A stretch of 64,000 nt of DNA, taken from the NCBI GenBank assembly GCA_012842395.1, contig DUSX01000020.1:43413-107412 (forward strand), given 5' to 3'. Position numbers and translations under genes: made by a program. The number at the start of each line of letters is the position of its first letter. Positions within the stretch are counted from its first letter, which is position 1. Positions 1 through 64,000 of the stretch are shown piece after piece. The DNA comes from Bacillota bacterium. GTDB taxonomy: Bacteria > Bacillota > SHA-98 > UBA4971. The notes beneath the pieces were generated by a model. The model saw nothing but the letters and a program-made list of their open reading frames with translations. It did not search any database and had not been told where the DNA came from.

Positions 1-1856
1 GTGCCTTCCTCCCTGAACACGTTCATCAGCCGCGTCAAGAGGACCTTGGTCTCAGCGGTGGTCTCGCCGAGAAGGCCGGCGATCTTCTGCGCGACCTCCA
101 TCTGCTTGTCTATCACACCCTGCGCCTTCTCCAGGGTCTCGGCGCGCAGCTTCTGAAGGTGAGCCGCCTGTCTCTTCTCGTCGGAGATATCCGCGATGAC
201 CCCCATCGCGAGCCTTTCGTCAGGCTCGTAGAATATGGTCTGCCTGGTGACGAGGCCAAGCTCGGGATAGGCGACCTCAACCTGAACGGCGGTCTTCTCG
301 GCGAGGACCTGCCGGAAGGTCGAGGGGTCCATGAGCGCGGCGAGCTTTCCGCCCACTACCTCGTGCCTGGACCGCCTGAACATCCGCTCGGCCGCCGTAT
401 TTAGGTCGCGGATCACCTCGTCCTCGTCCACCACGATGATCCCGTATGGCGCGGAAGCCACGAAGACGTTCGCCATGGACTCCGCCCGCTCGCGCATGTA
501 CGGGATGCACATCTCCGGATCAGCCATCCCCTGAAGAACCGCGATGGCCTTGTCGCGGCAGGAATCGTAGCCGCACGCACCGCAGTTGAGCTCGTCCTCA
601 CGCGTGAACTTCCCGGTCTTGGCGAGGACCGCCTTGATGGCGTCCTCGTCGGGGACGAACGCCTCGGGGCGAAGGTCCCGGTACGACCTCTGGAGGAGGT
701 GTCTGGGTAACTCGATCGCCGGCTCCGTGAGAGCCCGTACGCGGGACCCCGCCCGCTGCTCGTCATCGCAGCCGAGATCGCCGGGCACACGAGACTCGCT
801 CGGCCGCGAGCCGGACCGCGACCCAGACCGCAACCTCACGTACTCGAGCACCCTCGCCCTGCGCGCGTAGATGTCCTCGCGGGCCGGGTTCATGGGCCCG
901 TTGATGCACCCGCCTTCACAAGCGAGCATCTCCACCAAGCGCGGCAGCTCTGAGCGCGATTGCCGGGTCGCGCCGCGGACCGCTTCGTAATCCCCGCCGT
1001 GGAGGGTTTCGACGAACCAGCGCAGCACCTCGCGGCAGTTGTTCACGCCTGACACCGACAACACCCCGCAGTCGAGCATGTCCGTGCTGAGGAGCGAGGC
1101 CTTCAGGAGGCCGCCGCCTACGGGAAAGAGGCGAGCGAGGTCGGGCAGTGGCCCGTCGAACTCTCCTGGCGGCACCCGCGTGAGGTCTATTCCGTCCCGT
1201 TTGAAAAGCCCCGCAAGCTCGTCGAAAGTGAGCACGAAATCCACGGCGTCGTCGACCCCTGGCACCGCCCGCTCTTGGTGCTTGGCGATGCACGGGCCGA
1301 TGAAGGCCACCTTCACGCCCGGCACGAGCCGTTTGAGAAAGCGGCCGTGGGCGATCATGGGAGACACGACGGGCGCAAGGTATGTAATGGCCTCGGGATA
1401 ATGACGCTCGATGAGGTTCACCACCGCCGGGCAGGAGCTTGAGATGAGGGGGCCGCCGGTCTCGCGGAAAAGCCGTGCGTGCTCGGCGCTCACGAGTTCG
1501 GCGCCCACGGCGGTCTCCTGCACGATGTGGAAACCCAGGTGGCGAAGGGCCGCCGGGATGGCCAGCGGGTTTGCGGCGGGGAAGGCGGACGCAAACGAAG
1601 GCGCGAGGCTTGCGGCGACTTTCACCCCGCTTGCGATGAGCGATCGCACCTTGTCGAGGTCGCTCGCGACCCTTTTGGCCTTCTGCGGGCAGACGAGGAC
1701 GCACGTGCCATCAAAAATGCACCTCTCCTCGGCCACCCTGGCGTGGAGCTCGTGGGGCGCACTTCCCCGCTCCATCCTGATGGCTTTCACCGGGCACGAC
1801 CTGAGACACTTATAGCAGTCCTTGCATTTCGCCTCTATGGTCTCGATCACGCTCAT
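1..1856 (-). CDS. hydS: Sensory [FeFe]-hydrogenase-like protein (HydS type): N-terminal 4Fe-4S ferredoxin motifs, H-cluster-like domain, PAS-like C-terminal region. Partial; the C-terminus lies beyond the window start.
   Basis: Absent from the ORF track because it is open to the window edge. Hand translation of the minus strand from ATG at 1856 gives MSVIETIEAKCKDCYKCLRSCPVKAIRM...ERCIFDGTCVLVCPQKA (two Cys clusters). It continues through LISSSCPAVVNLIE, VAFIGPCIAKHQE and VEMLACEGGCINGPMN (three H-cluster signature blocks in sensory-type form). Later come CGACGYDSCRDKA and a PAS-like stretch (SAPYGIIVVDEDEVIRDLNTAAERMF). No stop codon down to nt 1. Confidence 0.8.
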   Translation of the reverse strand, partial: MSVIETIEAKCKDCYKCLRSCPVKAIRMERGSAPHELHARVAEERCIFDGTCVLVCPQKAKRVASDLDKVRSLIASGVKVAASLAPSFASAFPAANPLAIPAALRHLGFHIVQETAVGAELVSAEHARLFRETGGPLISSSCPAVVNLIERHYPEAITYLAPVVSPMIAHGRFLKRLVPGVKVAFIGPCIAKHQERAVPGVDDAVDFVLTFDELAGLFKRDGIDLTRVPPGEFDGPLPDLARLFPVGGGLLKASLLSTDMLDCGVLSVSGVNNCREVLRWFVETLHGGDYEAVRGATRQSRSELPRLVEMLACEGGCINGPMNPAREDIYARRARVLEYVRLRSGSRSGSRPSESRVPGDLGCDDEQRAGSRVRALTEPAIELPRHLLQRSYRDLRPEAFVPDEDAIKAVLAKTGKFTREDELNCGACGYDSCRDKAIAVLQGMADPEMCIPYMRERAESMANVFVASAPYGIIVVDEDEVIRDLNTAAERMFRRSRHEVVGGKLAALMDPSTFRQVLAEKTAVQVEVAYPELGLVTRQTIFYEPDERLAMGVIADISDEKRQAAHLQKLRAETLEKAQGVIDKQMEVAQKIAGLLGETTAETKVLLTRLMNVFREEG

Positions 1857-2000
1857 TCTACCACTCTCCCAGCCCTCGGCTCATAGCGCCCGGTTCCCGG
1901 CTGCCGGCTATCGGCCGGTCGCTCCCAAGCTGCCGGTTCCCAGGTGCAGGCCCCCAGTTCATGGCTCGCGGCCTTCACATCCCGGTTTGGATGACGTGCA

Positions 2001-2354
2001 TCACGAGTCCCCCAGCGAACCGCCACAGCTCCTTCCGCAACCGCCTTCGATCAGGGGCACGACCTCCTCCTCGAACAGCCTCGGCACATCATCGGGCTTC
2101 ACGGCGGTGAAAACCTTGCTCTCGATCCTCACCGTGACCCCCATGGTGCAGAGGTCCTGGCAGAACGTGCCCTTGAGCTCAACCTGGCGCGGCGCCCTCC
2201 GCTCGATCTCCTCCTCAAACGCTTTGATCACGTCGGGGGCGCCTCGCAGGAAGCACGAGCTACCAACACAGACCCAGATCGTTACCACAGAGACGGCACC
2301 TCGCATTCCTTCGTCGCCGCGCGCCCGCCCGCCGGGCCCGACGGCCCTCGTCAA
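2001..2354 (-). CDS. Thioredoxin-like (2Fe-2S) ferredoxin domain protein
   Basis: VTIWVCVGSSCFLRGAPDVIKAFEEEI...LKGTFCQDLCTMGVTVRI: a CxxxxC...CxxxC pattern paralogous to the C-terminal module of the adjacent HydA. The true start may be ATG 2306 (MRGAVSVV...). Confidence 0.7.
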   Translation of the reverse strand: MTRAVGPGGRARGDEGMRGAVSVVTIWVCVGSSCFLRGAPDVIKAFEEEIERRAPRQVELKGTFCQDLCTMGVTVRIESKVFTAVKPDDVPRLFEEEVVPLIEGGCGRSCGGSLGDS

Positions 2355-2405
2355 CGGCGCGCGGCCAACGATACGCAGCCAACGACGCGCGCACGGCCCA
2401 CGGCA

Positions 2406-4430
2406 TCACGCTCGACATGCCCGGCATGTCTCGCCCGGCAGCCGCGGCGCGACCTGCTCCATGAAGACACGCTCCGCGTTTTCCGGAGTGACCCCGGTGA
2501 TGATCTCGTCGCCAACTTTGATTGAGACCCCGCGGTCACAGTGCTCCAGGCAGAACGTGGCCCTCAGGTTGACGCGCCCCGCGAACTCGTCGCTCTCGGC
2601 AAGTCTCGTGAACGTGTCGATCACGTCGTACGACCCCCGCAGGTAGCACCCGGTGCCAACACACACGGAAACGTCGAGGGCTCCCGGCACCGCGCCATTC
2701 AGCCTCATGTCGCCGGATATCCGCCTGCGCGGACCGTACGTCGTGTGGAGCGCCTTGTGGGCGGCCTCGCTCCCAGGCTCGCCCAGGTATCTCTCGTAGA
2801 GCCTCGCAACCGCCAGGTTCTCGCTGGGGCTGCGGAGCTGCATGGTCCTATCCGCCCGGTAGAGGCCTTTCCCTCTTGCCTTTCGGGCCGCGACGTCGTT
2901 CGGGTACGGCTGCCCGCCGCCTCCGACGCACCCGCCGGGGCAAGCCATGACCTCAACCAGATTGTAACATACTTCTTTCCTCCGCACCGCCTCGACCAGC
3001 CTCCGGGCGTTCGCGAGGCCGTGGACCACGGCCACACGTATCTCGACGTCTCCCAGGCGCACCGTCGCCTCGCGCGTGCCCTCGAACCCGCGCACCTCCT
3101 GGAAGTCTACCCTGCCCGGCTCGACCCCGAGGCAAGCGGCTGCCGTCCGCAGGACCGCCTCGGCCACGCCGCCGGTCACGCCGAATATGACCCCGCCGCC
3201 GGTCGTAAGGCCGAAGGGCTGGTCGAAGCCTTCCTCCTCCAGCTCGTCGAAGACTATGCCGGCCTGCTTCAAGAGCATGCCAAGCTCGTTCGTGGACAAA
3301 ACCGCGTCCACGTCGCGAACGCCGCCGTCCGACGCGAACTCGGGCCTCGTGGCCTCAAACTTCTTCGCCGTGCACGGCATGATTGAGACCACGAAGACGT
3401 CCTCCGGCCGCACGCCGAGCTCCTTCGAGTAGAAACGCTTTATGACCGAACCGAACATCTGCTGCGGCGACCTGCACGTGGACAGGTTCGGCAGCATGTC
3501 AGGGTAGTACTGTTCCATGAACTTGACCCATCCCGGGCAGCATGACGTGAACTGTGGGAGGTCCTGCCCCTTCTCGAGCCGGCCCAGGAACTCGTGGCAC
3601 TCCTCCACAGCCGTGAGGTCGGCCCCGAACACGGTGTCAAACACCTTCGCGAAGCCCAGCCTCCGCAGGGCAGCCACCACCTTGCCCGTCCCGATCTCGC
3701 CGGGCTTGCCGCCGAAGACCTCGCCCAGCGCGACGCGCACCGCCGGCGCCACCTGTGCCACCACGGTCTTCGACGGGTCGTGAAGCGCCGACCACACAGC
3801 CTCAGCCTCCGGTTTGCCGGTGAGCGCTCCCGTGGGGCATACAGCTACGCACTGACCGCAGTACACGCACTCGACCTCGGAGAGCTTGCGCCCGAACGCC
3901 GGGCTCACGCACGTGCGGGACCCACGCCCCGCGAAGTCCAGGACGCCTATGCCCTGGATCTCGGAGCACACTCTCACGCAGTCCCCGCAGAGGATGCACT
4001 TGTTCGGGTCCCGGACGACCGAGGGGTTCGCGTCGTCTATGGGAAGCATCTCCTCCCGCTCCCCGAACCTGACCTTTCTCACGCCCAGCCGGTACGCGAG
4101 GCTCTGCAGCTTGCACATGCCGTTCTTCTCGCAAGTGGTGCAATCCCTATGGTGATTGGCCAGGAGGAGCTCGATCACCATCCGGCGCAGCCTCAGCGTC
4201 CTTTCGGTGTTCGTGTGAATCACCATTCCGTCCGCTGGCGGCGTGGAACATGCCGCGACGAGCCCCATGCCGTCCACCTCCACGGCGCACATCCGGCACG
4301 CGCCGTAGACGGAGAGCTCCGAGTGGTAACAGAACGTGGGGAGCTCGATTCCCGCCTTGCGCACCACCTCGAGGATGTTCTTCTCGCCGTTTATCTCAAC
4401 CCTTTGGCCATCAACCGTCACATGCGGCAT
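2406..4430 (-). CDS. hydA: [FeFe] hydrogenase catalytic subunit HydA (NuoG-like N-terminus plus H-cluster domain plus C-terminal Trx-like 2Fe-2S module)
   Basis: MPHVTVDGQRVEINGEKNILEVVRKAGIELPTFCYH...CRMCAVEV, several CxxCxxCxxxC clusters, and H-cluster motifs FTSCCPGW, IMPCTAKKFE and EVMACPGGCVGGGGQP. Start reassigned to ATG 4430, preceded by GAAGGAGGG. Confidence 0.9.
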   Translation of the reverse strand: MPHVTVDGQRVEINGEKNILEVVRKAGIELPTFCYHSELSVYGACRMCAVEVDGMGLVAACSTPPADGMVIHTNTERTLRLRRMVIELLLANHHRDCTTCEKNGMCKLQSLAYRLGVRKVRFGEREEMLPIDDANPSVVRDPNKCILCGDCVRVCSEIQGIGVLDFAGRGSRTCVSPAFGRKLSEVECVYCGQCVAVCPTGALTGKPEAEAVWSALHDPSKTVVAQVAPAVRVALGEVFGGKPGEIGTGKVVAALRRLGFAKVFDTVFGADLTAVEECHEFLGRLEKGQDLPQFTSCCPGWVKFMEQYYPDMLPNLSTCRSPQQMFGSVIKRFYSKELGVRPEDVFVVSIMPCTAKKFEATRPEFASDGGVRDVDAVLSTNELGMLLKQAGIVFDELEEEGFDQPFGLTTGGGVIFGVTGGVAEAVLRTAAACLGVEPGRVDFQEVRGFEGTREATVRLGDVEIRVAVVHGLANARRLVEAVRRKEVCYNLVEVMACPGGCVGGGGQPYPNDVAARKARGKGLYRADRTMQLRSPSENLAVARLYERYLGEPGSEAAHKALHTTYGPRRRISGDMRLNGAVPGALDVSVCVGTGCYLRGSYDVIDTFTRLAESDEFAGRVNLRATFCLEHCDRGVSIKVGDEIITGVTPENAERVFMEQVAPRLPGETCRACRA

Positions 4431-4593
4431 AGCCTGGTTCCCTCCTTCAGTCCGTGTTGGCAGCCACCCGTCGCGGGTGGCGAGCCTCATGTGGTTAGCC
4501 TCACGCGGCTAACCTCTCGTGGCTGACCTCCCGCGACTAACCCCACGGCCCTTGACCGCGCTAGGGTTGGGCGATGTGCTCAGCCGTCCGGGG

Positions 4594-6747
4594 CTAGGCG
4601 CGTATGGCGCCGAACCTGCATTTCTCAGCACACGTCCCACACTTGATGCACTTCTCAGGATCAATCGCGTGGGGCTTGCCCCGCTCACCAGAAATGGCCC
4701 CCACGGGGCAAACCTTCGCGCACAAGGTGCACCCGCGGCACTTCGAGGCGTCAATGGAATACGCTCGCAGAGCCTGGCACGCCCCGGCCGGACAGCGCTT
4801 TTGGACGACGTGGGCATCGTACTCCTTCCGGAAGTACCTGAGCGTTGTCAGCACAGGGTTCGGAGCAGTCTTGCCTAGCCCGCACAGCGAGCCGTCCTTC
4901 ACCGCAAGCGCCAGTTCCCGGAGGAGGTCCACATCCTCAGGCGTCCCCTCGCCCTTGGTGATCTTCGTGAGGAGCGCGAGCATCTGTCTCGTGCCCTCGC
5001 GACACGGGACACACTTCCCGCACGACTCGCTCTGAGTGAACTTCATGAAGAACCGCGCGACCTCCACCATGCACGCGGTATCGTCCATGACGACCATGCC
5101 GCCCGAACCGACCATGGCGCCGACCTTCGCCAGCGACTCATAGTCGAGGCCCACGTCAAGGTGCTCCTCGCCGAGGCAACCGCCCGAAGGGCCGCCTATC
5201 TGGACGGCCTTGAACTTCCTGCCGCCCCTTATGCCGCCCCCGATGTCGAAGATGAGGTCCCGCAAGGGAAGCCCCATGGGGATCTCGACGAGGCCGGTGT
5301 TGGCCACCTGTCCCGCGAGGGCGAAGGTCTTCGTGCCCGGGCTCTTCGGGGTGCCGTACGACCTGAACCACTCCGGCCCTTTCGTGATGATGGCGGGCAG
5401 GTTAGCCAACGTCTCCACGTTGTTGATGACGGTCGGCTTCCCGAAGAGGCCGCTCGTCGCGGGATACGGAGGCCTTGGGCTCGGCATTCCGCGCCTGCCC
5501 TCGATCGACGAGATGAGCGCGGTCTCCTCGCCGCACACGAACGCCCCTGCGCCCTCCTTGATCGTTATGTCGAACGAGAAGCTGCTCCCGAGGATGTTCC
5601 GCCCGAGCAGGCCGTGCTCTCGCGCCTGCGCGACCGCCTTCTTGAGGCGGCTCACGGCGACGGGGTACTCCGCCCTCACGTATATGAATCCCTCGTCGGC
5701 GCCGATGGCGTACGCCGCTATCATCAGGCCCTCTATGACCTTGTGTGGGTCGCCCTCCATGACGCTGCGATCCATGAACGCGCCAGGATCGCCCTCGTCA
5801 CCGTTGCAGATCACGTACTTCTTGTCGGAGACCGCCGCGCGCGCGAAAGTCCACTTGCGCCCGGTTGGGAACCCGGCTCCGCCGCGTCCTCGAAGGCCCG
5901 ACGCGCTCACCGTGTCGATCACCTGCTCCGGCGTCATCTCCCTGAGGATACGCGCAATGGCCTGGTACCCGCCGTGGGCGATGGCCTCCCGGATGTCCTC
6001 CGGGTTCATGCGCCCGCAGTTCGCCAGGACCACCCGCACCTGCCTACGGTAGAACGGGATCGAGTCCTCCGTGCGGGCGGGCTCGCCGGTGCTCGGGTCG
6101 TGGTACAGGAGCCGTTCGACTACCTCGCCCCGGACGAGGGTCTTCTCGACGATCTCGTCCACGTCCTCGGGCTTTACTTTCACATAAAGGATGCCTTGCG
6201 GTTCAATCCGGACGAGCGGGCCCATCTGGCAGAACCCGTGGCAGCCGCTGATGGATACGCCCACCCCGGCGGACGTAGACGCGGAGGTGGCCGTATGCGC
6301 GGACGCAGCTCCGCTCGCAGGCGTGGACGCCGCTCCAGCTGAGGCAGCGGGCGCGACGCCGGCTTGAGGCGCGGGCGCATCCGCAGCGGTAGATGTGGAC
6401 GCACCGCGGGCCGGGCCCGTGCGACCGTCGGCGCATGATTCCTCGCCGGACACGCCGTGCGTGCTCCCCTCGTCCGTGCTCCCCTCGGGCGTGCTTCCCT
6501 CGGGTGCGCTCTCCTCGGGTGCGCTCACGCTCTCGGTCTTGCACGCATCTAGCACCATGTCGAGCTCGACCAGGAGGCCTCTCTCCCTGACCGCGTCCTT
6601 GAGCTTCTCGTACACCTTAAGTGAACCGTTAGCCAGACACCCGGTTCCCGCGCACACGAGGGCGCGCACCCTCTGGCGGTCGAGTGCTGTCTTCATGTCA
6701 TTTGCATACGACTCTACGTCCTGTGGCGTGTTGAGCCGCACCGTCAT
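4594..6747 (-). CDS. hydB: NuoF-like flavoprotein subunit of NADH-dependent [FeFe] hydrogenase (HydB), carrying a ~95-aa low-complexity insertion in the N-terminal 2Fe-2S module
   Basis: GLRGRGGAGFPTGRKW (FMN/NADH site), SCGKCVPCREG (N3 cluster), and C-terminal ferredoxin motifs CRGCTLCAKVCP and CIKCGTCAEKC. The N-terminal module reads CAGTGC...GCHGFC. ATGA start/stop overlap with hydC. Confidence 0.9.
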   Translation of the reverse strand: MTVRLNTPQDVESYANDMKTALDRQRVRALVCAGTGCLANGSLKVYEKLKDAVRERGLLVELDMVLDACKTESVSAPEESAPEGSTPEGSTDEGSTHGVSGEESCADGRTGPARGASTSTAADAPAPQAGVAPAASAGAASTPASGAASAHTATSASTSAGVGVSISGCHGFCQMGPLVRIEPQGILYVKVKPEDVDEIVEKTLVRGEVVERLLYHDPSTGEPARTEDSIPFYRRQVRVVLANCGRMNPEDIREAIAHGGYQAIARILREMTPEQVIDTVSASGLRGRGGAGFPTGRKWTFARAAVSDKKYVICNGDEGDPGAFMDRSVMEGDPHKVIEGLMIAAYAIGADEGFIYVRAEYPVAVSRLKKAVAQAREHGLLGRNILGSSFSFDITIKEGAGAFVCGEETALISSIEGRRGMPSPRPPYPATSGLFGKPTVINNVETLANLPAIITKGPEWFRSYGTPKSPGTKTFALAGQVANTGLVEIPMGLPLRDLIFDIGGGIRGGRKFKAVQIGGPSGGCLGEEHLDVGLDYESLAKVGAMVGSGGMVVMDDTACMVEVARFFMKFTQSESCGKCVPCREGTRQMLALLTKITKGEGTPEDVDLLRELALAVKDGSLCGLGKTAPNPVLTTLRYFRKEYDAHVVQKRCPAGACQALRAYSIDASKCRGCTLCAKVCPVGAISGERGKPHAIDPEKCIKCGTCAEKCRFGAIRA
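6460..6527. repeat. About four tandem copies of a 15-nt unit inside hydB, encoding (P/D)EGST repeats
   Basis: Plus strand reads cgtgctcccctcgtc / cgtgctcccctcggg / cgtgcttccctcggg / tgcgctctcctcggg. On the minus strand this translates to APEGSTPEGSTDEGST. Confidence 0.8.
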
Positions 6748-7394
6748 CTCCGACCCCCCTCTTCTCTGCCGTCCCGGGCTGCGCTGTCCCGGGTCGCATC
6801 GCCCCGGGTCACGTCGTTCCCCGCCGCGTTACTCGCGGGCGACTTGTTACCTGCCGTACCGTGCCCAGCTGGACCGTCCCCACCTGCGTCGCTCGTTTTC
6901 TCCTTCGCTATTAGCTGGTCAAGGACTATCGAAAGCGCCTCCGGAGTAAGCTGACCGTATACGTCGCGATCGTTCACCATCACAACCGGCGCCAGCCCGC
7001 AAGCTCCGATGCACGACACCGTTTCCACGGTGAACTTGAGATCGTCTGTAGTGTCCTTGGACTCGTCGAGGCCCAGTTTCTCGCGGATCACGTAGCGCAG
7101 CTTCTCGGAGCCCCGCACGTGACACGCGGTCCCGTCGCACACCTTGATGACGTATTTGCCTTTGGGCTTCAGAGAAAACTGCGCATAAAACGTGGCGACC
7201 CCGTACACGGTCGCGGGGGGGATCCCCAGCGCCGTCGCGACGTACGTCAGCACTTCCTCGGGAAGATACCGGTACTCCGACTGGATCTCCTGGAGGATGG
7301 CTATCAGGTTGGATACCTTGCCGCCGTGCCTTTCGATGATGCTGTTGACCTTGTCAAACTTGCGCTGAAACGCCTCTTTTTGCGCTGCTGGCAT
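6744..7394 (-). CDS. hydC: NuoE-like 2Fe-2S subunit of the hydrogenase (HydC) with a low-complexity C-terminal tail
   Basis: NLIAILQEIQSEYRYLPEEVL...VCDGTACHVRG...VSCIGACGLAPVVMVN. Start reassigned to ATG 7394 (MPAAQKEAF), preceded by GGAGGTG. Confidence 0.88.
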   Translation of the reverse strand: MPAAQKEAFQRKFDKVNSIIERHGGKVSNLIAILQEIQSEYRYLPEEVLTYVATALGIPPATVYGVATFYAQFSLKPKGKYVIKVCDGTACHVRGSEKLRYVIREKLGLDESKDTTDDLKFTVETVSCIGACGLAPVVMVNDRDVYGQLTPEALSIVLDQLIAKEKTSDAGGDGPAGHGTAGNKSPASNAAGNDVTRGDATRDSAARDGREEGGRR

Positions 7395-7545
7395 AAGCGC
7401 CACCTCCGGACCATTCACGTTCTTTCCAAACCCCACCCGAGATCCGAACCCTTACCTGAAACCCTGAACCTCTGCACCCGCATCTTCAGCCTGGGCTCTT
7501 CAAGAACCCGGACACCGGGTCACATCCCAAGCTGCGATCCCGTAT

Positions 7546-7563
7546 TTGTGAAACCGCGCACAA
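7546..7563. promoter_or_regulatory. Candidate Rex (redox-sensing repressor) operator upstream of hydCBA
   Basis: TTGTGAAACCGCGCACAA compared with the remembered Rex box TTGTGAA-N4-TTCACAA. The left half-site is perfect; the right half-site matches 5/7. It lies ~150 nt upstream of the hydC start. Confidence 0.45.
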
Positions 7564-7813
7564 AGTTCGGCATGAGCACGCGTCCGCCAGGCCGAATCAC
7601 CCATCTCCCGGCGCTCGAGCCAGCCCACAGGCTGAGTGAACCCGCGACGCATCAACTGTCGAAGCCCGCCTCGCAGTCTCCTAGCCGTGCCGATGGCCCG
7701 GTCTGCCGGGCCTCGCGACGCGCACCGCTGCTCGCTACCGGCATACCGCAGGCCGCAGGCCCGCCACGGCCTCGACGTCGTGACCCGCAGCCGCGCTGTT
7801 TCTCTCTGTGCCC

Positions 7814-8368
7814 TCATACTCCTGAGGGTGAGACCACCCACAGAGCCGCGGCGGGCACGTTGTCTGTATTGCGGAGGCCGTCCAGACTATGGATGGAGAA
7901 GTGCGCGGCGTCGCCAGGTCCCAGCTGGTACCATTTCCCTCCGCTCGACACCTCGATAGCGCCTTCGAGCACGTACAAGAAATCGTCCCTCTCATGGGTG
8001 TAAACGAAGTTCTCCGTAGAATAGCTGGCCCGAGGCTCGAGACAGACGACACACGCCTGCATCCGCTTGCTGCGCGAGCCAAGGAACGCAAAGAGCTCGA
8101 TTTTCACACCTTCGCATTCCGTGACGAGATTCCGCCGCCCGTTCTTGCGCACCACCACCCATTCCTCCGGAAACTCGTCGTCCGTGAGCATCGACACGCC
8201 GGTTCCGAGAACGGCAGCGATGCGCTTCAGCGTAGAAAAGGACGGGGTGGCCTCGTTTCGCTCGAGCTGGTAAATGAAGCTTGGCGACACTCCCACCTTT
8301 TCCGCGAGGGCTTTCGCGCTGATGCCGGCGTTCGTCCGCATCCTCCTCAGTCGCTCTCCGAAGTCCAT
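7814..8368 (-). CDS. XRE-family HTH transcriptional regulator with C-terminal cupin domain
   Basis: MDFGERLRRMRTNAGISAKALAEKVGVSPSFIYQLERNEATPSFSTLKRIAAVLG (HTH_3), followed by a cupin-like C-terminus (GDAAHF). Start at ATG 8368, preceded by GGGAGGGTG. Confidence 0.85.
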   Translation of the reverse strand: MDFGERLRRMRTNAGISAKALAEKVGVSPSFIYQLERNEATPSFSTLKRIAAVLGTGVSMLTDDEFPEEWVVVRKNGRRNLVTECEGVKIELFAFLGSRSKRMQACVVCLEPRASYSTENFVYTHERDDFLYVLEGAIEVSSGGKWYQLGPGDAAHFSIHSLDGLRNTDNVPAAALWVVSPSGV

Positions 8369-8937
8369 AGGATCACCCTCCCATGATGCCACACGTGTGG
8401 CTCGGCTCCGATGTCCGGCAGGCCTATCCGTGCCTATCCGCGGGCTGGTCGCCGCGCCCTTCCGGACCGTGCGGCGTCGCCGTCGGGCACCCGCTCCCGC
8501 GAATCGCTCGCACGAACGGCTCGCACGAATCGCCCGGCTGGGGCAAACACAGGGTCCCGTCACAGGGCGCTGCACCGCTGAGGAGACCGATGGTGCAAGC
8601 ATCGTTTCTCAAAGTGCGTACCAGGATAGGTCTGCTACCCTATGTAGAACCCTCCACTACGACTATAGAGCGCTACTTCACAAATGTCAAGTAGTGGTTT
8701 CGGAATTTACACGATGGCACCCGCAGCACGGCACGCTCGGCCCGATCCAGCGTGGTCGAAATGCAAGGATGCCCGGAGGATACCTCATCCTCGTGGTCCG
8801 CCGGGAGGGTTCCGCAGACGGGCGTTGAATGTGTCATTCGCGCGGACTTGTCTCCCCCGACTGGTCTGGGTTCTCGAGAGCCCGCGTCGTTCATATCGTT
8901 ATATCCAATCCCGGAGAGGTTGCCGTGGGAGGTTTCT

Positions 8938-9990
8938 ATGGAGGCTACCCGATACAAGCACAACCCCATCATCCGTCCCGACGATGTCGCGCCAAGTTCC
9001 GAAGCGCTGAAAGTCGTGGGGGTCTTCAACCCGGCAGTGGCGCAGGTAGGAGAAGAGACGATTCTCCTGATGCGGGTCGCAGAGGCGGCCCGGGAAACCG
9101 ACCCCCGCTACGTGAGCGTCCCCGTCGTCGACCCGGCTTCCCGCGAGGTGCGCGTCGTGAGCTTGCCCCGAAGCTCGCCGGATGTAGACGCGTCGGACCC
9201 GAGGCTGGTGGTGCACAGGGGGCGGGTGTACCTGACATCGGTGTCGCACCTACGCATCGCGAGAAGCCGGGACGGGTGTCGTTTTCAGGTAGACAGGCGT
9301 CCCGCGCTCGCCCCAGCCACGCCGTATGAAACGTACGGCGTCGAGGACCCACGAATCACCCGAATCCCCGACGGCCGCTTCATCGTGAGCTTCTCGGCGG
9401 TCTCAGAACACGGGGTGTGCGTAGAGCTCGCTGAGACCCGTGACTTCGCCGAATTCAGGCGCCTCGGGATCGTCCTTCCCCCCGAGAACAGGAACGTTGC
9501 TCTGTTTCCCGAAAAGATAGGCGGACGCTATGTGATGATGCACCGGCCGAATTCGGAACCGTTCGGATCATCCGGGATATGGCTAGCCTTCTCGGATGAT
9601 CTGATGCACTGGGGCGACCATCGGTTCCTCGCAGGCACGCGTCGCGGCGCCTGGGACGGCGCGCGCATTGGGGCGGGCGCGCCTCCGCTCAAGACGCCCC
9701 ACGGTTGGCTCGCCATATACCACGGCGCGGCCCCCGGGACCAACGCGTACTCCCTCGGAGCCTTGCTCCTGGACCTCGACGACCCCACCAGGATCATCGC
9801 CCGATCGCACGAGCCCTTCCTATCCCCCAAAGCCCCTTACGAAACACACGGTTTCTATCCCAACGTCGTATTCGCTTGCGGGGCCACCTGCCGTGCAGAC
9901 GGCCGGGTACTCGTTTATTACGGGGCCGCGGACCATGTGGTTGCACTGGCTGAGATCGGGCTGGACGAACTAGTGGATTCCCTCCGGTAA
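8938..9990 (+). CDS. GH130-family glycosidase / beta-mannoside phosphorylase-like protein
   Basis: MEATRYKHNPIIRPDDV...VGVFNPAVAQVGEETILLMRV...YGVEDPRITRI...WDGARIGAGAPP...GWLAIYHGA...VFACG...VYYGAADHVV. Start ATG 8938 after GGGAGG. Confidence 0.75.
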   Translation: MEATRYKHNPIIRPDDVAPSSEALKVVGVFNPAVAQVGEETILLMRVAEAARETDPRYVSVPVVDPASREVRVVSLPRSSPDVDASDPRLVVHRGRVYLTSVSHLRIARSRDGCRFQVDRRPALAPATPYETYGVEDPRITRIPDGRFIVSFSAVSEHGVCVELAETRDFAEFRRLGIVLPPENRNVALFPEKIGGRYVMMHRPNSEPFGSSGIWLAFSDDLMHWGDHRFLAGTRRGAWDGARIGAGAPPLKTPHGWLAIYHGAAPGTNAYSLGALLLDLDDPTRIIARSHEPFLSPKAPYETHGFYPNVVFACGATCRADGRVLVYYGAADHVVALAEIGLDELVDSLR

Positions 9991-10043
9991 TCCGCAAGAA
10001 AAGAAGGATTTTCCGCGAGTGTTGCGAATTCTTAGCAGTGGGA

Positions 10044-10276
10044 TGTGCAACCGATTGCGCAACAGCGGCGACAGCTGCCGCGCAATGAAGCGCCCTCGCT
10101 AGAGGCAGTTCCCTGCGGGTGCGTTCAACCGGTTGCACATGTCGGTGCTGAACGTAGGGTGAGCGTCCGGGGCCGCGGACGACAACCAGGTCGTTTGGAT
10201 ACGTCGTGCGGATGACAAGACGAATGGGGCCAGGGGGTGGTGTCGCGATAGGGCTGAAACGTTGGCGGTTGCACAC
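10044..10276. promoter_or_regulatory. Three operator-like sites sharing a TGCAACCG/CGGTTGCA core between the GH130 gene and the SBP gene
   Basis: Site 1, 10044-10063: TGTGCAACCGATTGCGCAAC. Site 2, 10123-10140: GTTCAACCGGTTGCACAT, a near-perfect 16-bp palindrome. Site 3, 10264-10276: GGCGGTTGCACAC. Confidence 0.3.
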
Positions 10277-10348
10277 GGACTAGGCATGCAGTGACGCGCG
10301 ATTTCGAAGAGGTTATCGAAATCCACGGTGGGAGGAGGCCTATGACGA

Positions 10349-11545
10349 ATGTTCAGGAAGGTCGCGTTTGGCGTACTGATGGTGCTGCTTTTGGGGACCT
10401 TAACCGTCTCTGCCGCGGCCAGCAAGACGCTGACATGCATATCTGGCTGGTCCGGTCCTGAGATGGAAGCATTCCTCCCGGTCTTGCAGGCATTCGAGAA
10501 AGAGACTGGCATCAAGGTCGACTACCGTATCTACAGGGCTGAGGACCTCGCAGCCCAGTTGCCAGCGCAGTTTGCCGCCAAGACGGCGCCGGGCGATGTC
10601 ATCTTCATGTGGGCATGGTTCATCACGAAACAGGGTGAAGAAGGGCACGTGCTCGACGTCACCGGACTTCTGCGCGACGAGGACTTCCTGCCTGGCGCCC
10701 TGGACCCCGTGAAATCCGGTGGGAAGCTCTACGGTGGTGTGTATACCGGCAAGGTCAAGCCAGGATTCTGGTATCGCAAGTCGTTCTTCAAGAAGCACGG
10801 GCTTAGGGTCCCCACTACGTGGGAGGAGTTCAACAAGCTGCTTGACAAGATCTCGCAGATCCCCGGCATCAAGGCGCCCATAGCGAGCGGGGACGGCGTC
10901 GGCTGGCCGTTGTCAGACGTCACCGAGCACTTCATCGCTACCTTCGGCGGCCCGCAGCTCCACAAGGAGCTCACTGCCGGCACGATAGCGTGGACTGACC
11001 CCGTGGTCAAGGGCATCTTCGAGGGAAGGCTCGTCCCGCTCCTCCAGGCCAAACGGTTCAGCGAGCCCATCGAATGGACGCAGGCCCTCGAGCTCTGGTG
11101 GCAAGGCAACTACGGCCTCTACTTCATGGGAAGCTGGATAACCGGCATGGTAGAGGACCCGAGCGACCTCGGTGTGTTCTCGCTCCCGGGCGCGAGGGGA
11201 ATCGTGTTCGCACCTGATTTCGCGTTCGTGCCCGCATATACCAAGTATCCGGAAGAGGCGAAGGCACTCCTCAAATTCCTCGCCACCAAGGGACAGGAAA
11301 TCCAGGTCTCGAAGGGCGGGCACATCGCCACCTACGCCCGCGTGGACCTCGACTCATACCCGCCCGTGGACAAGGAAGTGGCCCAGCTCCTCCAAGGTCG
11401 AGTGGCCCTCGCAGATCTCGATGACACCGTGGGCGGCGAGTTCCAGGCCACATTCTGGGATCAGCTGAAGCTGCTCTGGGTGAGACCTGAACGCGCCTCG
11501 GAGGTCCTCGAAACCCTCGAGCGGAAAGCCTCGGCGAACAAGTAG
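10349..11545 (+). CDS. ABC transporter extracellular solute-binding protein (carbohydrate type, family 1). Orphan: no permease genes follow.
   Basis: Signal peptide MFRKVAFGVLMVLLLGTLTVSAAAS, then a typical SBP_bac_1-like sequence (WSGPEMEAF...GIKVDY...; WWQGNYGLYFMGSWI). GGGAGGAGG lies upstream. Confidence 0.8.
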   Translation: MFRKVAFGVLMVLLLGTLTVSAAASKTLTCISGWSGPEMEAFLPVLQAFEKETGIKVDYRIYRAEDLAAQLPAQFAAKTAPGDVIFMWAWFITKQGEEGHVLDVTGLLRDEDFLPGALDPVKSGGKLYGGVYTGKVKPGFWYRKSFFKKHGLRVPTTWEEFNKLLDKISQIPGIKAPIASGDGVGWPLSDVTEHFIATFGGPQLHKELTAGTIAWTDPVVKGIFEGRLVPLLQAKRFSEPIEWTQALELWWQGNYGLYFMGSWITGMVEDPSDLGVFSLPGARGIVFAPDFAFVPAYTKYPEEAKALLKFLATKGQEIQVSKGGHIATYARVDLDSYPPVDKEVAQLLQGRVALADLDDTVGGEFQATFWDQLKLLWVRPERASEVLETLERKASANK

Positions 11546-11875
11546 GGCTGTATCCGTGGCGCGAGATCTCGGCAATGCCTCGACTTCGAGCGGTCGGCTC
11601 GAAACCTGGTGAGTACGGGCGCGGTCGCAGGCACGCGACGGAAGGCGCGCGGCGGCCGTGCCCGTGCCACATCTCGTGACATGTTGCGCGGCGCCGCGAG
11701 TCGACGCAACGGATGAGCCAATGTAACGGGAGAGACGACGCGAGACCGCACGGGACGAAACGAGGGGCGGGCCACGAAAGGAAACGGAGGCCGCCGCATG
11801 GGTTGACGCGGGCTCGTCGCATATGAGCCGCGGATGACCGCGGGCCCGCCACGCGCACTCGTCCTCGGGCTGGCC

Positions 11876-11904
11876 TTGACACGCGGCCTATGCTCTGCTA
11901 TTAT
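11876..11904 (+). promoter_or_regulatory. Near-consensus sigma70-type promoter upstream of tRNA-Leu
   Basis: TTGACA (11876-11881), exactly 17 nt of spacer, then TATTAT (11899-11904). Confidence 0.6.
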
Positions 11905-12074
11905 CAGGGTGCGCGGGCCAGAGAGCTTACATCCGCTCCCACGCGTGGATACCTCAACAGCCTAATACGGGGCCCGGTGCGGCGCGCCGCGCAAGGACGG
12001 CGACGGCCCTCCCTCGTGTGGGCGACCGCAGGGCTGCAGAGCGCAGTCAGGACCGGGGTCCCAGCAGAATCAGT

Positions 12075-12162
12075 GCCGAAGTGGCGGAAATGGCAGACGC
12101 GCTAGATTCAGGGTCTAGTGGGCATTGCGCCCGTCGGGGTTCAAATCCCCGCTTCGGCACCA
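12075..12162 (+). tRNA. tRNA-Leu (anticodon CAG), type II with long variable arm, CCA encoded
   Basis: GCCGAAG acceptor stem pairs with CTTCGGC. Anticodon stem-loop is CTAGA-TTCAGGG-TCTAG. Variable arm is GGGC-ATTGC-GCCC. T arm is CGGGG-TTCAAAT-CCCCG. The 3' end is ACCA. Confidence 0.92.
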
Positions 12163-12329
12163 ATCATTTCTATGGGCTGCACTTTCACGAGCCGATGGCC
12201 TCCTCGGGACCGAACACCAGGCCCGCTCTTGAAAACGAAGGCTTCGGCAAGCCCTTCACTTGACTGCCTGTGTCAGCGCCTTCGTCTCGTTCTATCGCAA
12301 GAGCCAAGTCAAGCCCGCAGGAGTCTATG

Positions 12330-12555
12330 CAGGGTTCGTCTTTTTTTCTCATCACGCTCGGAATGCTTCTCGAGTGGGCGACACTGCCGCTGTTGATCAT
12401 GTGGCCAACCTTGGCAGTGGTGTAATCGCCTCGCGCGAAAAGAGGAGCAAGATATGAAGAAGGAATTCGGCCAGCGATACGTCGATTACAAACGACGCAC
12501 GTCGATGTTCGTGCCTTCGCTATCTCGCATATCCGCCTTACTGCTTTCCCGGTGA
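12330..12555 (+). pseudogene. C-terminal remnant of an isoprenylcysteine carboxyl methyltransferase-family membrane protein (frameshifted)
   Basis: Two frames read ...LITLGMLLEWATLPLLIMWPTLAVV* and MKKEFGQRYVDYKRRTSMFVPSL... (12454-12555). This resembles the family C-terminus (EE..L..EFG..Y..Y..RT....P). There is no intact upstream ORF. Confidence 0.4.
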
Positions 12556-12661
12556 GGTGACCGAAGCGCGGAGTTGGTGGCGGAGCTACGCCTGAATCGT
12601 GGGACTGCGCTCAAGCCCCCAGGGCAATGGCCCAATCGTGCGCCTGCGCTCGGTCTTGCCG

Positions 12662-13051
12662 TCATTTCTCGTGCTTCAACCACTCCTTGGGGACGTGAAT
12701 ACACGCGTCCCGGCGCACGGACTTGCCGTATGCCGCCAAGGTGTTGGAGAGCTTGCTCATGAGCTGCTTGCCGATGCCAGACTCCCTAGGCAACTTCAGG
12801 AACCACCTCGGGAGCACTTTTTCTGTATCCCTTCCGTCCTTGCTATGCCCGTGGTTGTAACGGGTTGCGCGCATGTTCTTGTACCCGATGAACTTGCGAG
12901 GTCCGAAGGCGTCTAGTTCAGGGATGTAATACCAGTGGCGGAATAGGCACAAGGAGGTGATCCCGGGCTCTCCTCTCGACAAGTCAGCGTTGAATTGCCG
13001 GACATTCTCAACGATCTCATCGTATGAATTGACGAGCTCGAAGTATGACAC
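12662..13051 (-). CDS. Hypothetical protein (~129 aa), last gene of the SbcD-like/SMC-like cluster
   Basis: ORF 12662-13093. The preferred start is GTG 13051 (VSYFELVNSYDEI...), 6 nt after AGGAGAAGGGGGGGA. It contains FRHWYYIPELDAFGPRKFIGYKNMRATRYNHGHSKDGRDTEKVLPRWF. I could not assign a family. Confidence 0.6.
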   Translation of the reverse strand: MSYFELVNSYDEIVENVRQFNADLSRGEPGITSLCLFRHWYYIPELDAFGPRKFIGYKNMRATRYNHGHSKDGRDTEKVLPRWFLKLPRESGIGKQLMSKLSNTLAAYGKSVRRDACIHVPKEWLKHEK

Positions 13052-13094
13052 CAAGCGTCCCCCCCTTCTCCTGTCATGGGTCGCCCGTCTCACA

Positions 13095-13127
13095 GCTGCA
13101 TGGCCGAACCCTCGAAGTCCATGCAGC
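13095..13127. repeat. 9-bp perfect inverted repeat (GCTGCATGG ... CCATGCAGC, 15-nt loop) between the SMC-like gene and the small ORF
   Basis: Read directly from the sequence at 13095-13103 and 13119-13127. No U-tract follows on either strand. Confidence 0.7.
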
Positions 13128-13237
13128 GGCGCCCGCTGCCAACGAGCCTCGCTCTCCCGCGGTAGGCCACCTACCCTCGTACTAAGATCCTCGGACCATG
13201 CCCAGCCGCTAAGCCCGCGTACGGCAGCACGCGCTGT

Positions 13238-15970
13238 TCAACGACGAGGGACTTCCCCTGCCTTCAGCTGTTCCAAATCGTACAACTTCGCGGGCAGCGC
13301 GTCGAACTTGTCTGCATGCGACGTCAGGATGACTATCTGGAGCCTCTTGGACGCGTTCTGGATCAGGTCGAGCATTCGATCGTGCCTGTAGCGATCGGTG
13401 AATACCAGTGCGTCGTCAAGAACGACCAGGTACCTGTTGTCTTGGGCGAGAATCTCGCCGACTGCCAGACGCGCCGCCACGTATAGCTGTTCTCGAGCCC
13501 CGGCCGAGAACAGATCCGCGGACACCACGAGGTTACCGTCCACTTCGATGTCGTCCAGGGTCAGGTCCTTGGAGAACCGGACTCTGGCACCGCCCTTGCC
13601 GCGAACGCTTGCGAAGTAGGCGGTGATCTTGTCCTCGACCGGCTTTACAAGAGCCTCGCTGCTCCTGGCCTGTCTCAGTTCGAAGAGGCTGCACAGGAGA
13701 CTCAGGGCCTTTGCCCTCGTCTTCTCACGCTGCAAGCGCTGCTTCTTCACGGCCAGCCTCTCCTCGAGGCGGGCTTTCTGCGAGTACAGCCCCTGCACGC
13801 CAGCGGACTTCAATCTCTCATCGACTCTGGCCATTTCCATGCTGGCGGACTTGTGTTCCTCGCTGACCTTCTCGAGTGCCCGCTGCAGGCGCTGCTGCTT
13901 CTTCTCGGGGTCGTCCATCTCATCTGGGAGCTTGGCCTTTATCCCGTTGACCTTTTGTCTCTGGATATCGATGTCGCGGCCGACAGCCTCATAGATCTCC
14001 TCGAGCTCGTTCTCCCCGCCTTTGTACTTCAAGAGCAGCCTCTCCAGATTGAGTCTGGCACTGCTCAGCTTCTGCTCCGCACCTGCCCTCTTAACTTCGA
14101 TATCGGCCTTCTTCTTGTTCGCAACGATTAACGATTCGTTGCATCGCTTCAACTCCGTCTCGAGGTTGTTCACGGCCTTTTCAAGCCGAGCCACTTCGTT
14201 CTTAAGCGTCGCGTCTTCCTGCACTTGTATGCCGGACAGTTGATCCTTCCCGATTTCAAGTTCCTCGAGCAAGTGATCGAGAGCGGTCTCCATCATCGCG
14301 ATGGCTTTCTCCAGCCCGCTCTTGTCCTCTTTGTCACCGGCAAGGGCCTTTATCGCCTCTTGCAGATGTAAGATGCGGTCGTCCGCCGCCTGCGCCCGGA
14401 CCCTCGTTTGTTCGAGGGCCGTCACATCCCGGACGCCGTACCTGCCCAGCAGCTCTCGGAATTCTCTCTTGGCGGCTTCAAGAGCGGTTTGGGTGTTCAC
14501 AACCTCCGAGGCACCCGTGGTTGCCCTGATGGAAACCACTCCAGGTATCAGCAGTGTCGCCTCGGTCGCGCCGGCGAACACCGCCTTCTCGCCCTTGTGA
14601 ACGCGTGCGCTCTGCTTCTCCGTCTTCCCCGTTCCCACAAAGCAGCAGACGTCTACTTCCTGCTCTGCCTCCACAGACAACGTGAGCCCCGTGGCGCGCA
14701 GCTTGGCCTCGAGGTCGCGTATGCTCTCGTTGAGTTTGTGCGCTCTCTCCAAGTCACCCTTGTTGACAACCAGCATCGACCGGCGTCGCTCTCGTTCCTC
14801 GTCAAGCTGCCGGGTCAAGTCCGCTACTTTGTCCAGCTTCTGCTTGATGGAGCCAAGTTCGGCCGCCATCGCCACAGCCTTGGACAATTGCTGGTTTCGT
14901 TCTCGCTTGTTGCGTGCCGCCGCAAGACGATCCTTCTCGGCACCGAGTTCTTCGCGCAATTCAACTTCGCGCTGTCCCAGGCTCGCCACCAGATCATCGA
15001 CGCTCTTGAGCTCGCTCACAAAGTGGGCTATGTCCTGCTCGCTGAGGCCGATCTCCTTCTTGAGGTCCCTGACGGCCTGCCTATCGTTGTACAGAGCTGC
15101 GTGCCTCTCGTTGAGCCGCCCCAACTCCGTCTCAGCAACCTTGAGTTCCGCACGTAACCGCTTGACTTCCTCTACACTCGCGCTGATATCTTCAAGCTCT
15201 TTCTCAATGTCCCGCTTACGCTCCTCCAGATCCCGAATATCAGTCGCCAACCGCTCCAGACGCGCCACATCTTCTTCGATGTCCTGCAACTTATGCTCGG
15301 TATCACGGATCTCCTTCTCAGTCTCATCGATCTCGTCCATGAGGATCTTGATGTCTGAGCCCGCCCTGTAGCTGCGGCGTTTCTCGGTGAATATGTCGCC
15401 ATACCTGCGCCCTATGGTTTCTATGAGTTTCGCCTCCGTCTCGTCGATTCCGGTTACCCCAAGAATGCTGCTCAGCCGATCTTGCAAGCTCCCTTCCAGC
15501 GTCGGCTTGCTGAACCGCTGCTGGTCCTGGGGAAACCACAGGAGTCGAGCGATCCCCCAGTGCTCGAGCTTGGTCGGTCCTCTTCCAGGCAGAGTGCTGC
15601 CGAGCATTTCTCTTATCGCCGCTTCGGCGCGATCGCCGTCGGCAAACAGCTGATAGCCGTTATCCGTCATCTCGTATAGTCTGGCATACGGGTTATCGAG
15701 AAAGCCCTTCTCTAGCTTGTACTGCTTGTCGAGGACGAGTTCCACGGCGATCTCCGGCGCCAGCCGGGTGTTCCATGGGCGCATTTCCTCGATCTCCCGG
15801 GCGACGGTGGTGCACTTGTCGAAGAGAGCCCTGGCGAGGGACATTATCAGCGTGCTCTTCCCGCACTCGTTGGGACCATAGATCACGTTGATTCCGGGGT
15901 CCATGTCATCGAGTCTGACCCTGTTCCTGAAGCACTTGCACCCCTTTACCTCGATGGACAGCAGTCTCAT
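13238..15970 (-). CDS. SMC/Rad50-fold AAA ATPase (SbcC/YhaN-like) with a long coiled coil and no CxxC zinc hook
   Basis: N-terminal Walker A is NVIYGPNECGKSTL. About 600 aa are heptad-rich and E/K/L/R-rich. The C-terminal signature and Walker B read LFSAGAREQLYVAARLA...YLVVLDDALVFTD...VILTSH. It overlaps the upstream nuclease gene by 4 nt. Confidence 0.85.
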   Translation of the reverse strand: MRLLSIEVKGCKCFRNRVRLDDMDPGINVIYGPNECGKSTLIMSLARALFDKCTTVAREIEEMRPWNTRLAPEIAVELVLDKQYKLEKGFLDNPYARLYEMTDNGYQLFADGDRAEAAIREMLGSTLPGRGPTKLEHWGIARLLWFPQDQQRFSKPTLEGSLQDRLSSILGVTGIDETEAKLIETIGRRYGDIFTEKRRSYRAGSDIKILMDEIDETEKEIRDTEHKLQDIEEDVARLERLATDIRDLEERKRDIEKELEDISASVEEVKRLRAELKVAETELGRLNERHAALYNDRQAVRDLKKEIGLSEQDIAHFVSELKSVDDLVASLGQREVELREELGAEKDRLAAARNKRERNQQLSKAVAMAAELGSIKQKLDKVADLTRQLDEERERRRSMLVVNKGDLERAHKLNESIRDLEAKLRATGLTLSVEAEQEVDVCCFVGTGKTEKQSARVHKGEKAVFAGATEATLLIPGVVSIRATTGASEVVNTQTALEAAKREFRELLGRYGVRDVTALEQTRVRAQAADDRILHLQEAIKALAGDKEDKSGLEKAIAMMETALDHLLEELEIGKDQLSGIQVQEDATLKNEVARLEKAVNNLETELKRCNESLIVANKKKADIEVKRAGAEQKLSSARLNLERLLLKYKGGENELEEIYEAVGRDIDIQRQKVNGIKAKLPDEMDDPEKKQQRLQRALEKVSEEHKSASMEMARVDERLKSAGVQGLYSQKARLEERLAVKKQRLQREKTRAKALSLLCSLFELRQARSSEALVKPVEDKITAYFASVRGKGGARVRFSKDLTLDDIEVDGNLVVSADLFSAGAREQLYVAARLAVGEILAQDNRYLVVLDDALVFTDRYRHDRMLDLIQNASKRLQIVILTSHADKFDALPAKLYDLEQLKAGEVPRR

Positions 15971-17190
15971 CTTTCCACCTCCCCGAGCGCTCTCGCCAGC
16001 TCAAGCAACGCTGCCGTTATCTCTTCTCTGCCGAGCGTGCGTTCTTCGTCGTTCGGCGGAATCGATTCCTCCGCAATCCTGCGGAGTTCAGGAAGGCTCG
16101 TGGCAGTCATCTGCGCGTCGGCGTCAAGGCCCCTGCCCTCCGCGTCTGCGAGAAGAGCTCTGAGGTCAGCGAACACTCCGCCCGTGACTGGGTGACTTCG
16201 CGCGAACTCCTCCAGCCTTCCCGTCAACACCTCAGGTAACAGCCTCTCTTCTCTCAACTCGAAGTACAGGAAACGCCCGCTCAACGCATCGGCGACCCTG
16301 TGCAACTCCTCATATCCCGTTGCCGAGAGAGAGCCCGCCACGTGCAGGCGCAGAAGCGTCCGCTCCGGGTTCGCGATGCTTTCCAGGTCGTGGCGCAAGG
16401 AAGCAACGGCGACATCGTATGGTTCATGGACTTCAGTGGAACGTTCGAGCCAGGTGAGATGCCTTGTCGGTTTCGAGCGGACTCTCGGCAGCACACCCGG
16501 GCCGTCTATCTCGACGAGGAGCACATTGCCGCTGTCTCTTTCGTTGAAGGCTGTGGGTTCAGGGGTGCCGCTGTAGAACACTCTCTCTGAGCACTGACGC
16601 ACGCTGTGCCAATGGCCTAAAGCTAGGTAGTCCAGCCTCTTCTTCTGCTGAGCGCCTAAGGCGATGGGGTTGTCACCCTGCGAACCTCTCTGCGAACCGA
16701 CGCCTTCGAGTGAGCCGTGCGCAATACCTATGCGTATCCTGCCCTCATACCCTTCCTCCGGAATCCACTCCGTAGGGTCGATCATGGTGAACTTCTGGGT
16801 CACCGGACACGGAAACAGGACGCAGTTGAGGGACGGAAGCTCCACGGGCTTTCGCTCAGTCAGCACGTGTACGTGCTCGGGGAGATTGGCGAAGAGCCTC
16901 GACTGGTAGATGGAGTCGGCCCCGAAGTGGTCGTGGTTTCCGGGGATTATGTACACATCCGTCGGCGAGGCTGACAGACACCGGACGACCGCTTCCACGA
17001 GGTCTCTATGCACGTGATTGTCCTCAAAGAGATCGCCCGCAACGATGATGAAGTCCGCGTCTTCCTCGCGGGCGAGCTCCATGATCCGCTCAACCGTGGT
17101 CAACCTGGCCTTCCTGACCTGATCCGCCGCCTCCGCCACATGGACTGCCTTCATCCCCAACTGCCAATCGGCAGTGTGCAAGAACTTCAT
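15967..17190 (-). CDS. SbcD/Mre11-like metallophosphoesterase (DNA repair exonuclease family)
   Basis: MKFLHTADWQLGMK...ADFIIVAGDLFE...IIPGNHDH...GIAHG...LGHWH (calcineurin-like phosphoesterase motifs). Start ATG 17190 after GGGGGGAG. Confidence 0.85.
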   Translation of the reverse strand: MKFLHTADWQLGMKAVHVAEAADQVRKARLTTVERIMELAREEDADFIIVAGDLFEDNHVHRDLVEAVVRCLSASPTDVYIIPGNHDHFGADSIYQSRLFANLPEHVHVLTERKPVELPSLNCVLFPCPVTQKFTMIDPTEWIPEEGYEGRIRIGIAHGSLEGVGSQRGSQGDNPIALGAQQKKRLDYLALGHWHSVRQCSERVFYSGTPEPTAFNERDSGNVLLVEIDGPGVLPRVRSKPTRHLTWLERSTEVHEPYDVAVASLRHDLESIANPERTLLRLHVAGSLSATGYEELHRVADALSGRFLYFELREERLLPEVLTGRLEEFARSHPVTGGVFADLRALLADAEGRGLDADAQMTATSLPELRRIAEESIPPNDEERTLGREEITAALLELARALGEVER

Positions 17191-17521
17191 TTGGGCTCCC
17201 CCCGCGTCAACCGCATACACTCGTCTTCTTGGTGGACTCGCCTACTTGCGCTCCTCCAAGAGAAACACCAGGCTATAGACGCATCTTCATGAAATCGGAC
17301 ATAGGCCTTCTCCAACGATGTGTCGAAATCCTTCCAGTAGTTCCATATTCTTCGCCTATTTGGAAGGGCATCCGCAACCGCTCAGGGGACCGCTGTTAGT
17401 CCACGGCCGGCCCCACGACATGACCGACGCGATGTGCTCCTGCCTGGACGTGAAGACCTCTTCACTACAGCGCGGGGTGGGCTTGATCTGGTCTTGTGGG
17501 CACATTCCACAGACGAAACCA

Positions 17522-17679
17522 CCATGTCTGCCACAGTTCAGGGCAGAGGCAGTCTGCCTGATACGCGAGAGCGGGAAGCATATGGCTTAGATTGCAAGAG
17601 ACATCGGGTATCAAGGGAGTCGCTGCGTAACTGGACCAGGCACGCTGAGATCGATGCCGGGGAGCGTGAAGGGATATAG
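17522..17679 (+). mobile_element. Remnant of an IS3-family transposase OrfA (HTH region), interrupted by a stop and a frameshift
   Basis: One frame reads ...PQFRAEAVCLIRESGKHMA*. The next frame reads ...RESLRNWTRHAEIDAGEREGI*. The typical IS3 OrfA pattern is FKAEAV.LV.ESG...LRNWV.QAE.DAG. No OrfB and no inverted repeats were seen. Confidence 0.55.
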
Positions 17680-17820
17680 ACCGCCGAGCGGCAGGATACA
17701 TCCGTCAGGCCCCGGTCGCCGCGCCGGGTCGGGACGGGTCGGGGCGGAGCACTTCGCGGTAGTCTTGCTAACCTCCTCGGAAATACGGAACCACAGACTC
17801 GATAACGTTGACCACGTTAC

Positions 17821-17855
17821 CAGAAGGGCAAGGGCTGCAGGCCCTTGCCCTTCTG
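17821..17855. repeat. Perfect 15-bp stem / 5-nt loop hairpin
   Basis: CAGAAGGGCAAGGGC-TGCAG-GCCCTTGCCCTTCTG. It lies just downstream of the minus-strand fragment gene that ends at 17939. No clear U-tract. Confidence 0.8.
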
Positions 17856-17938
17856 TGCTCATCCGCGAACCCCAACCGTAGGCCCGGGGGCTCTCAAGCG
17901 ATCTGTGTATCCCCACCGCGTCGAGGTGCCTTCTACTT

Positions 17939-18740
17939 CTACCTGTTGCTCGGCCCCGAGCCGCTGTACCTCGCGGAAACGGGGGCGACCCTGACAGTCC
18001 GTATCCCGGCCTGGCTCAAGAGATAGACAATCTGGTTCTCCCAGTACTCGACGGCGTCAGCCTTTCCATCGGCGTCGACATCGTTGGCCACATTCGCATC
18101 GTCCGCGGCATCATCCAACAGGAATGCATTGAAGATGGTGCGTCCCGCGTTTGCGATGAATATGGTTGCCTTGCCCGGTTCGGAGGATTCCGTCGTGCCG
18201 GCCAGGGCGATTCCGGTGCCCGTAGGATCTCCAGGGAATGTGTCGACGCCGTACCATGCGTCTGAGAGCGCTGTGAAGTCGGGCACATCGTTCGGCGTGC
18301 TAAAGATGGGGTGCGCCGCCACCCATCTGTAGATCGGATATGCGTCACCGTCTGGCGCTGCACCTGACGTTGACCCGAGCGTTCCCCACAATGGTTTCCG
18401 TGAACGTGTATCCGAGGTTCATCAGCGCTTCCGTCGCGAAATGGTGCTCGCCATCATCGTAGACCAGTATCTTCGCCTTTCTCAGGCTGAAGTCCACCTG
18501 AGTAGTCTTGCCGGACGTCACAACCACACTAGATTTCACCTGGGGAACGTAGCCCTCCTTCTGAACACCCACGGTATACGTCCCGGGGGCGACGCTCACC
18601 GTTTGGTGTCCGGTTGGGGCGACGCGTCCTGGAGTCCATACAGCATACAGCAGGGGCGGTTGGGCAACCGCCTTGGCTCGCCGTGCTTGCTGCGTCGGAT
18701 ATCTTAGTCCTGCGGGCTGCGAAAGGAGATGGGCCATCAC
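17939..18740 (-). pseudogene. N-terminally truncated, frameshifted fragment of a secreted protein (CarboxypepD_reg-like beta-sandwich plus an unidentified C-terminal domain)
   Basis: ORFs 18345-18740 and 17939-18391 join as ...LGYTFTETI(V)/WGTLGSTSGAAPDG..., with a 1-nt frame change at a G run (ATTGTGGGGAA). There is no signal peptide or RBS at the 5' end. Confidence 0.55.
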
Positions 18741-18912
18741 AGAGAGAAATCACAACGAGACCAGACAGTCCGTCGCGTGGCCCTGAAGTGTCCACGACAC
18801 CGGAGCAACTCCCCGCTCAAGTAACGAGATACTGGTCGCGGGGGAGAAGACTGGTCGCTGGGGAAGATGAGGAGTCGTCCACCTCGCGTAAGATGATAGG
18901 AGGGGGCACACG

Positions 18913-20157
18913 GTGCCTAGCAAGCCCAGTGATGATCGTTACTGCGCCTGTCTTGCTGCGATGCGGCGCTTCAAGCCGCACAGCGCCTACGCAAATCCGT
19001 CTGGGTATTTCCGGGTCGGCGAGGACTGTCTTAGAGCATTGCCTGACGCGATCTCTTACTGGCGGCTGCAACACATAGAGGTCCCGCCTTGCATCCCTTG
19101 CAGAGATGAACTGCCCAATGTCTACATGCGATTTGGGCGTTGGGACGATGCCATCCGTGTCGTACACTCCGTCCTTGAGGCAGGTGCAATGGACCCTGAG
19201 CACTATGATGAGACAACTGCGTGGATAATGAAGTGCAAGGAGGCTGCAGAGGGGGCTCTTCAATGCATCAAGGAGCACCCTGGCATTAGCTCAAAACGGT
19301 TGTACTCCTTGCTGCCACATGTCGATCGAGAGGCCCTCAAATGGTTCACGAGGTACTCATGGCAGATTGAGAAACCCAAGGACGGTAGCATGACTGCACT
19401 CTACGCCATGGGGGAAGCCCCTGGACAGCCCCCAGAGGTGCCCGTGCTATCCAAGGATTCCATTGACCCTTCGTGGGGGATCGCTGCTTGTGTAGACGTA
19501 GAAACCACTGGGCTAAGCCCGGCGACCCACGAACTCATAGAACTGGCCGTCGTGCTATTCGCTTTCGAGCGTGAAACGGGCAAAATCATGGGAATCGTTG
19601 ACGAGTACGTCGGACAGCGTGAGCCGAGGCGTCCGATTCCGCCGGATGCCACCTGGGTGCACGGCCTTACACGAGAAGTGCTCAAGGGCAAAACCCTCGA
19701 TGAAGACAGAATAAGGTCCATTGCTAGCCGTGCTGAGTTCTACATAGCACACAACGCCGAATTCGACTGCGGTTTCGCCCAGCGGTACCTGCCGAAAAAA
19801 CCGTGGTTCTGTTCGATGTCGTGCGTGGACTGGACGAAGTACGGATGTAAGCGACGGAGCTTGCCTTACCTCTTGGAATACCACCGGATCAGGACAAATG
19901 AGCAACACAGGGCGGCCTCGGATGCATGTGCTGTCCTCCAGTTACTGTCTCTGACGAATGCGGATGGGGAAACGTACCTGAAGACAATGCTCTCAGGAAA
20001 GCGTGTTAGCATCCGCGCCAGCGAACCAATCCCGCACAGCCACGAGGAGGCCGGAGCAAAACCTGGGAGAACCGGATGTGCGGCCAGCATCATGGCGCTA
20101 GCCCTGCTAGGAGGCCTTGCCGCATGCGCGATAGCGTGCATGCTGTCGAGGAATTGA
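18913..20157 (+). CDS. DEDDh (DnaQ/epsilon-like) 3'-5' exonuclease with an uncharacterised ~190-aa N-terminal domain and a C-terminal transmembrane anchor
   Basis: GTG start 6 nt after AGGAGGGGG. ExoI is ACVDVETTGL, ExoII is YIAHNAEFDCGF, ExoIII is HRAASDACA. The C-terminus AASIMALALLGGLAACAIACML is hydrophobic. Confidence 0.8.
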   Translation: MPSKPSDDRYCACLAAMRRFKPHSAYANPSGYFRVGEDCLRALPDAISYWRLQHIEVPPCIPCRDELPNVYMRFGRWDDAIRVVHSVLEAGAMDPEHYDETTAWIMKCKEAAEGALQCIKEHPGISSKRLYSLLPHVDREALKWFTRYSWQIEKPKDGSMTALYAMGEAPGQPPEVPVLSKDSIDPSWGIAACVDVETTGLSPATHELIELAVVLFAFERETGKIMGIVDEYVGQREPRRPIPPDATWVHGLTREVLKGKTLDEDRIRSIASRAEFYIAHNAEFDCGFAQRYLPKKPWFCSMSCVDWTKYGCKRRSLPYLLEYHRIRTNEQHRAASDACAVLQLLSLTNADGETYLKTMLSGKRVSIRASEPIPHSHEEAGAKPGRTGCAASIMALALLGGLAACAIACMLSRN

Positions 20158-20316
20158 GCCAACGGAAAGTCAGCGGATCCGCTGACGGCAGAAACGTTAT
20201 TCCCAGGGGGGCGGTGATGGCTGGGAAAAGGAAGAATCTCCGTCCCCTCCGCGCTTTCCTTTCAGATGCAGTCTCGTTCGGAGGTCGTTTGATTAGAAGA
20301 AGGAGAACGGATCTCA

Positions 20317-20345
20317 TTGCTTCCGGGGCGACTTGCCGGTACAAT
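20317..20345 (+). promoter_or_regulatory. sigma70-type promoter upstream of the MntA-like gene
   Basis: TTGCTT, 17 nt of spacer, then TACAAT (20340-20345). Confidence 0.45.
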
Positions 20346-20409
20346 CAAGCCGTAGGCGGGACGTGACTCATGAGGCTCCTTCTGAGGTCCGGGAGTCTTC
20401 GGGAGTCTT

Positions 20410-20787
20410 TTGGGGCCTCCTGAACGAAAGGTTCGGGACCCGTTCGGGTCGCATGCCAGGGGTAAGGCAACACGACGCTCAGACGTGGATGTGGCAGTAT
20501 ACTTCGCCGACGCACACGATTTGACCTCAGTCAACGGCATCGCAGCAGAGCTCGAGGCGCTCCTTCGCAAAGATGTCGACCTCATCGTCTTGAACGAAGC
20601 AAACGCGTCAGTGGCGTGGGCAGCTTTGAGAGGCATACCCCCTCGTCGTTCGCGACAGGGCATTCTATCTGCAGTACATGCTGATGTCTCGCGCGAGGCG
20701 GAAGACTTCAGCGAGTTGCTCAATGACCCGTGGAGACTCCGGCGGGCACACCGTCGGACTGCCGAGCACAAACACGTGGGCGCCTAG
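20410..20787 (+). CDS. MntA-like nucleotidyltransferase (type VII antitoxin family), possibly degraded
   Basis: ...PFGSHARGKATRRSDVDVAVYF...DVDLIVLNEA. The upstream ATG at 20370 is thrown out of frame by a 10-nt tandem duplication. The C-terminal third reads more family-like in another frame. Confidence 0.5.
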   Translation: MGPPERKVRDPFGSHARGKATRRSDVDVAVYFADAHDLTSVNGIAAELEALLRKDVDLIVLNEANASVAWAALRGIPPRRSRQGILSAVHADVSREAEDFSELLNDPWRLRRAHRRTAEHKHVGA

Positions 20788-20948
20788 ACGTGGACCGGAC
20801 TTCCAGGGACAGCATAATCAGGAGGCTTGAGTTTGCTAGGACAGAGCTCGGGGACCTCGGAGAATTCAGCGATCTCGAGTTCTCTCGTGCACAGGCTTTC
20901 TTAGACAGGATCGAAGACTGGATGGCTGCCGGAGACGCACAGGTCTAG
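20784..20948 (+). pseudogene. Truncated HepT/DUF86-like toxin remnant
   Basis: Only an N-terminal-like stretch is present (DRTSRDSIIRRLEFARTELGDLGEFSDLEF). No RxxxxH HEPN motif before the stop. Confidence 0.3.
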
Positions 20949-21355
20949 CGGGTCGGTACCGGGCCTCGTGCCCAGCGCCTCTTTGCCATACAGCATCCAG
21001 CTTCGTCCTCCGGGCCCCGTTCAGTATTTGGCTCCGACCCCAGCGCGCCGTCCAGCATTCTACCCCGGGTCTGCGCGTCCCTCCGAGCCTCGTTCCGCGT
21101 CCCCCTTCACCCCGCGCGCCATCAGATGTGCAGCTCTCCCTCCCGTGTCTCGTTTAGAATTGAGCTTGGCCGAATAGGGCTTGGCCCCAGAGCCCCGTCT
21201 TGTGCAACTTGCGCTTGTGCAGGTTGCTCTCGCGGAAGCCATGCGTGTGCACGTCATCCTTGAGCGAGTTGCGTCCGACCGAGCCACTTCGAGAAGGAAT
21301 CGGCGCCTCCCTGCTGAACGTCACAACAGAGCGAGACGTTCAGGGAGGGGTGGGC

Positions 21356-22321
21356 ATGCTGACCACGAGAGAGCCGATTACGTTTGTGAACGAGGGCCAG
21401 AAGCTCATAGGTGTCATTCATCGTCCGGCTGCGGCAGACCAGGACAAGGTTCCGGCAGTGGTCCTATTCCATGGGTTCACGGGAACCAAGGTCGAGCCAC
21501 ATCGCATCTTCGTCAAGGCCGCGGAGGCGCTGGCGCGTGCAGGGATCGTCGCCTTGCGGTTCGATTTCCGTGGCTCGGGCGACAGCGAGGGAGATTTCGA
21601 GGACATGACTCTGCCGGGAGAGATCTCGGACGCCAGGGTTTCGCTGGACTACGTGTCCGGCCTTCCGGGGGTGGACGGGAACAACATTGGGATACTCGGC
21701 CTCAGCATGGGCGGGGCTGTGGCCGCGTCCGTCAGCGACGATCCGAGGGTCAGGTCCGTGGTGTTGTGGTCCGCGGTGGCGGACTTGGAAAGCACGTTCC
21801 TGGTGCCTGCGAAGTCGGGCGCATGGCGGGAAGTCTCCGGCGTTGGCGACGCGGACGCGGAAAGCTCGGACCGGGCGACCGCAAATCGAGCCGGTGACGG
21901 GAGCGGCGCGGGCGGACCCGGTGGAGTGGACGCAGCAAGTGGAGCGGGTGGAGATGAACGAAAGAACCGCACGCAGTCTGAAAGTTGGGGTAACGGCCAG
22001 ATACCCCCGTTCGCGATACCGCGAAGGGCGGACGTGAGGGGCAACGTGGTTGGAAGGGACTTCATATTGACCCTCACCGAGGCGAGGCCGCTGGAGACTG
22101 TGCGCAGGTGCAAGGCCCCGGTCCTCGTGATCCACGGCGACCAGGACGAATCTGTTCCGGTCAGCCATAGCGCGATGTACGAGAGGGCTATAAAGGAGGC
22201 TGGCGGGACCGTCGAGGTGCACATTGTCGCCGGGGCGGACCACACGTTCAATTCGGCGGTGTGGGAGGCCGAAGTGATACGCAAGACCGTCGAGTGGTTC
22301 AAGAGATGCCTGCTCAGGTAG
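21356..22321 (+). CDS. Alpha/beta hydrolase (BAAT/DLH-like) with a ~55-aa low-complexity insertion
   Basis: VVLFHGFTGTK..., nucleophile elbow GILGLSMGG, ...VLVIHGDQDESV...GADHTF. Start ATG 21356 after GGGAGGGG. The insertion reads SGVGDADAESSDRATANRAGDGSGAGGPGGVDAASGAGGDE. Confidence 0.8.
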   Translation: MLTTREPITFVNEGQKLIGVIHRPAAADQDKVPAVVLFHGFTGTKVEPHRIFVKAAEALARAGIVALRFDFRGSGDSEGDFEDMTLPGEISDARVSLDYVSGLPGVDGNNIGILGLSMGGAVAASVSDDPRVRSVVLWSAVADLESTFLVPAKSGAWREVSGVGDADAESSDRATANRAGDGSGAGGPGGVDAASGAGGDERKNRTQSESWGNGQIPPFAIPRRADVRGNVVGRDFILTLTEARPLETVRRCKAPVLVIHGDQDESVPVSHSAMYERAIKEAGGTVEVHIVAGADHTFNSAVWEAEVIRKTVEWFKRCLLR

Positions 22322-22541
22322 CAGGATGGTCGGCAAAACAAGTGGCCGCCGCGCGCGGCCCCCGGCGGCGGGCAACAGGGCCGGCCAGCAGCACCGCCGG
22401 CTGCCGTGGCATACCGCAGCGTACGTGACCCAGCGGGGGGCACGGCTGGCGCAACGCCGGATGACCCGGCCGGCAGCACGACGCGTTGCCCGCTGCGAGG
22501 CGTGCGCTTGGCGGCCAACGTGAGGCGCACAGCTACTGGGC

Positions 22542-23381
22542 TTAAGAGCGGGAATGTGGTCGTTGGCTCCGGCGCCCTGACAGAGGGTGGCTCGGCTCTG
22601 ACTCACGCCAATCTTCATTTCGAGTTGCTGCAGAGAATGAGTTAAGGTACACCATCAGCAAATCATCCGTCACCCGGTGCTGATAATCCCACAACTGGCC
22701 ATTGTATTTCTGTGCCAGCGTCCTTAGATCTGGAAGGGCAAAGAAGTCGAACACGGCTCGGGGGAGGTCAGTCAAGGAGACTTGCGGTGCACCCAGAATC
22801 TCCAAGGCGAAAAGCTGCAGTATGATCCGGGCTTGGTCCTCGCCAACCGGGAGTCTCCTGCACAAAGCCGGCTGACCGTCGCGTCTCGCCACTACGCCGA
22901 AATGCTCGAGGGTCTGAATGAAGGCTCTCGTTGACCGGACCACCACGTCCCGCTCGCCTAGACTCTCTGTCATTTTCGCCTTCAGAAACGCCATTTTGAC
23001 CTCACTGCCGAAATCGTAAAGCCGGAAAATGTGGTCGGAGATCCTTCGCAACACCTCTGTCCGAGCCACCAAGTAGAAGAGGTAGATTGGCGTCATGAAA
23101 GCCAAGTCGTGCTGCAGACTCAAATCCCTTAATACCAGATTCTGTCTCACCCTCGACTTGTCTTGGTCATCGCGCAAGAAACACCGGAAAAGCACAGTAC
23201 GGACTTTGCGCTTCCCCTCCCTGCCGGTTAGCTCCCGCACTATGTGCTCGAACGGGGCATTCAGCTCCGACAGCCTCTGGCCCGGCCTGGCCAGGCGTAG
23301 GCTTTCGTAGATCCAGTGCGGCCTGAGCGGCCGATCAAAGCCGACTAGCGTGTCTCTCACCAATCGTCTTCCTCCCGCCAA
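22542..23381 (-). CDS. brxA: Protein in the BrxA position of the type 3 BREX operon (DUF1819-like?)
   Basis: Last gene of the co-directional cluster, 39 nt after pglZ. Assigned mainly by position in the canonical BREX-3 order; I recognised no diagnostic motif. Confidence 0.45.
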   Translation of the reverse strand: MAGGRRLVRDTLVGFDRPLRPHWIYESLRLARPGQRLSELNAPFEHIVRELTGREGKRKVRTVLFRCFLRDDQDKSRVRQNLVLRDLSLQHDLAFMTPIYLFYLVARTEVLRRISDHIFRLYDFGSEVKMAFLKAKMTESLGERDVVVRSTRAFIQTLEHFGVVARRDGQPALCRRLPVGEDQARIILQLFALEILGAPQVSLTDLPRAVFDFFALPDLRTLAQKYNGQLWDYQHRVTDDLLMVYLNSFSAATRNEDWRESEPSHPLSGRRSQRPHSRS

Positions 23382-23420
23382 ACGAAACGCCGGGTGGGTA
23401 TGTACAGCCTCGGACCGAAT

Positions 23421-24968
23421 TCACCCCTGCACTTCAATGAAAGGCACAATCGCTTCCTCTGGGTGAATACCGCCGTGGCTAATGCCCGCCTCTCCTGCCG
23501 GTGCAAACATCTCCCGGCCGACTGGAAAGATGGCCACCGCATCTCCAAAGAGATAACCGTTCTCGTATACTAGCACGTCTTTCCCTTCCGCGAAATCCTT
23601 TGCCAGGATCTTGTTGGGGAACAGCAGCGCCCGCCGGGCCTTCTCTTCCACCAGCCACTTGCTGGCCTGGTGGCCGTTGCCCCGGCACCACACCGAACCA
23701 TGATCGGCAGTGACGTAGACTCGGTAGCCCACCTCTAGCAGTCTCTGCACCGTGTCGGCAAACCCAGATCTGTCCAGCTCCACAAGAAGGTTCGTCTGCA
23801 TCGGTTCCTTGCTGTCCTGCACACCCACGGCGGCGTGTGCTAGGTTGTCCACCAGGTTACAAGACATGGCGAGGTAGTCAAAACTCAGGTACTCGTCCCG
23901 CCACCTGAGGTTGGTATTCGTGAATATCCAGGCTGACCGGCGCTCTCCATCGGGCCATTTCTGCCGGACAAACCGCAGAAAGCCCTTTTCTTCGTCTAGG
24001 TGGCCCTCGGGTGCAGGCAGGCCACAAAACAGGGCGCGCCGTGAGGTCCGGGTCAAGGTGGGCAGGAGGGCGAAGACGGCCACTACGTCGAATCTATGTA
24101 ACCCGTGACTCGTCAAATACCGCCTCAGGCAGCACCATTCCTGAAACCCCATGCCATCCATACAGATTAGGGCCTTCTTAGCAGCCGGCTGGTAGGCCAA
24201 GAAGTGCAGCACCTTATCAACGGTGGCCGGCCTGGTGAGATAGCCTTCGTAGAAGAGCTTACAGTAACAAGTCCGGATGTATTCAGCGAATGCTTCACTA
24301 ATCTTCTGGTCCAAAGCATCAATCTCCGGTGGTTTCGTCCCCGCCTGGCAGTAACAATAAGATAACTCTCCCCACAGGGGGGCTACGGCGCGCCAGTCGA
24401 CCGGGCGGCACGCCAGGAGCCCCTCGATCTCCCGGACCAGGGCTTGACAGCGACATTTTACGTCGCCGTCCTCATGCGTGCAAGGTCTGGCCTCGTCAGC
24501 GCTGTGAGATTCACCGCGCCTCGCGTGCGCTGCCGTCCCATCCAGCCACTCGATGAGCACTGCTTTGGTTTCTTCTACGTCCAAGGGCCGAAGCATCTGC
24601 TCCCGCTGTTCGTAGACCTCATAGAGCCGCTGGTACTGCTCTTCTGGCAGGTCTGCGAGTGCCGCAGGGTGGAGTTTCGGAAAGACCTCCGCGAGCTGCC
24701 ACGAGATCACATCAGATCTGCTCTCCACGTCGTAAGGAAGGTGGCCGTGCTCTGGGGGCTTGAAGATAAGCATGCGTCTGCTGGCATTCTCCCTGAGGAA
24801 ACGCCGCAAAGACAGCTCTCCTTTGTAATCATGGAGAGCGAAAGCACCCGCCAGTGCCGTCCGTAGTTCGGCCAATCGGCCGAGGCGGTCGTGGTCGATG
24901 ACCACAATCACGTCGTGGTAGGACCGCGCTATCTTATTGACCAACTTCGCGTACCATTTCTCACCCAT
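23421..24968 (-). CDS. pglZ: BREX PglZ-domain (alkaline-phosphatase fold) protein
   Basis: ALICMDGMGFQEW... and VYVTADHGSVW match PglZ hallmarks (DG(L/M) and T.DHG). Start reassigned to ATG 24968 (MGEKWYAKL), which overlaps the brxHII stop as TAATG. Confidence 0.75.
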   Translation of the reverse strand: MGEKWYAKLVNKIARSYHDVIVVIDHDRLGRLAELRTALAGAFALHDYKGELSLRRFLRENASRRMLIFKPPEHGHLPYDVESRSDVISWQLAEVFPKLHPAALADLPEEQYQRLYEVYEQREQMLRPLDVEETKAVLIEWLDGTAAHARRGESHSADEARPCTHEDGDVKCRCQALVREIEGLLACRPVDWRAVAPLWGELSYCYCQAGTKPPEIDALDQKISEAFAEYIRTCYCKLFYEGYLTRPATVDKVLHFLAYQPAAKKALICMDGMGFQEWCCLRRYLTSHGLHRFDVVAVFALLPTLTRTSRRALFCGLPAPEGHLDEEKGFLRFVRQKWPDGERRSAWIFTNTNLRWRDEYLSFDYLAMSCNLVDNLAHAAVGVQDSKEPMQTNLLVELDRSGFADTVQRLLEVGYRVYVTADHGSVWCRGNGHQASKWLVEEKARRALLFPNKILAKDFAEGKDVLVYENGYLFGDAVAIFPVGREMFAPAGEAGISHGGIHPEEAIVPFIEVQG

Positions 24969-27883
24969 TACACAAACTCCACGTACGCAAGTTGTTCCAG
25001 ACTCAGGCTGGGCGCTAGTTGCCTTCGGCGCAACCACTCCTGTTGCCTGGCCTTCCGATCATCCTCCAGCTCTTCTTCCTTGGCTGCTCGGATATTCTCC
25101 ACGGCGATCCTCTCGATAGCAAGCTTGCGGTCTTGGTAGAACCTCTCAAACTTCGCCTCCTCATCCCTCAGCCTCTTCTCCAAACGTTCCTTTGCCTGGA
25201 AAAACAGGACGGCCGCCTCTTGCTGCGCTGCTCCGCGGGCTAGATGCCAGGCCTCCTCCAACAGATCATAGGGCACGTTTCCATCTGCAAGGTCGGTGCA
25301 GTTGAGCTGCTCACAATCCCGAAAATAGCGGGATACCCTACCGTTCACCCGCCCTATGCCCCCGGCAACGCTCACGTAACAAGGCACTAGATGATGTCCC
25401 GCAGGGTCTAGGCAGTTTGTGAGAGTCAACCGGTAGACAAACAAGAGCCCCTTTTCCCCGCTGAACTTGCTCTCGCGTACTACCAGCTTAGCTGTGGTAT
25501 CGTCCCGCAAGGCATCCTCCAGGTCAGATAACAGCCCCACCATGTAGGGGTGCTGAAGACTCAAGAGTTCGCTCCCCTCATTGTCCAGGGTGTGCTTCTG
25601 CTCGAAGATCACATTGTGCAGGCGCCTTCCGCTCCTGGGGTCCTGAAAGTAATAGACCCCTTCCCTCTCCTTGTAAGAGTGCAGGTTGACGCCGTAGACC
25701 TGAAGGTACTGCTCTACCAACCTTTGCGCCTGCCTTGCTCTCCTCTCCAGATTTCGCTGCGACGCCACAGCGTACTCCGCGGACAAGCTGGAGATAGGCA
25801 TGGCTAGTCGTTCTTCCTCAACGACTGCGCGGGCCCGCTCGAGAATCTGCCGGGACACCGCCTCCAGATCGGCTGTCTCGCGGCCTTGTTTGAGCAAGGC
25901 CTCAATGTAGACTCTCTCGAAATCGAACTCGTCCTGGAGGACGCCTATGATGTCGGCCAGCTTGTCTTCGCCAGCGCAGAACTCCCTGCGGATGATATCC
26001 AGCTTGTTTTCGATTACCTCCCGCACCCGGTTCTCCACCGTGTCCGCCAGTTGGAGGTTGATTACCTTCACATCGTGTTCTTGGCCTATGCGGTCAACGC
26101 GGCCGATACGTTGCTCCAAGCGCATGGGGTTCCAGGGCAGGTCGTAATTGATCAGGACATGGGAGAACTGCAGGTTTATGCCTTCCCCGCCGGCGTCGGT
26201 AGAAATGAGAACTTCCGCCTCACCGCGGAACCGTTCCACCTGCGCGACTCGCTCAGCAGTGGACATGCCGCCGTTGATGAACGCCGTACGGTAGCCCAGG
26301 CTAGCCAGGCGCTCTTGCAGATAGGCCTGCGTCTCGAGAAACTCGGTGAAGATGATGAACTTCAAGCGAGGATTGTTCTCCTGAATTCTGAGTTCATTGA
26401 CGATCTCCAGCAGCCTGGCAAACTTGACGTCATTGCGGCCAACCGTAGCCTGTTCCGCCAGGGCAAGGCATTTTCTCAGGGCTGCGATCTCAACCTCTAA
26501 GGCAACCGGGTCGATACCGCCCCAACGAATGGCACCAGCCCGCGTGAGTTCGGCCAACTGCTCCTCCGCCGTCAATTCTTGCATATCATCCCAGTCGAGT
26601 TCCTCCCAGTCGCTTCCAGGCTCCTGAGCGATCGCACGGTGGCGCAGCTCCTCCAAAGCCGCCAGGCGAGCGGACAGGGACTTCCGGATGGCTCTCGAGC
26701 TGCTGCTCACCATGCGTTGGTAAATGAGCAGCAAGAACATCATGGCGTGGTTGTTCTGCTGCCGGGCTAATTCGTAAAAGGTAGTCACATAGTCGGTCAC
26801 CGACCGGTAGAGGTCTAGCTCCACCTTGTCCGCCACCTCATCCCGGTGAATCAGGCACAGGGTGGCCACCCGCTGCTTGAAGAGGCGGTTTCCACGGAAG
26901 TCAATCACAGCCCGCTTGTTGTTCCGTACTGTCACCTTCTTGACGTCTTCAGCCGTGACCCTGCCGTCGCCGGAGAATGAGTAGGGATCTATCAGCCGCA
27001 GCAGGTTACGGAACTTGTGCTGGTCTCCCTGGTGCGGGGTGGCGCTGAGCAGAAGCACCACGGGCGCCGCCTCGGCCAGAGACCTGCCTATCTTGTATCG
27101 TGCTGTCTCTTCGCCAGCCATGTCCTTGGTCAACTTGTTGGCTTCGTCAAAGATGACCATGTCAAACCTGGCCGCTGCTGCGGCCGCAGAAACACGCTCG
27201 TTGTGCCACCGGCGGGCCCGGGCCGCACGCTCGTCCAGGTCGTCGGTGATCCTCTTGGGCTTGATGAAGTCCAGCGAGGTAATCACCCGGTCTGCCAGCG
27301 TCCATACGTTGGTCATCTCGCCGTGAAGCTGCTGCAGGGACCGGACGGTGGCACGATCGTAGATGACGAAATCCTCGCCGAACTTGACTTTCATTTCCTC
27401 TCGCCACTGCGGGCAAAGCCCCGACGGTACCACCACCAGTACCCTCTTAACCATGCCCCTGGCTTTCAGCTCCTCGTATACCAGGGCCGCCTCGATGGTC
27501 TTGCCTAGGCCCACCTCGTCGGCGATCAGGACGCGTGGCTTGAACTGGTCTAAGACGAAGCTCACCACCAGGAGTTGGTGGGGTAGGGGGATGATCTTGA
27601 AGCTCCCGGCGGCCACGAGGTCCTCCCCGGAGCTCTCGGCGCGGATCTGCTCCACAAGCCAGCGTAGCCTGAAGCGAGCAGCAGTGGAAAAACTGCCTGC
27701 TCTGATCTTCGCTAGCGGGTCTAGGACCAGACTGAGATCGCCTAGAGGCAGCGTGAGCCGCTCTCTGGTCCTTTCAAAGAAAACGTCCACGTAGACCTGG
27801 TCGAGAAACTCGTTGGTCCCCAGGACCACGCCCGTCCCCTTTTCTGGATAGGCGGCGCTGCGCACCTGCACCCCTGGCTGCAT
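24968..27883 (-). CDS. brxHII: SNF2-family helicase (BrxHII of type 3 BREX)
   Basis: LIADEVGLGKTIEA (motif I), VIFDEANKL (II), LLLSATPHQG (III), LISTDAGGEGINLQ (V), WNPMRLEQRIGRVDRIGQ (VI). Confidence 0.85.
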   Translation of the reverse strand: MQPGVQVRSAAYPEKGTGVVLGTNEFLDQVYVDVFFERTRERLTLPLGDLSLVLDPLAKIRAGSFSTAARFRLRWLVEQIRAESSGEDLVAAGSFKIIPLPHQLLVVSFVLDQFKPRVLIADEVGLGKTIEAALVYEELKARGMVKRVLVVVPSGLCPQWREEMKVKFGEDFVIYDRATVRSLQQLHGEMTNVWTLADRVITSLDFIKPKRITDDLDERAARARRWHNERVSAAAAAARFDMVIFDEANKLTKDMAGEETARYKIGRSLAEAAPVVLLLSATPHQGDQHKFRNLLRLIDPYSFSGDGRVTAEDVKKVTVRNNKRAVIDFRGNRLFKQRVATLCLIHRDEVADKVELDLYRSVTDYVTTFYELARQQNNHAMMFLLLIYQRMVSSSSRAIRKSLSARLAALEELRHRAIAQEPGSDWEELDWDDMQELTAEEQLAELTRAGAIRWGGIDPVALEVEIAALRKCLALAEQATVGRNDVKFARLLEIVNELRIQENNPRLKFIIFTEFLETQAYLQERLASLGYRTAFINGGMSTAERVAQVERFRGEAEVLISTDAGGEGINLQFSHVLINYDLPWNPMRLEQRIGRVDRIGQEHDVKVINLQLADTVENRVREVIENKLDIIRREFCAGEDKLADIIGVLQDEFDFERVYIEALLKQGRETADLEAVSRQILERARAVVEEERLAMPISSLSAEYAVASQRNLERRARQAQRLVEQYLQVYGVNLHSYKEREGVYYFQDPRSGRRLHNVIFEQKHTLDNEGSELLSLQHPYMVGLLSDLEDALRDDTTAKLVVRESKFSGEKGLLFVYRLTLTNCLDPAGHHLVPCYVSVAGGIGRVNGRVSRYFRDCEQLNCTDLADGNVPYDLLEEAWHLARGAAQQEAAVLFFQAKERLEKRLRDEEAKFERFYQDRKLAIERIAVENIRAAKEEELEDDRKARQQEWLRRRQLAPSLSLEQLAYVEFV

Positions 27884-27886
27884 CCG

Positions 27887-30454
27887 TTATTCCTCTCCCG
27901 TTTTTAGCCTGGCGATTTCCACAAAGTCGTTGATCTCTCCGTTTGTCTCCAAGAAGTCCTGGTCTAGCCGCCTGGCCACGGCCAGGATGTCGCCGTAGCG
28001 CTTCTCTCGATAAGCTCTCGTGAAACCGAGCATGAGCGCCTCCTTGCGCACCCCCTTCAGCCTCTTGACCCCGCTCCTGGCCTCGGCCAGGAGGCGGTCG
28101 AACGCCCTGTCCAGATCCCTTTCTCGCTGAGCCTCAACAGCTTCTCTTTCCTGTTCTGTCTGCGGGCGGCGGTAACGCCCGCCTTCCAGGATGAAGTTGC
28201 TATCCAGAAGCTCCCTCAGCTCCGGGATGGCGTCGTCGCTCTGCACCAGAGCCCGGCTGTACGCGGTGTAGATGTCGGTGTAGGTCTGGGGACTCTCCAG
28301 GAAGTTGTAGAGCCAAGTCAAGGCCGACCGCTCGTCGCTCACAAGGAGGATTAGCTGGCCAGACCGCACCTCCTTGATGCCATCCAGCCTCTGCCTTCTC
28401 TTCCATTCATCGTATTTCAAGACCTGTTCGTCGGTGAACCAGTAGCCGTCAATCAGCTTGAAGTTCTCTTTAAGCAGGGTATAGAACTGTCTCGCGTCCA
28501 GGCGGATCTCGTAACCCCGTTGCACGTAGTAGGCCAGAAGCTTGGAGTAAAGCATCTTCTCGGTGCGGCCGACGTTGGGGGCCACGGGGAGGTGCTCCAA
28601 GAGGTCGGTCACGAAGTCCCGCTCCAGGCCCGCCCCGGCCCGGCGCAGGAAGTTGTCTTCCATCCGTTTCTTCGGCTTGTAGGCGTTGATGATGAGGTCG
28701 TTCTTCACCGCGCCGGCGGAAGTGACCTGCTTGAAAGTGCCCTGCTTCCTGTCCATGACCGTCACCTGGGTAATAACAAAGCCAGCCTTGGTGATGGCCT
28801 CCTGGATAGCGTTCCACACCGCAGCCTTGGAGTTGTGGAAGACCACGGTCATCCAGCGGTTGGGCTTGAGGATGCGGTACATCTCCTTGAAGCAGGCAGT
28901 CATGAGCTCCTTGTACTCAGCCAGACCCTTACCCTGGGTTTCGTTGATGATGGCCTCGGGCTTGTTGTTGGTGAAAACCCTTAGCCACGCCTCCCAGAGG
29001 AAGTTGAGCTCGGAGTACATCAGGTTGCTGCCAAAAGGCGGGTCGGTGAAGATGTAGTCCACCGAGTTGTCACATGAAACCACGTTAGTAGTTGATTGAC
29101 ATCCAAGCACGATGAAACCTTCCTGTTTCTCAAGACTCATTGCAGGAAGAAGGTCTTCTACTTTACCACGTGCCAGTTCGAATATGTCCCTTTCAGCAAC
29201 GGAACTTGGGACGTACAAAGTATTTGGCACTTGTCCGGCAAGATTGAGACTACCATTCTTTAGCCCGATATTGTGGAGCTTGCTCCCAGTCTTGACAATA
29301 AACGATGTCATAAGAAACAGTAACCATCTGGAAGACAATCGCTCTCGGAACTTAGCTATTGTGCTGGACATAATCCACAGATTCCTCTTGGTGTAGAAAT
29401 GGTGCACGTGGGTAAGGCCGTGGGACCGCTTGGGCTGCTCGGTATTGTAGCCCTCCGGCATCCGGTCTGTCGGGAACCAGTACGGAATGGCGCTCTCCTC
29501 GATCCTGCGGATCAGGTCCAGGTCGAACTGGTCCGGCTTCTTTTCAAACCGCTTCTTCCCCACGGCATAGTTGATTAGCACTGGCACCTGCTTGGCCTGG
29601 GTGACTTGCTGGCCGATGGCCTGGTCGTAAAAGGTCACCCATGCCCGCTCGCATTCGCGTTTAGATACGCGTGCCCCGCAGGAGGGGCAGGGGTATTCCT
29701 CAAGCACTTTCCCCCGCACCTTATCCACCGCCGCGTCCCAAAAGACGTACTCGTTGCCGCAGTACGGGCAGATGAAGACGTCGGACCAGACGGTATAGTT
29801 GATCCGCCCCCTGGTGCGGCCGTCGGTGTGGAGGGTCTCATACATCCAGCCGCATTCCTTTTCCACTTCGGCAAGGATCCGTTTCGCCTCGCGCTCGAAC
29901 TCAGCCACGTCCACCGGGGTGTTGTAATTGTAGGCGATGAACGTAGCGGCCGGCGAGAGGTCACAGAGGATGGCTCGCCGGCCCAGAAGCTGCGCCGCCA
30001 CGCCGGTCATACCGCTGCCGCAGAAGCCGTCGAAGACGATATCGCCCGGCTCGGTGTAGTGCTCGATGTATTCCATTATGGCCTTGTGAGGCACTTTGGT
30101 ATGGTAGGAGTGGGCGTTGTAGACGGGGTCGTTCTTCCCCTCAGTCACGTCGGCCACAAAGGGCGGGCGTTGGTAAGTATCGGTGGCTTCATCGTAGGGT
30201 TTGCCGTACCGCTTGATGAACTCTCCCAGGTAGGGATTGGGACAGGCAGTGTAGTAGGGAGGGTCGGAGAGGGCAAGGATGTCCTCGTCTCGCCCAAGGG
30301 GAAAACCCTCCACTTGGCGTACTGTGTCTAGCAACTCGGAAAGGGGGCGGCAGGAGCGGGCGAAGTCATCCTCCAACTCTGGTTGTGGATCCCCCCCGTC
30401 AACTTCAAACAGCCTCTTCGTCACGCAATCCATCTCTTTGCCTCCGTTCTTCAC
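27887..30454 (-). CDS. pglXI: BREX type 3 DNA methyltransferase (N6/N4 MTase family, PglXI)
   Basis: LSDPPYYTACPNPY, IVFDGFCGSGMTGVAA (AdoMet motif I), zinc ribbon CPYCGNEY...CPSCGARV, and IFTDPPFGSNLMY (motif IV). Confidence 0.85.
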   Translation of the reverse strand: MKNGGKEMDCVTKRLFEVDGGDPQPELEDDFARSCRPLSELLDTVRQVEGFPLGRDEDILALSDPPYYTACPNPYLGEFIKRYGKPYDEATDTYQRPPFVADVTEGKNDPVYNAHSYHTKVPHKAIMEYIEHYTEPGDIVFDGFCGSGMTGVAAQLLGRRAILCDLSPAATFIAYNYNTPVDVAEFEREAKRILAEVEKECGWMYETLHTDGRTRGRINYTVWSDVFICPYCGNEYVFWDAAVDKVRGKVLEEYPCPSCGARVSKRECERAWVTFYDQAIGQQVTQAKQVPVLINYAVGKKRFEKKPDQFDLDLIRRIEESAIPYWFPTDRMPEGYNTEQPKRSHGLTHVHHFYTKRNLWIMSSTIAKFRERLSSRWLLFLMTSFIVKTGSKLHNIGLKNGSLNLAGQVPNTLYVPSSVAERDIFELARGKVEDLLPAMSLEKQEGFIVLGCQSTTNVVSCDNSVDYIFTDPPFGSNLMYSELNFLWEAWLRVFTNNKPEAIINETQGKGLAEYKELMTACFKEMYRILKPNRWMTVVFHNSKAAVWNAIQEAITKAGFVITQVTVMDRKQGTFKQVTSAGAVKNDLIINAYKPKKRMEDNFLRRAGAGLERDFVTDLLEHLPVAPNVGRTEKMLYSKLLAYYVQRGYEIRLDARQFYTLLKENFKLIDGYWFTDEQVLKYDEWKRRQRLDGIKEVRSGQLILLVSDERSALTWLYNFLESPQTYTDIYTAYSRALVQSDDAIPELRELLDSNFILEGGRYRRPQTEQEREAVEAQRERDLDRAFDRLLAEARSGVKRLKGVRKEALMLGFTRAYREKRYGDILAVARRLDQDFLETNGEINDFVEIARLKTGEE

Positions 30455-30457
30455 CTG

Positions 30458-33400
30458 TTACACGTCTTCGCCGGATAGCTTGATGCGCACCTTGTCCAGG
30501 TCATGGCCGGCCACCAGCTTCTGCTTCCACTCATTCAGCTTTCGCTCAAAGGTGAAATAGTCCATGACCCGGGCGCCGGCGAACACCGCTTCCAGAAGCC
30601 CCTTCGCGTCGACCTCTACCGAGACTACCTCCTTGAAAAGGTTGTTAAGGGCCACCACCAGATCCTCGGTGACCACCGCCGGCAGCTTCCCGCTCTCCAT
30701 TACCTTCAGAATCAATTCCTTCTCGCCCGCCTGCAGGTAGTCCAGGTTATCCCGGTAGTTGCTCATCTCGGCAAGGATGGTTTCCCCCCACTCACGGCTC
30801 ATACTCTCCACTTTGTCCTCCAGGACAGCGATCCGCTGGGCAATGCTCCTCCCGATGAAGCCCTTGGGGAAGTTGCAGCGCGGGCACAAAGGGGTCTTCT
30901 CGATGAGTTCGACCCTAAACCCATCGCAGCGCTGGTTGGCGAGCACTGAGATTTCGTTTTCCACCATGTTGAGAGGGTACTTGTTCAAGACGGCGACGTT
31001 CTTTAGCAGGAGAAGGTTCTGCCAGGTCTGGCTGGCGGTCAGCTCACTAAGCCTGTTCCAGCCTGCCTTCCCGCCCACATACCTTTCGTGTGCCGCGAAG
31101 TAAGCGGCTACGTACTTTCGACGGACCTGCTCCAGCTTGCCCAAGAGCGACAGCAGCTCGGACCGGTTCAAGAGGCGGCTCGCGTCCGCTAGGATGGCAA
31201 AGGCTCCTTGGAGGAATTCCTGTAGGTCGTCAGCAGGGAATAGGCTCGGGTAGTCCTCAACGACCTTCTTAACCTGCCGGGCATATGTCACTTCCTTCTC
31301 TAGCTGTTCCGTGTACGTCTTGTAGAAGTGGCTCAGGTCCTGGAGGGTCTTGTAGGCTTCACCGATTCTGCGGATCGTTGCATCATCGTATACAATCTTC
31401 TTGAAATCGCTGGGTGTCTTTACCTGCTCGAAGTTGGCCAGAGGGATGTCCGCCAAGACCTGGTGGTACCGCCTCAAACCATCAACGTCAACGAACCCGG
31501 CGGCATCCAGGGCCAAGGCCTCGAGCCTTCTCTGGACAACGTCCACTTGTTCCCTGATCTCCAGGTAACGGGTGCGAAAGTCGCGCACTGCCTCGCCCCG
31601 CCTGGCGGTCACACGCATTTTGGCAGCGCTGGCGTGATCCATGCCGAGGACGAGCATGAGGTCGATCACCGGCTGGGGGTTGAAGTCACTTTCTATGGCC
31701 AGGTACTTAACGCTCTCGAAGGCTTCCAGACCTGTCCCAAAGGTTTCGTGCACCTCGGATGAGGTAATCATCTTGCCGCCGGCGGCCTTGAGGACGATCT
31801 CACCATTGTAGGTCAATATCAACATCACGAAGGCGGTCATGTACCGGTCGTAGCCGTACGGAGGCCCCGCGAACCGGTTGAGGATTTCCTCAACCGACAC
31901 GACCTTTCCCGCATTGGCCCTTGCCGTCTCGAGGATTTCGGACGCCACCTCCGAAGAGCTGGTGGATAGGTTACCCTGGGCGTCAAGCAGGTCAAGAGCG
32001 CTCAATATAGACTTGGTGCCAGAGAAAATCGATTGGACGTTGCCCCTGCTAAGCAGCTCCTTGATGGCGGCGCCGAACTCACCGGCGATGTTCTCACGCG
32101 TAATGCGCTGGCCAAACTTGGGGTGCTTAGGGTACTTCCGACTGAAATAGTCCTCAAAGAACTGTGGCTTCACCTCGGTAAACAGCTCGTCGAAGTTGCT
32201 AAACTCCTTGGCTATCAATGCCTTGATGCCCTTCTGGTTCTTGCCAATATCCACCCGGCCGGTCTCCAACCAGGCACGTACGAACATCTCGACAAAACCT
32301 TTCTTCAACGTGGCGTACTTCTTCTCCATGATACTGCGCTGGTAGTTGTCTTTGGCCAAGAGGTGGGCAGCAGTGGTCAGCCTCAGGAGCTCCACGGCCT
32401 CAGGCGACAGGGAACCGCTAATCACCGCGCAGTCCTCCGCTGGGGCATAACGGTTCCCGGCGCAAAAAGGAGAAACAAAGACGATTCTGTAGTCGCCGTC
32501 GGCCTCAACGAGGTCGCCCTTGCCGGTCTCGTAGACAAACACGCCTTCTCGGAAGGAGCGACGGCTGGACCATTCACAACTGTCGCGAAAAGCGTAACGC
32601 GCCGCGCCCTCCTCAAGGAGAAGCTGCTCCTTCAGGATGGACACGATCTCCTCGTCAAGGCTGTCTTCCGGCAGGTTTTCGGCGCGGCGCCGGATCACCT
32701 GGTCGTAATCCACTGCCAAGTCGAGGTCCAGAAAGTAATAGCCATCCCGAGTCACGTTGATGAACTGCCCGTCAGTAACCTTGCGGAAGTTGCTCAGCAC
32801 CAGGGAGATCTCATCCGCGGCCTCCATCAGTCTGTTGCCAGGCAAGATGAGGAGGGTATTCGCAAGTTCCTCGGCGGTGGCCCCGTTGCTGACGCTTTTG
32901 CCATACAGCCTTAGTACAGCCAGCGCTTTGACGATTTTCCGGGCAGTGTCCTGGTGGCGGCGGTCCAGGAGATCCACTTTGCTCTCCAGGGTCTGAATGG
33001 CGTTGACCACTGGAGATACAGTCTCCAGGTTCTTCACAGTGTGCTTGGAGGCGATTTCGTCGTAGATCCGGTCGTAGGTGATCAAGAAGGGGAAGTCGCG
33101 GTCTAGTATCTGTTCTACTTCCTGGATGGTGAACTGGATCACGCCTCGTTTCTCGAAATAGGGTAGTTCGCTAAACACCTGGATTACATAAGGGTGGAGC
33201 GGGAAAAGACCAATATACTCATCCAGGCTGGCCTGTAGATGAGGGAAGTAGTGCACGTACTCCTTGAAGAGCTCTTCTAGCCACAAACGCTGTTCAGGTG
33301 TCTTGCTGAGGACCCGCTTCGCGATCACCTGCTTGATGTCTTCTCGTTTGATGGTGATGACCTGGAAGCGCTCGGCCACCCGGCCGAAGCTTTCAGCTTC

Positions 33401-34072
33401 GTCCACATACTTGGGGTTGGTGAAGATGTGCTCCTGCATGGCCCCGATAAACATGAAGTCGCTATTCTGCGCCACCTGGCCCAGCACGCGCAGGAATTGG
33501 ACGTCTTGATTGAGCTTCTCCTTGGACTTCTGCTTCAGGAAGTCGGAAATCTCGTCTATCACCACGACCAAGCCCCGGGTGGGATGGCCCTCCTTCACCC
33601 TTTCCAGCACCTGAAGGATTGTCTTCTTATGGTCGATCACGCCCGTGGTGGGCAAATTCACACAGAGGCCGTATTTCTCTTTCAACTGGATTTCCAGTTG
33701 ATCATAGAAATACTCGCTCAAACTCACGTCATTCGGTTGCAGCTCCCAGTTCACTACCGCAAAATCCCGCCCTAGGGCTTCAACGGCCGCCCTGACGTGC
33801 TCGTTTTGCACATACTTGGCCAGACCAGGCTCGGTCAGCAGGGAGATAATGAAGGCCAAGAGGTGCGACTTGCCGGAACCGTAGCCACCAATGATCTGGG
33901 CAGCCTTGTGCGTGCTGGAGTTCAGGTCTCGGAAAAGGTGAACCAGGGATTCCTCCAGGGATGGGGAAATGACATAGTTCTCGACCATCGCTCTCTTGTC
34001 GACAATGGAATCTATGTCAACTACTTCCCTAATCCTTTCGAAGTTGAGAAGCTCGCCTACCTTAGCCATCAA
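30458..34072 (-). CDS. brxC: BREX ATPase BrxC/PglY (1204 aa)
   Basis: Walker A is IIGGYGSGKSHLL and Walker B is LVVVIDEISDFL. Size and position are typical of BrxC. Confidence 0.8.
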   Translation of the reverse strand: MMAKVGELLNFERIREVVDIDSIVDKRAMVENYVISPSLEESLVHLFRDLNSSTHKAAQIIGGYGSGKSHLLAFIISLLTEPGLAKYVQNEHVRAAVEALGRDFAVVNWELQPNDVSLSEYFYDQLEIQLKEKYGLCVNLPTTGVIDHKKTILQVLERVKEGHPTRGLVVVIDEISDFLKQKSKEKLNQDVQFLRVLGQVAQNSDFMFIGAMQEHIFTNPKYVDEAESFGRVAERFQVITIKREDIKQVIAKRVLSKTPEQRLWLEELFKEYVHYFPHLQASLDEYIGLFPLHPYVIQVFSELPYFEKRGVIQFTIQEVEQILDRDFPFLITYDRIYDEIASKHTVKNLETVSPVVNAIQTLESKVDLLDRRHQDTARKIVKALAVLRLYGKSVSNGATAEELANTLLILPGNRLMEAADEISLVLSNFRKVTDGQFINVTRDGYYFLDLDLAVDYDQVIRRRAENLPEDSLDEEIVSILKEQLLLEEGAARYAFRDSCEWSSRRSFREGVFVYETGKGDLVEADGDYRIVFVSPFCAGNRYAPAEDCAVISGSLSPEAVELLRLTTAAHLLAKDNYQRSIMEKKYATLKKGFVEMFVRAWLETGRVDIGKNQKGIKALIAKEFSNFDELFTEVKPQFFEDYFSRKYPKHPKFGQRITRENIAGEFGAAIKELLSRGNVQSIFSGTKSILSALDLLDAQGNLSTSSSEVASEILETARANAGKVVSVEEILNRFAGPPYGYDRYMTAFVMLILTYNGEIVLKAAGGKMITSSEVHETFGTGLEAFESVKYLAIESDFNPQPVIDLMLVLGMDHASAAKMRVTARRGEAVRDFRTRYLEIREQVDVVQRRLEALALDAAGFVDVDGLRRYHQVLADIPLANFEQVKTPSDFKKIVYDDATIRRIGEAYKTLQDLSHFYKTYTEQLEKEVTYARQVKKVVEDYPSLFPADDLQEFLQGAFAILADASRLLNRSELLSLLGKLEQVRRKYVAAYFAAHERYVGGKAGWNRLSELTASQTWQNLLLLKNVAVLNKYPLNMVENEISVLANQRCDGFRVELIEKTPLCPRCNFPKGFIGRSIAQRIAVLEDKVESMSREWGETILAEMSNYRDNLDYLQAGEKELILKVMESGKLPAVVTEDLVVALNNLFKEVVSVEVDAKGLLEAVFAGARVMDYFTFERKLNEWKQKLVAGHDLDKVRIKLSGEDV

Positions 34073-34517
34073 TATCCTCCATTCTGGCGTGGATTACCTC
34101 GCTCACATCCATCTCCGCGTAGTCGGGCCGGCCGTACTGGGAATACTGGATCCGGTTGCAGGCCAGACGACCTTCCAGGAGCACGACAACTTCCTTTTCC
34201 CGGGACTTGTATTTGAACGCACCCACCGGGTTGAGTCTGCCCAATTCCGGAGAGTACAAAATGCTAGTATTGTAGAGAACAAGCCTGTCCGGCAGGGAAT
34301 GGAACCATTCTTTCAGCTTGCCGCCAATCCGCACTCTCACCTTCTCCCCGGGGATTCCTTCAATAAGCTTGAGCACGGCATCGGTCACATCAACCGCGGT
34401 CCAGCCCTCTGCTTGCAGGGGACCAATGATCTTCTCCGGCTGGTGTCCATTGTCCACTATTACCAGCATTTTGTAGTAATTGGTCTCCATTTGCTTGATT
34501 AGGTCGTGCAGTCTCAT
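34062..34517 (-). CDS. brxF: Small first gene of the BREX-3 operon (BrxF position)
   Basis: 151 aa, overlaps the brxC start by 11 nt, with GGAGG before the ATG. Assigned by size and position. I did not see a canonical Walker A in the sequence. Confidence 0.55.
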   Translation of the reverse strand: MRLHDLIKQMETNYYKMLVIVDNGHQPEKIIGPLQAEGWTAVDVTDAVLKLIEGIPGEKVRVRIGGKLKEWFHSLPDRLVLYNTSILYSPELGRLNPVGAFKYKSREKEVVVLLEGRLACNRIQYSQYGRPDYAEMDVSEVIHARMEDIDG

Positions 34518-35148
34518 AAGGCCCTCCGTCCCAGAGAGAATCGAATCCTCAAGTCGCCGTCACCATGCACTGTCGAGGCCTCAGGGTACCATTGACTCTA
34601 CCTGGCATGGCCCGTACGGTACTCCCGTGCAAGTCCCATTACCCGCAGTTGAGGGCTAGACCGATGATTCCGATGATGTTAGTGCCTGTGCGTAGTCAGG
34701 TACAGTTCCGCATCGAGGCGGTTCTCCACTAGCGAACCAGTGCCGCGGCCTGCGCGAGGAGCAGAGCAGTTGACGAACGATGCATTTGCAGAGCCATCGC
34801 AGGTTGCTGCGCGCACTGCCTCTGTGCCATTCGGAACTTGAGCGTTTCGAGCATTCCGACAGGTTGCTCTGACTCGTCCCCCAGATGGGTTCCCTCATTC
34901 TTCCTACATAGAGAGTGCTACCCCAAAATTCGGTATTCTTTATGGATATGCAGAATCCTCCTCATTCCGCTGTTGCTGCGCTTACTCGCCAGGCAACGGA
35001 GGCGTCTGCTCGTGTGTCGACACTTTAGGGACGTGGAGAGGATGATCTCCTCTGCTGTGCGGTGCAAAGTGTATCTCTGAGAGCATAGTTGCCCTGCTTG
35101 GCGCGCTGCCGGGGAAGTGGTTCTCTATGGCACGTTACGATGCAACGT

Positions 35149-35160
35149 GCTTTGGCACCA
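35149..35160 (+). repeat. 12-mer resembling the 3' end of tRNA-Leu (possible degenerate att direct repeat)
   Basis: GCTTTGGCACCA compared with tRNA 12151-12162 GCTTCGGCACCA (11/12). Same strand, in the gene-free spacer between BREX and thiL. Confidence 0.25.
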
Positions 35161-35308
35161 CAGATTTGGTCGGAAGATGCGGTGTGAATTGCTGATCTCT
35201 TGTGGCGCGGGCGCGTACTACCTACATGTTGGCCGGCGCTCCCATCCTACTCTGGCGAACATGCAAACGTCTCAGCCACGGCAACGCTTCCCGCCTTACG
35301 AGCCCACC

Positions 35309-36793
35309 CTACGAAGTGCGAGTGGCGAAGTGGTCGTAGCCGGCCGGGGACAGGTCCGTAGTCTTCCCGCTCGCGGTGACGAGCTTTACCCCTCTCTCGC
35401 TGGGCACGATCTCGCCAACGACGTAAAGGCGCCCCCCTACCGAGGCCAGGCAGCGGGAGGCGGCTTCCGTCTGATCGCGCTTGAAAGTGAACACGAGTTC
35501 GTAATCCTCGCCGCCGAACAGCGCCCAGTGGAGAGGATCGCGGCCGAGCGCGCGTCCCGCCGCCGCGGTGGCCTCGCTGATGGGCACATCCGCTGCGTAC
35601 ACCACGACCCCGACGCCGCTTTCCTCGGCGATGTGATTGACCTCGTTGGCAAGGCCGTCGCTTATGTCCATCATAGCGGTGACCGCTCCGCTCGCGGCGA
35701 GCGCGTGGCCCTCGGGCACCCGCGGCATGGGCTCAAGGTGCGCCCTAACAAGCTCCTGCGCCCACGAGGGGTGGGCGCCGACCGCCGGGCCGCCGCCCAC
35801 GTAGGATGGATGAGAGCCCTCAGCCCCGCCTTCTAGTGCTGACGGATGAGAGCGCGCTGCCCCACCGCGCGTCTGAGGCGGGTGAGAGGCGGTCGCCGCG
35901 CCTAACTGGGACGGGTGGTGGTAGTCGCTCATCTCGACGCCTGCGCCACCCCGGCCTGCGTCCTCGCCGCCGACATCTCGCCGATCATGTCCCTCCTCCC
36001 TCTCCAGGCAGTGAAGGAGCCACGCGAGTCCCGCCGCGGAGGCGCCCAGGGGTCCCGTGACGGCCACGAGATCGCCGGGCCGCGCGCCCGCCCTGGTGAC
36101 GGGCGAGTCCGCCTGCCCTATGATCGCAACGTCTATGACGATCGCGTGAGGAGACTTGACCGTATCTCCGCCCACGATCTCAACGCCGAAGCGCTCCGCG
36201 ACAGCCAGCATGCCGTCGTATACGGCGTCCACGTAGGAGTCGTCGACGCTCTCGTTGAGCCCAATCGAAGCGAGCGCGTAGAGCGGAACGCCGCCCATGG
36301 CGGCGATGTCGCTCACGTTCACTGCAAGCGCTTTCCATCCGAGCTGCCAAGGGGTGATGAGCCGCCTATCGAAGTGGACGCCCTCGACGAGCATGTCGAT
36401 GCTGGCGAGGAGGCGTCCGCGAGGCGGTTGCAGCACCGCGGCGTCGTCGCCGATCCCCAGGATCACTGTGTCCAGCAGGCCCGCCCCAACATCGCCGATG
36501 CGGTGATGATCACCGTGACCGCCGCGGCCATCACACACATGCCGCGGGGCATCACGCTCGGCAAACCCGCCCGGCCCACCAGGCTTGCCGAGGCTGCCGG
36601 CCTCTCCCAAGTGCGCCGCGGCCACGCGTCGCCTTATGCGGCCGATGAGGCCGAATTCGCCCCCCGCGATGCCACCAGCACCGCGCACGCCACGTTCCCG
36701 CCCGGCATCCCCTCTGCTTCCTCTGCTTCCTCCCGCTTGCGCCTCACGTTCCATCCTAGCTCGACCGCCTTTCAAGCCTTCCAAGAGCTTCAT
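35309..36793 (-). CDS. thiL: Thiamine-monophosphate kinase ThiL with low-complexity insertions
   Basis: GEFGLIGRI, LGIGDDAAVL, SIDMLVEGVHF, ALAVNVSDIAAMGG, GGDT, ...GGEDYELVF. Alternative start at ATG 36754. Confidence 0.85.
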   Translation of the reverse strand: MKLLEGLKGGRARMEREAQAGGSRGSRGDAGRERGVRGAGGIAGGEFGLIGRIRRRVAAAHLGEAGSLGKPGGPGGFAERDAPRHVCDGRGGHGDHHRIGDVGAGLLDTVILGIGDDAAVLQPPRGRLLASIDMLVEGVHFDRRLITPWQLGWKALAVNVSDIAAMGGVPLYALASIGLNESVDDSYVDAVYDGMLAVAERFGVEIVGGDTVKSPHAIVIDVAIIGQADSPVTRAGARPGDLVAVTGPLGASAAGLAWLLHCLEREEGHDRRDVGGEDAGRGGAGVEMSDYHHPSQLGAATASHPPQTRGGAARSHPSALEGGAEGSHPSYVGGGPAVGAHPSWAQELVRAHLEPMPRVPEGHALAASGAVTAMMDISDGLANEVNHIAEESGVGVVVYAADVPISEATAAAGRALGRDPLHWALFGGEDYELVFTFKRDQTEAASRCLASVGGRLYVVGEIVPSERGVKLVTASGKTTDLSPAGYDHFATRTS

Positions 36794-37661
36794 CCACGAT
36801 TGTCCGAAGATCGCGGGCCGCGCCCCTTATGTCGTCAGCGGCCACGACCGCCGATACGACGGCGATTCCAGCGACCCCCGTTGCCATCACCTCCGCGGCG
36901 TTACTCTTCGATACCCCGCCTATCGCGACCACGGGCAGGCGAGTGGCGCGCACGATCTCCTCCAGGCCCGCGAGACCGAGAGGGGCCACTGCGGCGTACT
37001 TCTTGGTGTCGGTCGGGAACACCGCCGCGGTCCCGAGGTAGTCCGCACCGAGCCCCTCCGCCTCCGCGGCCTGCTCGGCGTTGTGCACGGTCAGGCCTAT
37101 TATCCTGCCGGGTCCCAGAAGCTTGCGGGCGAGCGGCACGGGGAAGTCTTCCTGGCCGAGATGGACGCCATCGGCGTCCACGGCCATGGCCACGTCAACG
37201 CGATCGTTCACGATGTACAGGACCCCCATGTCCCTCGTGATGCGCCGCAGCCTGAGCCCTACCTCCACCATGCGCCCGGCGTCCCAGTCCTTCGCGCGGA
37301 ACTGGATGGCTGTCGCGCCGCCAGCGATGGCAAGCGACACGACCTCCTCCTCTTCCCGCCCCCTCGCAAGGTTTCTATCGGTTACCACATAAAGCCTAAG
37401 GCCCTGAAAGAGCCTCGCCCGCATTGCCTGCATCGCCCCGGTAGCCTCTACCGCGGGCGCAGGCTGCCCTGGCCCTGGCTGCGCCGGCACTGGCATCCCT
37501 GGCCATCGTCCCTGTCCGCCTGGTGCGCCTTGGCCTCCCGGCCCTTCCTCGCCTCCGCCTTGGCCTCTGCGCTGGTCCGGGGACCACCCGCCTCGGCCTC
37601 CGTCTCCGCCGCCGCCTCCTCCGCTGCCCCACTTGCCGTTCTCGCTTCCACAAGGCCTCAT
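36756..37661 (-). CDS. thiE: Thiamine-phosphate synthase ThiE, possibly with a Gly-rich N-terminal extension
   Basis: LYVVTDRNL...AIQFRAKD...VNDRVDVAMAVDADGVHLGQED...GLTVHN...ADYLGTAAVFPTDTK...VVAIGGV. ATG 37661 forms an ATGA overlap with the thiM stop. Alternative start at MQAM (37433). Confidence 0.85.
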   Translation of the reverse strand: MRPCGSENGKWGSGGGGGGDGGRGGWSPDQRRGQGGGEEGPGGQGAPGGQGRWPGMPVPAQPGPGQPAPAVEATGAMQAMRARLFQGLRLYVVTDRNLARGREEEEVVSLAIAGGATAIQFRAKDWDAGRMVEVGLRLRRITRDMGVLYIVNDRVDVAMAVDADGVHLGQEDFPVPLARKLLGPGRIIGLTVHNAEQAAEAEGLGADYLGTAAVFPTDTKKYAAVAPLGLAGLEEIVRATRLPVVAIGGVSKSNAAEVMATGVAGIAVVSAVVAADDIRGAARDLRTIVDEALGRLERRSS

Positions 37662-38554
37662 CTCTCGCACCCCGCTTCCATCCTCACCTTGAGGCCATGC
37701 GCGAGCTCCTCCGGGGTCATGTTGAATAGGCAGTCGAACAGCGCCGCCTGGAAGCTCCCCGGCCCCTCGCTCTTCGCCGCTGCCCGCTCGGCCGCGTAGC
37801 CGTAGTAGGCGAGACCCGCCGCCGCGGCGACGAGCGCGTCCTCTTCGACCGCCGCGAACGCCGCCACGACAGACGTGGCCATGCAGCCTGTGCCCGTCAC
37901 GTGACGCAGCATAGGATGGCCGTTTTCTACGAGTGCCAAGCGGCGTCCGTCGCTCACGAAATCCGTCGCTCCCGTAACGGCCACGACGCACCCGAGCTTT
38001 CTAGCGGTCTCGCACGCGAGGGCGGCTTTGTCGTGGTGCCCGCTCACGGAGTCCACACCCTTGATCGTGCCGCCAAACCCGCCTATGACCGAGACCTCGG
38101 CCTCGTTTCCGCGGAGGACGGAAACCCTCACTTCGGACAGGATGCGCCGCACGCTCTCGGTGCGCAGGGGCGTCGCGCCCGCGCCCACCGGGTCGAGCAC
38201 TACCGGGACCGAGCGCTCGTTCGCGGCCCTCCCCGCCAGGATCATGGCTTCGACGAGCTCAGGGGTAAGGGTGCCGATGTTGAGGACGAGCGCCCTCGCC
38301 GCGCCTGCCATGTCCCGGACCTCCTCCAGCGCATGCGCCATCACGGGAGACGCACCCACGGCCAGGGTGACGTTGGCCGTTATGTTCGTGACGACGACGT
38401 TCGTGATGTGGTGCACGAGCGGAGCCTGCTCCCTCACCCTTCGAAGGACTTCAGGAGCACGCTGTCTCAGATCGCTCGTCGTTACGGCCTCGTTCATCCT
38501 CTGCGATGTCTTCTCATCTGCATCTTTTGCATGCTTTCCCACGTCCTCTCGCAC
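37658..38554 (-). CDS. thiM: Hydroxyethylthiazole kinase ThiM
   Basis: PLVHHITNVVVTNITANVTLAVGASPVMA...VLDPVGAGAT...GTGCM. The start is uncertain (alternative MNEAV at 38497). Confidence 0.88.
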   Translation of the reverse strand: MREDVGKHAKDADEKTSQRMNEAVTTSDLRQRAPEVLRRVREQAPLVHHITNVVVTNITANVTLAVGASPVMAHALEEVRDMAGAARALVLNIGTLTPELVEAMILAGRAANERSVPVVLDPVGAGATPLRTESVRRILSEVRVSVLRGNEAEVSVIGGFGGTIKGVDSVSGHHDKAALACETARKLGCVVAVTGATDFVSDGRRLALVENGHPMLRHVTGTGCMATSVVAAFAAVEEDALVAAAAGLAYYGYAAERAAAKSEGPGSFQAALFDCLFNMTPEELAHGLKVRMEAGCER

Positions 38555-38831
38555 CCCCTATCGCATATCCCCAACCTCATCTCGCACATCCGACCTCGTC
38601 GAACCGTCTCGGGTTCATGTGAGATGTCTTGTCGAGCCAGCCATGGCCAAGGCCCGGACCCTCTTCAACGCCGCTGCCACCTCCCCACTGCCAGGTGCCT
38701 GCCCATGTCCCCGTCCCCGTCCGCTACTGCCCGCTCACCGACCGCTCCCTGCCCGCCTCCCATCTGCTCCCGAAGTGCTCGCAACCCGCTCCGCGCCTGC
38801 CTGCTTGCCTCGTGCCTGACTTACTCGCCGC

Positions 38832-39716
38832 TCACCTGGCCTCCCGCCCCCGCCTGGCCGCTCGCCCGGCCGACCGCCGGAAGTAGAAGTGGTTGGTGGG
38901 CCCGCATCCGTGGCCCAATGAAAGCGAGTTCGCCACCGCCCAGGTGATGTAGTCCTTGGCGGCCCGCAGCGCATCCGGGACCTCCAGGCCCAGGGCGAGA
39001 TATGCCGCTATGGCCGCGGAATACGTACATCCGGTGCCGTGTGTGTTCGCGGTGGCGTAACGCCTGGCGCAGAGCTCGATGAGCTCCTCGCCGTTGAACG
39101 CTATGTCCACCGAATCCCCGGATTGGTCCTGCAGGTGGCCGCCCTTCACCACGACCCACTCCGGCCCCATGTCTTTCAGCCTCTGCGCGGCAAGCCGCGC
39201 GTCCGACGTGCTCTTGATCGCAACGCCCAGGATAGCCTCGGCCTCGGGAATGTTGGGAGTGATCACGGTGGCGAGCGGCAGCAGGCGCCGGACGAGAGCG
39301 TCTCTCGCGTCGGGTGCCAAAAGCGGCGCGCGGGTCTTGCTCACCATCACGGGGTCCACGACCAAGTTCCGCACCGAGTGCCGCTGGATGGCGTCTGCTA
39401 CCGCATCTATGATGGCTGCGGTGGCAAGCATTCCGGTCTTGGCAGCGTCCACCTGCAAGTCGGTCAGGACCGCGTCCAGCTGGGCGACGACGAAGCCCGG
39501 GTCGAGCACGGAGACCCCCGGCACGCCGAGGGTGTTCTGAGCGGTCACGGCGGTGAGCGCGACCGCCCCGAACACGCCGAGAGACGTGAATGTCTTGAGG
39601 TCCGCCTCTATCCCCGCTCCTCCGCCGCTGTCCGACCCGGCGATCGTGAGAGCCACGGGGACTCGCTCGGGCTCGGTGCGCGCGAAATCGGGTGCCATGT
39701 ATCTCGAGATCCTCAC
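38832..39716 (-). CDS. thiD: Hydroxymethylpyrimidine/phosphomethylpyrimidine kinase ThiD
   Basis: VALTIAGSDSGGGAGIEADLKTF...TAQNT...DPVM...TPNIPEAE...VVKGGH...HGTGCT. Confidence 0.9.
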   Translation of the reverse strand: MRISRYMAPDFARTEPERVPVALTIAGSDSGGGAGIEADLKTFTSLGVFGAVALTAVTAQNTLGVPGVSVLDPGFVVAQLDAVLTDLQVDAAKTGMLATAAIIDAVADAIQRHSVRNLVVDPVMVSKTRAPLLAPDARDALVRRLLPLATVITPNIPEAEAILGVAIKSTSDARLAAQRLKDMGPEWVVVKGGHLQDQSGDSVDIAFNGEELIELCARRYATANTHGTGCTYSAAIAAYLALGLEVPDALRAAKDYITWAVANSLSLGHGCGPTNHFYFRRSAGRAARRGREAR

Positions 39717-39760
39717 TGTGAAGTCACCTCGGGCTTTCCTAAACGAAAATACGCTCTGTT

Positions 39761-41071
39761 TCAGCGCGGCATAGAGTAAGATGCGACAGCACTATCCGCT
39801 GGCGTACTAAACCTGGACGCCCACCGGATCATCCCCAATACATAAATCACACTAGCGGCTGTAAGGCTCGGTATCGATGCCCCCGTGGAGAGGCCGTTCT
39901 CAGTACACGCATAGTACGTGACCACACCTGTGACCCACGCAATCATGGCAATGGGGTTCACGCCGTGGACGTACCAGTATGCGCCTCCGCGTTTGAAGAG
40001 CTCCTGAACCGACAGCTTCCTCCGCCTAAGAAGGAAATAGTCCGCCAAGACGATCCCGAACAAGGGCACAAAAACGCCCCCTATGAGCAGAAGGAAACTT
40101 TCATAGCGCTCGATGGGAAAGACGGCCGCCACCAGGGTGCCGATGAACCCAGCCGCAAGAATGAGATGCCCCTCGCGCAACTGCGGGAATAGGTTCTGAG
40201 TGGACACGGCAGTTGAGTACACATCGAGGAAAGCGGTTGTGATCGTAGAGAAAGCCACTATGACCAACGCAACTGCTCCAATCTCCAGCCCTGTGAGAAT
40301 CTCGACTACATCTGCTGTCCCCGCGGCTAAAGAAGAGATTAAGCCAATCGCATACATGAGGAAGCTCGAGACGAAGTATCCTATCCAGCATCCGAAGAAC
40401 GACCCTGTCCCCCCTCTTCCGAACCTTGAGTAGTCGGCGACTAAGGGAAGCCATGATAGAGGCATCGCTATTACCAGGTCAGTCGCGTACCCAAAACCCA
40501 TGCCTCCGCCCTCGTTTGCCGCCTGGAGGCCACCTAGACCGCGCGTTGACAGGAGCCTGTACCCCACATAGAGGCTTAGCACGAGAAGCAGACCAGAGAC
40601 AATAGGCTCGAGCCATCTCCAACCCTTACGGCCCGACCACGCCCAGGCGGTCGTCGCCGCGCCCATCGCTACCACCCACGTCAGGTAGCCTGAGAAGCCC
40701 CAGAGCTGCGAGCTCAGAGCGTTCAGTGCCTTAGCCGCGACGACCAGCATCACGGCCGTCCATCCTACGAGCTGGACCACGTTCAACACAGCCGCCAGAT
40801 ACGAGCCTCTGACTCCGAAAGACGGCCTCACCGAGACCATCGACGGGATCCCGTGATCCGTGCCAACCACACCACCGAGGGCGAGGAGCGTGTTGCCCAG
40901 AAGATGTCCCAAGAAGTTCGCCGCTATTCCCGCCAGAAGACCGGCTGGAGCCAGAAAGCCGCCTGCCAGCACCTCGGCAAGGGATATGCCCGCACCCACC
41001 CATATGAAAAAGAATGCCCCCGGACCCATGGTTCGTTGGTCCACAGGAATTGCTTCAACCTCTGTTGCCAC
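39761..41071 (-). CDS. cytX: NCS1/cytosine-permease-family transporter, putative hydroxymethylpyrimidine transporter CytX
   Basis: A 12-TM-like hydrophobic protein (FFFIWVGAGISLAEVLAGG...). GTG start after GGAGGG. It lies immediately downstream of a TPP riboswitch and upstream of thiD. Confidence 0.7.
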   Translation of the reverse strand: MATEVEAIPVDQRTMGPGAFFFIWVGAGISLAEVLAGGFLAPAGLLAGIAANFLGHLLGNTLLALGGVVGTDHGIPSMVSVRPSFGVRGSYLAAVLNVVQLVGWTAVMLVVAAKALNALSSQLWGFSGYLTWVVAMGAATTAWAWSGRKGWRWLEPIVSGLLLVLSLYVGYRLLSTRGLGGLQAANEGGGMGFGYATDLVIAMPLSWLPLVADYSRFGRGGTGSFFGCWIGYFVSSFLMYAIGLISSLAAGTADVVEILTGLEIGAVALVIVAFSTITTAFLDVYSTAVSTQNLFPQLREGHLILAAGFIGTLVAAVFPIERYESFLLLIGGVFVPLFGIVLADYFLLRRRKLSVQELFKRGGAYWYVHGVNPIAMIAWVTGVVTYYACTENGLSTGASIPSLTAASVIYVLGMIRWASRFSTPADSAVASYSMPR

Positions 41072-41149
41072 GCCTGTCCCTCCTTATTCAAAGACTTGCG
41101 CGACCCTTCTTGCAGGGTTCCTGACCCGATGGCCGGCAATCAGTCGACG

Positions 41150-41188
41150 AACACAACAAAGGAGCCGTGCCACTTGGGTCACGGCTCC
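41150..41188 (-). terminator. Intrinsic terminator, the expression platform of the TPP riboswitch
   Basis: Minus strand reads GGAGCCGTG-ACCCAAGTGG-CACGGCTCC, followed by TTTGTTGTGTT. Confidence 0.75.
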
Positions 41189-41278
41189 TAGACTTGCAGT
41201 CTCGGCGACGAGCTCGGCGCCACGCTCGGACCATAAACCATAAGAGGATGTGAAGCAAGGGCCGCCGGCTGTCTTGCC

Positions 41279-41376
41279 GCCCGCTTCCCTACGGTGGCAT
41301 TACCCACATCAGGTTCAAGGGGTTCGGGTGCACCCGTCTCAGCTCAAGCCACCTCAAACCGCCGCGCCCCACTCGG
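41279..41376 (-). promoter_or_regulatory. TPP (THI-box) riboswitch
   Basis: Minus strand reads GGGGCGC...GCTGAGACGGGTGCACCCGAACCCCTTGAACCTGATGTGGGTAATGCCACCGTAGGGAAGCGG. This matches the THI-box consensus (GGGG.GC..CTGAGA..ACCC..ACCTGAT.TGG.TAATGCCA.CGTAGGGAAG). Confidence 0.92.
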
Positions 41377-41934
41377 CACCGTCGCTCTGTCGCGGTGCTG
41401 CTGGGCAGTGCCGCGCGCTGCGTCGCTTGGTCACTAGAGCTCCGCGCGGCCGCCCTGGCCGCCGACTAGCGCCGCCCGTTGGCTTGGTGGTGGCTTTTGC
41501 TCCCCCACGGAACGGTCACGTATGCATCTTTCACTAGGATTATAGCCCGGCGTTTCCTCTCGCGTCAATGATTCCCTCGAGAAGGCATGGGACCCCGTTT
41601 GCATAACACGCCGGCGGCGTAAGCACCACGCCATGGGGGCTCGGGTCGCCGCCACGAGTACGTTCCCCCGTGAGCCAACGAGCCCCCTCCGAGCACGTCT
41701 TCGTGCGACCGCCTTCTCACGTTAGCAGGCAACAGGCGGTTCGCTCGACCGAGCCTCCCTCCGTCCCCTCCCTTGCTTCAACCCTCCCTCGACGCTCGAC
41801 CTCCGACCTTCGACCCTCGATCTTGCTACAACGGCAGAGCCAGGACCGCAGGGCCAGAACGGAAGAGGAGGAATCCGTTACCCCGCGTCGAAATTCCAGA
41901 AAGGTTGAACAAGAAGTATCTAGCAAGAGTTACA

Positions 41935-42046
41935 TGCTTCTCCGAGTCCCCCGGCCTAAGGTTCGGCGTATAGCTCCAGCTATGGCGGGCGGACCGGCAG
42001 GGTGTGTCGGGAAACGGACACGCCTCCCATCACGGAAAGGAGAGCA
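41935..42046 (+). promoter_or_regulatory. Candidate Moco/Tuco (molybdenum/tungsten cofactor) riboswitch
   Basis: UGCUUCUCCGAGUCC (5' block), hairpin GUGUC-GGGAAACG-GACAC, then GCCUCCC, 5 nt, GGAAAGGAGAGCA. The 5' UGCU-U-CUCC can pair with the 3' GGAG-AGCA (P1). From memory, the block order and spacing match the E. coli moaA leader (...CUUCGCCUCCCGUAUCUGGAAAGGUGU...). Confidence 0.55.
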
Positions 42047-42359
42047 GGCAATCCTGACTGGGTCGCGCCTTGTGTTTCGGCCGGGCCCTGCCGCCTTTTC
42101 GTGGCACCCGGCCTTCGCTATTCCCGGGGTAAGTTCGTTGTCTCCGGGACGGGTACGAGAGAGCATGGCTGTGCGACCTTTGGGCCGGCTCATTATGCTA
42201 CGCTGTTCCGGGGCTTTATAGATAGCCAACCTCGAAATCAAACGAGCATCGGGCGCTTTCTCCGTGCCCTCGTACGTATACCGCGGCTCCTTTTGCTGTG
42301 CGCGGTCTAACTTCGAGCTTGGTTATCTGTAAAAGATGCTGTTCCGAGGAGGCTGCGAG

Positions 42360-43859
42360 ATGCGACGTCCTAGCGATGCGGTGTTCCAGTGCCAACCCAC
42401 GATGTTGATGTCGCGGGCACCCGAGGGAGTCGTACGGAACGGGGCCGGCTTTTCCTGCAAGAAGGCCACGAGGCCAGCGCTAGTCTTGCTGGTCTCGTTT
42501 GCGGTGCTCGCAGCGTGCGTCCTCGGCGTGGCTCTGGTGGGACACTGCGCCGGCCTATCCGGTCTATCCGGCGCATCCAGCCTGCCCGCCCTGTCCTGCC
42601 TACCCGGTCTATCTGGCCTTCCGGGCTTGTCCGGCTTGTCAGGCCTGTCCGGCCTACCCGGCTTCCCTGGGCTTCCCGGCCTCTCGCAGGGCGGCCTCAC
42701 CTTCGCCGTGGTGGGTGACAGTCAAGGGAGGACCCCGGTCTGGGAACGCATCGTGGACGCCCTCAACGCGGCACGCCCCGCTTTCGTCCTGCACTGCGGG
42801 GACATGGTCGCGTCGGGAGCGCGCGAGCAGTATGAGGAGTTCGTTAAGCAGGTCGAGAGGCTCCGCATGCCCTGGTACGCCGTGCCGGGGAACCACGACG
42901 TCCGCGGGGAGGGCGCGAAGCTGTTCACGGAGTTCACCGGCAAGAACCGATATTACTCGTTCGTGGAGAAGGGTTACCGTTTCATCGGGCTGGATAGCTC
43001 CGCGGCGGCGCTCGACGCCGAGCAAATGGCGTGGCTCGAGCGAGAGCTCGCGCAAGGCGGCCCGAAGTTCGTATTCATGCACGTCCCTCTCTTCGACCCT
43101 CGTCCGGGCGGCGATCATTGTTTCCTTGACGCCGAACAGGCGCGCCGCCTCCAGCGCCTCTTTCGGGACCACGAGGTGCTGGCGGTCTTCAGCGGACACG
43201 TCCACCTCTTCAGCAGCCGGACGCTGGACGGCGTCACGTACGTGACGACAGGCGGCGCCGGCGCGCCTCTCTATGCGTCCCGTGCCGAGGGCGGGTTCTA
43301 CCACTACGCGCTCGTCCGTGTGAGCGGCAACCGGGTGAGCGTCGAGGCGAAGCAGGTCGCCGTCAAAATAGAGGAGCCTCGCGTCAGGGTGATCGGGCCG
43401 AAGGGCGAAAAGGAGTTTACCCTCGGTGACCTGGCCCTCCTGCCGTCGGTAGAGGCCGCGAGCGCGTTCGAGAACCAATTCGGAAACGTGTCGGGCGGCG
43501 GTACTTACAAGGGCGTCCTCGTGGCGACCCTCCTCGAGCAGGTCGGAGGCATCCGCCCAGGCCAGACCCTCGTGGTCCGTTGCACCGATGGCTATTCGCA
43601 GGAGTTCGGATACGAGAACGTGCATGTCTCGAAGGATTGGGCCAAGCTGCAGGGCCCCATGGTCCTCGCTTACGAGAAGGACGGCAAGACTCCCCCTGAG
43701 TGGGCCGAGGGATCGCGCTTGATCTTCGCGCCGCCTGACGGCGTGTACGGCAACGACGACTGCCGGTTGACGTCCCTTCCCGGGCAGGGATGGAACGTCT
43801 ACAAGTCGGCGGGCGGGCGCTGGGCGCGCAACGTGTCGGTGATCGAGGTCAGGCCGTGA
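42360..43859 (+). CDS. Membrane-anchored metallophosphoesterase with a (G-L-S/P)n repeat linker and a C-terminal sulfite-oxidase-fold (molybdopterin-binding-like) domain
   Basis: Start ATG 42360, 7 nt after GAGGAGG. TM segment is ALVLLVSFAVLAACVLGVALV. The repeat reads GLSGLSG...GLPGLSGLSGLSGLPGFPGLPGLS. Phosphoesterase motifs are VVGDSQG, HCGDMV, PGNHD, FMHVP and SGHVH. The C-terminal domain reads YKGVLVATLLEQVGG...RCTDGYSQEF...MVLAYEKDGK...VSVIEV. Confidence 0.8.
   Translation: MRRPSDAVFQCQPTMLMSRAPEGVVRNGAGFSCKKATRPALVLLVSFAVLAACVLGVALVGHCAGLSGLSGASSLPALSCLPGLSGLPGLSGLSGLSGLPGFPGLPGLSQGGLTFAVVGDSQGRTPVWERIVDALNAARPAFVLHCGDMVASGAREQYEEFVKQVERLRMPWYAVPGNHDVRGEGAKLFTEFTGKNRYYSFVEKGYRFIGLDSSAAALDAEQMAWLERELAQGGPKFVFMHVPLFDPRPGGDHCFLDAEQARRLQRLFRDHEVLAVFSGHVHLFSSRTLDGVTYVTTGGAGAPLYASRAEGGFYHYALVRVSGNRVSVEAKQVAVKIEEPRVRVIGPKGEKEFTLGDLALLPSVEAASAFENQFGNVSGGGTYKGVLVATLLEQVGGIRPGQTLVVRCTDGYSQEFGYENVHVSKDWAKLQGPMVLAYEKDGKTPPEWAEGSRLIFAPPDGVYGNDDCRLTSLPGQGWNVYKSAGGRWARNVSVIEVRP
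42552..42686 (+). repeat. About 15 tandem 9-nt units (GGYCTDYCN) encoding Gly-Leu-Ser/Pro triplets
   Basis: ggcctatcc ggtctatcc ggcgcatcc ... ggcttgtcc ggcttgtca ggcctgtcc ggcctaccc ggcttccct, read directly. Confidence 0.85.
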
Positions 43860-43905
43860 CATAGAATCACAGAGCAAGTCTCACCAGACCAAAGGAGGAT
43901 GAGGG

Positions 43906-44955
43906 ATGAGAAGGAATCGAGCGAACCGTGTGCGTGTGGTGCTTGCCGCGACCCTGGCGTCGGCCCTCGTGACCCTCGTGGCGACGGCTGGCGCACTCTT
44001 CCCAAGCGTCGCGTTGGCCTCGGACGACGCGTGGCAGGTCGAGGTCTTGGGCGGCGGCAAGACCGTTGTGCTCACGCAGTCCGATCTGGAGGGCATGTCG
44101 GCGGTGACGGCAGAGGCGGCGTTCCTGAAGACCACGGGAAAGATCGAGGGACCGTTCGAATTCAAGGGCGTATACATGGAAGACATCCTCGCGAGGGTCG
44201 GGGGCATCAGCCCGTCCGAGGCGATCCGCGTCACCGCGCGCGACGGCTACGCGATGACCTACACCTACTCCCAGGTCGGCGGGAACGTCCTGTCTTACAA
44301 TGAAAGCGGCGAGGTCCTCCGTACTGGTGGACTCGCCATGATCCTCGCGTACGAGTCGGGCGGCGACGCGGCGGCCGCCGAGAAGCTGCCGCGAATCGTG
44401 TACATCGCCAAGGACGGCTCTGCGCGCCCGCCCATCACCGACGGCCATTTCTGGACGAAGGCCGTGGCGAAGATCGAGGTCGTCTCGGGCGTGGAGGACT
44501 GGTCGATCAAGCTCAGCGGCGTGGAGCAGGCGCTTTTGGACAGGTCCACGTTCGAGAGCACTGTGACCTGCCCCTCGACGCCTCACCCCGCCGTGGTGTG
44601 GGAGACCACTGACAAGGAGGGCAACAAAGAAGTATATGAGGGTCTCCCGCTTTGGATCGTCGTCTCCATGATAGACGGGGGCGACGCGCCCGGAGGGCAT
44701 TACCTGTTCAACGACGACCTTGCGCGCCAAGGGTACAAGGTGCGGGTGATCTCGAGGGACGGCTACAGCGTGGACCTCGAGGCTTCGCTCGTGGCGCGTA
44801 ACAACAACATCATCCTGGCCTATAAGAAGAACGGCGAGCCCTTGCCCGAAGAGGACGCACCTCTCATGCTCGCCGGCAAAGACCTGCCGTCGCGAAAGTA
44901 CATGGTCAAGCAGATCGCCGAGCTGTCCCTGGTGGACCTGCCGGTCGGGAAGTAG
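43906..44955 (+). CDS. Secreted protein with two tandem sulfite-oxidase-fold (molybdopterin-binding-like) domains
   Basis: Signal peptide MRRNRANRVRVVLAATLASALVTLVATAGALFPSVALA. Copy a reads FKGVYMEDILARVGG...ARDGYAMTY...MILAYESGG...VAKIEVV. Copy b reads YEGLPLWIVVSMIDGG...SRDGYSVDL...IILAYKKNGEPL...IAELSLV. Confidence 0.75.
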   Translation: MRRNRANRVRVVLAATLASALVTLVATAGALFPSVALASDDAWQVEVLGGGKTVVLTQSDLEGMSAVTAEAAFLKTTGKIEGPFEFKGVYMEDILARVGGISPSEAIRVTARDGYAMTYTYSQVGGNVLSYNESGEVLRTGGLAMILAYESGGDAAAAEKLPRIVYIAKDGSARPPITDGHFWTKAVAKIEVVSGVEDWSIKLSGVEQALLDRSTFESTVTCPSTPHPAVVWETTDKEGNKEVYEGLPLWIVVSMIDGGDAPGGHYLFNDDLARQGYKVRVISRDGYSVDLEASLVARNNNIILAYKKNGEPLPEEDAPLMLAGKDLPSRKYMVKQIAELSLVDLPVGK

Positions 44956-45030
44956 CTCTGCGGTGCACAGGCGCGGCGGTGCAGCCCGCGTTCTACAGGG
45001 AGCGCCGCCAAGTTCCATGAGGGCTGCGGC

Positions 45031-46350
45031 ATGGTCTCTCCCTCCCCAAGGAATCGCCGGGCCAATGAAGCCAAGGAGGCATACGGGGCAGTGACGTCCA
45101 GAACATCTGTGAGAGGACGGGACTACTATTTCAGCACGCGCGACCTCGTCCTCATCGCTGTGGTCAGCGCCGCGGGAGGGGTCCTCAGTACCTACGTGGG
45201 GTATCTGGGGAACCTGCTCAACAAGGCTTTCGGCGTGCCGTTCGGCGCCGGGCAGTGGATGGCGGGGCTTCACGTGTTCTGGTTCGTGCTCGTGCGCGTG
45301 GCCGTGGGACGGACGGGCGCCGGCACCCTGGCAGGCGTCATCAAGGGCGTGGTTGAGATGTTCACGGGCAGCACCCACGGGCTGCCCATAGTGTTCATCT
45401 CGGCCGTCGAGGGCCTCCTGGTGGACGTGGTGCTTCTTCCGTTCCGGAGACCGTCGCTCCCGGCGCTCTGTTTGGCGGGGGGAGTTGCCTCGGCATCGAA
45501 CGTCCTGGTGTTCCAGGCGCTCTACTTTTCCGGCGTGTCCTGGGGCTACATCGCCTTGATGACCCTGTTCGCATTCGGGTCGGGAGTTGTGTTCGGGGGC
45601 TACTTCGCCGACGGCGTGCTGGCCATACTCGAAGAAGCGCGCATCATACGGCTGAAGGCGAAGTCGAGCGCGGCAGGTATGCCACCATCGCGCACGCAGG
45701 GGCCCGCGGCAAGCACCGGGGCCCCTGAGGCAAATGCCCCCGGGGCCGCAGCCATGGCTCCGACCGCGTCCGGCGCGCCTACCGCGGCCGGTGCGGCCGC
45801 CGGGACCGGGGCGGAGGCGTGGGGTGCGGCCGGGACCCGGGCTCGGGCCAGAGCTGAGGTCGAGCCTATCGCAAGGCGATCGTCCAGGCGGTCTAGCAAA
45901 ACCCGACTCGCCCTGACGCTCCTCATGTCACTGGCGCTGGCTGGAGGCGCCGTCTACTATTACGTCGAAGTCTTCGAGCCCTTCTGGACCGGCCCGACAT
46001 GCTCAGTCGAAGGCAAGGTGGCCAATCCCTATGTGTACCGGCCTGCAGACTTCGAGAATGAGGCCGTCACGGTGATGGCTGAGCTCAAGGGGCAGGTCAC
46101 CTACGTGCCACCCACCGAATACACGGGTGTCCCGCTCGCTCGGATCATCGAAAAAGCCCGCCCCGACGTGTCAGCTGCACGCGTGCGCGTACTGGCGTCC
46201 GACGGGTACGAGGCCGAGTTCGGTCTCGATGACATCATGAAGAACCGCGCCGTGATCCTGGTCCGGGACGCCGAAAACCTGCGGCTCATCGCCACGGGCT
46301 ACGAGGGCGGGTGCTGGGTACGGATGGTAACGCGGCTGGTGGTAGAGTGA
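45031..46350 (+). CDS. ECF transporter S (substrate-capture) component fused, via a low-complexity linker and an extra TM helix, to a sulfite-oxidase-fold-like domain
   Basis: The N-terminal ~200 aa are multi-TM (LVLIAVVSAAGGVLSTYVGYLGN...GLHVFWFVLV...GLLVDVVLLPF...). The linker is AKSSAAGMPPS...AAGTGAEAWGAAG. A TM segment LALTLLMSLALAGGAVYYYV follows. The domain reads YTGVPLARIIEKA...ASDGYEAEF...VTRLVVE. Confidence 0.7.
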   Translation: MVSPSPRNRRANEAKEAYGAVTSRTSVRGRDYYFSTRDLVLIAVVSAAGGVLSTYVGYLGNLLNKAFGVPFGAGQWMAGLHVFWFVLVRVAVGRTGAGTLAGVIKGVVEMFTGSTHGLPIVFISAVEGLLVDVVLLPFRRPSLPALCLAGGVASASNVLVFQALYFSGVSWGYIALMTLFAFGSGVVFGGYFADGVLAILEEARIIRLKAKSSAAGMPPSRTQGPAASTGAPEANAPGAAAMAPTASGAPTAAGAAAGTGAEAWGAAGTRARARAEVEPIARRSSRRSSKTRLALTLLMSLALAGGAVYYYVEVFEPFWTGPTCSVEGKVANPYVYRPADFENEAVTVMAELKGQVTYVPPTEYTGVPLARIIEKARPDVSAARVRVLASDGYEAEFGLDDIMKNRAVILVRDAENLRLIATGYEGGCWVRMVTRLVVE

Positions 46351-46419
46351 ACCGTGCGATGACGCAGCTTGCGCTGAAATGAGGCGCGTGGTGACCGGCT
46401 CATCCCGGATCGTGGCGGA

Positions 46420-48279
46420 ATGAGGCGTTTTGAGAGCATGGAGAAGGTTGTCAGAGTCTCGAACCTAACTGTCCGGTACCCAGGGAACGCCGCACCGGCA
46501 CTGAATAGCGTCGACCTAGCGCTCGAGGCCGGTGAATGCATGGTCGTGAGCGGTCCGAGTGGCTGTGGCAAGTCCACGCTCGCACTGTGCCTTGCGGGCT
46601 TCATACCGCACGCCATCGACGCGGACGTGACCGGCTCCGTGCGTGTGGCCGGTCTCGATCCAGCGCAGACCAGCGTTTATCATCTTGCCGAGTTCGTTGG
46701 TTTGGTGCAGCAGGACCCAGAGGCCCAGTTCTGCACCATGCGTGTGGACGACGAAGTAGCCTTCGGGCCGGAGAACCTGATGTGCGCGCCTGATGAAATT
46801 GCTCGCCGCGTGACGTGGGCGCTTGAGGCCGCGGGCGCATCTCACCTTCGCGGGCGCAGGCTCGCGGAGCTATCCGGGGGCGAAAAGCAGCGCGTCGCCC
46901 TCGCGGCCGTGCTCGCCATGCGTCCCAGCGTGCTTATTCTTGACGAGCCCACCGCCCACCTCGACCCGAGGGCCACCGGGGCGCTCGTGCGCCTCCTCGG
47001 GGAGATGCAGTCGCAGCTCGGCCTGGGGATCATCATCCTGGAACATAGGCCGGAGCGGTTTTTCGGCATCGCCAACCGGGTGGTGCGGTTATCCGAGGGC
47101 GCCGTCGCTTTCGACGGCCCGCCGCGCGAGCTCGCCGGGCCCGGGCGATGGGGTAACCCCGCGTGCCTCTCATGCGGCGACACTGCATCTGGCAGAAGGT
47201 CGCCAGGTGGCGGCGGGCTCCTCGCTCGGCGTACTGGACGCGCCGCGGTCGCCGAGAAGGGCGGCGAAGAAGACGCCGAAGAAGACGCCGAAGGACCGTG
47301 CCCCTGGACCAGCCACCCCTCGTCGGTTCGCGCTCCGGTTCTGGGCGGCGTTCAGGGCCGCCCGCAAGGCCGCGACGCGCAATGCCTCGCGCACGACGGC
47401 GGCGACGATGCGCAGGGCGCACCAAGCCCGCGCCCAGGTGCGGGCCCGGCCTCAGGCACAGGCGCAGGCCCAGGCACAGGCGCAGGTGTAGGCCCAGGCT
47501 CCGGGCCAGGCCAAGGGGACGCGCGGCAAGACACGGGACTTGGCACGCCTGGCCCGCCTCTCCTGCAGGTGTGCAGCCTCACCCAGAGATACGGGAACAA
47601 GATCGTCCTCCAGGATGTGGACCTGGAGGTCCGGAGCGGCGAGATCGTCGGAGTGATGGGCGACAACGGGAGCGGCAAGACGACCTTGCTCCTCAGCATA
47701 ATGGGGATCCTCCGGCCCGTTTCCGGGAGGGTCATGCTGGAGGGCGAGGACATCACGAACGTCCCGGTCTCGGCGCGCGCGAGGCGGATCGGGATGGTGT
47801 TCCAGAACCCCAACCACCAGCTTTTTACCGACCAAGTCTGGCGCGAGGTGGTCGCGGGGCCGCTCAGTCGTGGGGTGCCGGAGGCGGCGTGCCGTCCCGC
47901 GGCCGAGGCGCTTCTCGACCGGTTTGACCTCCTCGCGCTTCGCGCGAGCCACCCGTTGACCCTTAGCTACGGGCAGAAGCGCAGGCTGAACCTGGCGGCG
48001 ATCATGGTGAGCGAACCTAGCTTGCTGCTACTCGACGAGCCGTTCGTAGGACAGGATGCCCCGCGGGCGCGGGACTTGGCGCGCCTCCTCAATGACCTGG
48101 CGTGCTCGGGCAAGGGCATCCTCTTGGTGGGGCACGAGCCGAGCATCATGGCACAGTGTTGCGACCGCTTGATTTTCATGGACGGCGGGCGGATCGTGGT
48201 GGACGCGCCTGCGCGGGAAGCGTTTGCTGATTTCGAGAGGATGGGCTTGTGTGACTACGTGCCAAGGGCGTGGGCTTAG
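46420..48279 (+). CDS. Fused tandem ABC ATPase (EcfA-EcfA'-like) with a ~140-aa low-complexity inter-domain linker
   Basis: Two sets of motifs. First set: GPSGCGKST / LSGGEKQRVALA / LILDEPTAHLD. Second set: GDNGSGKTT / LSYGQKRRLNLA / LLLDEPFVGQD. Confidence 0.85.
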   Translation: MRRFESMEKVVRVSNLTVRYPGNAAPALNSVDLALEAGECMVVSGPSGCGKSTLALCLAGFIPHAIDADVTGSVRVAGLDPAQTSVYHLAEFVGLVQQDPEAQFCTMRVDDEVAFGPENLMCAPDEIARRVTWALEAAGASHLRGRRLAELSGGEKQRVALAAVLAMRPSVLILDEPTAHLDPRATGALVRLLGEMQSQLGLGIIILEHRPERFFGIANRVVRLSEGAVAFDGPPRELAGPGRWGNPACLSCGDTASGRRSPGGGGLLARRTGRAAVAEKGGEEDAEEDAEGPCPWTSHPSSVRAPVLGGVQGRPQGRDAQCLAHDGGDDAQGAPSPRPGAGPASGTGAGPGTGAGVGPGSGPGQGDARQDTGLGTPGPPLLQVCSLTQRYGNKIVLQDVDLEVRSGEIVGVMGDNGSGKTTLLLSIMGILRPVSGRVMLEGEDITNVPVSARARRIGMVFQNPNHQLFTDQVWREVVAGPLSRGVPEAACRPAAEALLDRFDLLALRASHPLTLSYGQKRRLNLAAIMVSEPSLLLLDEPFVGQDAPRARDLARLLNDLACSGKGILLVGHEPSIMAQCCDRLIFMDGGRIVVDAPAREAFADFERMGLCDYVPRAWA

Positions 48280-48985
48280 TAGGCTCAACCCGCTCGCCAA
48301 TCTGACGCTACTGGTCTCCTTCTGCGTGCTCGCCATTTGCGCGCAAAGCCCTGCACAAGCAGGAATTCTATTTGCGGCGGTCCTCGCCGGCCATGTGGCG
48401 AGCCGAATCCCGCCTTCGATCCTGTGGCGCAGAGTGCGCGGGATAGTTATCTTTGCGCTCGTGCTTTTCCTCAGCCAGCTCTTCCTCGCAAGCGGCGGAG
48501 AGGTGGCGTGGGGCGCCCGCGCTGCAAGCGGGATCCAGATGTCCCTGCGCTTCCTCAACATCGTCCTAGCGAGCCACTTATTCGTTAGCACAACCTCAGC
48601 GGAGGATCTCGCCTATACCCTCATGCGGCTGGGGCTTCCTTATCGGTATGGATTTACCCTCCTCATCGCCATGCGCTTCGTCCCCTATTTCCGGCTGCAA
48701 TCGAACACGGTGTTGCAGGCCCAAATGGTGCGCGGCATCGGCGTGGACCGCCCGTCCCTTAGGGGCATTTGGTGCATGGCCAGGTACACGTTGGTTCCGC
48801 TTGTCGTGACTGCGCTCGGCAAAGTGGAGAGCCTGGCCATCTCCATGGAGGGCCGCTGTTTCGGCCTGCACCCACGACGGACGTTCCTCCGCACCGTGCC
48901 GTTCCGCCCGGCCGATGCCGTCGTCATGGCAGCGGCCATCGCGGCCGCCGCGGCTGCAGCCACAGCCACGCTGCTCACCAGATGA
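48224..48985 (+). CDS. ecfT: ECF transporter transmembrane (T) component, CbiQ/EcfT family
   Basis: Multi-TM protein containing ...RLGLPYRYGFTLLIAMRFVPYF...MVRGI... (the EcfT Ala-Arg-Gly-type region). It overlaps the end of the ATPase gene. The start is ambiguous (TTG 48224 or GTG 48251). Confidence 0.75.
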   Translation: MLISRGWACVTTCQGRGLSRLNPLANLTLLVSFCVLAICAQSPAQAGILFAAVLAGHVASRIPPSILWRRVRGIVIFALVLFLSQLFLASGGEVAWGARAASGIQMSLRFLNIVLASHLFVSTTSAEDLAYTLMRLGLPYRYGFTLLIAMRFVPYFRLQSNTVLQAQMVRGIGVDRPSLRGIWCMARYTLVPLVVTALGKVESLAISMEGRCFGLHPRRTFLRTVPFRPADAVVMAAAIAAAAAAATATLLTR

Positions 48986-49088
48986 GTGCCCCAAGACGCG
49001 CTCGCCTAGGTAACAGGCGGGGACGGACCGCCGATCTCCGTGTGCAGACCGCGTTGGGGCCGAACCAGCCGGCTCTCGCGGGCTATAG

Positions 49089-50300
49089 CTATAGCCATTC
49101 GAGGGCCCGGTCCGCGATGGAGGCGATGACACCGCGGCGCAGGGAAATGGCTCCCTCAGGACACATTTCGTGGCAGCAGAAACACCGTATGCACCGATGG
49201 CGGTCTATCATTGCAGTCCCCCGCGCGATCGCCGCCGTCCCCGCCGCCGTCCCCGCGGAACCCACAGTGATGGCGCCGGGCGGGCACGACTCTGCGCACA
49301 CCCCGCACGCGACGCACTTCGCAGCGTCCACCCAGGGGATTGCGGTGACGTGCTTACGGACAGCCCTGACAACCGTGAATATGCCCGAAGTGGCTCGCGC
49401 CGCGGGCGGCAAGGCGAAGCCCGTCACGTGGAACTCTTCCGGGGGCGCCCCCACCACTTCTATCTCTTCAGGCCGCGTGCTGCCAGCGCTAACCTCCCGC
49501 GCCGCGCGCAGGTACGGCACGCGCATGGGGTCCACCCCGGCGAGCCGAAGGGCCACGACATCCAAGGCAACCGGGTCCTCCGACGCCAGTATGGCTCCGA
49601 TGTGCCTCGGCCGCCCGTGCGAAGGTCCGTCGCCGTCCATGGCTACGACCGCGTCGAGGATCGACAGGCGGGGCTTCACGAGGCCGGCAAGGTCCAACAA
49701 CATCAGGGAAAAGGCGCGGGGATCGTTGTACCTCAGATGCATGCGCAGTTTCTCGGCCCCTGGGATGCACCCGAAGAGGTTCTTCACGGCGCCCGTGAAC
49801 GTCATGAACCCATGGGTCTTCATCTTGCCGATGTTGATGACGGCCGAGGCGTCAACGATCGGCCGGGCAAGGACGAACTCCTTGCATACCCGGCCGGCCG
49901 GGTGCTTGCGCGCGACCCCGTCGTCGAAGGACACGAGGTCCACGCCCGCTTCACGGCAGACCGCGGCTATCCCGCACTTCGCCGCGACGCCGGACACGCT
50001 GCCGTGTCCGGGGCTGTCTCCCACCACGACCTTGGCCCCGGCCTGCTTGAACAAATCGAGAACGGCGCCTACGACAGCGGGATGGGTCGTCACCGCCCTC
50101 TCGGGCTGGTAGGGCGAGAGCATATTCGGTTTGACAACCACAAACCCGTCACGCGGACGGGGCAAGAACGCCTCGACGCCGCCGAGGAGGTCAGTGGCCA
50201 ACCTAACCGCGTGGGAGACATTGTCCTGCGAATATGACCTGCATGTAGCCAGAGCAACCTTGATCTTCAGCGTGATCCCTCCAGTCCGCATCCATGGCAA
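49089..50300 (-). CDS. DUF362 domain protein with C-terminal 2x[4Fe-4S] ferredoxin domain
   Basis: ...VVVKPNMLSPYQPERAVTTHPAVVGAVLDLF...VVGDSPGHG..., with C-terminal CVACGVCAESCP and CIRCFCCHEMCP. The start is ambiguous (TTG 50300, ATG 50291, or CTG after GGAGGG). Confidence 0.75.
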   Translation of the reverse strand: MPWMRTGGITLKIKVALATCRSYSQDNVSHAVRLATDLLGGVEAFLPRPRDGFVVVKPNMLSPYQPERAVTTHPAVVGAVLDLFKQAGAKVVVGDSPGHGSVSGVAAKCGIAAVCREAGVDLVSFDDGVARKHPAGRVCKEFVLARPIVDASAVINIGKMKTHGFMTFTGAVKNLFGCIPGAEKLRMHLRYNDPRAFSLMLLDLAGLVKPRLSILDAVVAMDGDGPSHGRPRHIGAILASEDPVALDVVALRLAGVDPMRVPYLRAAREVSAGSTRPEEIEVVGAPPEEFHVTGFALPPAARATSGIFTVVRAVRKHVTAIPWVDAAKCVACGVCAESCPPGAITVGSAGTAAGTAAIARGTAMIDRHRCIRCFCCHEMCPEGAISLRRGVIASIADRALEWL

Positions 50301-50715
50301 TTACTGGCAGAGACTCATCTGCATGTTCTGCAGTATTCACAGAATCACGCCTCCTCAAGCACGATCCTCGGGACACGCCCAGGCAGGACGCCTCAGCCGA
50401 AAAGCAGCGCGAACTTCTGGCGAGAGCGACATGCTCAGTTGGCGCGATCCGTGGCGCCACGATAGCCCTCGACGAAAGCCCCCCGATAGCCCCGATACCA
50501 GTTCTTCACGAAGGACGTAATACCTCCAACCAAGACCAGGCTCATCTTGTCTGACATGCCTGACATGAAGAGAGCCCGCTCCCCGATGGGAACGAGCTCT
50601 CACGCGTAACCCGGAGTCGGGATGGGGACACCCGGGATGGAAACGACCTCTCTGCGTCACCCGACCGCCACGCCGCCCTCTAGCCGGAAGGACCTTTCCT
50701 CGTCGGAAGACGGGC

Positions 50716-51588
50716 CTAGAACGCGATGCTGAGCGACAGCCTGTGGCTGTCGGGCAGCACGTTGTGGGCCTGGTAAGCGTAGTCCGCGGAGAAACCGCTG
50801 AACCTGACGCCCAAGCCCGCCGTGAGCGAGGTTTGCCCCGCGCCCCAGGAACACCCGCCTCGCACGGCTACGTGGCCGATCATGTACTCCGCGCCGGCGC
50901 GCAGCTCGTAGTCGCCTTTCACGACAGCGTCAGCAGCGAGCAGGAGGTCTTCGATCGGCTTCGCGGAGACTCCAACGCCCCACGAGCGATCGAAGGCGTC
51001 CTCGCTGCCGCTGCTGTAGCGTACGCCTCCGACCACGTTGCGGGCAACAGCGCCAACCTTTACCATCCCTGTGTCGTACACAAGGCCTATGTCTCCCGTG
51101 AACCCGGACCCCGCATTGTCGGGCAGGGTTTGTGAGTAGTACTTGACGGACCCGCCCACACCCAGTCTGGGGAGCACCTCGGCGCCGTACGCGGCGACTG
51201 CCGTGTACTCGCGCATCCCGAAATAACCGGTGACGTTGGCGAATTCGTCGGTGCTCTCTATGGAGGACGCGTCAAGCAGAAGTGCTCCCGCCCCTATGCT
51301 CTTTTGAGCGTATCCGAAGGCCATGTAGTTCACCGCTCCATACTGGCTAGTATAGAGCGATGTGACGTGATGCCCCTCCACGAACGCGAGACCAGCGGGG
51401 TTGTAGTAGAACGCCGACGCGTCGTCTGCCACGGCGATGAACGCCCCGCCCATCCCGAGGGCTCTCGCGCCCACCCCGATGTCCATCATAGCAGCTGTGC
51501 CGACGGGGTCTTGCTCGGCCCACGCCACCCCTGCGGGCAACAGGGCGAAAACCACCGCAAACACCGATATCGCTATCTTGACTCGCAT
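50716..51588 (-). CDS. PorV/PorQ-like outer-membrane beta-barrel protein
   Basis: Start ATG 51588 after GAGGAGGG. Signal peptide is MRVKIAISVFAVVFALLPAGVAWA. GARALGMGGAFIAVADDASAFYYNPAGLA is the N-terminal signature I associate with the PorV/PorQ family. Alternating beta-strand pattern, with a C-terminal aromatic residue (F). Confidence 0.6.
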   Translation of the reverse strand: MRVKIAISVFAVVFALLPAGVAWAEQDPVGTAAMMDIGVGARALGMGGAFIAVADDASAFYYNPAGLAFVEGHHVTSLYTSQYGAVNYMAFGYAQKSIGAGALLLDASSIESTDEFANVTGYFGMREYTAVAAYGAEVLPRLGVGGSVKYYSQTLPDNAGSGFTGDIGLVYDTGMVKVGAVARNVVGGVRYSSGSEDAFDRSWGVGVSAKPIEDLLLAADAVVKGDYELRAGAEYMIGHVAVRGGCSWGAGQTSLTAGLGVRFSGFSADYAYQAHNVLPDSHRLSLSIAF

Positions 51589-51742
51589 TTGGTCGCCCTC
51601 CTCATTGCCTGAAGCCTCAGGAGATCCCGGGTCGCATTCATTCATATCGAGTCAACCGGCCAGTGGTGCTGCGCCGGTCGCGTGGCCGCGCCGCATAGCG
51701 CGTCAGCGCCAAGTCACGCCGGCGCGGCACCACTCACCTGCG

Positions 51743-54700
51743 CTAGCGGCTTACGACAAGCCGTCCTACTTCGGACCTATCGCCGTCCTCGGTCACGACC
51801 AGGTAGAGGTACAGCCCGTTCGCTATCGGCCTTCCGCCGGACGTGAGGTCCCATTCGTATACGTTGACATTGCTGGCGAGGTCTGCGGTGTGCACGAGCC
51901 TGCCAGCGATGTCGTAGACGTATAAGGTCCCGTTGCTTTGAATGTCGTAGAAGAACCTCACGCGGTCCGAGACCGGATTCGGAGAGGCGACCACCATGCG
52001 GAAGAGAACGACGATCGTGAACTCGCCGCTCGTCGCCTGGCCGGACGCGCCATCCGGGTCGACGGCGACGACCCTCACTTTGTAAAGGCCTCCCTTCTTG
52101 ACCTGCGAGGTATCCCACTGGAACTCGCCGGTGTTGGGCTGGTCTTTCGCAATGAGGTTGAAGCCCTCGTCGTCTCCGACGCGGTCGTACTCGAACCTCA
52201 TGGTTATCTTGTCAGCGCTGTCGTCCGGATCGGTGACCTCATACCTAATCGCCTTCGTCCCCGTCCACACCACGCCTGCCTCCGGCTCGAGGATCTTGAC
52301 AACCGGGCCGGTGTTCACGACGTCGATGGTCTGCTCCGTGCGACCCACGAGGCCGCCGTCATCGACCACGCTGAGTCGCACCGTGTACTTGCCCTTCGCG
52401 GAGTACTGGTGAGCCGGGTTCTGCTCGATGCTGGTCCCGCCGTCACCGAACTCCCAGAGCCAGCTCACTATGTGCCCGTCGTCCGTGGACGCGTCCGTGA
52501 AGTGGACGATGTCCTGCACCGTGGCTGGAGACGGAGCGAACGTGAACGCGGCGACAGGAGCGGCGTTCGCGATCGCGAAGGGCTCGCTCGTGTCTTCAGA
52601 CACGGCACCCGCCGGGTCAGTGGCGACAACACGTATTCTGAACGTGTCGCCCCCTTCGCCGACAGACGCCGTGTTCCACCGGTACGTTCCGGTGTTGGCG
52701 AGGTCCTCGGCGATCACGTGCCAGTGTTCCCCGTCACGCGTATAGTACAGGTCAATCACTAGGCTTTCAGCATGATCGTCCGCGTCGACCGCCGTCCACG
52801 TGATGTCTTGCTCGCCAGACCACTCCTCGCCCCCAGCCGGAGCGGTGAGCGTGACAACGGGGGCCTGGTCGAGCTTGATGCTCACCGGGACAGCCACGAG
52901 CGGACGGAACGGATCGTTGGCCGACACGTGCAAGTACAGCGAGTACGTGCCGGGGGCCGCTTCCGGTGACCCGAACGTGACCATGACCTCCTGTTGCTCG
53001 TTCGGGAGCAGGTAGCCGGAGGTCGGATTCACCGCGATGACTGACCCCACGGGCGAGAAGGCGACCGCAAGACCGTTCTGGATGTACGGCGCGTTGTAGG
53101 TCACCTGCAATCCGACGCTGCCGGACGCGTTCTCGATGCCCACCGTCGCGCTGCTCACATTCCCGTTCATCGCGAGGTACTGGTAGACGATGGTCCCGTC
53201 AGGCTTCAGGATGACTTGGAACGTGTTGCCCGCCGAGCTGCCCCACTGCGGCACGTTCTCGAACTCGACTATGAAGCGCATGTTCGCCGCGTCGTAGTAG
53301 TAATAGACGTTGCCAGCGCTGCCCGGATCCAGGTCGTCCCAGAACACCGCCACGAGGTCGTTCGGGTCGTTGGGATCCGGAATGGGCCCGTTCGTCCAGT
53401 ACCCTCTGAGCGCGCTCGGATCGAAGGTCAGGTACCCGTTGGATGCTATCCCGACCTGGGTCTTGACGTCTCCATAGAACGGGAACCCGAACGGAAGCGC
53501 CACTGTGCGGCCTGACTCGTCTTCGAGCGGCACGCGCGTTCCGACCCCGTTGATCTCGAACCAGTCGAAGACCGGGCCGTTGTCCTCAGTGCTGTCCATC
53601 CAGATATACCCGAATGCGTCGGGCCCGCCCGCGCCAGCACCCGCGAACCCGCGCGGCTCGTTCGCGAAGTCGCCTTTCTCGTGTGCCTCAGCGGCGTACC
53701 GCTGCCACTCCGGGCTGCCCGCGAAGCTCGGTGCGAGACTCACCCAGAAGTTCATCGGTGCGTTGCCGGCATTGCCGATGGTAAGGCGCTCTTGGTCCTG
53801 AGTGCCAGCAAGTATGACCTTGTCAAAGCTCTCGGGCTGCACCTCGAGAGCCGGCAGCCACTTCACCTGGATCTCAACCGTCTGCACAGCCTCGACTCCG
53901 TACTCATCGAGCGCGTGGACGCTGGCCGAGTACGTTCCCGGCTCCGTATACGTATGGGAGACCTCGAGCTGGTGTACCGGCTCGCTCCCGTCGCCGAAAT
54001 TCCACCAGACGTCTGTTATCGGTGCCGCGCCGGCTGTCACGGTGGCGTTGAACCTTACGTCGAGCGGCGGCTCACCTATGGTCGGCTCGGCCGTAACGTT
54101 CGATATGGTGGGACCGGCCAGGATGTGAGTCAGCACGTTGACGAACGCTACCTGGTTCCTCGGGTCGTTGGTCACTACCTCCAGGTAGTTCGCTACGCTT
54201 TCACCTGGCGCGCCAAGTTCAGCAGCATCGATCGTGACCCTCAGGTCCATGCTATCGCCCGGCTCGACCGTGCCACGACTCGGCTCAACCGTTATCCCTC
54301 GTGCGATCGGCATCTCCGTGCTGACGAGCCAGGCCATGTTGTCCTGGGTCACGGCCCAGAGATTCCCGTCGCTGTTGATCTCAAGCCCGGCGCCCAGGTA
54401 GCTCCCTCCAGCCGGACCAGGGAACTGGTACACGATCTCAAGAGCCTCGAGATCCAGCCCGTAGATGTAGTCTCCCGGTGAGTTCGTGGACACCCATAGG
54501 ATTCCGTCGGGATGCCACGCAAGCCCGCTGATGCCTGCTCCTGTTAGCGTCCAACCCTCGATGACCTGCCCCGGGGCATCCCAGTCAAGGCCTTTCACGC
54601 GGTAGATGACGTCCTCGTTCCAGCCGCCGATGTAGAACGTGTCGGTGTTCGGGTCATACGCCACTCCGCGCTGCGAAACATACGTCCATGGGGTTCCGCG

Positions 54701-57700
54701 CAGCGTCGCAACGACCTCGCCGGTCTCGGGATTCAAGCCGTAAAGGCCGTTGTCGCCGCCCACGTTCACCTGCCACACGAGATTGTGGTTGGAGTCGTAC
54801 GCCATGTCCGCTGGCCATGCCCCAGCCCAGGGCGTGTTGACAGAGCCGAGCAGAGCGCCGTCCTGAGTGGTCCAGAAGTCCTTCCGCTGCTCGGGATCGG
54901 AGATCCAGAGCTTCTCGTCATCGAACCCCACGCCCCATCCGACCACAATCTCCGAAGGCAGCGGCCACGACATGAGCACGTCGCCCACGGCGTCGGGCTT
55001 TACGTTCGCGGCTATCCTCTCAGCCGCTTCCGCGGCAAGAGGCTCGTACAGGCCTTCCGCAGTGCGGGCATTCGCGTCCGCGACCTTGCCTTGCCTCTTC
55101 GGCAGAGCGATAGCCGGAGCAAGCCCACCTCGCACCTTCACCCGGAACTCGAGCGCCGCGTGGCCTTCCACGTTGCCTATCGTAACCGTGCGCTCCTCGA
55201 CCCCATTGGAAGGCAGGCTGACCTCGAGGGACTCAGGCTCAACCGTCGCTGCCGGCAGGAGCCTGACCTCGATGGGAATCGTGACAGTCGCCGTGCCACC
55301 TAGCTCGTCAGTTACGTGGAAAGTGGCGAGGTACGACCCTTCAGCGCTGTACACGTGTGTCGTGTCAAGCTCGGATGCTTGAGCCCCGTCCCCGAAGTCC
55401 CATCCGTAGCTCGTGATGGGCGTTTCAGGAGCTTGCACCTGAGCATGGAACGTGACCGTCAGCGGAGGCTCCCCCAGGGTTGGCTCGGCGTATGCCTCCG
55501 TGATGATCGGCGGGTAGGCTACACGAGAGTGCACCGGCACCACAATCATCGGATACTCCAGGTCGTTCGTGAACAGCACGACGCTGCCCGTGTAGTCGCC
55601 AGGCAGTAGGTGCGAGGCGTCCACTTCCACATTGATCGGGATCGACCCGCCGGCGGGAACCATGCCGCTCGCAGGCTCCCAGGTGAGCCAGCCGCCGATC
55701 GAACCGAGGCCGGACTCCACGAGATACATCGAGTTGTCGTTCTGCGAAGCAATCCAGAGGTTTCCGTCAGCATCGAACTCCACGCCCGCACCGCTGTAAT
55801 CGCCGCCAGCTGGATGCGGGAACTCGGCCATGGCGGCGTGGCTCACCGGGTCGACGAAGTACACCATGTCGGGTGCGGCATTGCTCGTCACCACTAGGAC
55901 GTTCGCATTGGGGTGATACGCGAGCCCGGCTATGCCCACTGGCATGGACCATTTCTCGAGCAGCCCGCCAGGGTCATCCCAGCTTAGGCCCTTTATATGG
56001 TAGATGACGTCCTCGTTCCAGCCACCTACGTAGAAAGTGTCGTCCTCCGGGTTGTAGGCGACACCGCGCTGGGAAGTCGTCCACGGCACACTCGTGATGG
56101 AGCCGACGACCTCGCCGGTCTGCGGATCAAGTTGATACAGGCCATTGTCGCCGCCCACGTTCACCTGCCAGACGTACGTCCCGTCGAACGCCGCGTCCGC
56201 AGGCCAAGCGCCTGCCCAGGGCGTTGTCCAGCTCGTTCCGGTGTACTGCCCGTCTGGCGTGACCACGAAGTCCTTCAGCTGTTCTGGATCGGATATGATC
56301 ACGTTCCCGGTGTTCCAGTCGACAGCCACACCCCAAGTGAGGCCGATGGGCGATGGAGAGTGCCAGGACGTGATCACGTCGCCGACAGCATCGGGAAGCC
56401 ATGGCGACGATTTGACCGCATCGCGTTCCTTGTACACGCCCGTCGATTTGATGGCGTTGGTGTCCTTGATCTCTCCGGGCGCTATCTGTCGCTCAAGCAG
56501 GCCAACCGCGCTTTCGAGCCCCTCGTCGCTGAACACGAGAGGCCCGGGGCCTGCGTTGGAGAGCGTGAAGGCACCAGACGCCGACTGGCCCTGCGCCACC
56601 GTGAAGAAGAGCTGGGTGGGGGACCAGCTTGCTGATGGCGGCTGCTGCACGCGGACGGTCACTTGCGTCGTGGTCTCGTAACCGTCGTTGTCGATGGCGT
56701 GGAACGTCGCGACGTACGTTCCTTCCTCATCGAAGGTGTGCAACGCCACGAACTCGTGCACGCGCTCGCTCTCGTCACCGAAGTCCCAGTACTTGTCGCT
56801 GATGTACCCATCGCTGTCGCTGGCAGCCGCGACAAACTGGAATTCGGTCTCGACCGGACCCTGCGCCGGGTTCACGCCGCAAGCGGAGATCACCGGCGGC
56901 CGGTTGGGGAGCACATCAACGTGAACAGGCACGTCGACGCGCGGCGTCAGGAGGTCGTTCGTCTCGACGACCACCGCCCCGTCCAGAGCACCGCCTGCAA
57001 TCGGCGTGAGGTCGAACGTAACGCCTATGTCCACGCTCTCACCTGGAGCGACTGTGCCGGTCTCGGTATCGACCGACAACCATTCGAACGGGTAGAACTT
57101 GATGGCAAGTCCGTTATGTATGTAGCCTGTTGCGTTGAACAACACCTCCAACCCGTCGGTGCCAGTGGCATTCTCGATCCCGATAGTTGCTCCCGCTTCG
57201 TTGGTCGCCGGGTTGAACACCATGTCCAGGTACTGGTAGATGATGGTGCCGTCTGGGTACAGCATCGCTTCGAATGTGTAGGCTCCCTGATTGGTGGTTC
57301 TGGGCACCTGGTACCATTCCACTATGAACGCGTCTCTCACTGTGTCATAGTAGTAGAACACGCGGCCTGATTGCGGGTAGAGGTCATCCCACCACACAGC
57401 GAGGAGATCGTTGGGCGAGTATGTGGCGGGAATCGGATCGTTCGACCAGTCTCCTCCGCTCGTTCCGAACGTGAGGTACCCGTTCGCGCTTATCGTGACA
57501 GCGGTTTTCGTCTCGCCATAGAACGGGAACTCCCATGGAAGCGCGGCCACCGCGTACCCGTCGTCACCTAGGCTCAGGGCCGTGCCTATGCCGCTGATTT
57601 CAGCCCAGTCGAACGCGGGCCCGCCCGCCTGATCGCTATCTACCCAGATATATCCGAACGCGTCAGGCCCACCCATTCCCTCCGGGTGAACGCGGCCTTC

Positions 57701-60700
57701 GCGAGGATCCCTGTCGTCTTTGGACGCAGGTTCCCAGGGTTCGACAGCCGAACCCACATCAGGGCTAGGCTCGGACACGGGGCCCGTAGCGGCATGCACT
57801 GTGAAGCTCAGATCAGCATCACCGGTGTTGCTGATCGTGAGAGTCTCTGTGCGGGTCCGGTGGGCTCGCACCGTTGCCGTGAAGGACCGCGGACTCACAC
57901 CCACCGTCGGAAGCGGCTCGGCGACGATGTGTACGGACTGCGACGTCGAGAGCCCTTCATCGTCGGTCACGGTGAGGGTGGCATCATACTCTCCTTCTTG
58001 TGAGTAAGTGTGCGTGGTCTCAAGCGTCCCCGTCACGGGATCGCTTCCGTCTCCGAAGTCCCATACGATGTTTGTGATGACCCCATCGGGGTCCTCCGCT
58101 GAGGCTCGGAACCGCACCGTGAGCGGAGGTGTGCCTGCCCAAGGGTCGGCTATGAGAGAAACGATCTGGGGCGGCAGGATCGCGTTCACGTGCAGCACCG
58201 TGTTGATGGCGACCTCAGGCTCGTCGGCGTCGTCGCTGTGAACGATGATGTCCGCGAGCCAATCCGCCTCGGGGAGGCTGTCGGCTCGGAAGGTCACGTT
58301 CACTGTCTCGGTAGCGCCAGGAGCCACGGTGCCATCCGTAGGCGATACTTCTATCCACCTGGGCACGAAGAGCACGGAAAGCTCGTTGTGCACGTACTCC
58401 TGGTTGAAGGCCACCTGCAGGCCGTCGTCGCCAGCTGCGTTCTCGATGCCGATGGTGGCTTCGTCAAGCCTGTCACCTTGCATGCTGAGGTAGTTGTACA
58501 TGATCGTCCCGTCGGGAGACAGGATGACCTGGAACGTGTACGGCCCGCCGCTTGAGAGACGCTGCACGGCCTGGTACTGGACTATGAACGCGTCTTGTGT
58601 GGCGGCGTAGTAGATAGTCCCTCCCCTAGTGGGATCAAGGTCGTCCCAGAACGTAGCAAGCAGATCATTGGGTTGGGCCGTGTCCGGGATCGGATCGTTG
58701 CTCCAGTCCCTACCGGTCGTGCCGAAAGTCAGGTACCCGTTGGAACCTATCCGCACCTGGTCCTTCGTCTGGCCGTAGAACGGGAACGCGAACGGGAGCG
58801 GAACTACGATCTCATCGTCGTCGCCGAGGGCAACCGGCGTCCCGAATCCTGATATGTCTCGCCAGACGAACGGCGGCCCGGTGGGGCTGTCGCTATCGAA
58901 CCACATGTACCCGAAGAGGTCGGGTCCGCCAGAACTCAGCGTCTGCGGCTCGCCACGGCGCGGATCCTCCTCGCCCTTGGCGATCTCCATGTGGGGCCAC
59001 GCAACCGCCGCCGAAGGCGCTCCCATGCCGGCGAGGGCCACCTCTATGTTGTAGTGCAGGTCCCCCTCACCCGTGTTCCCTATCGTGAACGTCTTGGTCT
59101 CCATCTCGCCCCAATCAAGCGACGACTCCAAAGACAGCGGGTTGACCTCGATCTCGGGCGGGTAGAAAACGTGTATGGTGATGACAGCGGTAGTCTCAAG
59201 GCCGGAATCGTCCACCGCGTGAAACGAGGCGTCGAAGAAACCCTGATCCTCGTATGTGTGGGTAGTGTTGTATTCGTGGACCACGGGGCTCCCGTCGCCG
59301 AAGTCCCACCAGTAATCCGCGATCTCGCCATCAACGTCTGTTGCTGAGGCACTGAACGTCACGAGGAGCGGCGGTTCACCCTCTCGCGGTTCCGCGTTTG
59401 CCGACGTCACGATAGGCGGAAGCGACATAGCGAAGGCGTTTGCAGCATTCAGCCTGCCGCCCGAAACGCACAGGCCCTCGAACGCCGGCTTCACGTCCAC
59501 CGTGTCAAGGATGATGCCTTTGATCGAGGGGCTCCCCTCAACCCAGCCCGGCGCACCTGGATACTGCGGGAGGTCCGGGTACATGCTCACGAGGCCCGCG
59601 GCGACGCCGGACACGTGCGGAGTCGCCATCGACGTCCCGTAGAAGAACTCATACGCCTCCTCTGGAGGCTCGCCCGGCGCTGGGGGTGGGTCCGGAGGGA
59701 TCGTGGACAGAATGAACCCGCCCGGCGCGAAGAGGTCAACGCTCGTGTCGCCCCAGTTGCTGCTCCACCAACCAGGGTAATAACACCTCTGGTCGTTCTG
59801 CGCGCTGGCACCGACGGCGATGATGTTAGGCGAATCGTAGCTCGATGGATAGTGTGGCGACACATCGTTGTCGACCCCGCTGTTGCCGGCCGCTGCGACG
59901 AAAAGGATTCCAGAAGCCTCGATGGCGTCCTTGAGCGCCTGGCTGAACGGGCCGCCGCCCCAGCTGTTGCTGGTGAGCTTCGCGCCTTTGTCCACGGCGT
60001 ACTCCAGCGCGAGGATGGCGTCGGAGGTGTACCCGCCTTCCGGGCCAAGGAACTTCAGGATGATGATCTGGATGTCCCAGTTGATGCCGGACACCCCGGT
60101 GGCGTTGTTCGTAATAGCCCCTATAGTGCCCGCGGTGTGTGTCCCGTGTTCGTCATTCAGGTATCCCCACTGGTCGCGCTCGTCCCGGTCCCACACCGTG
60201 TTGTCGTTGTTAAAGAAGTCCCAGCCGTGGATGTCATCTATGTATCCGTTCCCGTCGTCGTCCACACCTGGAGTGCCGTTGAATTCCTCGTCATTCACCC
60301 AGATGTTTTCGGCGAGGTCCGGATGCTCGATGTACGCGCCCGTGTCGATGAGGCCGACGATCACCTCTTGCGAGTTGGTGTGCCTTGCCCAGGCCTCAGG
60401 CATGTCTATGTCCGCGTCATCCACGGGATCGCCGGACATCATTGGATCCTTGAGCTCGGGCGGAAGGTCTTGGTTCTGTAGCCCCCACATTTCCGGAAAC
60501 CGGGGGTCATTCGGTATCACAGGGGACTGGTCACGATAACGCATGAAGTCCTTCTCCGCGTACATGATCCCAGGGGCAGCCCCCAGCTTGCCGAGGGCGT
60601 TTTCCACGCTCTCGCCTTTGGGAAGCTCCACTATCCCGAACCGGACGCCGTTCGGGAAAGCCGCGCTCGGCTCGAATCGAGCCGTCCTCAAAAGCGAGTA

Positions 60701-60928
60701 ACCCAGTCGCGAGACTGCGTCCTCGGCGTCTTGGGCACGTACGGCGTCGGCAAACCGGACTATCACCCTTGACGGGTGGTATGCTTCCTCATGGGTCTGC
60801 CATCCGCCGCGGCCCGGCTGCGCGCCCTGCCCTTGGGCCGATACACTCGCGGCGATTGCTGAAAGCACGGCCGCGACCATGAGTGCTGCCATGACCAGAA
60901 GATGAATCTTCCGGTGGCTGTGCGCCAT
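51743..60928 (-). CDS. Giant (3061 aa) secreted modular subtilisin-family (S8) serine protease with PKD domains, repeated uncharacterised modules and a T9SS-type C-terminal sorting domain
   Basis: Signal peptide is HLLVMAALMVAAVLSAIAASVSAQG. The S8 triad blocks are GLIDTGAYIEHPDL, DEHGTHTAGTI and GTSMATPHVSG. Six W(D/N/E)FGD(G/E) PKD cores are present. The C-terminus reads SPNPVSDRVRFFYD...LYVYDIAGRLVHT...WDLTSGGRPIANGLYLYLVV...GRLVVSR. GGGAGGG precedes the ATG. Confidence 0.88.
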   Translation of the reverse strand: MAHSHRKIHLLVMAALMVAAVLSAIAASVSAQGQGAQPGRGGWQTHEEAYHPSRVIVRFADAVRAQDAEDAVSRLGYSLLRTARFEPSAAFPNGVRFGIVELPKGESVENALGKLGAAPGIMYAEKDFMRYRDQSPVIPNDPRFPEMWGLQNQDLPPELKDPMMSGDPVDDADIDMPEAWARHTNSQEVIVGLIDTGAYIEHPDLAENIWVNDEEFNGTPGVDDDGNGYIDDIHGWDFFNNDNTVWDRDERDQWGYLNDEHGTHTAGTIGAITNNATGVSGINWDIQIIILKFLGPEGGYTSDAILALEYAVDKGAKLTSNSWGGGPFSQALKDAIEASGILFVAAAGNSGVDNDVSPHYPSSYDSPNIIAVGASAQNDQRCYYPGWWSSNWGDTSVDLFAPGGFILSTIPPDPPPAPGEPPEEAYEFFYGTSMATPHVSGVAAGLVSMYPDLPQYPGAPGWVEGSPSIKGIILDTVDVKPAFEGLCVSGGRLNAANAFAMSLPPIVTSANAEPREGEPPLLVTFSASATDVDGEIADYWWDFGDGSPVVHEYNTTHTYEDQGFFDASFHAVDDSGLETTAVITIHVFYPPEIEVNPLSLESSLDWGEMETKTFTIGNTGEGDLHYNIEVALAGMGAPSAAVAWPHMEIAKGEEDPRRGEPQTLSSGGPDLFGYMWFDSDSPTGPPFVWRDISGFGTPVALGDDDEIVVPLPFAFPFYGQTKDQVRIGSNGYLTFGTTGRDWSNDPIPDTAQPNDLLATFWDDLDPTRGGTIYYAATQDAFIVQYQAVQRLSSGGPYTFQVILSPDGTIMYNYLSMQGDRLDEATIGIENAAGDDGLQVAFNQEYVHNELSVLFVPRWIEVSPTDGTVAPGATETVNVTFRADSLPEADWLADIIVHSDDADEPEVAINTVLHVNAILPPQIVSLIADPWAGTPPLTVRFRASAEDPDGVITNIVWDFGDGSDPVTGTLETTHTYSQEGEYDATLTVTDDEGLSTSQSVHIVAEPLPTVGVSPRSFTATVRAHRTRTETLTISNTGDADLSFTVHAATGPVSEPSPDVGSAVEPWEPASKDDRDPREGRVHPEGMGGPDAFGYIWVDSDQAGGPAFDWAEISGIGTALSLGDDGYAVAALPWEFPFYGETKTAVTISANGYLTFGTSGGDWSNDPIPATYSPNDLLAVWWDDLYPQSGRVFYYYDTVRDAFIVEWYQVPRTTNQGAYTFEAMLYPDGTIIYQYLDMVFNPATNEAGATIGIENATGTDGLEVLFNATGYIHNGLAIKFYPFEWLSVDTETGTVAPGESVDIGVTFDLTPIAGGALDGAVVVETNDLLTPRVDVPVHVDVLPNRPPVISACGVNPAQGPVETEFQFVAAASDSDGYISDKYWDFGDESERVHEFVALHTFDEEGTYVATFHAIDNDGYETTTQVTVRVQQPPSASWSPTQLFFTVAQGQSASGAFTLSNAGPGPLVFSDEGLESAVGLLERQIAPGEIKDTNAIKSTGVYKERDAVKSSPWLPDAVGDVITSWHSPSPIGLTWGVAVDWNTGNVIISDPEQLKDFVVTPDGQYTGTSWTTPWAGAWPADAAFDGTYVWQVNVGGDNGLYQLDPQTGEVVGSITSVPWTTSQRGVAYNPEDDTFYVGGWNEDVIYHIKGLSWDDPGGLLEKWSMPVGIAGLAYHPNANVLVVTSNAAPDMVYFVDPVSHAAMAEFPHPAGGDYSGAGVEFDADGNLWIASQNDNSMYLVESGLGSIGGWLTWEPASGMVPAGGSIPINVEVDASHLLPGDYTGSVVLFTNDLEYPMIVVPVHSRVAYPPIITEAYAEPTLGEPPLTVTFHAQVQAPETPITSYGWDFGDGAQASELDTTHVYSAEGSYLATFHVTDELGGTATVTIPIEVRLLPAATVEPESLEVSLPSNGVEERTVTIGNVEGHAALEFRVKVRGGLAPAIALPKRQGKVADANARTAEGLYEPLAAEAAERIAANVKPDAVGDVLMSWPLPSEIVVGWGVGFDDEKLWISDPEQRKDFWTTQDGALLGSVNTPWAGAWPADMAYDSNHNLVWQVNVGGDNGLYGLNPETGEVVATLRGTPWTYVSQRGVAYDPNTDTFYIGGWNEDVIYRVKGLDWDAPGQVIEGWTLTGAGISGLAWHPDGILWVSTNSPGDYIYGLDLEALEIVYQFPGPAGGSYLGAGLEINSDGNLWAVTQDNMAWLVSTEMPIARGITVEPSRGTVEPGDSMDLRVTIDAAELGAPGESVANYLEVVTNDPRNQVAFVNVLTHILAGPTISNVTAEPTIGEPPLDVRFNATVTAGAAPITDVWWNFGDGSEPVHQLEVSHTYTEPGTYSASVHALDEYGVEAVQTVEIQVKWLPALEVQPESFDKVILAGTQDQERLTIGNAGNAPMNFWVSLAPSFAGSPEWQRYAAEAHEKGDFANEPRGFAGAGAGGPDAFGYIWMDSTEDNGPVFDWFEINGVGTRVPLEDESGRTVALPFGFPFYGDVKTQVGIASNGYLTFDPSALRGYWTNGPIPDPNDPNDLVAVFWDDLDPGSAGNVYYYYDAANMRFIVEFENVPQWGSSAGNTFQVILKPDGTIVYQYLAMNGNVSSATVGIENASGSVGLQVTYNAPYIQNGLAVAFSPVGSVIAVNPTSGYLLPNEQQEVMVTFGSPEAAPGTYSLYLHVSANDPFRPLVAVPVSIKLDQAPVVTLTAPAGGEEWSGEQDITWTAVDADDHAESLVIDLYYTRDGEHWHVIAEDLANTGTYRWNTASVGEGGDTFRIRVVATDPAGAVSEDTSEPFAIANAAPVAAFTFAPSPATVQDIVHFTDASTDDGHIVSWLWEFGDGGTSIEQNPAHQYSAKGKYTVRLSVVDDGGLVGRTEQTIDVVNTGPVVKILEPEAGVVWTGTKAIRYEVTDPDDSADKITMRFEYDRVGDDEGFNLIAKDQPNTGEFQWDTSQVKKGGLYKVRVVAVDPDGASGQATSGEFTIVVLFRMVVASPNPVSDRVRFFYDIQSNGTLYVYDIAGRLVHTADLASNVNVYEWDLTSGGRPIANGLYLYLVVTEDGDRSEVGRLVVSR

Positions 60929-61472
60929 TCCCGCATCCCTCCCAATCTTAAGACTCGGTCCGCGTTCATCCGGAACGGTTCCCTAAGCACCCCTGTGCTC
61001 TCGGCTTGTTCATCACCTCCGTGGAAGTGTAGGTCCTGCGAAAGGCGACGCTCCAGAGCGGCAGAGGTGCCGCCCCAGCCACGCGACGCCGCCTCTGGCG
61101 GTCTTGGGGCGTATCTCGAGGACACCTGGGCCACGCGCCCCGCGGCGCCCGCCGATACCAGAGGGCGGAATCGGCGTTTCGGGCGCCTTCGCAGACTCGG
61201 ACAGACTCGGCAGTGTCCTAAGCACTGTCCTACCGCCTGAGATTACCACCCGCGTCATGTCGATCCCTTCAGTGAAGCGCGTCGATTCACAATTTTCTTT
61301 TTGTTACTAATAAATGCTTAGAATCGAAATGCTTGGATTGATGCAGACGGAACTAGTGGGTTCGTCACGCGTGTCGTCGGGACCGCGATTGCAGAGTGCA
61401 ATACGGATTTAGTGTCGAGAAGCAGACAAAGGTGGCGGCCGATCCCTTTTCATGCCCTAGCAGACTTAGGTA

Positions 61473-61501
61473 TTGACTTCCTCTATGCCTCAGGATATAC
61501 T
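61473..61501 (+). promoter_or_regulatory. Near-consensus sigma70-type promoter of vapBC, lying inside the 5' end of the track ORF
   Basis: TTGACT (61473-61478), 17 nt of spacer, then TATACT (61496-61501). The ORF track's TTG start codon is the -35 box. Confidence 0.6.
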
Positions 61502-61505
61502 TCAT

Positions 61506-61943
61506 ATGGTGATGCGTATGATGAAGTCACATGACGGTTCATTGAAACCGATCACAGTACGTATCCCGCGGGACGAGTATGAACGCTTGAGAAGGCACGC
61601 TGCTGCTCGCGATATTTCCTTGAACTCCGTAGTAGCTGAAGCCATCGCCGAGTATGAGGCGAGGGTCGAGCGTCGCGAGGCCATTGACCGGATACGTGCC
61701 TTGCAGCGTCGGCTTCGCGACGCTCACAAACAAGGCACCGACTCTGTGGAGTTGCTTCGCCAGATACGGCAGGTCCGTGCTGATCAGCAGCCGCTCGATG
61801 GCAAGCCGCGCGCAGCCCACGAGGAAGCCGTGAACCGCAGGCCGCACGCTGGCGGGATCGATGGCGCAAGCGGTGGCGAAAGCGACAACGCGAGCGAGGG
61901 CGGGAGCAATGACGGGACCGATGTCGGGAGGCGGAAACGATGA
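61506..61943 (+). CDS. vapB: Ribbon-helix-helix antitoxin (VapB-like) with a long disordered acidic/Gly-rich tail
   Basis: ...KPITVRIPRDEYERLRRHAAARDISLNSVVAEAIAEY. There is a 4-nt ATGA overlap with the PIN gene. The true start is probably one of the ATGs at 61506-61521 (short or leaderless 5' UTR). Confidence 0.7.
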   Translation: MVMRMMKSHDGSLKPITVRIPRDEYERLRRHAAARDISLNSVVAEAIAEYEARVERREAIDRIRALQRRLRDAHKQGTDSVELLRQIRQVRADQQPLDGKPRAAHEEAVNRRPHAGGIDGASGGESDNASEGGSNDGTDVGRRKR

Positions 61944-62350
61944 TGGTCTGCGTGGACGCGAGCCTGGTCTTGAAGTGCTTGACGTACGAGGCTGGGAGCG
62001 ACGAGGCCATCGCGTGGCTTGCCACACATGCCGACGTTCAGTTCATCGCGCCGGCGCACCTCCCTATGGAGGTCGCCTCGGTTCTACGCCAGAAGGCGCG
62101 TCGGGGCGAGATCACCCGCGAGGACGGTGTGGAAGCGCTGCGACTCCTGAACTCCCTCAACATCAGCCTCGCGTGGGACCAGGAACTCACAGAGACAGCC
62201 TTCGCTCTGGCCTGTGAGCTCGACCAGCCGACAGCCTACGACACCGCTTACCTCGCGCTAGCCGCCAGGGAGCAATGCGAGCTGTGGACGGCAGACTGTC
62301 GCTTCGCCCGCGCCGCGTCACCGAGATATCCGTTTGTCAGGAGCCTATGA
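61940..62350 (+). CDS. vapC: PIN-domain toxin (VapC family)
   Basis: MMVCVDASLVLK... (Asp near the N-terminus), ...PMEVASVL..., ...YDTAYLALA..., ...LWTADCRF (acidic PIN residues at the expected spacing). Confidence 0.8.
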   Translation: MMVCVDASLVLKCLTYEAGSDEAIAWLATHADVQFIAPAHLPMEVASVLRQKARRGEITREDGVEALRLLNSLNISLAWDQELTETAFALACELDQPTAYDTAYLALAAREQCELWTADCRFARAASPRYPFVRSL

Positions 62351-62475
62351 CCGTTTGCACCGTTCGACCCGGATTCTGGAGCGGCACCAGCTGTGGATTT
62401 GCGGCATGAGCTGGCCGTCGCCGAACTCGCGGGCGGTTTACCGTTTTCGGGGCATGCTTCCGGGACGCTTCAGTC

Positions 62476-64000
62476 TTACCGTCCGGACGCGGCACCGTTC
62501 CCCTTCTGGAGCTTGGCCCACTCGTCCTTCAGGTCCACGGTACGGTTGAACACCAGCCGCCTCGCCGCGCTCTCGCCACATGCGCGGTCCCCAGCAGCGC
62601 GTCCCCCGGCCTCCGATGAATCCGGGTCCACGCAGAAATAGCCGAGGCGCTCGAACTGGAACCGGTCGCCAGGCACCGCCCCTGCCAGCGACGGCTCGAC
62701 CTTGCACCCGGTGAGCACCTTCAGGGAGTCCGGGTTCACACACGAGAGGAAATCCTCCTCGGCCCCGGGGTCCTCCTTCGCGAAAAGCCGGTCGTACAGG
62801 CGTACCTCGGCCTCCAGCGCGTGCGTCGCCGACACCCAGTGCAGCGTGGCCTTGACGCGGCGCCCGTCAGGGGCGGAGCCTCCGAGCGTGTCCGGGTCGT
62901 ACGTGCAGTGCAGCTCGGTCACCTCGCCCGTCCTCTCGTCTTTCACCACGTCCGTACACTTGATGAAGTAGGCGTACCTCAGCCTCACCTCGCGTCCGGG
63001 CGCAAGGCGGTAGAACTTCGGCGGCGGGTCTTCCATGAAATCGTCCCGCTCGATGTAGAGCACTCGCGAGAACGGCACCTTTCGCGTGCCCATGGACGGG
63101 TCCTCGGGGTTGTTCACGGCCTCAAGCCACTCCACCTTGTCCTCGGGGTAGTTGTCGATGACCACGCGGAGCGGGCGGAGGACCGCCATCACCCGCCGCG
63201 CCCGCCGGTTCAGGTCCTCACGGACGCAGTGCTCGAGCAAGGCGATGTCCACGACGCTGTTGGCCTTGGCGACGCCGATGCGCTCGCAGAACGTGCGGAT
63301 CGACTCCGGCGTGTAGCCGCGCCGGCGCAGGCCCGAGATGGTGGGCATCCGGGGGTCGTCCCACCCAGACACGATCCCACGCTTCACAAGCTCCAGGAGC
63401 TTGCGCTTGCTCATCACGGTGTAACTGAGGTTGAGCCGGGCGAACTCGATCTGGCGTGGGCGGCTCGGGACGCTCACGTTCTCGATGAGCCAATCGTAAA
63501 GCGGCCGATGGTCTTCGAACTCGAGCGTGCAGATGGAGTGGGTGATTCCCTCCAGCGCGTCGGAGAGTGGATGGGCGAAGTCGTACATTGGGTATATGCA
63601 CCACTTGTCGCCAGTACGGTGGTGAGTGGTCCGCAGGATGCGGTAGAGAACCGGGTCGCGCATGTTGAGGTTTGGCGACGCCATGTCTATCTTCGCCCTC
63701 AGGACCCGCGAGCCGTCGGGGAACTCCCCCGCCCGCATGCGCCGGAAAAGGTCGAGGTTCTCTTCGACCGAACGGTTGCGGTATGGGCTCTCTCTGCCCG
63801 GCTCGGTGAGCGTGCCGCGGTATTCCTTGATCTCATCGGGGCTCAAGTCGCACACGTATGCCTTGCCGGCCTTGATGAGTTCAACCGCAAACTCGTAGAG
63901 CTGCTCGAAATAGTCGGACGCATAGAAGAGCCGGTCCTCCCAGTCGAAGCCCAGCCAGCGTATGTCCTCTTGGATGGATTCGACGTACTCGACGTCCTCC
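62476..64000 (-). CDS. glnS: Glutamine--tRNA ligase (partial; the N-terminus lies beyond the window end)
   Basis: The track ORF 62476-63855 continues open to nt 64000: [53 protein letters not shown]... Downstream are [36 protein letters not shown] and [11 protein letters not shown] (class I KMSKS). Confidence 0.9.

Follow-up and report, generated by a model that had tools for sequence, protein, structure and literature searches.

The long leader in front of an ECF transporter operon of a Bacillota bacterium raises the question of whether the RNA element proposed there is a true Moco/Tuco riboswitch, by which mechanism it could control the operon at 42360-48985, and what the controlled transporter may bring into the cell. 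In the following text the window is the whole stretch of DNA that was analysed, 64,000 nucleotides in length. The explanation considered probable as a whole is a P3-less aptamer which operates a terminator/antiterminator OFF switch and provides feedback on an ECF importer related to the Mo/W cofactor. The family membership, the absence of P3, the covariation, and the conserved link to the operon are established, as are both the existence and the conservation of the hairpin and its alternative pairing, whereas the ligand, the read-out by termination, and the transported substrate are inferred.

Aptamer identity and P3-lacking architecture

In the Rfam scan of the whole window RF01055 was matched at 41928-42058 of the plus strand with 69.2 bits (E = 1.3e-14; gathering score 36 bits), and the match spans model positions 1-135, i.e., the full model without truncation. 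The model R1, built from orthologous aptamers, scored the window aptamer with 142.5 bits. The originally predicted stretch 41935-42046 is bounded exactly by the two strands of P1, and the Rfam match extends it by 7 nt on the 5' side and 12 nt on the 3' side. The following parts were assigned:

41928-42058, plus strand: Moco/Tuco riboswitch aptamer, P3-lacking variant (RF01055 and model R1 matches)
41935-41943, plus strand: P1 5' strand UGCUUCUCC (Rfam alignment; compensatory changes in the P1 pairs across 30 aptamers, helices 1-2)
41946-41994, plus strand: P2 (GUCCCCCGGCC / GGCGGGCGGAC), 9 of 10 pairs changed on both sides
41995-41999, plus strand: 5-nt junction CGGCA replacing the P3 hairpin (P3 columns deleted in the Rfam alignment)
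42000-42025, plus strand: P4 hairpin with GAAA tetraloop at 42011-42014 (7 of 10 pairs changed on both sides; 95% of cells paired)
42022-42046, plus strand: conserved 3' core, consisting of GCCUCCC, 5 nt, and GGAAAGG at 42034-42040, which overlaps the P1 3' strand GGAGAGCA at 42039-42046 (invariant columns in the aptamer alignment; Rfam consensus)

Read from the sequence, CUUCUCCGAGUCC is located at 41937-41949, and P2 holds an 11-nt GAAA-tetraloop receptor composed of CCUAAG (41955-41960) and UAUGG (41981-41985). The hairpin GUGUC-GGGAAACG-GACAC at 42004-42021 abuts GCCUCCC at 42022-42028, after which come the five nucleotides AUCAC and then GGAAAGGAGAGCA at 42034-42046. The inner hairpin AUAGC-UCCA-GCUAU is present at 41970-41983 and forms the distal extension of P2. 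In the window copy the core elements CUCCGAG, GCCUCCC, and GGAAAGG, the GAAA tetraloop of P4, and the receptor in P2 are all intact.

The consensus fold was not reproduced by minimum-free-energy folding of the aptamer alone, where stability was not unusual (z = -1.26), nor by single-sequence folding of the whole leader, which was not significantly stable. The structural case rests on covariation instead. In the alignment of 30 aptamers the helices P1, P2, P4, and the short P5 are backed by changes on both sides in 23 of 31 base pairs, and 90.4% of cells are paired; none of 500 shuffles matched either the pairing or the covariation, and in the control the pairing dropped to 39-50% once the partners were slid by 1-3 columns. 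The original prediction is borne out in these respects: its RF01055-class element passed the Rfam check, its sequence blocks, including the inner hairpin of P2, were all found in their places in the window, and its helices are kept, with compensatory changes, in orthologous leaders. Judged by these matches, the segment 41928-42058 is a genuine riboswitch aptamer of the Moco RNA family with P3-lacking architecture. The window RNA is in this respect an ordinary further member of a described riboswitch class.

The deletion of the consensus P3 hairpin had been overlooked in the original prediction, which was correct in the class. In the Rfam alignment P3 is absent between P2 and P4 with the rest of the core intact, and at the P3 site a 5-nt junction CNNNN is found in all 30 related aptamers, being CGNNA in 28 of them. 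Being without P3, the aptamer belongs to the P3-lacking, proposed "Tuco-type" subclass. Among 176 Moco RNAs Regulski et al. 2008 (PMC2408646) counted 58 without P3, and these correlated with Tuco metabolism. The cofactor sensed here is most likely Tuco, otherwise Moco. To our knowledge, direct ligand binding has never been demonstrated for any P3-less Moco RNA.

It is somewhat unlikely that the ligand is Moco, or that the aptamer is blind to molybdenum versus tungsten, with the loss of P3 as a structural variant irrelevant to specificity. Such a reading would agree with the ligand core nucleotides, which are identical to those of P3-containing members, and with the fact that the Tuco assignment of P3-less RNAs is a genomic correlation with stated exceptions (PMC2408646); in addition, a modABC-like set adjoins one related locus (L061), and a MOT1-family molybdate transporter lies within the controlled operon of another (L028). 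On the other hand, all 30 aptamers at related operons are without P3, the co-regulated binding proteins are nearest to the TupA (tungstate) model and not to ModA, and the hosts are anaerobic Bacillota, e.g., Syntrophomonadaceae, Pelotomaculum, and Thermovorax. Tungsten enzymes are common among anaerobic Bacillota. TupA-like genes stand under P3-less aptamers in L028 and L061, and no tup, wtp, or W-enzyme genes were found in the 64-kb window.

Proposed expression platform and the long leader

Downstream of the aptamer the leader contains the following features:

42079-42113, plus strand: terminator-like hairpin with outer stem GGCCGGG/CCCGGCC, inner stem UGCCGC/GUGGCA, and loop CUUUUC (-23.7 kcal/mol)
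42087-42100, plus strand: putative antiterminator partner, where CCUGC (42087-42091) pairs with GCAGG (42044-42048) and CCUUUUC (42094-42100) with GGAAAGG (42034-42040) (folding)
42114-42124, plus strand: weak U-rich tail UUCGCUAUUCC on the 3' side of the hairpin (read from the sequence)
42217-42331, plus strand: 115-nt insertion with 20-nt imperfect terminal inverted repeats (a gap in the closest relative, L003)
42347-42362, plus strand: Shine-Dalgarno sequence GAGGAGG (42347-42353) and the ATG start of gene 1 at 42360 (read from the sequence)

The hairpin at 42079-42113, which begins 33 nt past the end of P1, was detected by comparing leaders and is kept in L001, L002, L003, and L004 with base changes that preserve pairing. 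Homologous hairpins in L032 (UUUUUCAUU), L029, and L010 possess canonical U tracts of 6-7 U, and an automated scan assigned to each of the 30 aptamers a downstream terminator-like hairpin whose 9-nt tail holds 4 U or more, some of these picks being uncertain. The window hairpin has the GC-rich stem of an intrinsic terminator; in its tail, UUCGCUAUU, only 5 U occur within 9 nt, and the tail lies below the threshold of the consensus promoter/terminator scan, which returned no terminator on the plus strand. A transcript ending before the 3' arm of the terminator folds into the antiterminator (-28.4 kcal/mol; duplex -18.8), and the same fold of shortened transcripts was obtained in L001, L032, L055, L029, and L010, i.e., in six lineages together with the window; the window duplex taken alone beats only about 92% of shuffled controls. 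The statement of the original prediction that the leader has no clear terminator has to be revised accordingly, as a terminator-like hairpin with an antiterminator alternative is present, its U tail being weak.

The proposed mechanism is as follows. When the cofactor is plentiful, the pterin metal cofactor (most likely Tuco, otherwise Moco) would bind the aptamer and lock P1 and the GGAAAGG core, the GC-rich hairpin at 42079-42113 would then form, and transcription would stop before the operon. Under cofactor scarcity GGAAAGG...GCAGG would pair with the inner 5' arm and the loop of the hairpin (CCUGC...CCUUUUC), with read-through into 42360-48985 as the result. The switch is likely a transcriptional OFF switch with termination as the read-out, and not one of ribosome-binding site sequestration.

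The latter mechanism, in which ligand-stabilised P1 hides GGAG as the ribosome-binding site as in E. coli moaA, is improbable in the extreme. GGAG does lie within the P1 3' strand, where the original prediction had supposed it to be sequestered, and such sequestration was proposed for the E. coli moaA representative (PMC2408646); however, no ATG, GTG, or TTG is in reach of it, the nearest ORF start being a TTG 28 nt off, the true start, which has a GAGGAGG of its own, is located about 315 nt downstream, and GGAAAGGAG belongs to the aptamer core and is invariant throughout the relatives, irrespective of where their genes begin. GGAG is thus a part of the conserved aptamer core with no start codon behind it, and not a ribosome-binding site. 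The only reading frame after it, a TTG frame of 20 codons 28 nt downstream, was considered as a small leader ORF and rejected, as no support for it was found.

The arms of the 115-nt insertion are complementary in 17 of 20 positions, with 0 expected by chance; further copies of the insertion were found neither in the window nor in 80 loci. Between the hairpin and the start codon there are about 235 nt including this insertion. The distance of about 310 nt to 42360, listed in the original prediction as an oddity, is real and is explained by the lineage-specific insertion and the remodelled 5' end of the gene. Compared with related leaders, the gap of about 300 nt before the start codon is a peculiarity of this lineage, determined by the remodelled 5' end of gene 1 and the insertion, and not a feature of the class. 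Given the 235 nt between hairpin and start, additional or different control in the window's lineage is conceivable. That the window copy is a decaying or inactive aptamer, uncoupled from the operon by the remodelled gene 5' end, the insertion, and the weak U tail, is very unlikely: the long leader with its 115-nt insertion and the poor U tract would fit such decay, but all conserved core positions are intact, the score of 69.2 bits equals that of short-leader relatives (69.2-74 bits), and both the hairpin and the antiterminator complementarity are kept.

The operon and its conservation

The operon behind the proposed OFF switch consists of five genes:

42360-43859, plus strand: gene 1, membrane anchor, Gly-Leu-Ser/Pro repeat linker, GpdQ/Rv0805-like metallophosphoesterase domain, and C-terminal SUOX-like domain (Metallophos 6e-19; GpdQ 1.4e-08; Rv0805)
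43906-44955, plus strand: gene 2, secreted, signal peptide and a pair of SUOX-like (Oxidored_molyb-like) domains (domain and sequence comparison)
45031-46350, plus strand: gene 3, ECF S component (YkoE-like, PF09819), Ala/Gly-rich linker, 7th transmembrane helix, and C-terminal SUOX/PruR-like domain (domain match; model with mean pLDDT 79)
46420-48279, plus strand: gene 4, fused EcfA-EcfA' ATPase (two ABC_tran domains; ECF_ATPase_1 and ECF_ATPase_2, about 316-320 bits)
48224-48985, plus strand: gene 5, EcfT of the CbiQ family and end of the operon (CbiQ, ECF_T_CbiQ; a convergent DUF362 gene is next)

The S, T, and two A components are encoded together, as in group I (dedicated) ECF transporters. 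An ORF at 48769-50112 of the plus strand was tried as a sixth operon gene and rejected, as it has no family match and the public gene calls of the contig place a convergent DUF362/ferredoxin gene there.

In total four extracytoplasmic SUOX/PruR-like domains are predicted in the operon. In tblastn comparison gene 2 consists of two repeats (query residues 44-171 and 199-346), which the C-terminus of gene 1 resembles. By sequence gene 2 has only marginal sulfite-oxidase similarity in PDB (E about 0.04); the assignment of the SUOX fold rests on the model of the S-fusion protein, gene 3. In Foldseek this model matched 5edl with a target TM-score of 0.79 and SorA, SoxC, YedY, and PruR at probability 1.00, and for gene 3 SoxC was also matched at 1.7e-06. 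The suggestion that operon proteins carry domains with a Moco-binding fold is consequently upheld by domain, sequence, and structure comparison. The SUOX-like domain comprises about 115 aa, and in sequence alignment it covers no more of the Moco domain than the C-terminal half. At the position of the C-x-G-N motif, which we take to be the Mo-ligating cysteine motif of SUOX enzymes, AELKGQ is found, so that, judged by motif position only, the cysteine is apparently replaced by a nearly invariant Leu.

The link of the element to the downstream ECF operon, also part of the original prediction, is backed by conservation: a P3-less aptamer on the coding strand heads a homologous cluster in 26 of 51 related bacterial loci, where the cluster is composed of phosphoesterase, SUOX-like proteins, and S-fusion/EcfAA'/EcfT in varying subsets. 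In Rfam scans 23 related aptamers were above the RF01055 gathering score, and in the fetched sequence of 10 related bacterial loci with the cluster neither an RF01055 match nor a P3-containing Moco RNA was found. In L028 the P3-less aptamer heads a tupABC-like and MOT1-like set fused to the ECF operon, and the L061 copy stands at the head of a pair of TupA-like binding proteins immediately followed by the S-fusion gene. The cluster is kept from Bacillota to Thermoplasmata and Asgard archaea, and in many relatives a RIO/Bud32-like small kinase adjoins it.

Proposed substrate and relation to known systems

As the operon combines an ECF importer with phosphoesterase and SUOX/PruR-like domains, the riboswitch would provide end-product feedback on an uptake system, namely, on the uptake of something needed for the Mo/W cofactor. 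The substrate is guessed in the first place to be a pterin of the molybdopterin type or a cofactor fragment, trimmed outside the cell by the phosphoesterase, and the truncated SUOX fold of PruR can indeed serve as a periplasmic pterin binder (PMC11194511). According to this scheme the operon is a credible, still unproven candidate for Mo/W pterin cofactor salvage. Put in full, and held tentatively as a possibility, the operon would represent the first prokaryotic salvage of the Mo/W pterin cofactor or its pterin moiety, where the outward-facing GpdQ-like phosphoesterase trims environmental cofactor, e.g., dinucleotide or phosphorylated forms, the SUOX/PruR-like ectodomains capture the pterin, the YkoE-like S component, which has an ectodomain of its own, imports it, and in many relatives the RIO/Bud32-like kinase re-phosphorylates it inside.

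Import of a metal oxyanion (tungstate or molybdate) in place of a pterin, with the SUOX-like and TupA-like proteins as capture and delivery modules, is quite unlikely. ECF systems for metal ions exist, namely, CbiMNQO and NikMNQO, and in L061 the S-fusion gene comes right after those of the two TupA-like proteins, in an operon that has neither TupB nor TupC. Metal transport is also a classic part of Moco-riboswitch regulons (PMC2408646). Nevertheless, the S component resembles YkoE (5edl), a type with an organic substrate, and neither CbiM nor NikM, the known ligands of the SUOX fold are pterins and not free oxyanions (PMC11194511), the conserved extracytoplasmic phosphodiesterase would have no obvious role in oxyanion uptake, and in L028, where the operon already has a full tupABC-like set and a MOT1-like transporter, the ECF system would be redundant.

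Riboswitch regulons have repeatedly exposed vitamin transporters, and the ECF class itself was discovered in this way (PMC3766115). In the same manner the value of the present RNA is that of a pointer to a widely conserved ECF importer with outward domains of pterin-binding type. According to reviews Moco has to be synthesized de novo, uptake being known from C. elegans alone (PMC9026282); the position of the pterin-binding-like domains outside the cell suggests that scavenging of the Mo/W cofactor by microbes may occur. If true, microbial uptake of the unstable cofactor or pterin would change how the Mo/W enzyme capacity of anaerobes and archaea is read from their genomes, and the uptake route would provide a handle on cofactor exchange in syntrophic communities. 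Moreover, the locus and its relatives provide at least 30 P3-less aptamers from nature, followed by terminator-like platforms, as a useful test set for the Moco-versus-Tuco specificity, a question dating from 2008.

In comparison with the Moco RNA motif (RF01055, E. coli moaA leader; PMC2408646) the window element shares P1, P2, P4, P5, the core CUCCGAG/GCCUCCC/GGAAAGG, the GAAA tetraloop with its receptor, the 5'-leader position at genes that are probably Mo/W-related, and, as proposed, the end-product OFF logic. Unlike the E. coli moaA leader, it has no P3 and carries a putative terminator/antiterminator platform instead of ribosome-binding site sequestration, and its presumed target is an ECF importer operon and not moa, mod, or a molybdoenzyme. 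With the P3-lacking Tuco-type RNAs (Regulski et al. 2008) it has in common the architecture with the P2-P4 junction in place of P3, the occurrence in anaerobic Firmicutes-type genomes, and the tungstate-transporter (TupA-like) genes at related loci, whereas the association of phosphoesterase, SUOX-like, and ECF genes was not found in the full-text literature search. This search returned no paper in which an ECF transporter was connected with a Moco riboswitch, with tungsten, or with molybdopterin, and the one match concerned the cobalt transporter CbiMNQO and was irrelevant. We know of no ECF system for a molybdopterin-type cofactor.

PruR (PDB 7kos, 7rkb; PMC11194511) shares with the C-terminal domain of the S-fusion protein a small extracytoplasmic truncated SUOX fold (target TM-score about 0.6 in Foldseek), the sequence identity being only 17-21%, and likewise is apparently without the Mo-ligating cysteine, judged by motif position. 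PruR is a proteobacterial signalling protein partnering DcpA, whereas the present domain occurs in Bacillota and archaea, either as a fusion with a transporter and a phosphoesterase or encoded alongside them.

A parallel in logic is provided by the vitamin systems, where a cofactor-sensing RNA represses ECF uptake, as proposed here. Pairs of a riboswitch and an ECF importer include TPP with ThiT or YkoEDC, FMN with RibU, THF with FolT, preQ1 with QueT, and B12 with CbrT, and the present S component is structurally nearest to YkoE (5edl). In contrast to these pairs, the S component here adds a 7th transmembrane helix with an external SUOX-like domain, and the operon further encodes a phosphoesterase and secreted proteins with binding domains.

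The aptamer and its subclass

In the Rfam 15 scan of the whole window three matches exceeded their gathering scores. One of them, on the plus strand at 41928-42058, is the Moco RNA motif (RF01055, Molybdenum/Tungsten riboswitch aptamer), which reached 69.2 bits with the full model (gathering score 36, E = 1.3e-14). Every sequence block from which the original prediction had proposed a riboswitch was found at 41935-42046, and P1 (UGCUUCUCC / GGAGAGCA), the P4 hairpin with GAAA tetraloop, GCCUCCC and GGAAAGG were recovered in the Rfam alignment. The riboswitch observation is confirmed; the RNA as such belongs to a known class, and automated Rfam annotation would detect it. A "further hairpin" described at 41970-41983 exists and is the distal end of P2, while the lack of the consensus P3 hairpin had been overlooked: P2 is joined to P4 by 5 nt, CGGCA (41995-41999).

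Features of the aptamer and leader (all plus strand)
41955-41960 (CCUAAG) and 41981-41985 (UAUGG): classic GAAA-tetraloop receptor in P2, from sequence
42079-42113: GC-rich hairpin directly after the aptamer, conserved block in leader alignment, folding, -23.7 kcal/mol
42094-42100 (CCUUUUC) with 42034-42040 (GGAAAGG): antiterminator pairing, complementarity and folding
42087-42091 (CCUGC) with 42044-42048 (GCAGG): antiterminator pairing, complementarity and folding
42217-42331: 115-nt leader insertion, 20-nt imperfect terminal inverted repeats (17/20), lacking in the closest relative, L003

Relatives were sought with the ECF S-component fusion protein (45031-46350), the family of which is large (490 matches at E <= 0.001 among the candidates scored), and 80 related genome loci formed the comparison set. 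The Rfam model exceeded its gathering score in 10 of the first 11 loci scanned and in all 8 more distant loci scanned, three of which had two copies. A covariance model built from 11 aptamers gave 29 matches in 26 loci, in addition to the window, always on the coding strand, with no match in the archaeal loci among the 80. The riboswitch heads 26 of 51 bacterial loci, so that the association is frequent and not universal; the Rfam scan found RF01055 absent from 10 bacterial loci bearing the cluster, and some others without aptamer are truncated contigs.

In the alignment of 30 aptamers standard pairs occupied 90.4% of cells and both-sided changes occurred at 23 of 31 pairs, which are the conserved helices that the original prediction expected in orthologous leaders. 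None of 500 shuffles reached the observed values; when the 3' partners were slid by 1-3 columns, 39-50% of cells were paired and the covariation score was ~0.12, down from 0.50. The 5-nt junction replaces P3 in 30/30 aptamers, with CGNNA in 28. From the Rfam matches, the covariation and this junction it follows that the window element genuinely belongs to the subclass without P3.

Among 176 Moco RNAs 58 had no P3, and this type showed near-perfect correlation with tungsten-cofactor (Tuco) metabolism, while the P3-containing E. coli RNA responds to Moco, not Tuco (Regulski et al. 2008, PMC2408646). The Tuco assignment of the P3-less class is a correlation rather than a binding experiment, and on balance the ligand of the window aptamer is slightly more likely Tuco than Moco.

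Expression platform and leader

In the alignment of the window leader with its four closest relatives, the hairpin at 42079-42113 consists of an outer stem GGCCGGG/CCCGGCC, an inner stem UGCCGC/GUGGCA and a loop CUUUUC, and the inner stem keeps its pairing despite differences among relatives (G-U to A-U, U-A to U-G). Because the tail behind the window hairpin is weak (UUCGCUAUUCC), the consensus scan of the window reported no terminator at this leader and the original prediction saw no clear one; canonical U tracts follow the homologous hairpins of more distant loci (L032 UUUUUCAUU, L029 UUCUUUAUU, L010 CUUUGUUGU). Behind 30/30 aptamers the automated scan chose a hairpin that resembles a terminator and has U in its tail, some of these choices being uncertain.

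The 3' end of the aptamer is complementary to the inner 5' arm and loop of this hairpin, and transcripts ending before the terminator 3' arm fold into the antiterminator in the window (-28.4 kcal/mol), L001, L032, L055, L029, and L010, the pairing being preserved in L029 and L010 with a different partner sequence (GCUCUUUUCC). In single sequences the duplex is modestly above shuffled controls (the window beats ~92%), and the argument for it comes from its recurrence across lineages. Transcriptional OFF switches are typically built in this way, and ligand-dependent termination, OFF at high cofactor, is quite probable here: the bound aptamer would let the terminator form, while the free aptamer would give way to the antiterminator and read-through into the operon. 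The platform originally proposed, sequestration of a ribosome-binding site with GGAG held in P1, finds no support: there is no start codon behind the GGAG that could be used, and GGAAAGGAG in this region is invariant aptamer core.

The ~300-nt gap to the start codon is an accident of the window's lineage and no property of the class. According to the leader alignment the first gene of L001, L002, and L004 apparently begins at TTG after GAGGGGGUG, ~45-50 nt past the hairpin; in the window and L003 the N-terminal coding region differs from this and is longer, starting at 42360 behind GAGGAGG. The L003 leader is near-identical to that of the window apart from the 115-nt insertion, of which no second copy occurs in the window or the 80 loci. 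This insertion may represent a miniature mobile element or else a structured insert peculiar to the lineage. What is directly observed is an RF01055 aptamer without P3, a hairpin that is conserved together with its alternative pairing, and a tie to the ECF operon that is likewise conserved. The original interpretation is supported, with corrections as to subclass, terminator/antiterminator instead of GGAG sequestration, and the lineage-specific leader.

Other features of the window and compared loci

Divergent from the Moco/Tuco riboswitch lies a TPP riboswitch (RF00059, 41269-41381, minus strand, 64 bits, gathering score 54.3), which heads a thiamine operon (35309-41071, minus strand). The sole sigma-70-like promoter match of the intergenic region (TTGACG-18-TATAAT, 41568-41539, minus strand) is upstream of it. 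A defence-island-like gene run, reminiscent of a BREX-type system, occupies 23421-34072 (minus strand).

Genes of the thiamine operon and the defence-island-like run (all minus strand)
39761-41071: NCS1-family permease, thiamine operon
38832-39716: ThiD, thiamine operon
36756-37991: ThiE-containing protein, thiamine operon
35309-36793: AIR-synthase-related ThiL-like protein, thiamine operon
23421-25037: PglZ-domain protein, defence-island-like run
24968-27883: SNF2/helicase protein, defence-island-like run
27887-30454: DNA methylase, defence-island-like run
30458-34072: DUF6079 protein, 1204 aa, defence-island-like run

GC content of the window is 62%, and the loci nearest to it carry Bacillota MAG labels. 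L003 (JBLNCC010000025.1), which shares the TPP riboswitch/thiamine arrangement, is labelled "Betaproteobacteria bacterium", but in riboswitch, leader, operon, and TPP riboswitch it hardly differs from the window and the Bacillota MAG loci; mis-binning of this contig is probable. The [FeFe]-hydrogenase large-subunit and Nuo51/NuoF-like flavoprotein genes at 2406-6747 (minus strand), typical of an electron-bifurcating hydrogenase, indicate that the source organism is probably a strict anaerobe. A single 3061-aa ORF (51743-60928, minus strand) is likely a real gene because of its high third-position GC (0.78). There is also an 85-nt tRNA gene with a long variable arm (12075-12159, plus strand, 51.6 bits), and unrelated regulatory RNAs occur in the flanks of L014 (c-di-GMP-I riboswitch, 14795-14880, 87 bits) and L017 (T-box leader, 13164-13424, 113 bits).

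The controlled operon and its possible substrate

Genes of the controlled operon (plus strand)
42360-48985: operon of five genes, ending ahead of a convergent DUF362 gene
42360-43859: gene 1, N-terminal membrane anchor, Gly-Leu-Ser/Pro repeat linker, metallophosphoesterase domain
43906-44955: gene 2, signal peptide, two Oxidored_molyb-like (SUOX-like) domains
45031-46350: gene 3, ECF S component, YkoE type (PF09819)
gene 4: fused EcfA-EcfA'
gene 5: EcfT

The closest solved relatives of the gene 1 metallophosphoesterase are the phosphodiesterases GpdQ and Rv0805, and its C-terminal domain is similar to the gene 2 domains. Gene 3 continues beyond the S component with a basic linker rich in Ala and Gly, then transmembrane helix 7 and finally a ~115-aa domain; its AlphaFold model (mean pLDDT 79, both domains mostly >90) matches YkoE (5edl) with target TM-score 0.79. 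The C-terminal domain matches sulfite dehydrogenase SorA, SoxC, nitrate reductase, and YedY in structure, and PruR, a small periplasmic pterin-binding protein, with target TM-score ~0.6; at the sequence level the family profile finds SoxC (1.7e-06) and SorA (2e-04). Both termini of S components are usually cytoplasmic, and with the basic linker and the extra helix the positive-inside rule would place this SUOX-like domain outside the cell.

The cluster of phosphoesterase, SUOX-like protein(s) and S-fusion/EcfAA'/EcfT recurs across the 80 loci in Bacillota, Bipolaricaulota, Thermotogae, Thermoplasmata, and Asgard-type archaea, and its variants reinforce a Mo/W-linked extracytoplasmic role. In L019 (Thermovorax subterraneus) the riboswitch is followed by a purple-acid-phosphatase-type esterase, an S-layer-anchored and a small SUOX-like protein, and the ECF genes; in L028 by a tupABC-like set with a MOT1-family transporter, the phosphoesterase and the ECF genes; in L061 by two TupA-like binding proteins immediately ahead of the S-fusion gene. 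Tandem SUOX-like proteins of three to five domains adjoin the cluster in L014, L008, L022, L066, and L074 (~600-5500), and also occur in L021 and L061 (~13000-17000), where, as in L028, they are under their own second P3-less Moco/Tuco riboswitch; some carry S-layer-homology or dockerin modules (L019 5005-7233; L028 11668-12744). A small RIO/Bud32-like kinase-fold gene (~200-230 aa) adjoins the cluster in ~31 of the 80 loci, bacterial and archaeal (among them L021 11469-12161, L061 11482-12174, L066, L077, L080 5828-6265, L057 5825-6274), with none in the window, and its product may act as a salvage kinase on whatever the importer brings in.

TPP, FMN, THF, preQ1, and B12 riboswitches each repress importers, of ECF or other type, that bring in the sensed cofactor or precursors of it, and an extracellular esterase, binding domain, importer, and intracellular kinase are the usual salvage pattern for phosphorylated cofactors. 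By analogy with these riboswitch-importer pairs and this gene pattern the importer may, tentatively, carry a molybdopterin-type pterin or cofactor fragment. The main rival, ECF import of tungstate or molybdate, agrees with the TupA-like genes of L061 but is unlikely, given the YkoE-type S component, the pterin-type fold of the domains, the phosphodiesterase that it leaves unexplained and the fact that the L028 operon already has a tupABC-like set that is complete.

The full-text literature search found no paper tying the Moco/Tuco riboswitch, tungsten or molybdopterin to an ECF transporter, although the S-component family was possibly listed earlier. According to reviews no organism but C. elegans is known to take up Moco as a nutrient (PMC9026282). 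The regulon context therefore provides a specific candidate, open to testing, for salvage of Mo/W pterin by microbes, and, the RNA being ordinary, the operon to which it points is a good lead. The SUOX-like domain of gene 3 more likely serves capture than catalysis, because a domain that leaves the cytoplasm by this route cannot have been loaded with Moco there. A precedent for such a capture module is PruR, a truncated SUOX fold without the Mo-ligating cysteine, which binds free pterins in the periplasm (PMC11194511).

What the first reader, a model, noticed from the sequence alone, without database searches (positions are those of the whole stretch)
42360..48985. Operon combining an ECF transporter with four copies of a sulfite-oxidase-fold domain: a possible undescribed Mo/W-cofactor-related uptake or salvage system
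Seen in sequence. Five co-directional, closely spaced genes:
- a membrane-anchored metallophosphoesterase fused to domain X;
- a secreted protein with X-X in tandem;
- an ECF S component, linker and extra TM helix fused to X;
- a fused EcfA-A';
- EcfT.

The four X copies share blocks: (Y/F)(K/E/T)G(V/L)...(L/I)(L/I)....G, xDGY(S/A/E)xx(F/Y/L), (M/I)(V/I)LAY (in 3 of 4), and a terminal ..IEV/LVV strand. No Cys is conserved across the copies; copy 2a has none.

Established knowledge. The pattern W/YxGVxL..LL, DGY, LLAYxxNGxPL, KW...IEL is the core of the molybdopterin-binding domain of the sulfite oxidase/YedY(MsrP) family (Pfam PF00174), where a Cys ligates Mo. ECF transporters are known for vitamins and Ni/Co. 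Known molybdate/tungstate importers are ModABC, TupABC and WtpABC, which are SBP-dependent type I ABC systems.

Inference. Here the Moco-fold domains look like extracytoplasmic, possibly non-catalytic binding modules tethered to an ECF S component. That would be an SBP-like accessory for a transporter class that normally has none. Together with the upstream Moco-like riboswitch this suggests uptake or salvage of a pterin/Mo/W species, or delivery of a substrate to a surface Moco enzyme. I know of no described system with this architecture.
Basis: partly seen in the sequence, partly recalled or inferred. Interest (0 to 1): 0.8.

Follow-up and report, generated by a model that had tools for sequence, protein, structure and literature searches.

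The report
Riboswitch-controlled ECF importer with tethered pterin-binding domains
This operon encodes a vitamin-type (ECF) importer whose membrane subunit carries an outward-facing pterin-binding domain; it sits behind a tungsten/molybdenum-cofactor riboswitch and recurs in anaerobic bacteria and archaea, so it is a strong, still unproven candidate for the first prokaryotic uptake system for that cofactor.

Summary
A Moco/Tuco riboswitch (RF01055, 69 bits, no P3 stem) precedes five co-directional genes. They encode a membrane-anchored metallophosphoesterase-X fusion, a secreted X-X protein, a YkoE-like ECF S component joined by a seventh TM helix to X, fused EcfA-A', and EcfT.

X has the sulfite-oxidase fold. 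Its closest solved relatives are the small, Cys-less periplasmic pterin-binding PruR proteins. The only motif invariant across X domains (D-G-Y) aligns with PruR's pterin-contacting N-x-Y.

The module is conserved in 80 loci examined, out of 259 species genomes with a relative: Bacillota, Thermoplasmata, Thorarchaeota and others.
- 24 of 34 informative bacterial loci have the P3-less riboswitch upstream.
- tupABC is often adjacent.
- One phosphoesterase family (GDxQG) is almost always present.
- A dedicated small kinase is present in 11 of 11 complete archaeal loci, but not in the window.
- Giant surface proteins with 5-8 X domains carry their own riboswitches.

The best reading (about 0.45) is salvage of the tungsten/molybdenum pyranopterin cofactor: surface capture, phosphoester cleavage, ECF import and, where the kinase exists, re-phosphorylation. 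Rivals are tungstate/molybdate uptake, another pterin, and cofactor delivery to surface enzymes.

I found no published description. This is a new variant of the ECF kind, of high interest, with the substrate unproven.

The parts
41928..42058 (+). Moco/Tuco riboswitch aptamer (RF01055), P3-less variant
   Evidence: 69.2 bits against a gathering score of 36, full model 1-135. The Rfam alignment shows the P3 stem (model positions about 58-72) deleted. The 32 of 34 related riboswitches whose P2/AGGG junction my pattern located are equally P3-less.
42079..42113 (+). Conserved GC-rich hairpin just after the aptamer; candidate expression platform or terminator
   Evidence: A 13-bp hairpin in both the MFE and centroid folds. 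It is conserved in L001-L004 with pair-preserving changes (UGCCGC/GUGGCA against UGCCAC/GUGGCG). The U-tract is weak, the simple terminator scan did not find it, and the folding z-score is not significant. Its function is inferred.
42360..43859 (+). g1: membrane-anchored metallophosphoesterase fused to X1 (X1 is about 43368-43856)
   Evidence: PF00149 6e-19, PF00174 0.012. One TM segment. GAGGAGG lies 7 nt before the ATG at 42360. The catalytic motifs GDxQG/GD/GNHD/HxP/GHxH are invariant or nearly so in 64 family members. Nearest solved relatives by sequence: GpdQ 3.7e-9, Rv0805 1.2e-6.
43906..44955 (+). g2: secreted tandem X protein. X2a (about 44029-44493) is Cys-less; X2b (about 44494-44940) carries the class-conserved Cys222
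   Evidence: Signal-peptide-like N-terminus. AlphaFold pLDDT 86. Best Foldseek matches are PruR 7kom/7kos/7rkb (E 1.6e-6 to 3.7e-5, target TM-score 0.65-0.76), then YedY and SorA. C222 is invariant in 30 homologues.
45031..46350 (+). g3: ECF S component (YkoE-like, residues about 30-205), low-complexity linker (206-285), seventh TM helix (288-314; 45892-45972) and X3 (320-439; 45988-46347)
   Evidence: PF09819 2e-18. YkoE 5edl 7.8e-16 and target TM-score 0.78. AlphaFold pLDDT 82 with six helices plus one. The fusion is conserved in 81 aligned homologues, with 38 invariant positions.
46420..48279 (+). g4: fused EcfA-EcfA' ATPase with a low-complexity insert
   Evidence: TIGR04520 2.2e-94 (residues 11-238) and TIGR04521 9.8e-96 (residues 394-607); two ABC_tran domains.
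48224..48985 (+). g5: EcfT (CbiQ family). The start codon is uncertain because it overlaps g4
   Evidence: PF02361 6.8e-21, TIGR02454 2.6e-16.

Best explanation
This is a dedicated (group I) ECF importer specialised for the pyranopterin part of the tungsten/molybdenum cofactor (Tuco/Moco, molybdopterin or a close derivative). In other words, it is a cofactor salvage system.

Shown:
- The operon lies behind a P3-less Moco-family riboswitch, the variant that Regulski et al. 2008 associate with the tungsten cofactor.
- It encodes a YkoE-like S component, EcfAA' and EcfT.
- Four copies of a small sulfite-oxidase/PruR-fold domain are placed on the phosphoesterase, on a secreted protein and on the S component.
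- The whole module is conserved across distant anaerobic bacteria and archaea.

Inferred mechanism:
1. When the cofactor is scarce, the riboswitch lets the operon be expressed.
2. Sec-exported X domains, which are apo when they reach the outside, capture cofactor released by other cells. In relatives these sit on wall-anchored proteins with 5-8 X copies. The Cys-bearing XB class may hold the metal; the Cys-less XA and XS classes hold the pterin through the invariant Asp and Tyr.
3. The surface phosphoesterase trims a phosphoester or phosphoanhydride, for example the GMP/CMP of the dinucleotide forms and/or the terminal phosphate.
4. The X domain tethered to the S component hands the ligand to the S pocket, which is lined by invariant Tyr/Asn/Gln/His/Glu on the outer side.
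5. EcfAA'T powers import.
6. Where the small kinase is encoded (all complete archaeal loci and some bacterial ones, but not this window), it re-phosphorylates the imported pterin. Adjacent tupABC supplies tungstate.
For: - Riboswitch link: RF01055 at 69 bits in the window. It lies upstream on the same strand in 24 of 34 bacterial loci with at least 3.5 kb of upstream sequence. All those readable are P3-less, the class associated with tungsten-cofactor genes in PMC2408646.
- Separate riboswitches sit in front of giant X-only surface proteins in L019, L026 and L058.
- X resembles pterin binders. The best PDB sequence hit of the X profile is PruR 7kom (1.1e-10), and the best Foldseek hits of X-X are PruR proteins.
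- The invariant D-G-Y aligns with PruR N-D-Y. PMC11194511 identifies those residues as the pterin-hydrogen-bonding Asn and the stacking Tyr.
- X proteins lack Tat signals, so they must acquire any ligand outside the cell.
- The S component is related to the thiamine binder YkoE, that is, to organic-cofactor S components.
- One phosphoesterase family with an intact metal-ligand set is present in 31 of 34 bacterial and 15 of 16 archaeal informative loci. Its nearest solved relatives are phosphodiesterases.
- A dedicated kinase-fold protein with intact catalytic residues is found in 11 of 11 complete archaeal and 8 of 26 bacterial loci. It is a narrow family of 103 relatives.
- A phosphatase outside plus a kinase inside is the established pattern for salvage of phosphorylated vitamins (general knowledge).
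- tupABC/MOT1 lie alongside in L019, L026, L058, L073 and L078 (TupB and TupC in L045). Tungstate uptake is therefore already provided there, and the ECF system looks complementary.
Against: - No ligand was tested, and the substrate assignment rests on context and fold.
- PruR binds small pterins and is said to be too shallow for Moco. X3 is even shorter.
- Moco and molybdopterin are very labile, although all hosts here appear to be anaerobes.
- The kinase is absent from the window and its closest clade. Its best solved relatives are Bud32/RIO-type atypical kinases, not small-molecule kinases.
- No Moco biosynthesis gene is linked to the loci.
- I could not test whether host genomes lack moaA/moaC.
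- Ten of 34 informative bacterial loci have no riboswitch.
- Riboswitch control fits tungstate uptake equally well.
Confidence: 0.45

Rival explanations
1. High-affinity uptake of inorganic tungsten or molybdenum (tungstate, molybdate or their thio-forms). The X domains would act as extracytoplasmic oxyanion or metal traps feeding an ECF S component. This would be the first ECF oxyanion importer.
For: - The riboswitch class also controls mod/tup transporters.
- The genes are fused into one string with tupABC and a MOT1-family permease in L026, and two TupA-like genes lie directly upstream of S-X in L058. A ModD-like gene sits beside S-X in L045.
- Conserved Asp/Glu/His/Cys residues in X and in the S pocket could coordinate W or Mo, as carboxylates do in WtpA (my recollection).
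- Metallophosphoesterases bind tungstate and molybdate as inhibitors (general knowledge).
Against: - X is closest to pterin binders, and its only invariant residues align with PruR's pterin contacts.
- No conserved basic residues were seen in X.
- A conserved, apparently catalytically competent phosphoesterase and a kinase have no role in oxyanion uptake.
- tupABC next door would make the system redundant.
- The S component belongs to an organic-cofactor family.
Confidence: 0.2
2. Uptake of some other pterin or phosphorylated metabolite that feeds or modulates cofactor metabolism, for example a precursor or breakdown product that is not molybdopterin itself.
For: PruR-like pockets bind small pterins such as monapterin and neopterin. 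X3 has only about 120 residues. The YkoE family handles small heteroaromatic vitamins. The phosphoesterase-plus-kinase logic fits any phosphorylated metabolite.
Against: Moco is made from GTP through cPMP, not from simple pterins (established pathway), so a Tuco-type riboswitch in front of a simple-pterin importer would be hard to explain. The link to tupABC and the riboswitch-controlled X-only surface proteins tie the system specifically to W/Mo cofactor supply.
Confidence: 0.12
3. The X proteins, especially the Cys-bearing XB class, are real surface Mo/W-pterin enzymes exported without cofactor. The ECF-like module and its tethered X would deliver or insert cofactor, or a substrate, at the cell surface.
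For: XB keeps a Cys roughly where I recall the sulfite-oxidase Mo ligand to lie, in 87% of 99 instances. Moco riboswitches are also found in front of Moco-dependent enzymes.
Against: All characterised ECF transporters are importers (general knowledge). Proteins with 5-8 tandem X domains, with SLH, PKD or Shr-like-HID anchors and no redox partner domains, look like capture proteins. The Mo-co dimerisation domain PF03404 was not among the Pfam hits down to E = 1, and no heme or Fe-S domain was seen in g1-g3. No Tat signals.
Confidence: 0.07
4. A PruR-like pterin-sensing module that regulates transporter activity in response to extracellular pterin signals, rather than binding the transported substrate.
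For: PruR is a periplasmic pterin sensor that acts by binding a membrane partner. X is tethered to a membrane protein.
Against: No GGDEF/EAL partner is present. X is multiplied on wall proteins and on a hydrolase, which fits capture rather than sensing. The riboswitch already provides regulation.
Confidence: 0.03

Closest known systems
YkoEDC, a group I ECF transporter for thiamine/HMP (S component YkoE, PDB 5EDL)
   Same: The S component has the same fold and Pfam family (PF09819; hmmsearch 7.8e-16; target TM-score 0.78). Both have dedicated EcfA/EcfT genes in the same operon and riboswitch control of a cofactor importer.
   Different: Here the riboswitch is of the Moco/Tuco type, not TPP. 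The S component has a seventh helix and an extracytoplasmic domain. The pocket signature differs (VPFGAGQ, GLH, GSTHG against YkoE's residues). Surface binding proteins, a phosphoesterase and, in relatives, a kinase are added.
PruR periplasmic pterin-binding proteins (PDB 7KOM, 7KOS, 7RKB; PMC11194511)
   Same: A small sulfite-oxidase-like fold without the Mo-ligand Cys, located outside the cytoplasm. These are the best sequence and structure matches to X. The pterin-contacting N-x-Y corresponds to X's D-G-Y.
   Different: PruR is a proteobacterial signalling protein that partners the DcpA cyclase/phosphodiesterase. X is fused to a transporter, a hydrolase and wall proteins in Bacillota and archaea, has Asp in place of Asn, occurs in tandem arrays, and has a Cys-bearing subclass.
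Sulfite oxidase family enzymes (SorA, SoxC, YedY/MsrP; PF00174)
   Same: The core fold and the YxGV, DGY and WVK blocks are shared.
   Different: There is no Mo-ligand Cys in three of the four copies, no dimerisation or redox domains, and Sec rather than Tat export. X has 120-160 residues, against roughly 170-240 for the Moco-binding domain (the latter figure is my recollection).
TupABC, ModABC and WtpABC tungstate/molybdate importers
   Same: They fall under the same riboswitch family and share the physiological purpose of supplying the W/Mo cofactor. tupABC is often adjacent.
   Different: Those are type I ABC importers with a soluble binding protein and take up oxyanions. This is an ECF (type III) system whose binding modules have a pterin-binding fold.
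Surface relay systems for cofactors in cell walls (Isd/Shr NEAT-domain heme relay; B12 surface capture proteins)
   Same: Multiple copies of one small binding domain are spread over wall-anchored, secreted and membrane-tethered proteins that lead to an ABC importer. Relatives even carry Shr-like HID domains.
   Different: The binding fold, ligand and transporter class all differ. The relay itself is inferred here, not shown.
Dietary Moco uptake in Caenorhabditis elegans (PMC7849362, PMC9793310)
   Same: It is the only documented case, in the literature I could search, of an organism taking up preformed Moco.
   Different: It is an animal with an unknown transporter. No prokaryotic counterpart is described.

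Membership tests
ECF (energy-coupling factor) transporter, group I | Small integral-membrane S component with the six-helix S fold | tested here: met
   PF09819 2e-18. YkoE 5edl 7.8e-16. Foldseek target TM-score 0.78. Six helices in the model.
ECF (energy-coupling factor) transporter, group I | EcfT scaffold and two EcfA ATPase domains encoded with the S component | tested here: met
   PF02361 6.8e-21; TIGR04520/TIGR04521 about 1e-95. Present in 31/31 (EcfA) and 30/31 (EcfT) bacterial loci and 15/15 archaeal loci with enough downstream sequence.
ECF (energy-coupling factor) transporter, group I | No extracytoplasmic substrate-binding protein; the S component alone captures the substrate | tested here: not met
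   The S component carries a seventh helix and a folded 120-residue domain predicted to lie outside. Secreted and anchored paralogues of that domain are co-encoded. This is the feature that makes it a variant.
ECF (energy-coupling factor) transporter, group I | ATP-dependent import of a micronutrient | not testable with these tools
   Needs transport assays.
Sulfite oxidase / PF00174 Moco-binding domain | SUOX Moco-domain fold | tested here: met
   Foldseek matches to SorA, SoxC, nitrate reductase and YedY at probability 1.00. Profile against SorA 3.5e-10. Pfam scores are at or below the gathering score: 26.0, 21.2 and 15.6 bits against 24.
Sulfite oxidase / PF00174 Moco-binding domain | Conserved Cys that ligates Mo | tested here: not met
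   Absent from the XA and XS classes (X1, X2a, X3). Present only in XB (X2b; 87% of 99 instances).
Sulfite oxidase / PF00174 Moco-binding domain | Cofactor loaded in the cytoplasm, so extracytoplasmic members are exported by Tat | tested here: not met
   A loose twin-arginine pattern occurs in only 5 of 129 X proteins, and it is not conserved among g2 homologues.
PruR-type pterin-binding proteins | Small secreted SUOX-like domain lacking the Mo-ligand Cys | tested here: met
PruR-type pterin-binding proteins | Pterin contacts: Asn-x-Tyr plus a C-terminal Trp sandwich | tested here: inconclusive
   D-G-Y aligns with N-D-Y of 7kom. A Trp in G..W(V/A)(K/R) is conserved in XA and XS but not XB.
PruR-type pterin-binding proteins | Operon with a DcpA-type GGDEF/EAL partner; Pro-Trp motif in place of the Cys | tested here: not met
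   No such partner is adjacent to the module in the window or appears in the Pfam-annotated neighbourhoods examined. The Pro-Trp motif was not examined.
Moco/Tuco riboswitch (RF01055) | Covariance-model score above the gathering threshold over the full aptamer | tested here: met
   69.2 bits against 36, model positions 1-135.
Moco/Tuco riboswitch (RF01055) | Absence of P3 (the proposed Tuco-sensing subclass) | tested here: met
   P3 columns are deleted in the Rfam alignments of the window and of both L058 copies. The same short junction is seen in the 32 of 34 related copies whose junction was located. Ligand specificity itself is not testable here.
Metallophosphoesterase (calcineurin-like) hydrolases | Five metal-ligand motifs | tested here: met
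   GD-x-Q, GD, GNHD and H-x-P are invariant in 64 proteins; the first His of GH-x-H is present in 61 of 64. Gln replaces the usual His of motif I, as in ADPRibase-Mn-like NDP-X diphosphatases (PMC4334965). Nearest solved relatives are GpdQ and Rv0805. Activity was not tested.
TupABC/ModABC/WtpABC oxyanion importers | Periplasmic binding protein of the TupA/ModA/WtpA fold plus a type I permease | tested here: not met
   None is present in the window operon. In relatives they occur as separate neighbouring genes.

The most novel reading that the evidence does not exclude
Anaerobic bacteria and archaea, including Asgard Thorarchaeota, possess a complete salvage pathway for the tungsten/molybdenum pyranopterin cofactor. 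Its proposed steps are a cell-surface relay of PruR/SUOX-fold domains, extracellular cleavage by a dedicated GDxQG phosphoesterase, import by an ECF transporter whose S component has its own tethered binding domain, and re-phosphorylation by a previously unknown 'molybdopterin kinase'. Moco/Tuco would then be an exchangeable vitamin in anoxic communities.
Probability: 0.3. Interest if true: 0.92.

Novelty: new variant of a known kind. Interest (0 to 1): 0.82.

Why it matters
The molybdenum/tungsten cofactor is generally treated as too labile to be shared, so every user is assumed to make its own. The only documented exception I found is dietary uptake by nematodes, whose transporter is unknown.

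A riboswitch-controlled importer built around pterin-binding domains would give the first molecular handle on cofactor exchange between microbes. That is relevant to syntrophic and methanogenic communities, which depend on tungsten enzymes such as formate dehydrogenases and aldehyde oxidoreductases.

Whatever the substrate turns out to be, the system breaks the textbook rule that ECF transporters work without extracytoplasmic binding proteins. It also points to three families with testable new activities: the X domains, the GDxQG phosphoesterase and the small kinase. Cultured hosts are available for experiments: Thermovorax subterraneus DSM 21563, Anoxynatronum buryatiense Su22 and Gelria sp. 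Kuro-4.

Tried and rejected
- Two phosphoesterase families. I first thought two unrelated families (CpdA-like and purple-acid-phosphatase-like) had been recruited to the same operon slot. Aligning 64 proteins showed a single family with shared signature motifs, some members having an extra N-terminal domain.
- X proteins as Tat-exported Moco enzymes. Rejected: a loose Tat pattern occurs in only 5 of 129.
- Linked Moco biosynthesis genes. Crude motif searches of all locus ORFs for MoaA, MoaC, MoaE, MoeA, MogA and MobA gave nothing except one generic radical-SAM protein in L045. The window has no Moco genes either. These patterns were written from memory and are weak evidence.
- A genome-wide test of whether hosts lack moaA/moaC. 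Not possible with these tools, because only 20-kb loci are retrievable.
- Kinase fusions that would reveal its substrate. None: all 103 relatives are stand-alone.
- The phosphoesterase as an ADPRibase-Mn family member. Rejected: only the D-x-Q motif is shared, and 2NXF is not among the PDB hits.
- The simple terminator scan found nothing convincing between riboswitch and g1. The conserved hairpin was found by folding and alignment instead.
- Literature searches for ECF plus Moco, tungsten or molybdopterin returned only irrelevant papers.
- The Rodionov 2009 ECF survey could not be read under the PMC identifier I tried, which I had recalled from memory.


Full report
**1. What is in the window**

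On the + strand, RF01055 (the Moco/Tuco riboswitch) lies at 41928-42058. It scores 69.2 bits against a gathering score of 36 and covers the whole model. A conserved GC-rich hairpin follows at 42079-42113. It is kept in the four closest loci with pair-preserving substitutions and is a candidate expression platform. Its U-tract is weak and its function is only inferred.

About 300 nt downstream, a GAGGAGG Shine-Dalgarno sequence precedes the ATG at 42360. Five co-directional genes follow, spaced by 46, 75, 69 and -56 nt.

- g1: a TM anchor, a collagen-like low-complexity run, a metallophosphoesterase (PF00149, 6e-19) and a C-terminal X domain.
- g2: a signal peptide and two X domains.
- g3: a PF09819 S component (2e-18), a roughly 80-residue disordered linker, an extra helix and an X domain.
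- g4: a fused EcfA-EcfA' (TIGR04520/TIGR04521, about 1e-95).
- g5: EcfT.

The four X copies are related well beyond chance: BLASTP 2e-12 and 0.002, and hhalign probability 92%.

**2. What the parts are**

AlphaFold models built on deep alignments are confident (S-X pLDDT 82, X-X pLDDT 86). The membrane part of g3 has six helices and matches the thiamine-binding S component YkoE (5EDL). Foldseek gives a target TM-score of 0.78, and a profile search gives 7.8e-16.

S components are known to have both termini in the cytoplasm. The additional helix (residues 288-314) is preceded in all homologues by an Arg/Lys-rich stretch. It should therefore place X3 outside the cell. This is an inference from topology rules, not a measurement.

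X has the sulfite-oxidase Moco-domain fold (SorA, SoxC, nitrate reductase, YedY). Its most complete matches are the PruR proteins, which are small periplasmic pterin binders that lack the Mo-ligand Cys. A sequence profile of 16 diverse X domains finds PruR 7KOM as its best PDB hit (1.1e-10), ahead of SorA (3.5e-10).

Across X types the only invariant positions are a Gly and the D-G-Y motif. D-G-Y aligns with N-D-Y of PruR. The PruR paper identifies that Asn as hydrogen-bonding to the pterin and that Tyr as stacking on it (PMC11194511).

Three X classes emerge:
- XA (X1, X2a) has no Cys.
- XS (X3, on the S component) has no class-conserved Cys at the position of the XB Cys.
- XB (X2b) has a Cys in 87% of 99 distinct instances. 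It lies about 23 residues before the Y.G.PLW block. From my memory of the sulfite-oxidase sequence this is roughly where the Mo-ligand Cys sits, but I did not check it by superposition.

X proteins almost never carry a twin-arginine motif (5 of 129). They are therefore exported unfolded and cannot bring a cofactor loaded in the cytoplasm. This argues that they are ligand-capturing modules rather than resident Moco enzymes.

**3. Conservation elsewhere**

The S-X fusion has at least 490 relatives among 90%-identity clusters. Among 1.84 billion 50%-identity cluster representatives there are about 40 full-length clusters. Relatives occur in 259 GTDB species genomes. The hosts include Bacillota (Syntrophomonadaceae, Pelotomaculum, Dethiobacteria, Thermovorax, Anoxynatronum), Thermoplasmata/Methanomassiliicoccales, Thorarchaeota, Bipolaricaulota and Thermotogae. 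The window itself encodes an FeFe hydrogenase.

I labelled the ORFs of 80 loci using seed proteins. The recurrent module is:

[riboswitch] - phosphoesterase (with or without X) - X proteins - S-X - EcfAA' - EcfT - (kinase)

- The phosphoesterase is present in 31 of 34 bacterial and 15 of 16 archaeal loci with enough upstream sequence.
- It is a single family. GDxQG, GD, GNHD and HxP are invariant in 64 proteins, and GHxH nearly so.
- Its nearest solved relatives are the phosphodiesterases GpdQ and Rv0805.
- The Gln in motif I is also the hallmark of ADPRibase-Mn-type NDP-X diphosphatases (PMC4334965). That is a lead, not a membership.
- Many relatives add wall-anchored proteins with 5-8 X domains, up to 2126 aa, carrying SLH, PKD or Shr-like-HID domains.

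**4. The link to the W/Mo cofactor**

I built a covariance model from six Rfam-verified aptamers. It found 36 Moco-family riboswitches in 84 loci. Rfam scans of 14 loci agreed with it.

A riboswitch lies upstream on the same strand in 24 of 34 bacterial loci with at least 3.5 kb of upstream sequence. I take such riboswitches to number only a few per genome (general knowledge, not counted here), so this is an enormous enrichment.

The window's aptamer lacks the P3 stem, and so does every related aptamer whose junction I could read. Regulski et al. 2008 found this variant associated with tungsten-cofactor genes (PMC2408646).

In L019, L026 and L058 the giant X-only proteins have a second riboswitch of their own.

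TupA/TupB/TupC genes adjoin the module in L019, L026, L058, L073 and L078, and TupB and TupC in L045. In L026 a single string reads riboswitch - TupA - TupB - TupC - MOT1-family permease - phosphoesterase - S-X - EcfAA' - EcfT.

**5. A component the window lacks**

A protein of about 240 residues with a kinase fold sits next to the ECF genes in 11 of 11 archaeal loci with both flanks and in 8 of 26 bacterial ones. Pfam assigns it to APH/RIO1, and the catalytic Lys, Glu, D..N and DFE residues are intact. In L080 it is the first gene after the riboswitch.

It is a narrow family: 103 relatives among 5.8 billion proteins, all stand-alone. Its best solved relatives are Bud32, TP53RK and RIO2, with APH-type small-molecule kinases weaker. 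Its substrate is therefore unknown. The window's clade has no copy nearby.

**6. Most likely mechanism**

Taken together, the following fit the standard logic of salvaging a phosphorylated organic cofactor:
- a cofactor-sensing riboswitch;
- pterin-binder-like domains that must load outside the cell;
- an S component from an organic-vitamin family;
- a conserved surface phosphoesterase;
- a cytoplasmic kinase, where present;
- neighbouring tungstate importers.

The logic is to capture the cofactor, trim the phosphate or nucleotide outside, import it, and re-phosphorylate it inside. I therefore favour salvage of the tungsten/molybdenum pyranopterin cofactor or a close derivative (confidence about 0.45). 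In this reading the multiple X domains act as a wall-to-membrane relay that ends at the X tethered to the S component.

The following steps are inferred, not shown: the outward orientation, ligand identity, the relay, the phosphoesterase substrate, the kinase's role and the riboswitch's OFF logic.

Points against this reading:
- PruR pockets are described as too shallow for Moco.
- The cofactor is labile.
- No Moco biosynthesis genes are linked.
- The kinase is not universal.
- Ten of 34 informative bacterial loci lack the riboswitch.

**7. Rivals**

- Tungstate/molybdate (or thio-form) uptake, about 0.2. It fits the regulation and the tup/MOT1/ModD neighbours. It leaves the pterin-binder homology, the phosphoesterase and the kinase unexplained, and it would be redundant with the adjacent tupABC.
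- Another pterin or phosphorylated metabolite, about 0.12. It fits the small pocket but not the Tuco-type riboswitch, because Moco is made from GTP through cPMP.
- Surface Mo/W enzymes supplied by the system, about 0.07. This would explain the XB Cys. It conflicts with the importer nature of ECF systems, with the tandem arrays, and with the lack of redox domains.
- A PruR-like sensing role, about 0.03.

**8. Comparison with known systems, and novelty**

The system is a member of the ECF transporter class: the S, T and A components all pass their tests. It violates the class hallmark of having no extracytoplasmic binding protein.

X is a member of the SUOX-fold superfamily. It is not a sulfite-oxidase-type enzyme, because the Cys, Tat export and partner-domain tests all fail. 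It is nearest to PruR but is not a PruR orthologue, since there is no DcpA partner and the architecture differs.

I found no paper describing a prokaryotic Moco, Tuco or molybdopterin transporter, or this architecture. Riboswitch-regulon surveys list no Moco uptake category (PMC3766115). A 2026 pterin review states that how pterins cross membranes is unknown (PMC13259868). Only nematode dietary Moco uptake is documented. The searchable library is incomplete, so prior description cannot be excluded.

I rate this a new variant of a known kind, with high interest (0.82).

Noticed in passing
window 35309-41381 (-): A TPP riboswitch (RF00059, 41269-41381, 64 bits) precedes a thiamine salvage/biosynthesis string on the minus strand: cytX (39761-41071), thiD (38832-39716), a thiE-like gene (36756-37991) and an AIRS-family, thiL-like gene (35309-36793). 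It is divergent from the Moco-riboswitch operon, so two cofactor riboswitches face away from each other across about 550 nt.
   Followed up: partly
window 22542-34072 (-): A BREX type-1-like defence locus: BrxA, PglZ, a BrxHI helicase, the PglX methyltransferase and BrxC (DUF6079), by PADLOC and Pfam hits.
   Followed up: partly
window 2406-7436 (-): Three genes of a HydABC-type (NuoF/NuoE-like plus FeFe hydrogenase large subunit) putative electron-bifurcating hydrogenase. They indicate an anaerobic host.
   Followed up: no
window 51743-60928 (-): A 3061-residue ORF with a subtilase S8 domain followed by many PKD/Ig-like repeats, probably a giant surface protease. A UPF0164-like gene follows at 50716-51645.
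   Followed up: partly
window ~42555-42690, ~45650-45890, ~47140-47540 (+): Lineage-specific low-complexity expansions sit inside three genes of the operon: a PGLSGLSG collagen-like run in g1, and Ala/Pro/Gly-rich linkers in g3 and in EcfAA'. They make g3 439 aa where homologues are about 355 aa.
   Followed up: partly
L080 15245-19403: A second P3-less Moco riboswitch precedes a different, unfused ECF S component (PF12822, 178 aa). A small ORF and a molybdopterin-dependent aldehyde oxidoreductase follow. This may be another Moco-linked S-component family.
   Followed up: partly
L008, L014, L017/L090, L045, L077, L081 (e.g. L081 944-5072): A MotA/ExbB-like gene plus a DUF2149 gene are flanked by X-domain surface proteins with CHB_HEX_C_1/Fn3_assoc/Cu_amine_oxidN1 domains, next to the ECF module. 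This hints at an energised surface step. In L081 and L017 it lies outside the riboswitch-controlled unit.
   Followed up: no
L045 9983-12264: In this Dethiobacter MAG, S-X has no EcfAA'T beside it. Instead it is followed by a ModD-like quinolinate-phosphoribosyltransferase-family gene on the opposite strand. tupBC and a radical-SAM gene lie upstream.
   Followed up: partly
L092 10354-16560: The giant X-repeat protein and the phosphoesterase of a Pelotomaculum-like contig carry Shr-like HID domains (known from streptococcal heme receptors) and PKD repeats.
   Followed up: no
L003 (JBLNCC010000025.1): This contig is titled as a Betaproteobacteria MAG, but in the aligned riboswitch and leader region it is nearly identical to the window and to Bacillota loci. 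It is probably a mis-binned contig.
   Followed up: no
window 49089-50300 (-): A DUF362 protein with two 4Fe-4S motifs converges on the end of EcfT. It is not conserved next to the module elsewhere.
   Followed up: no
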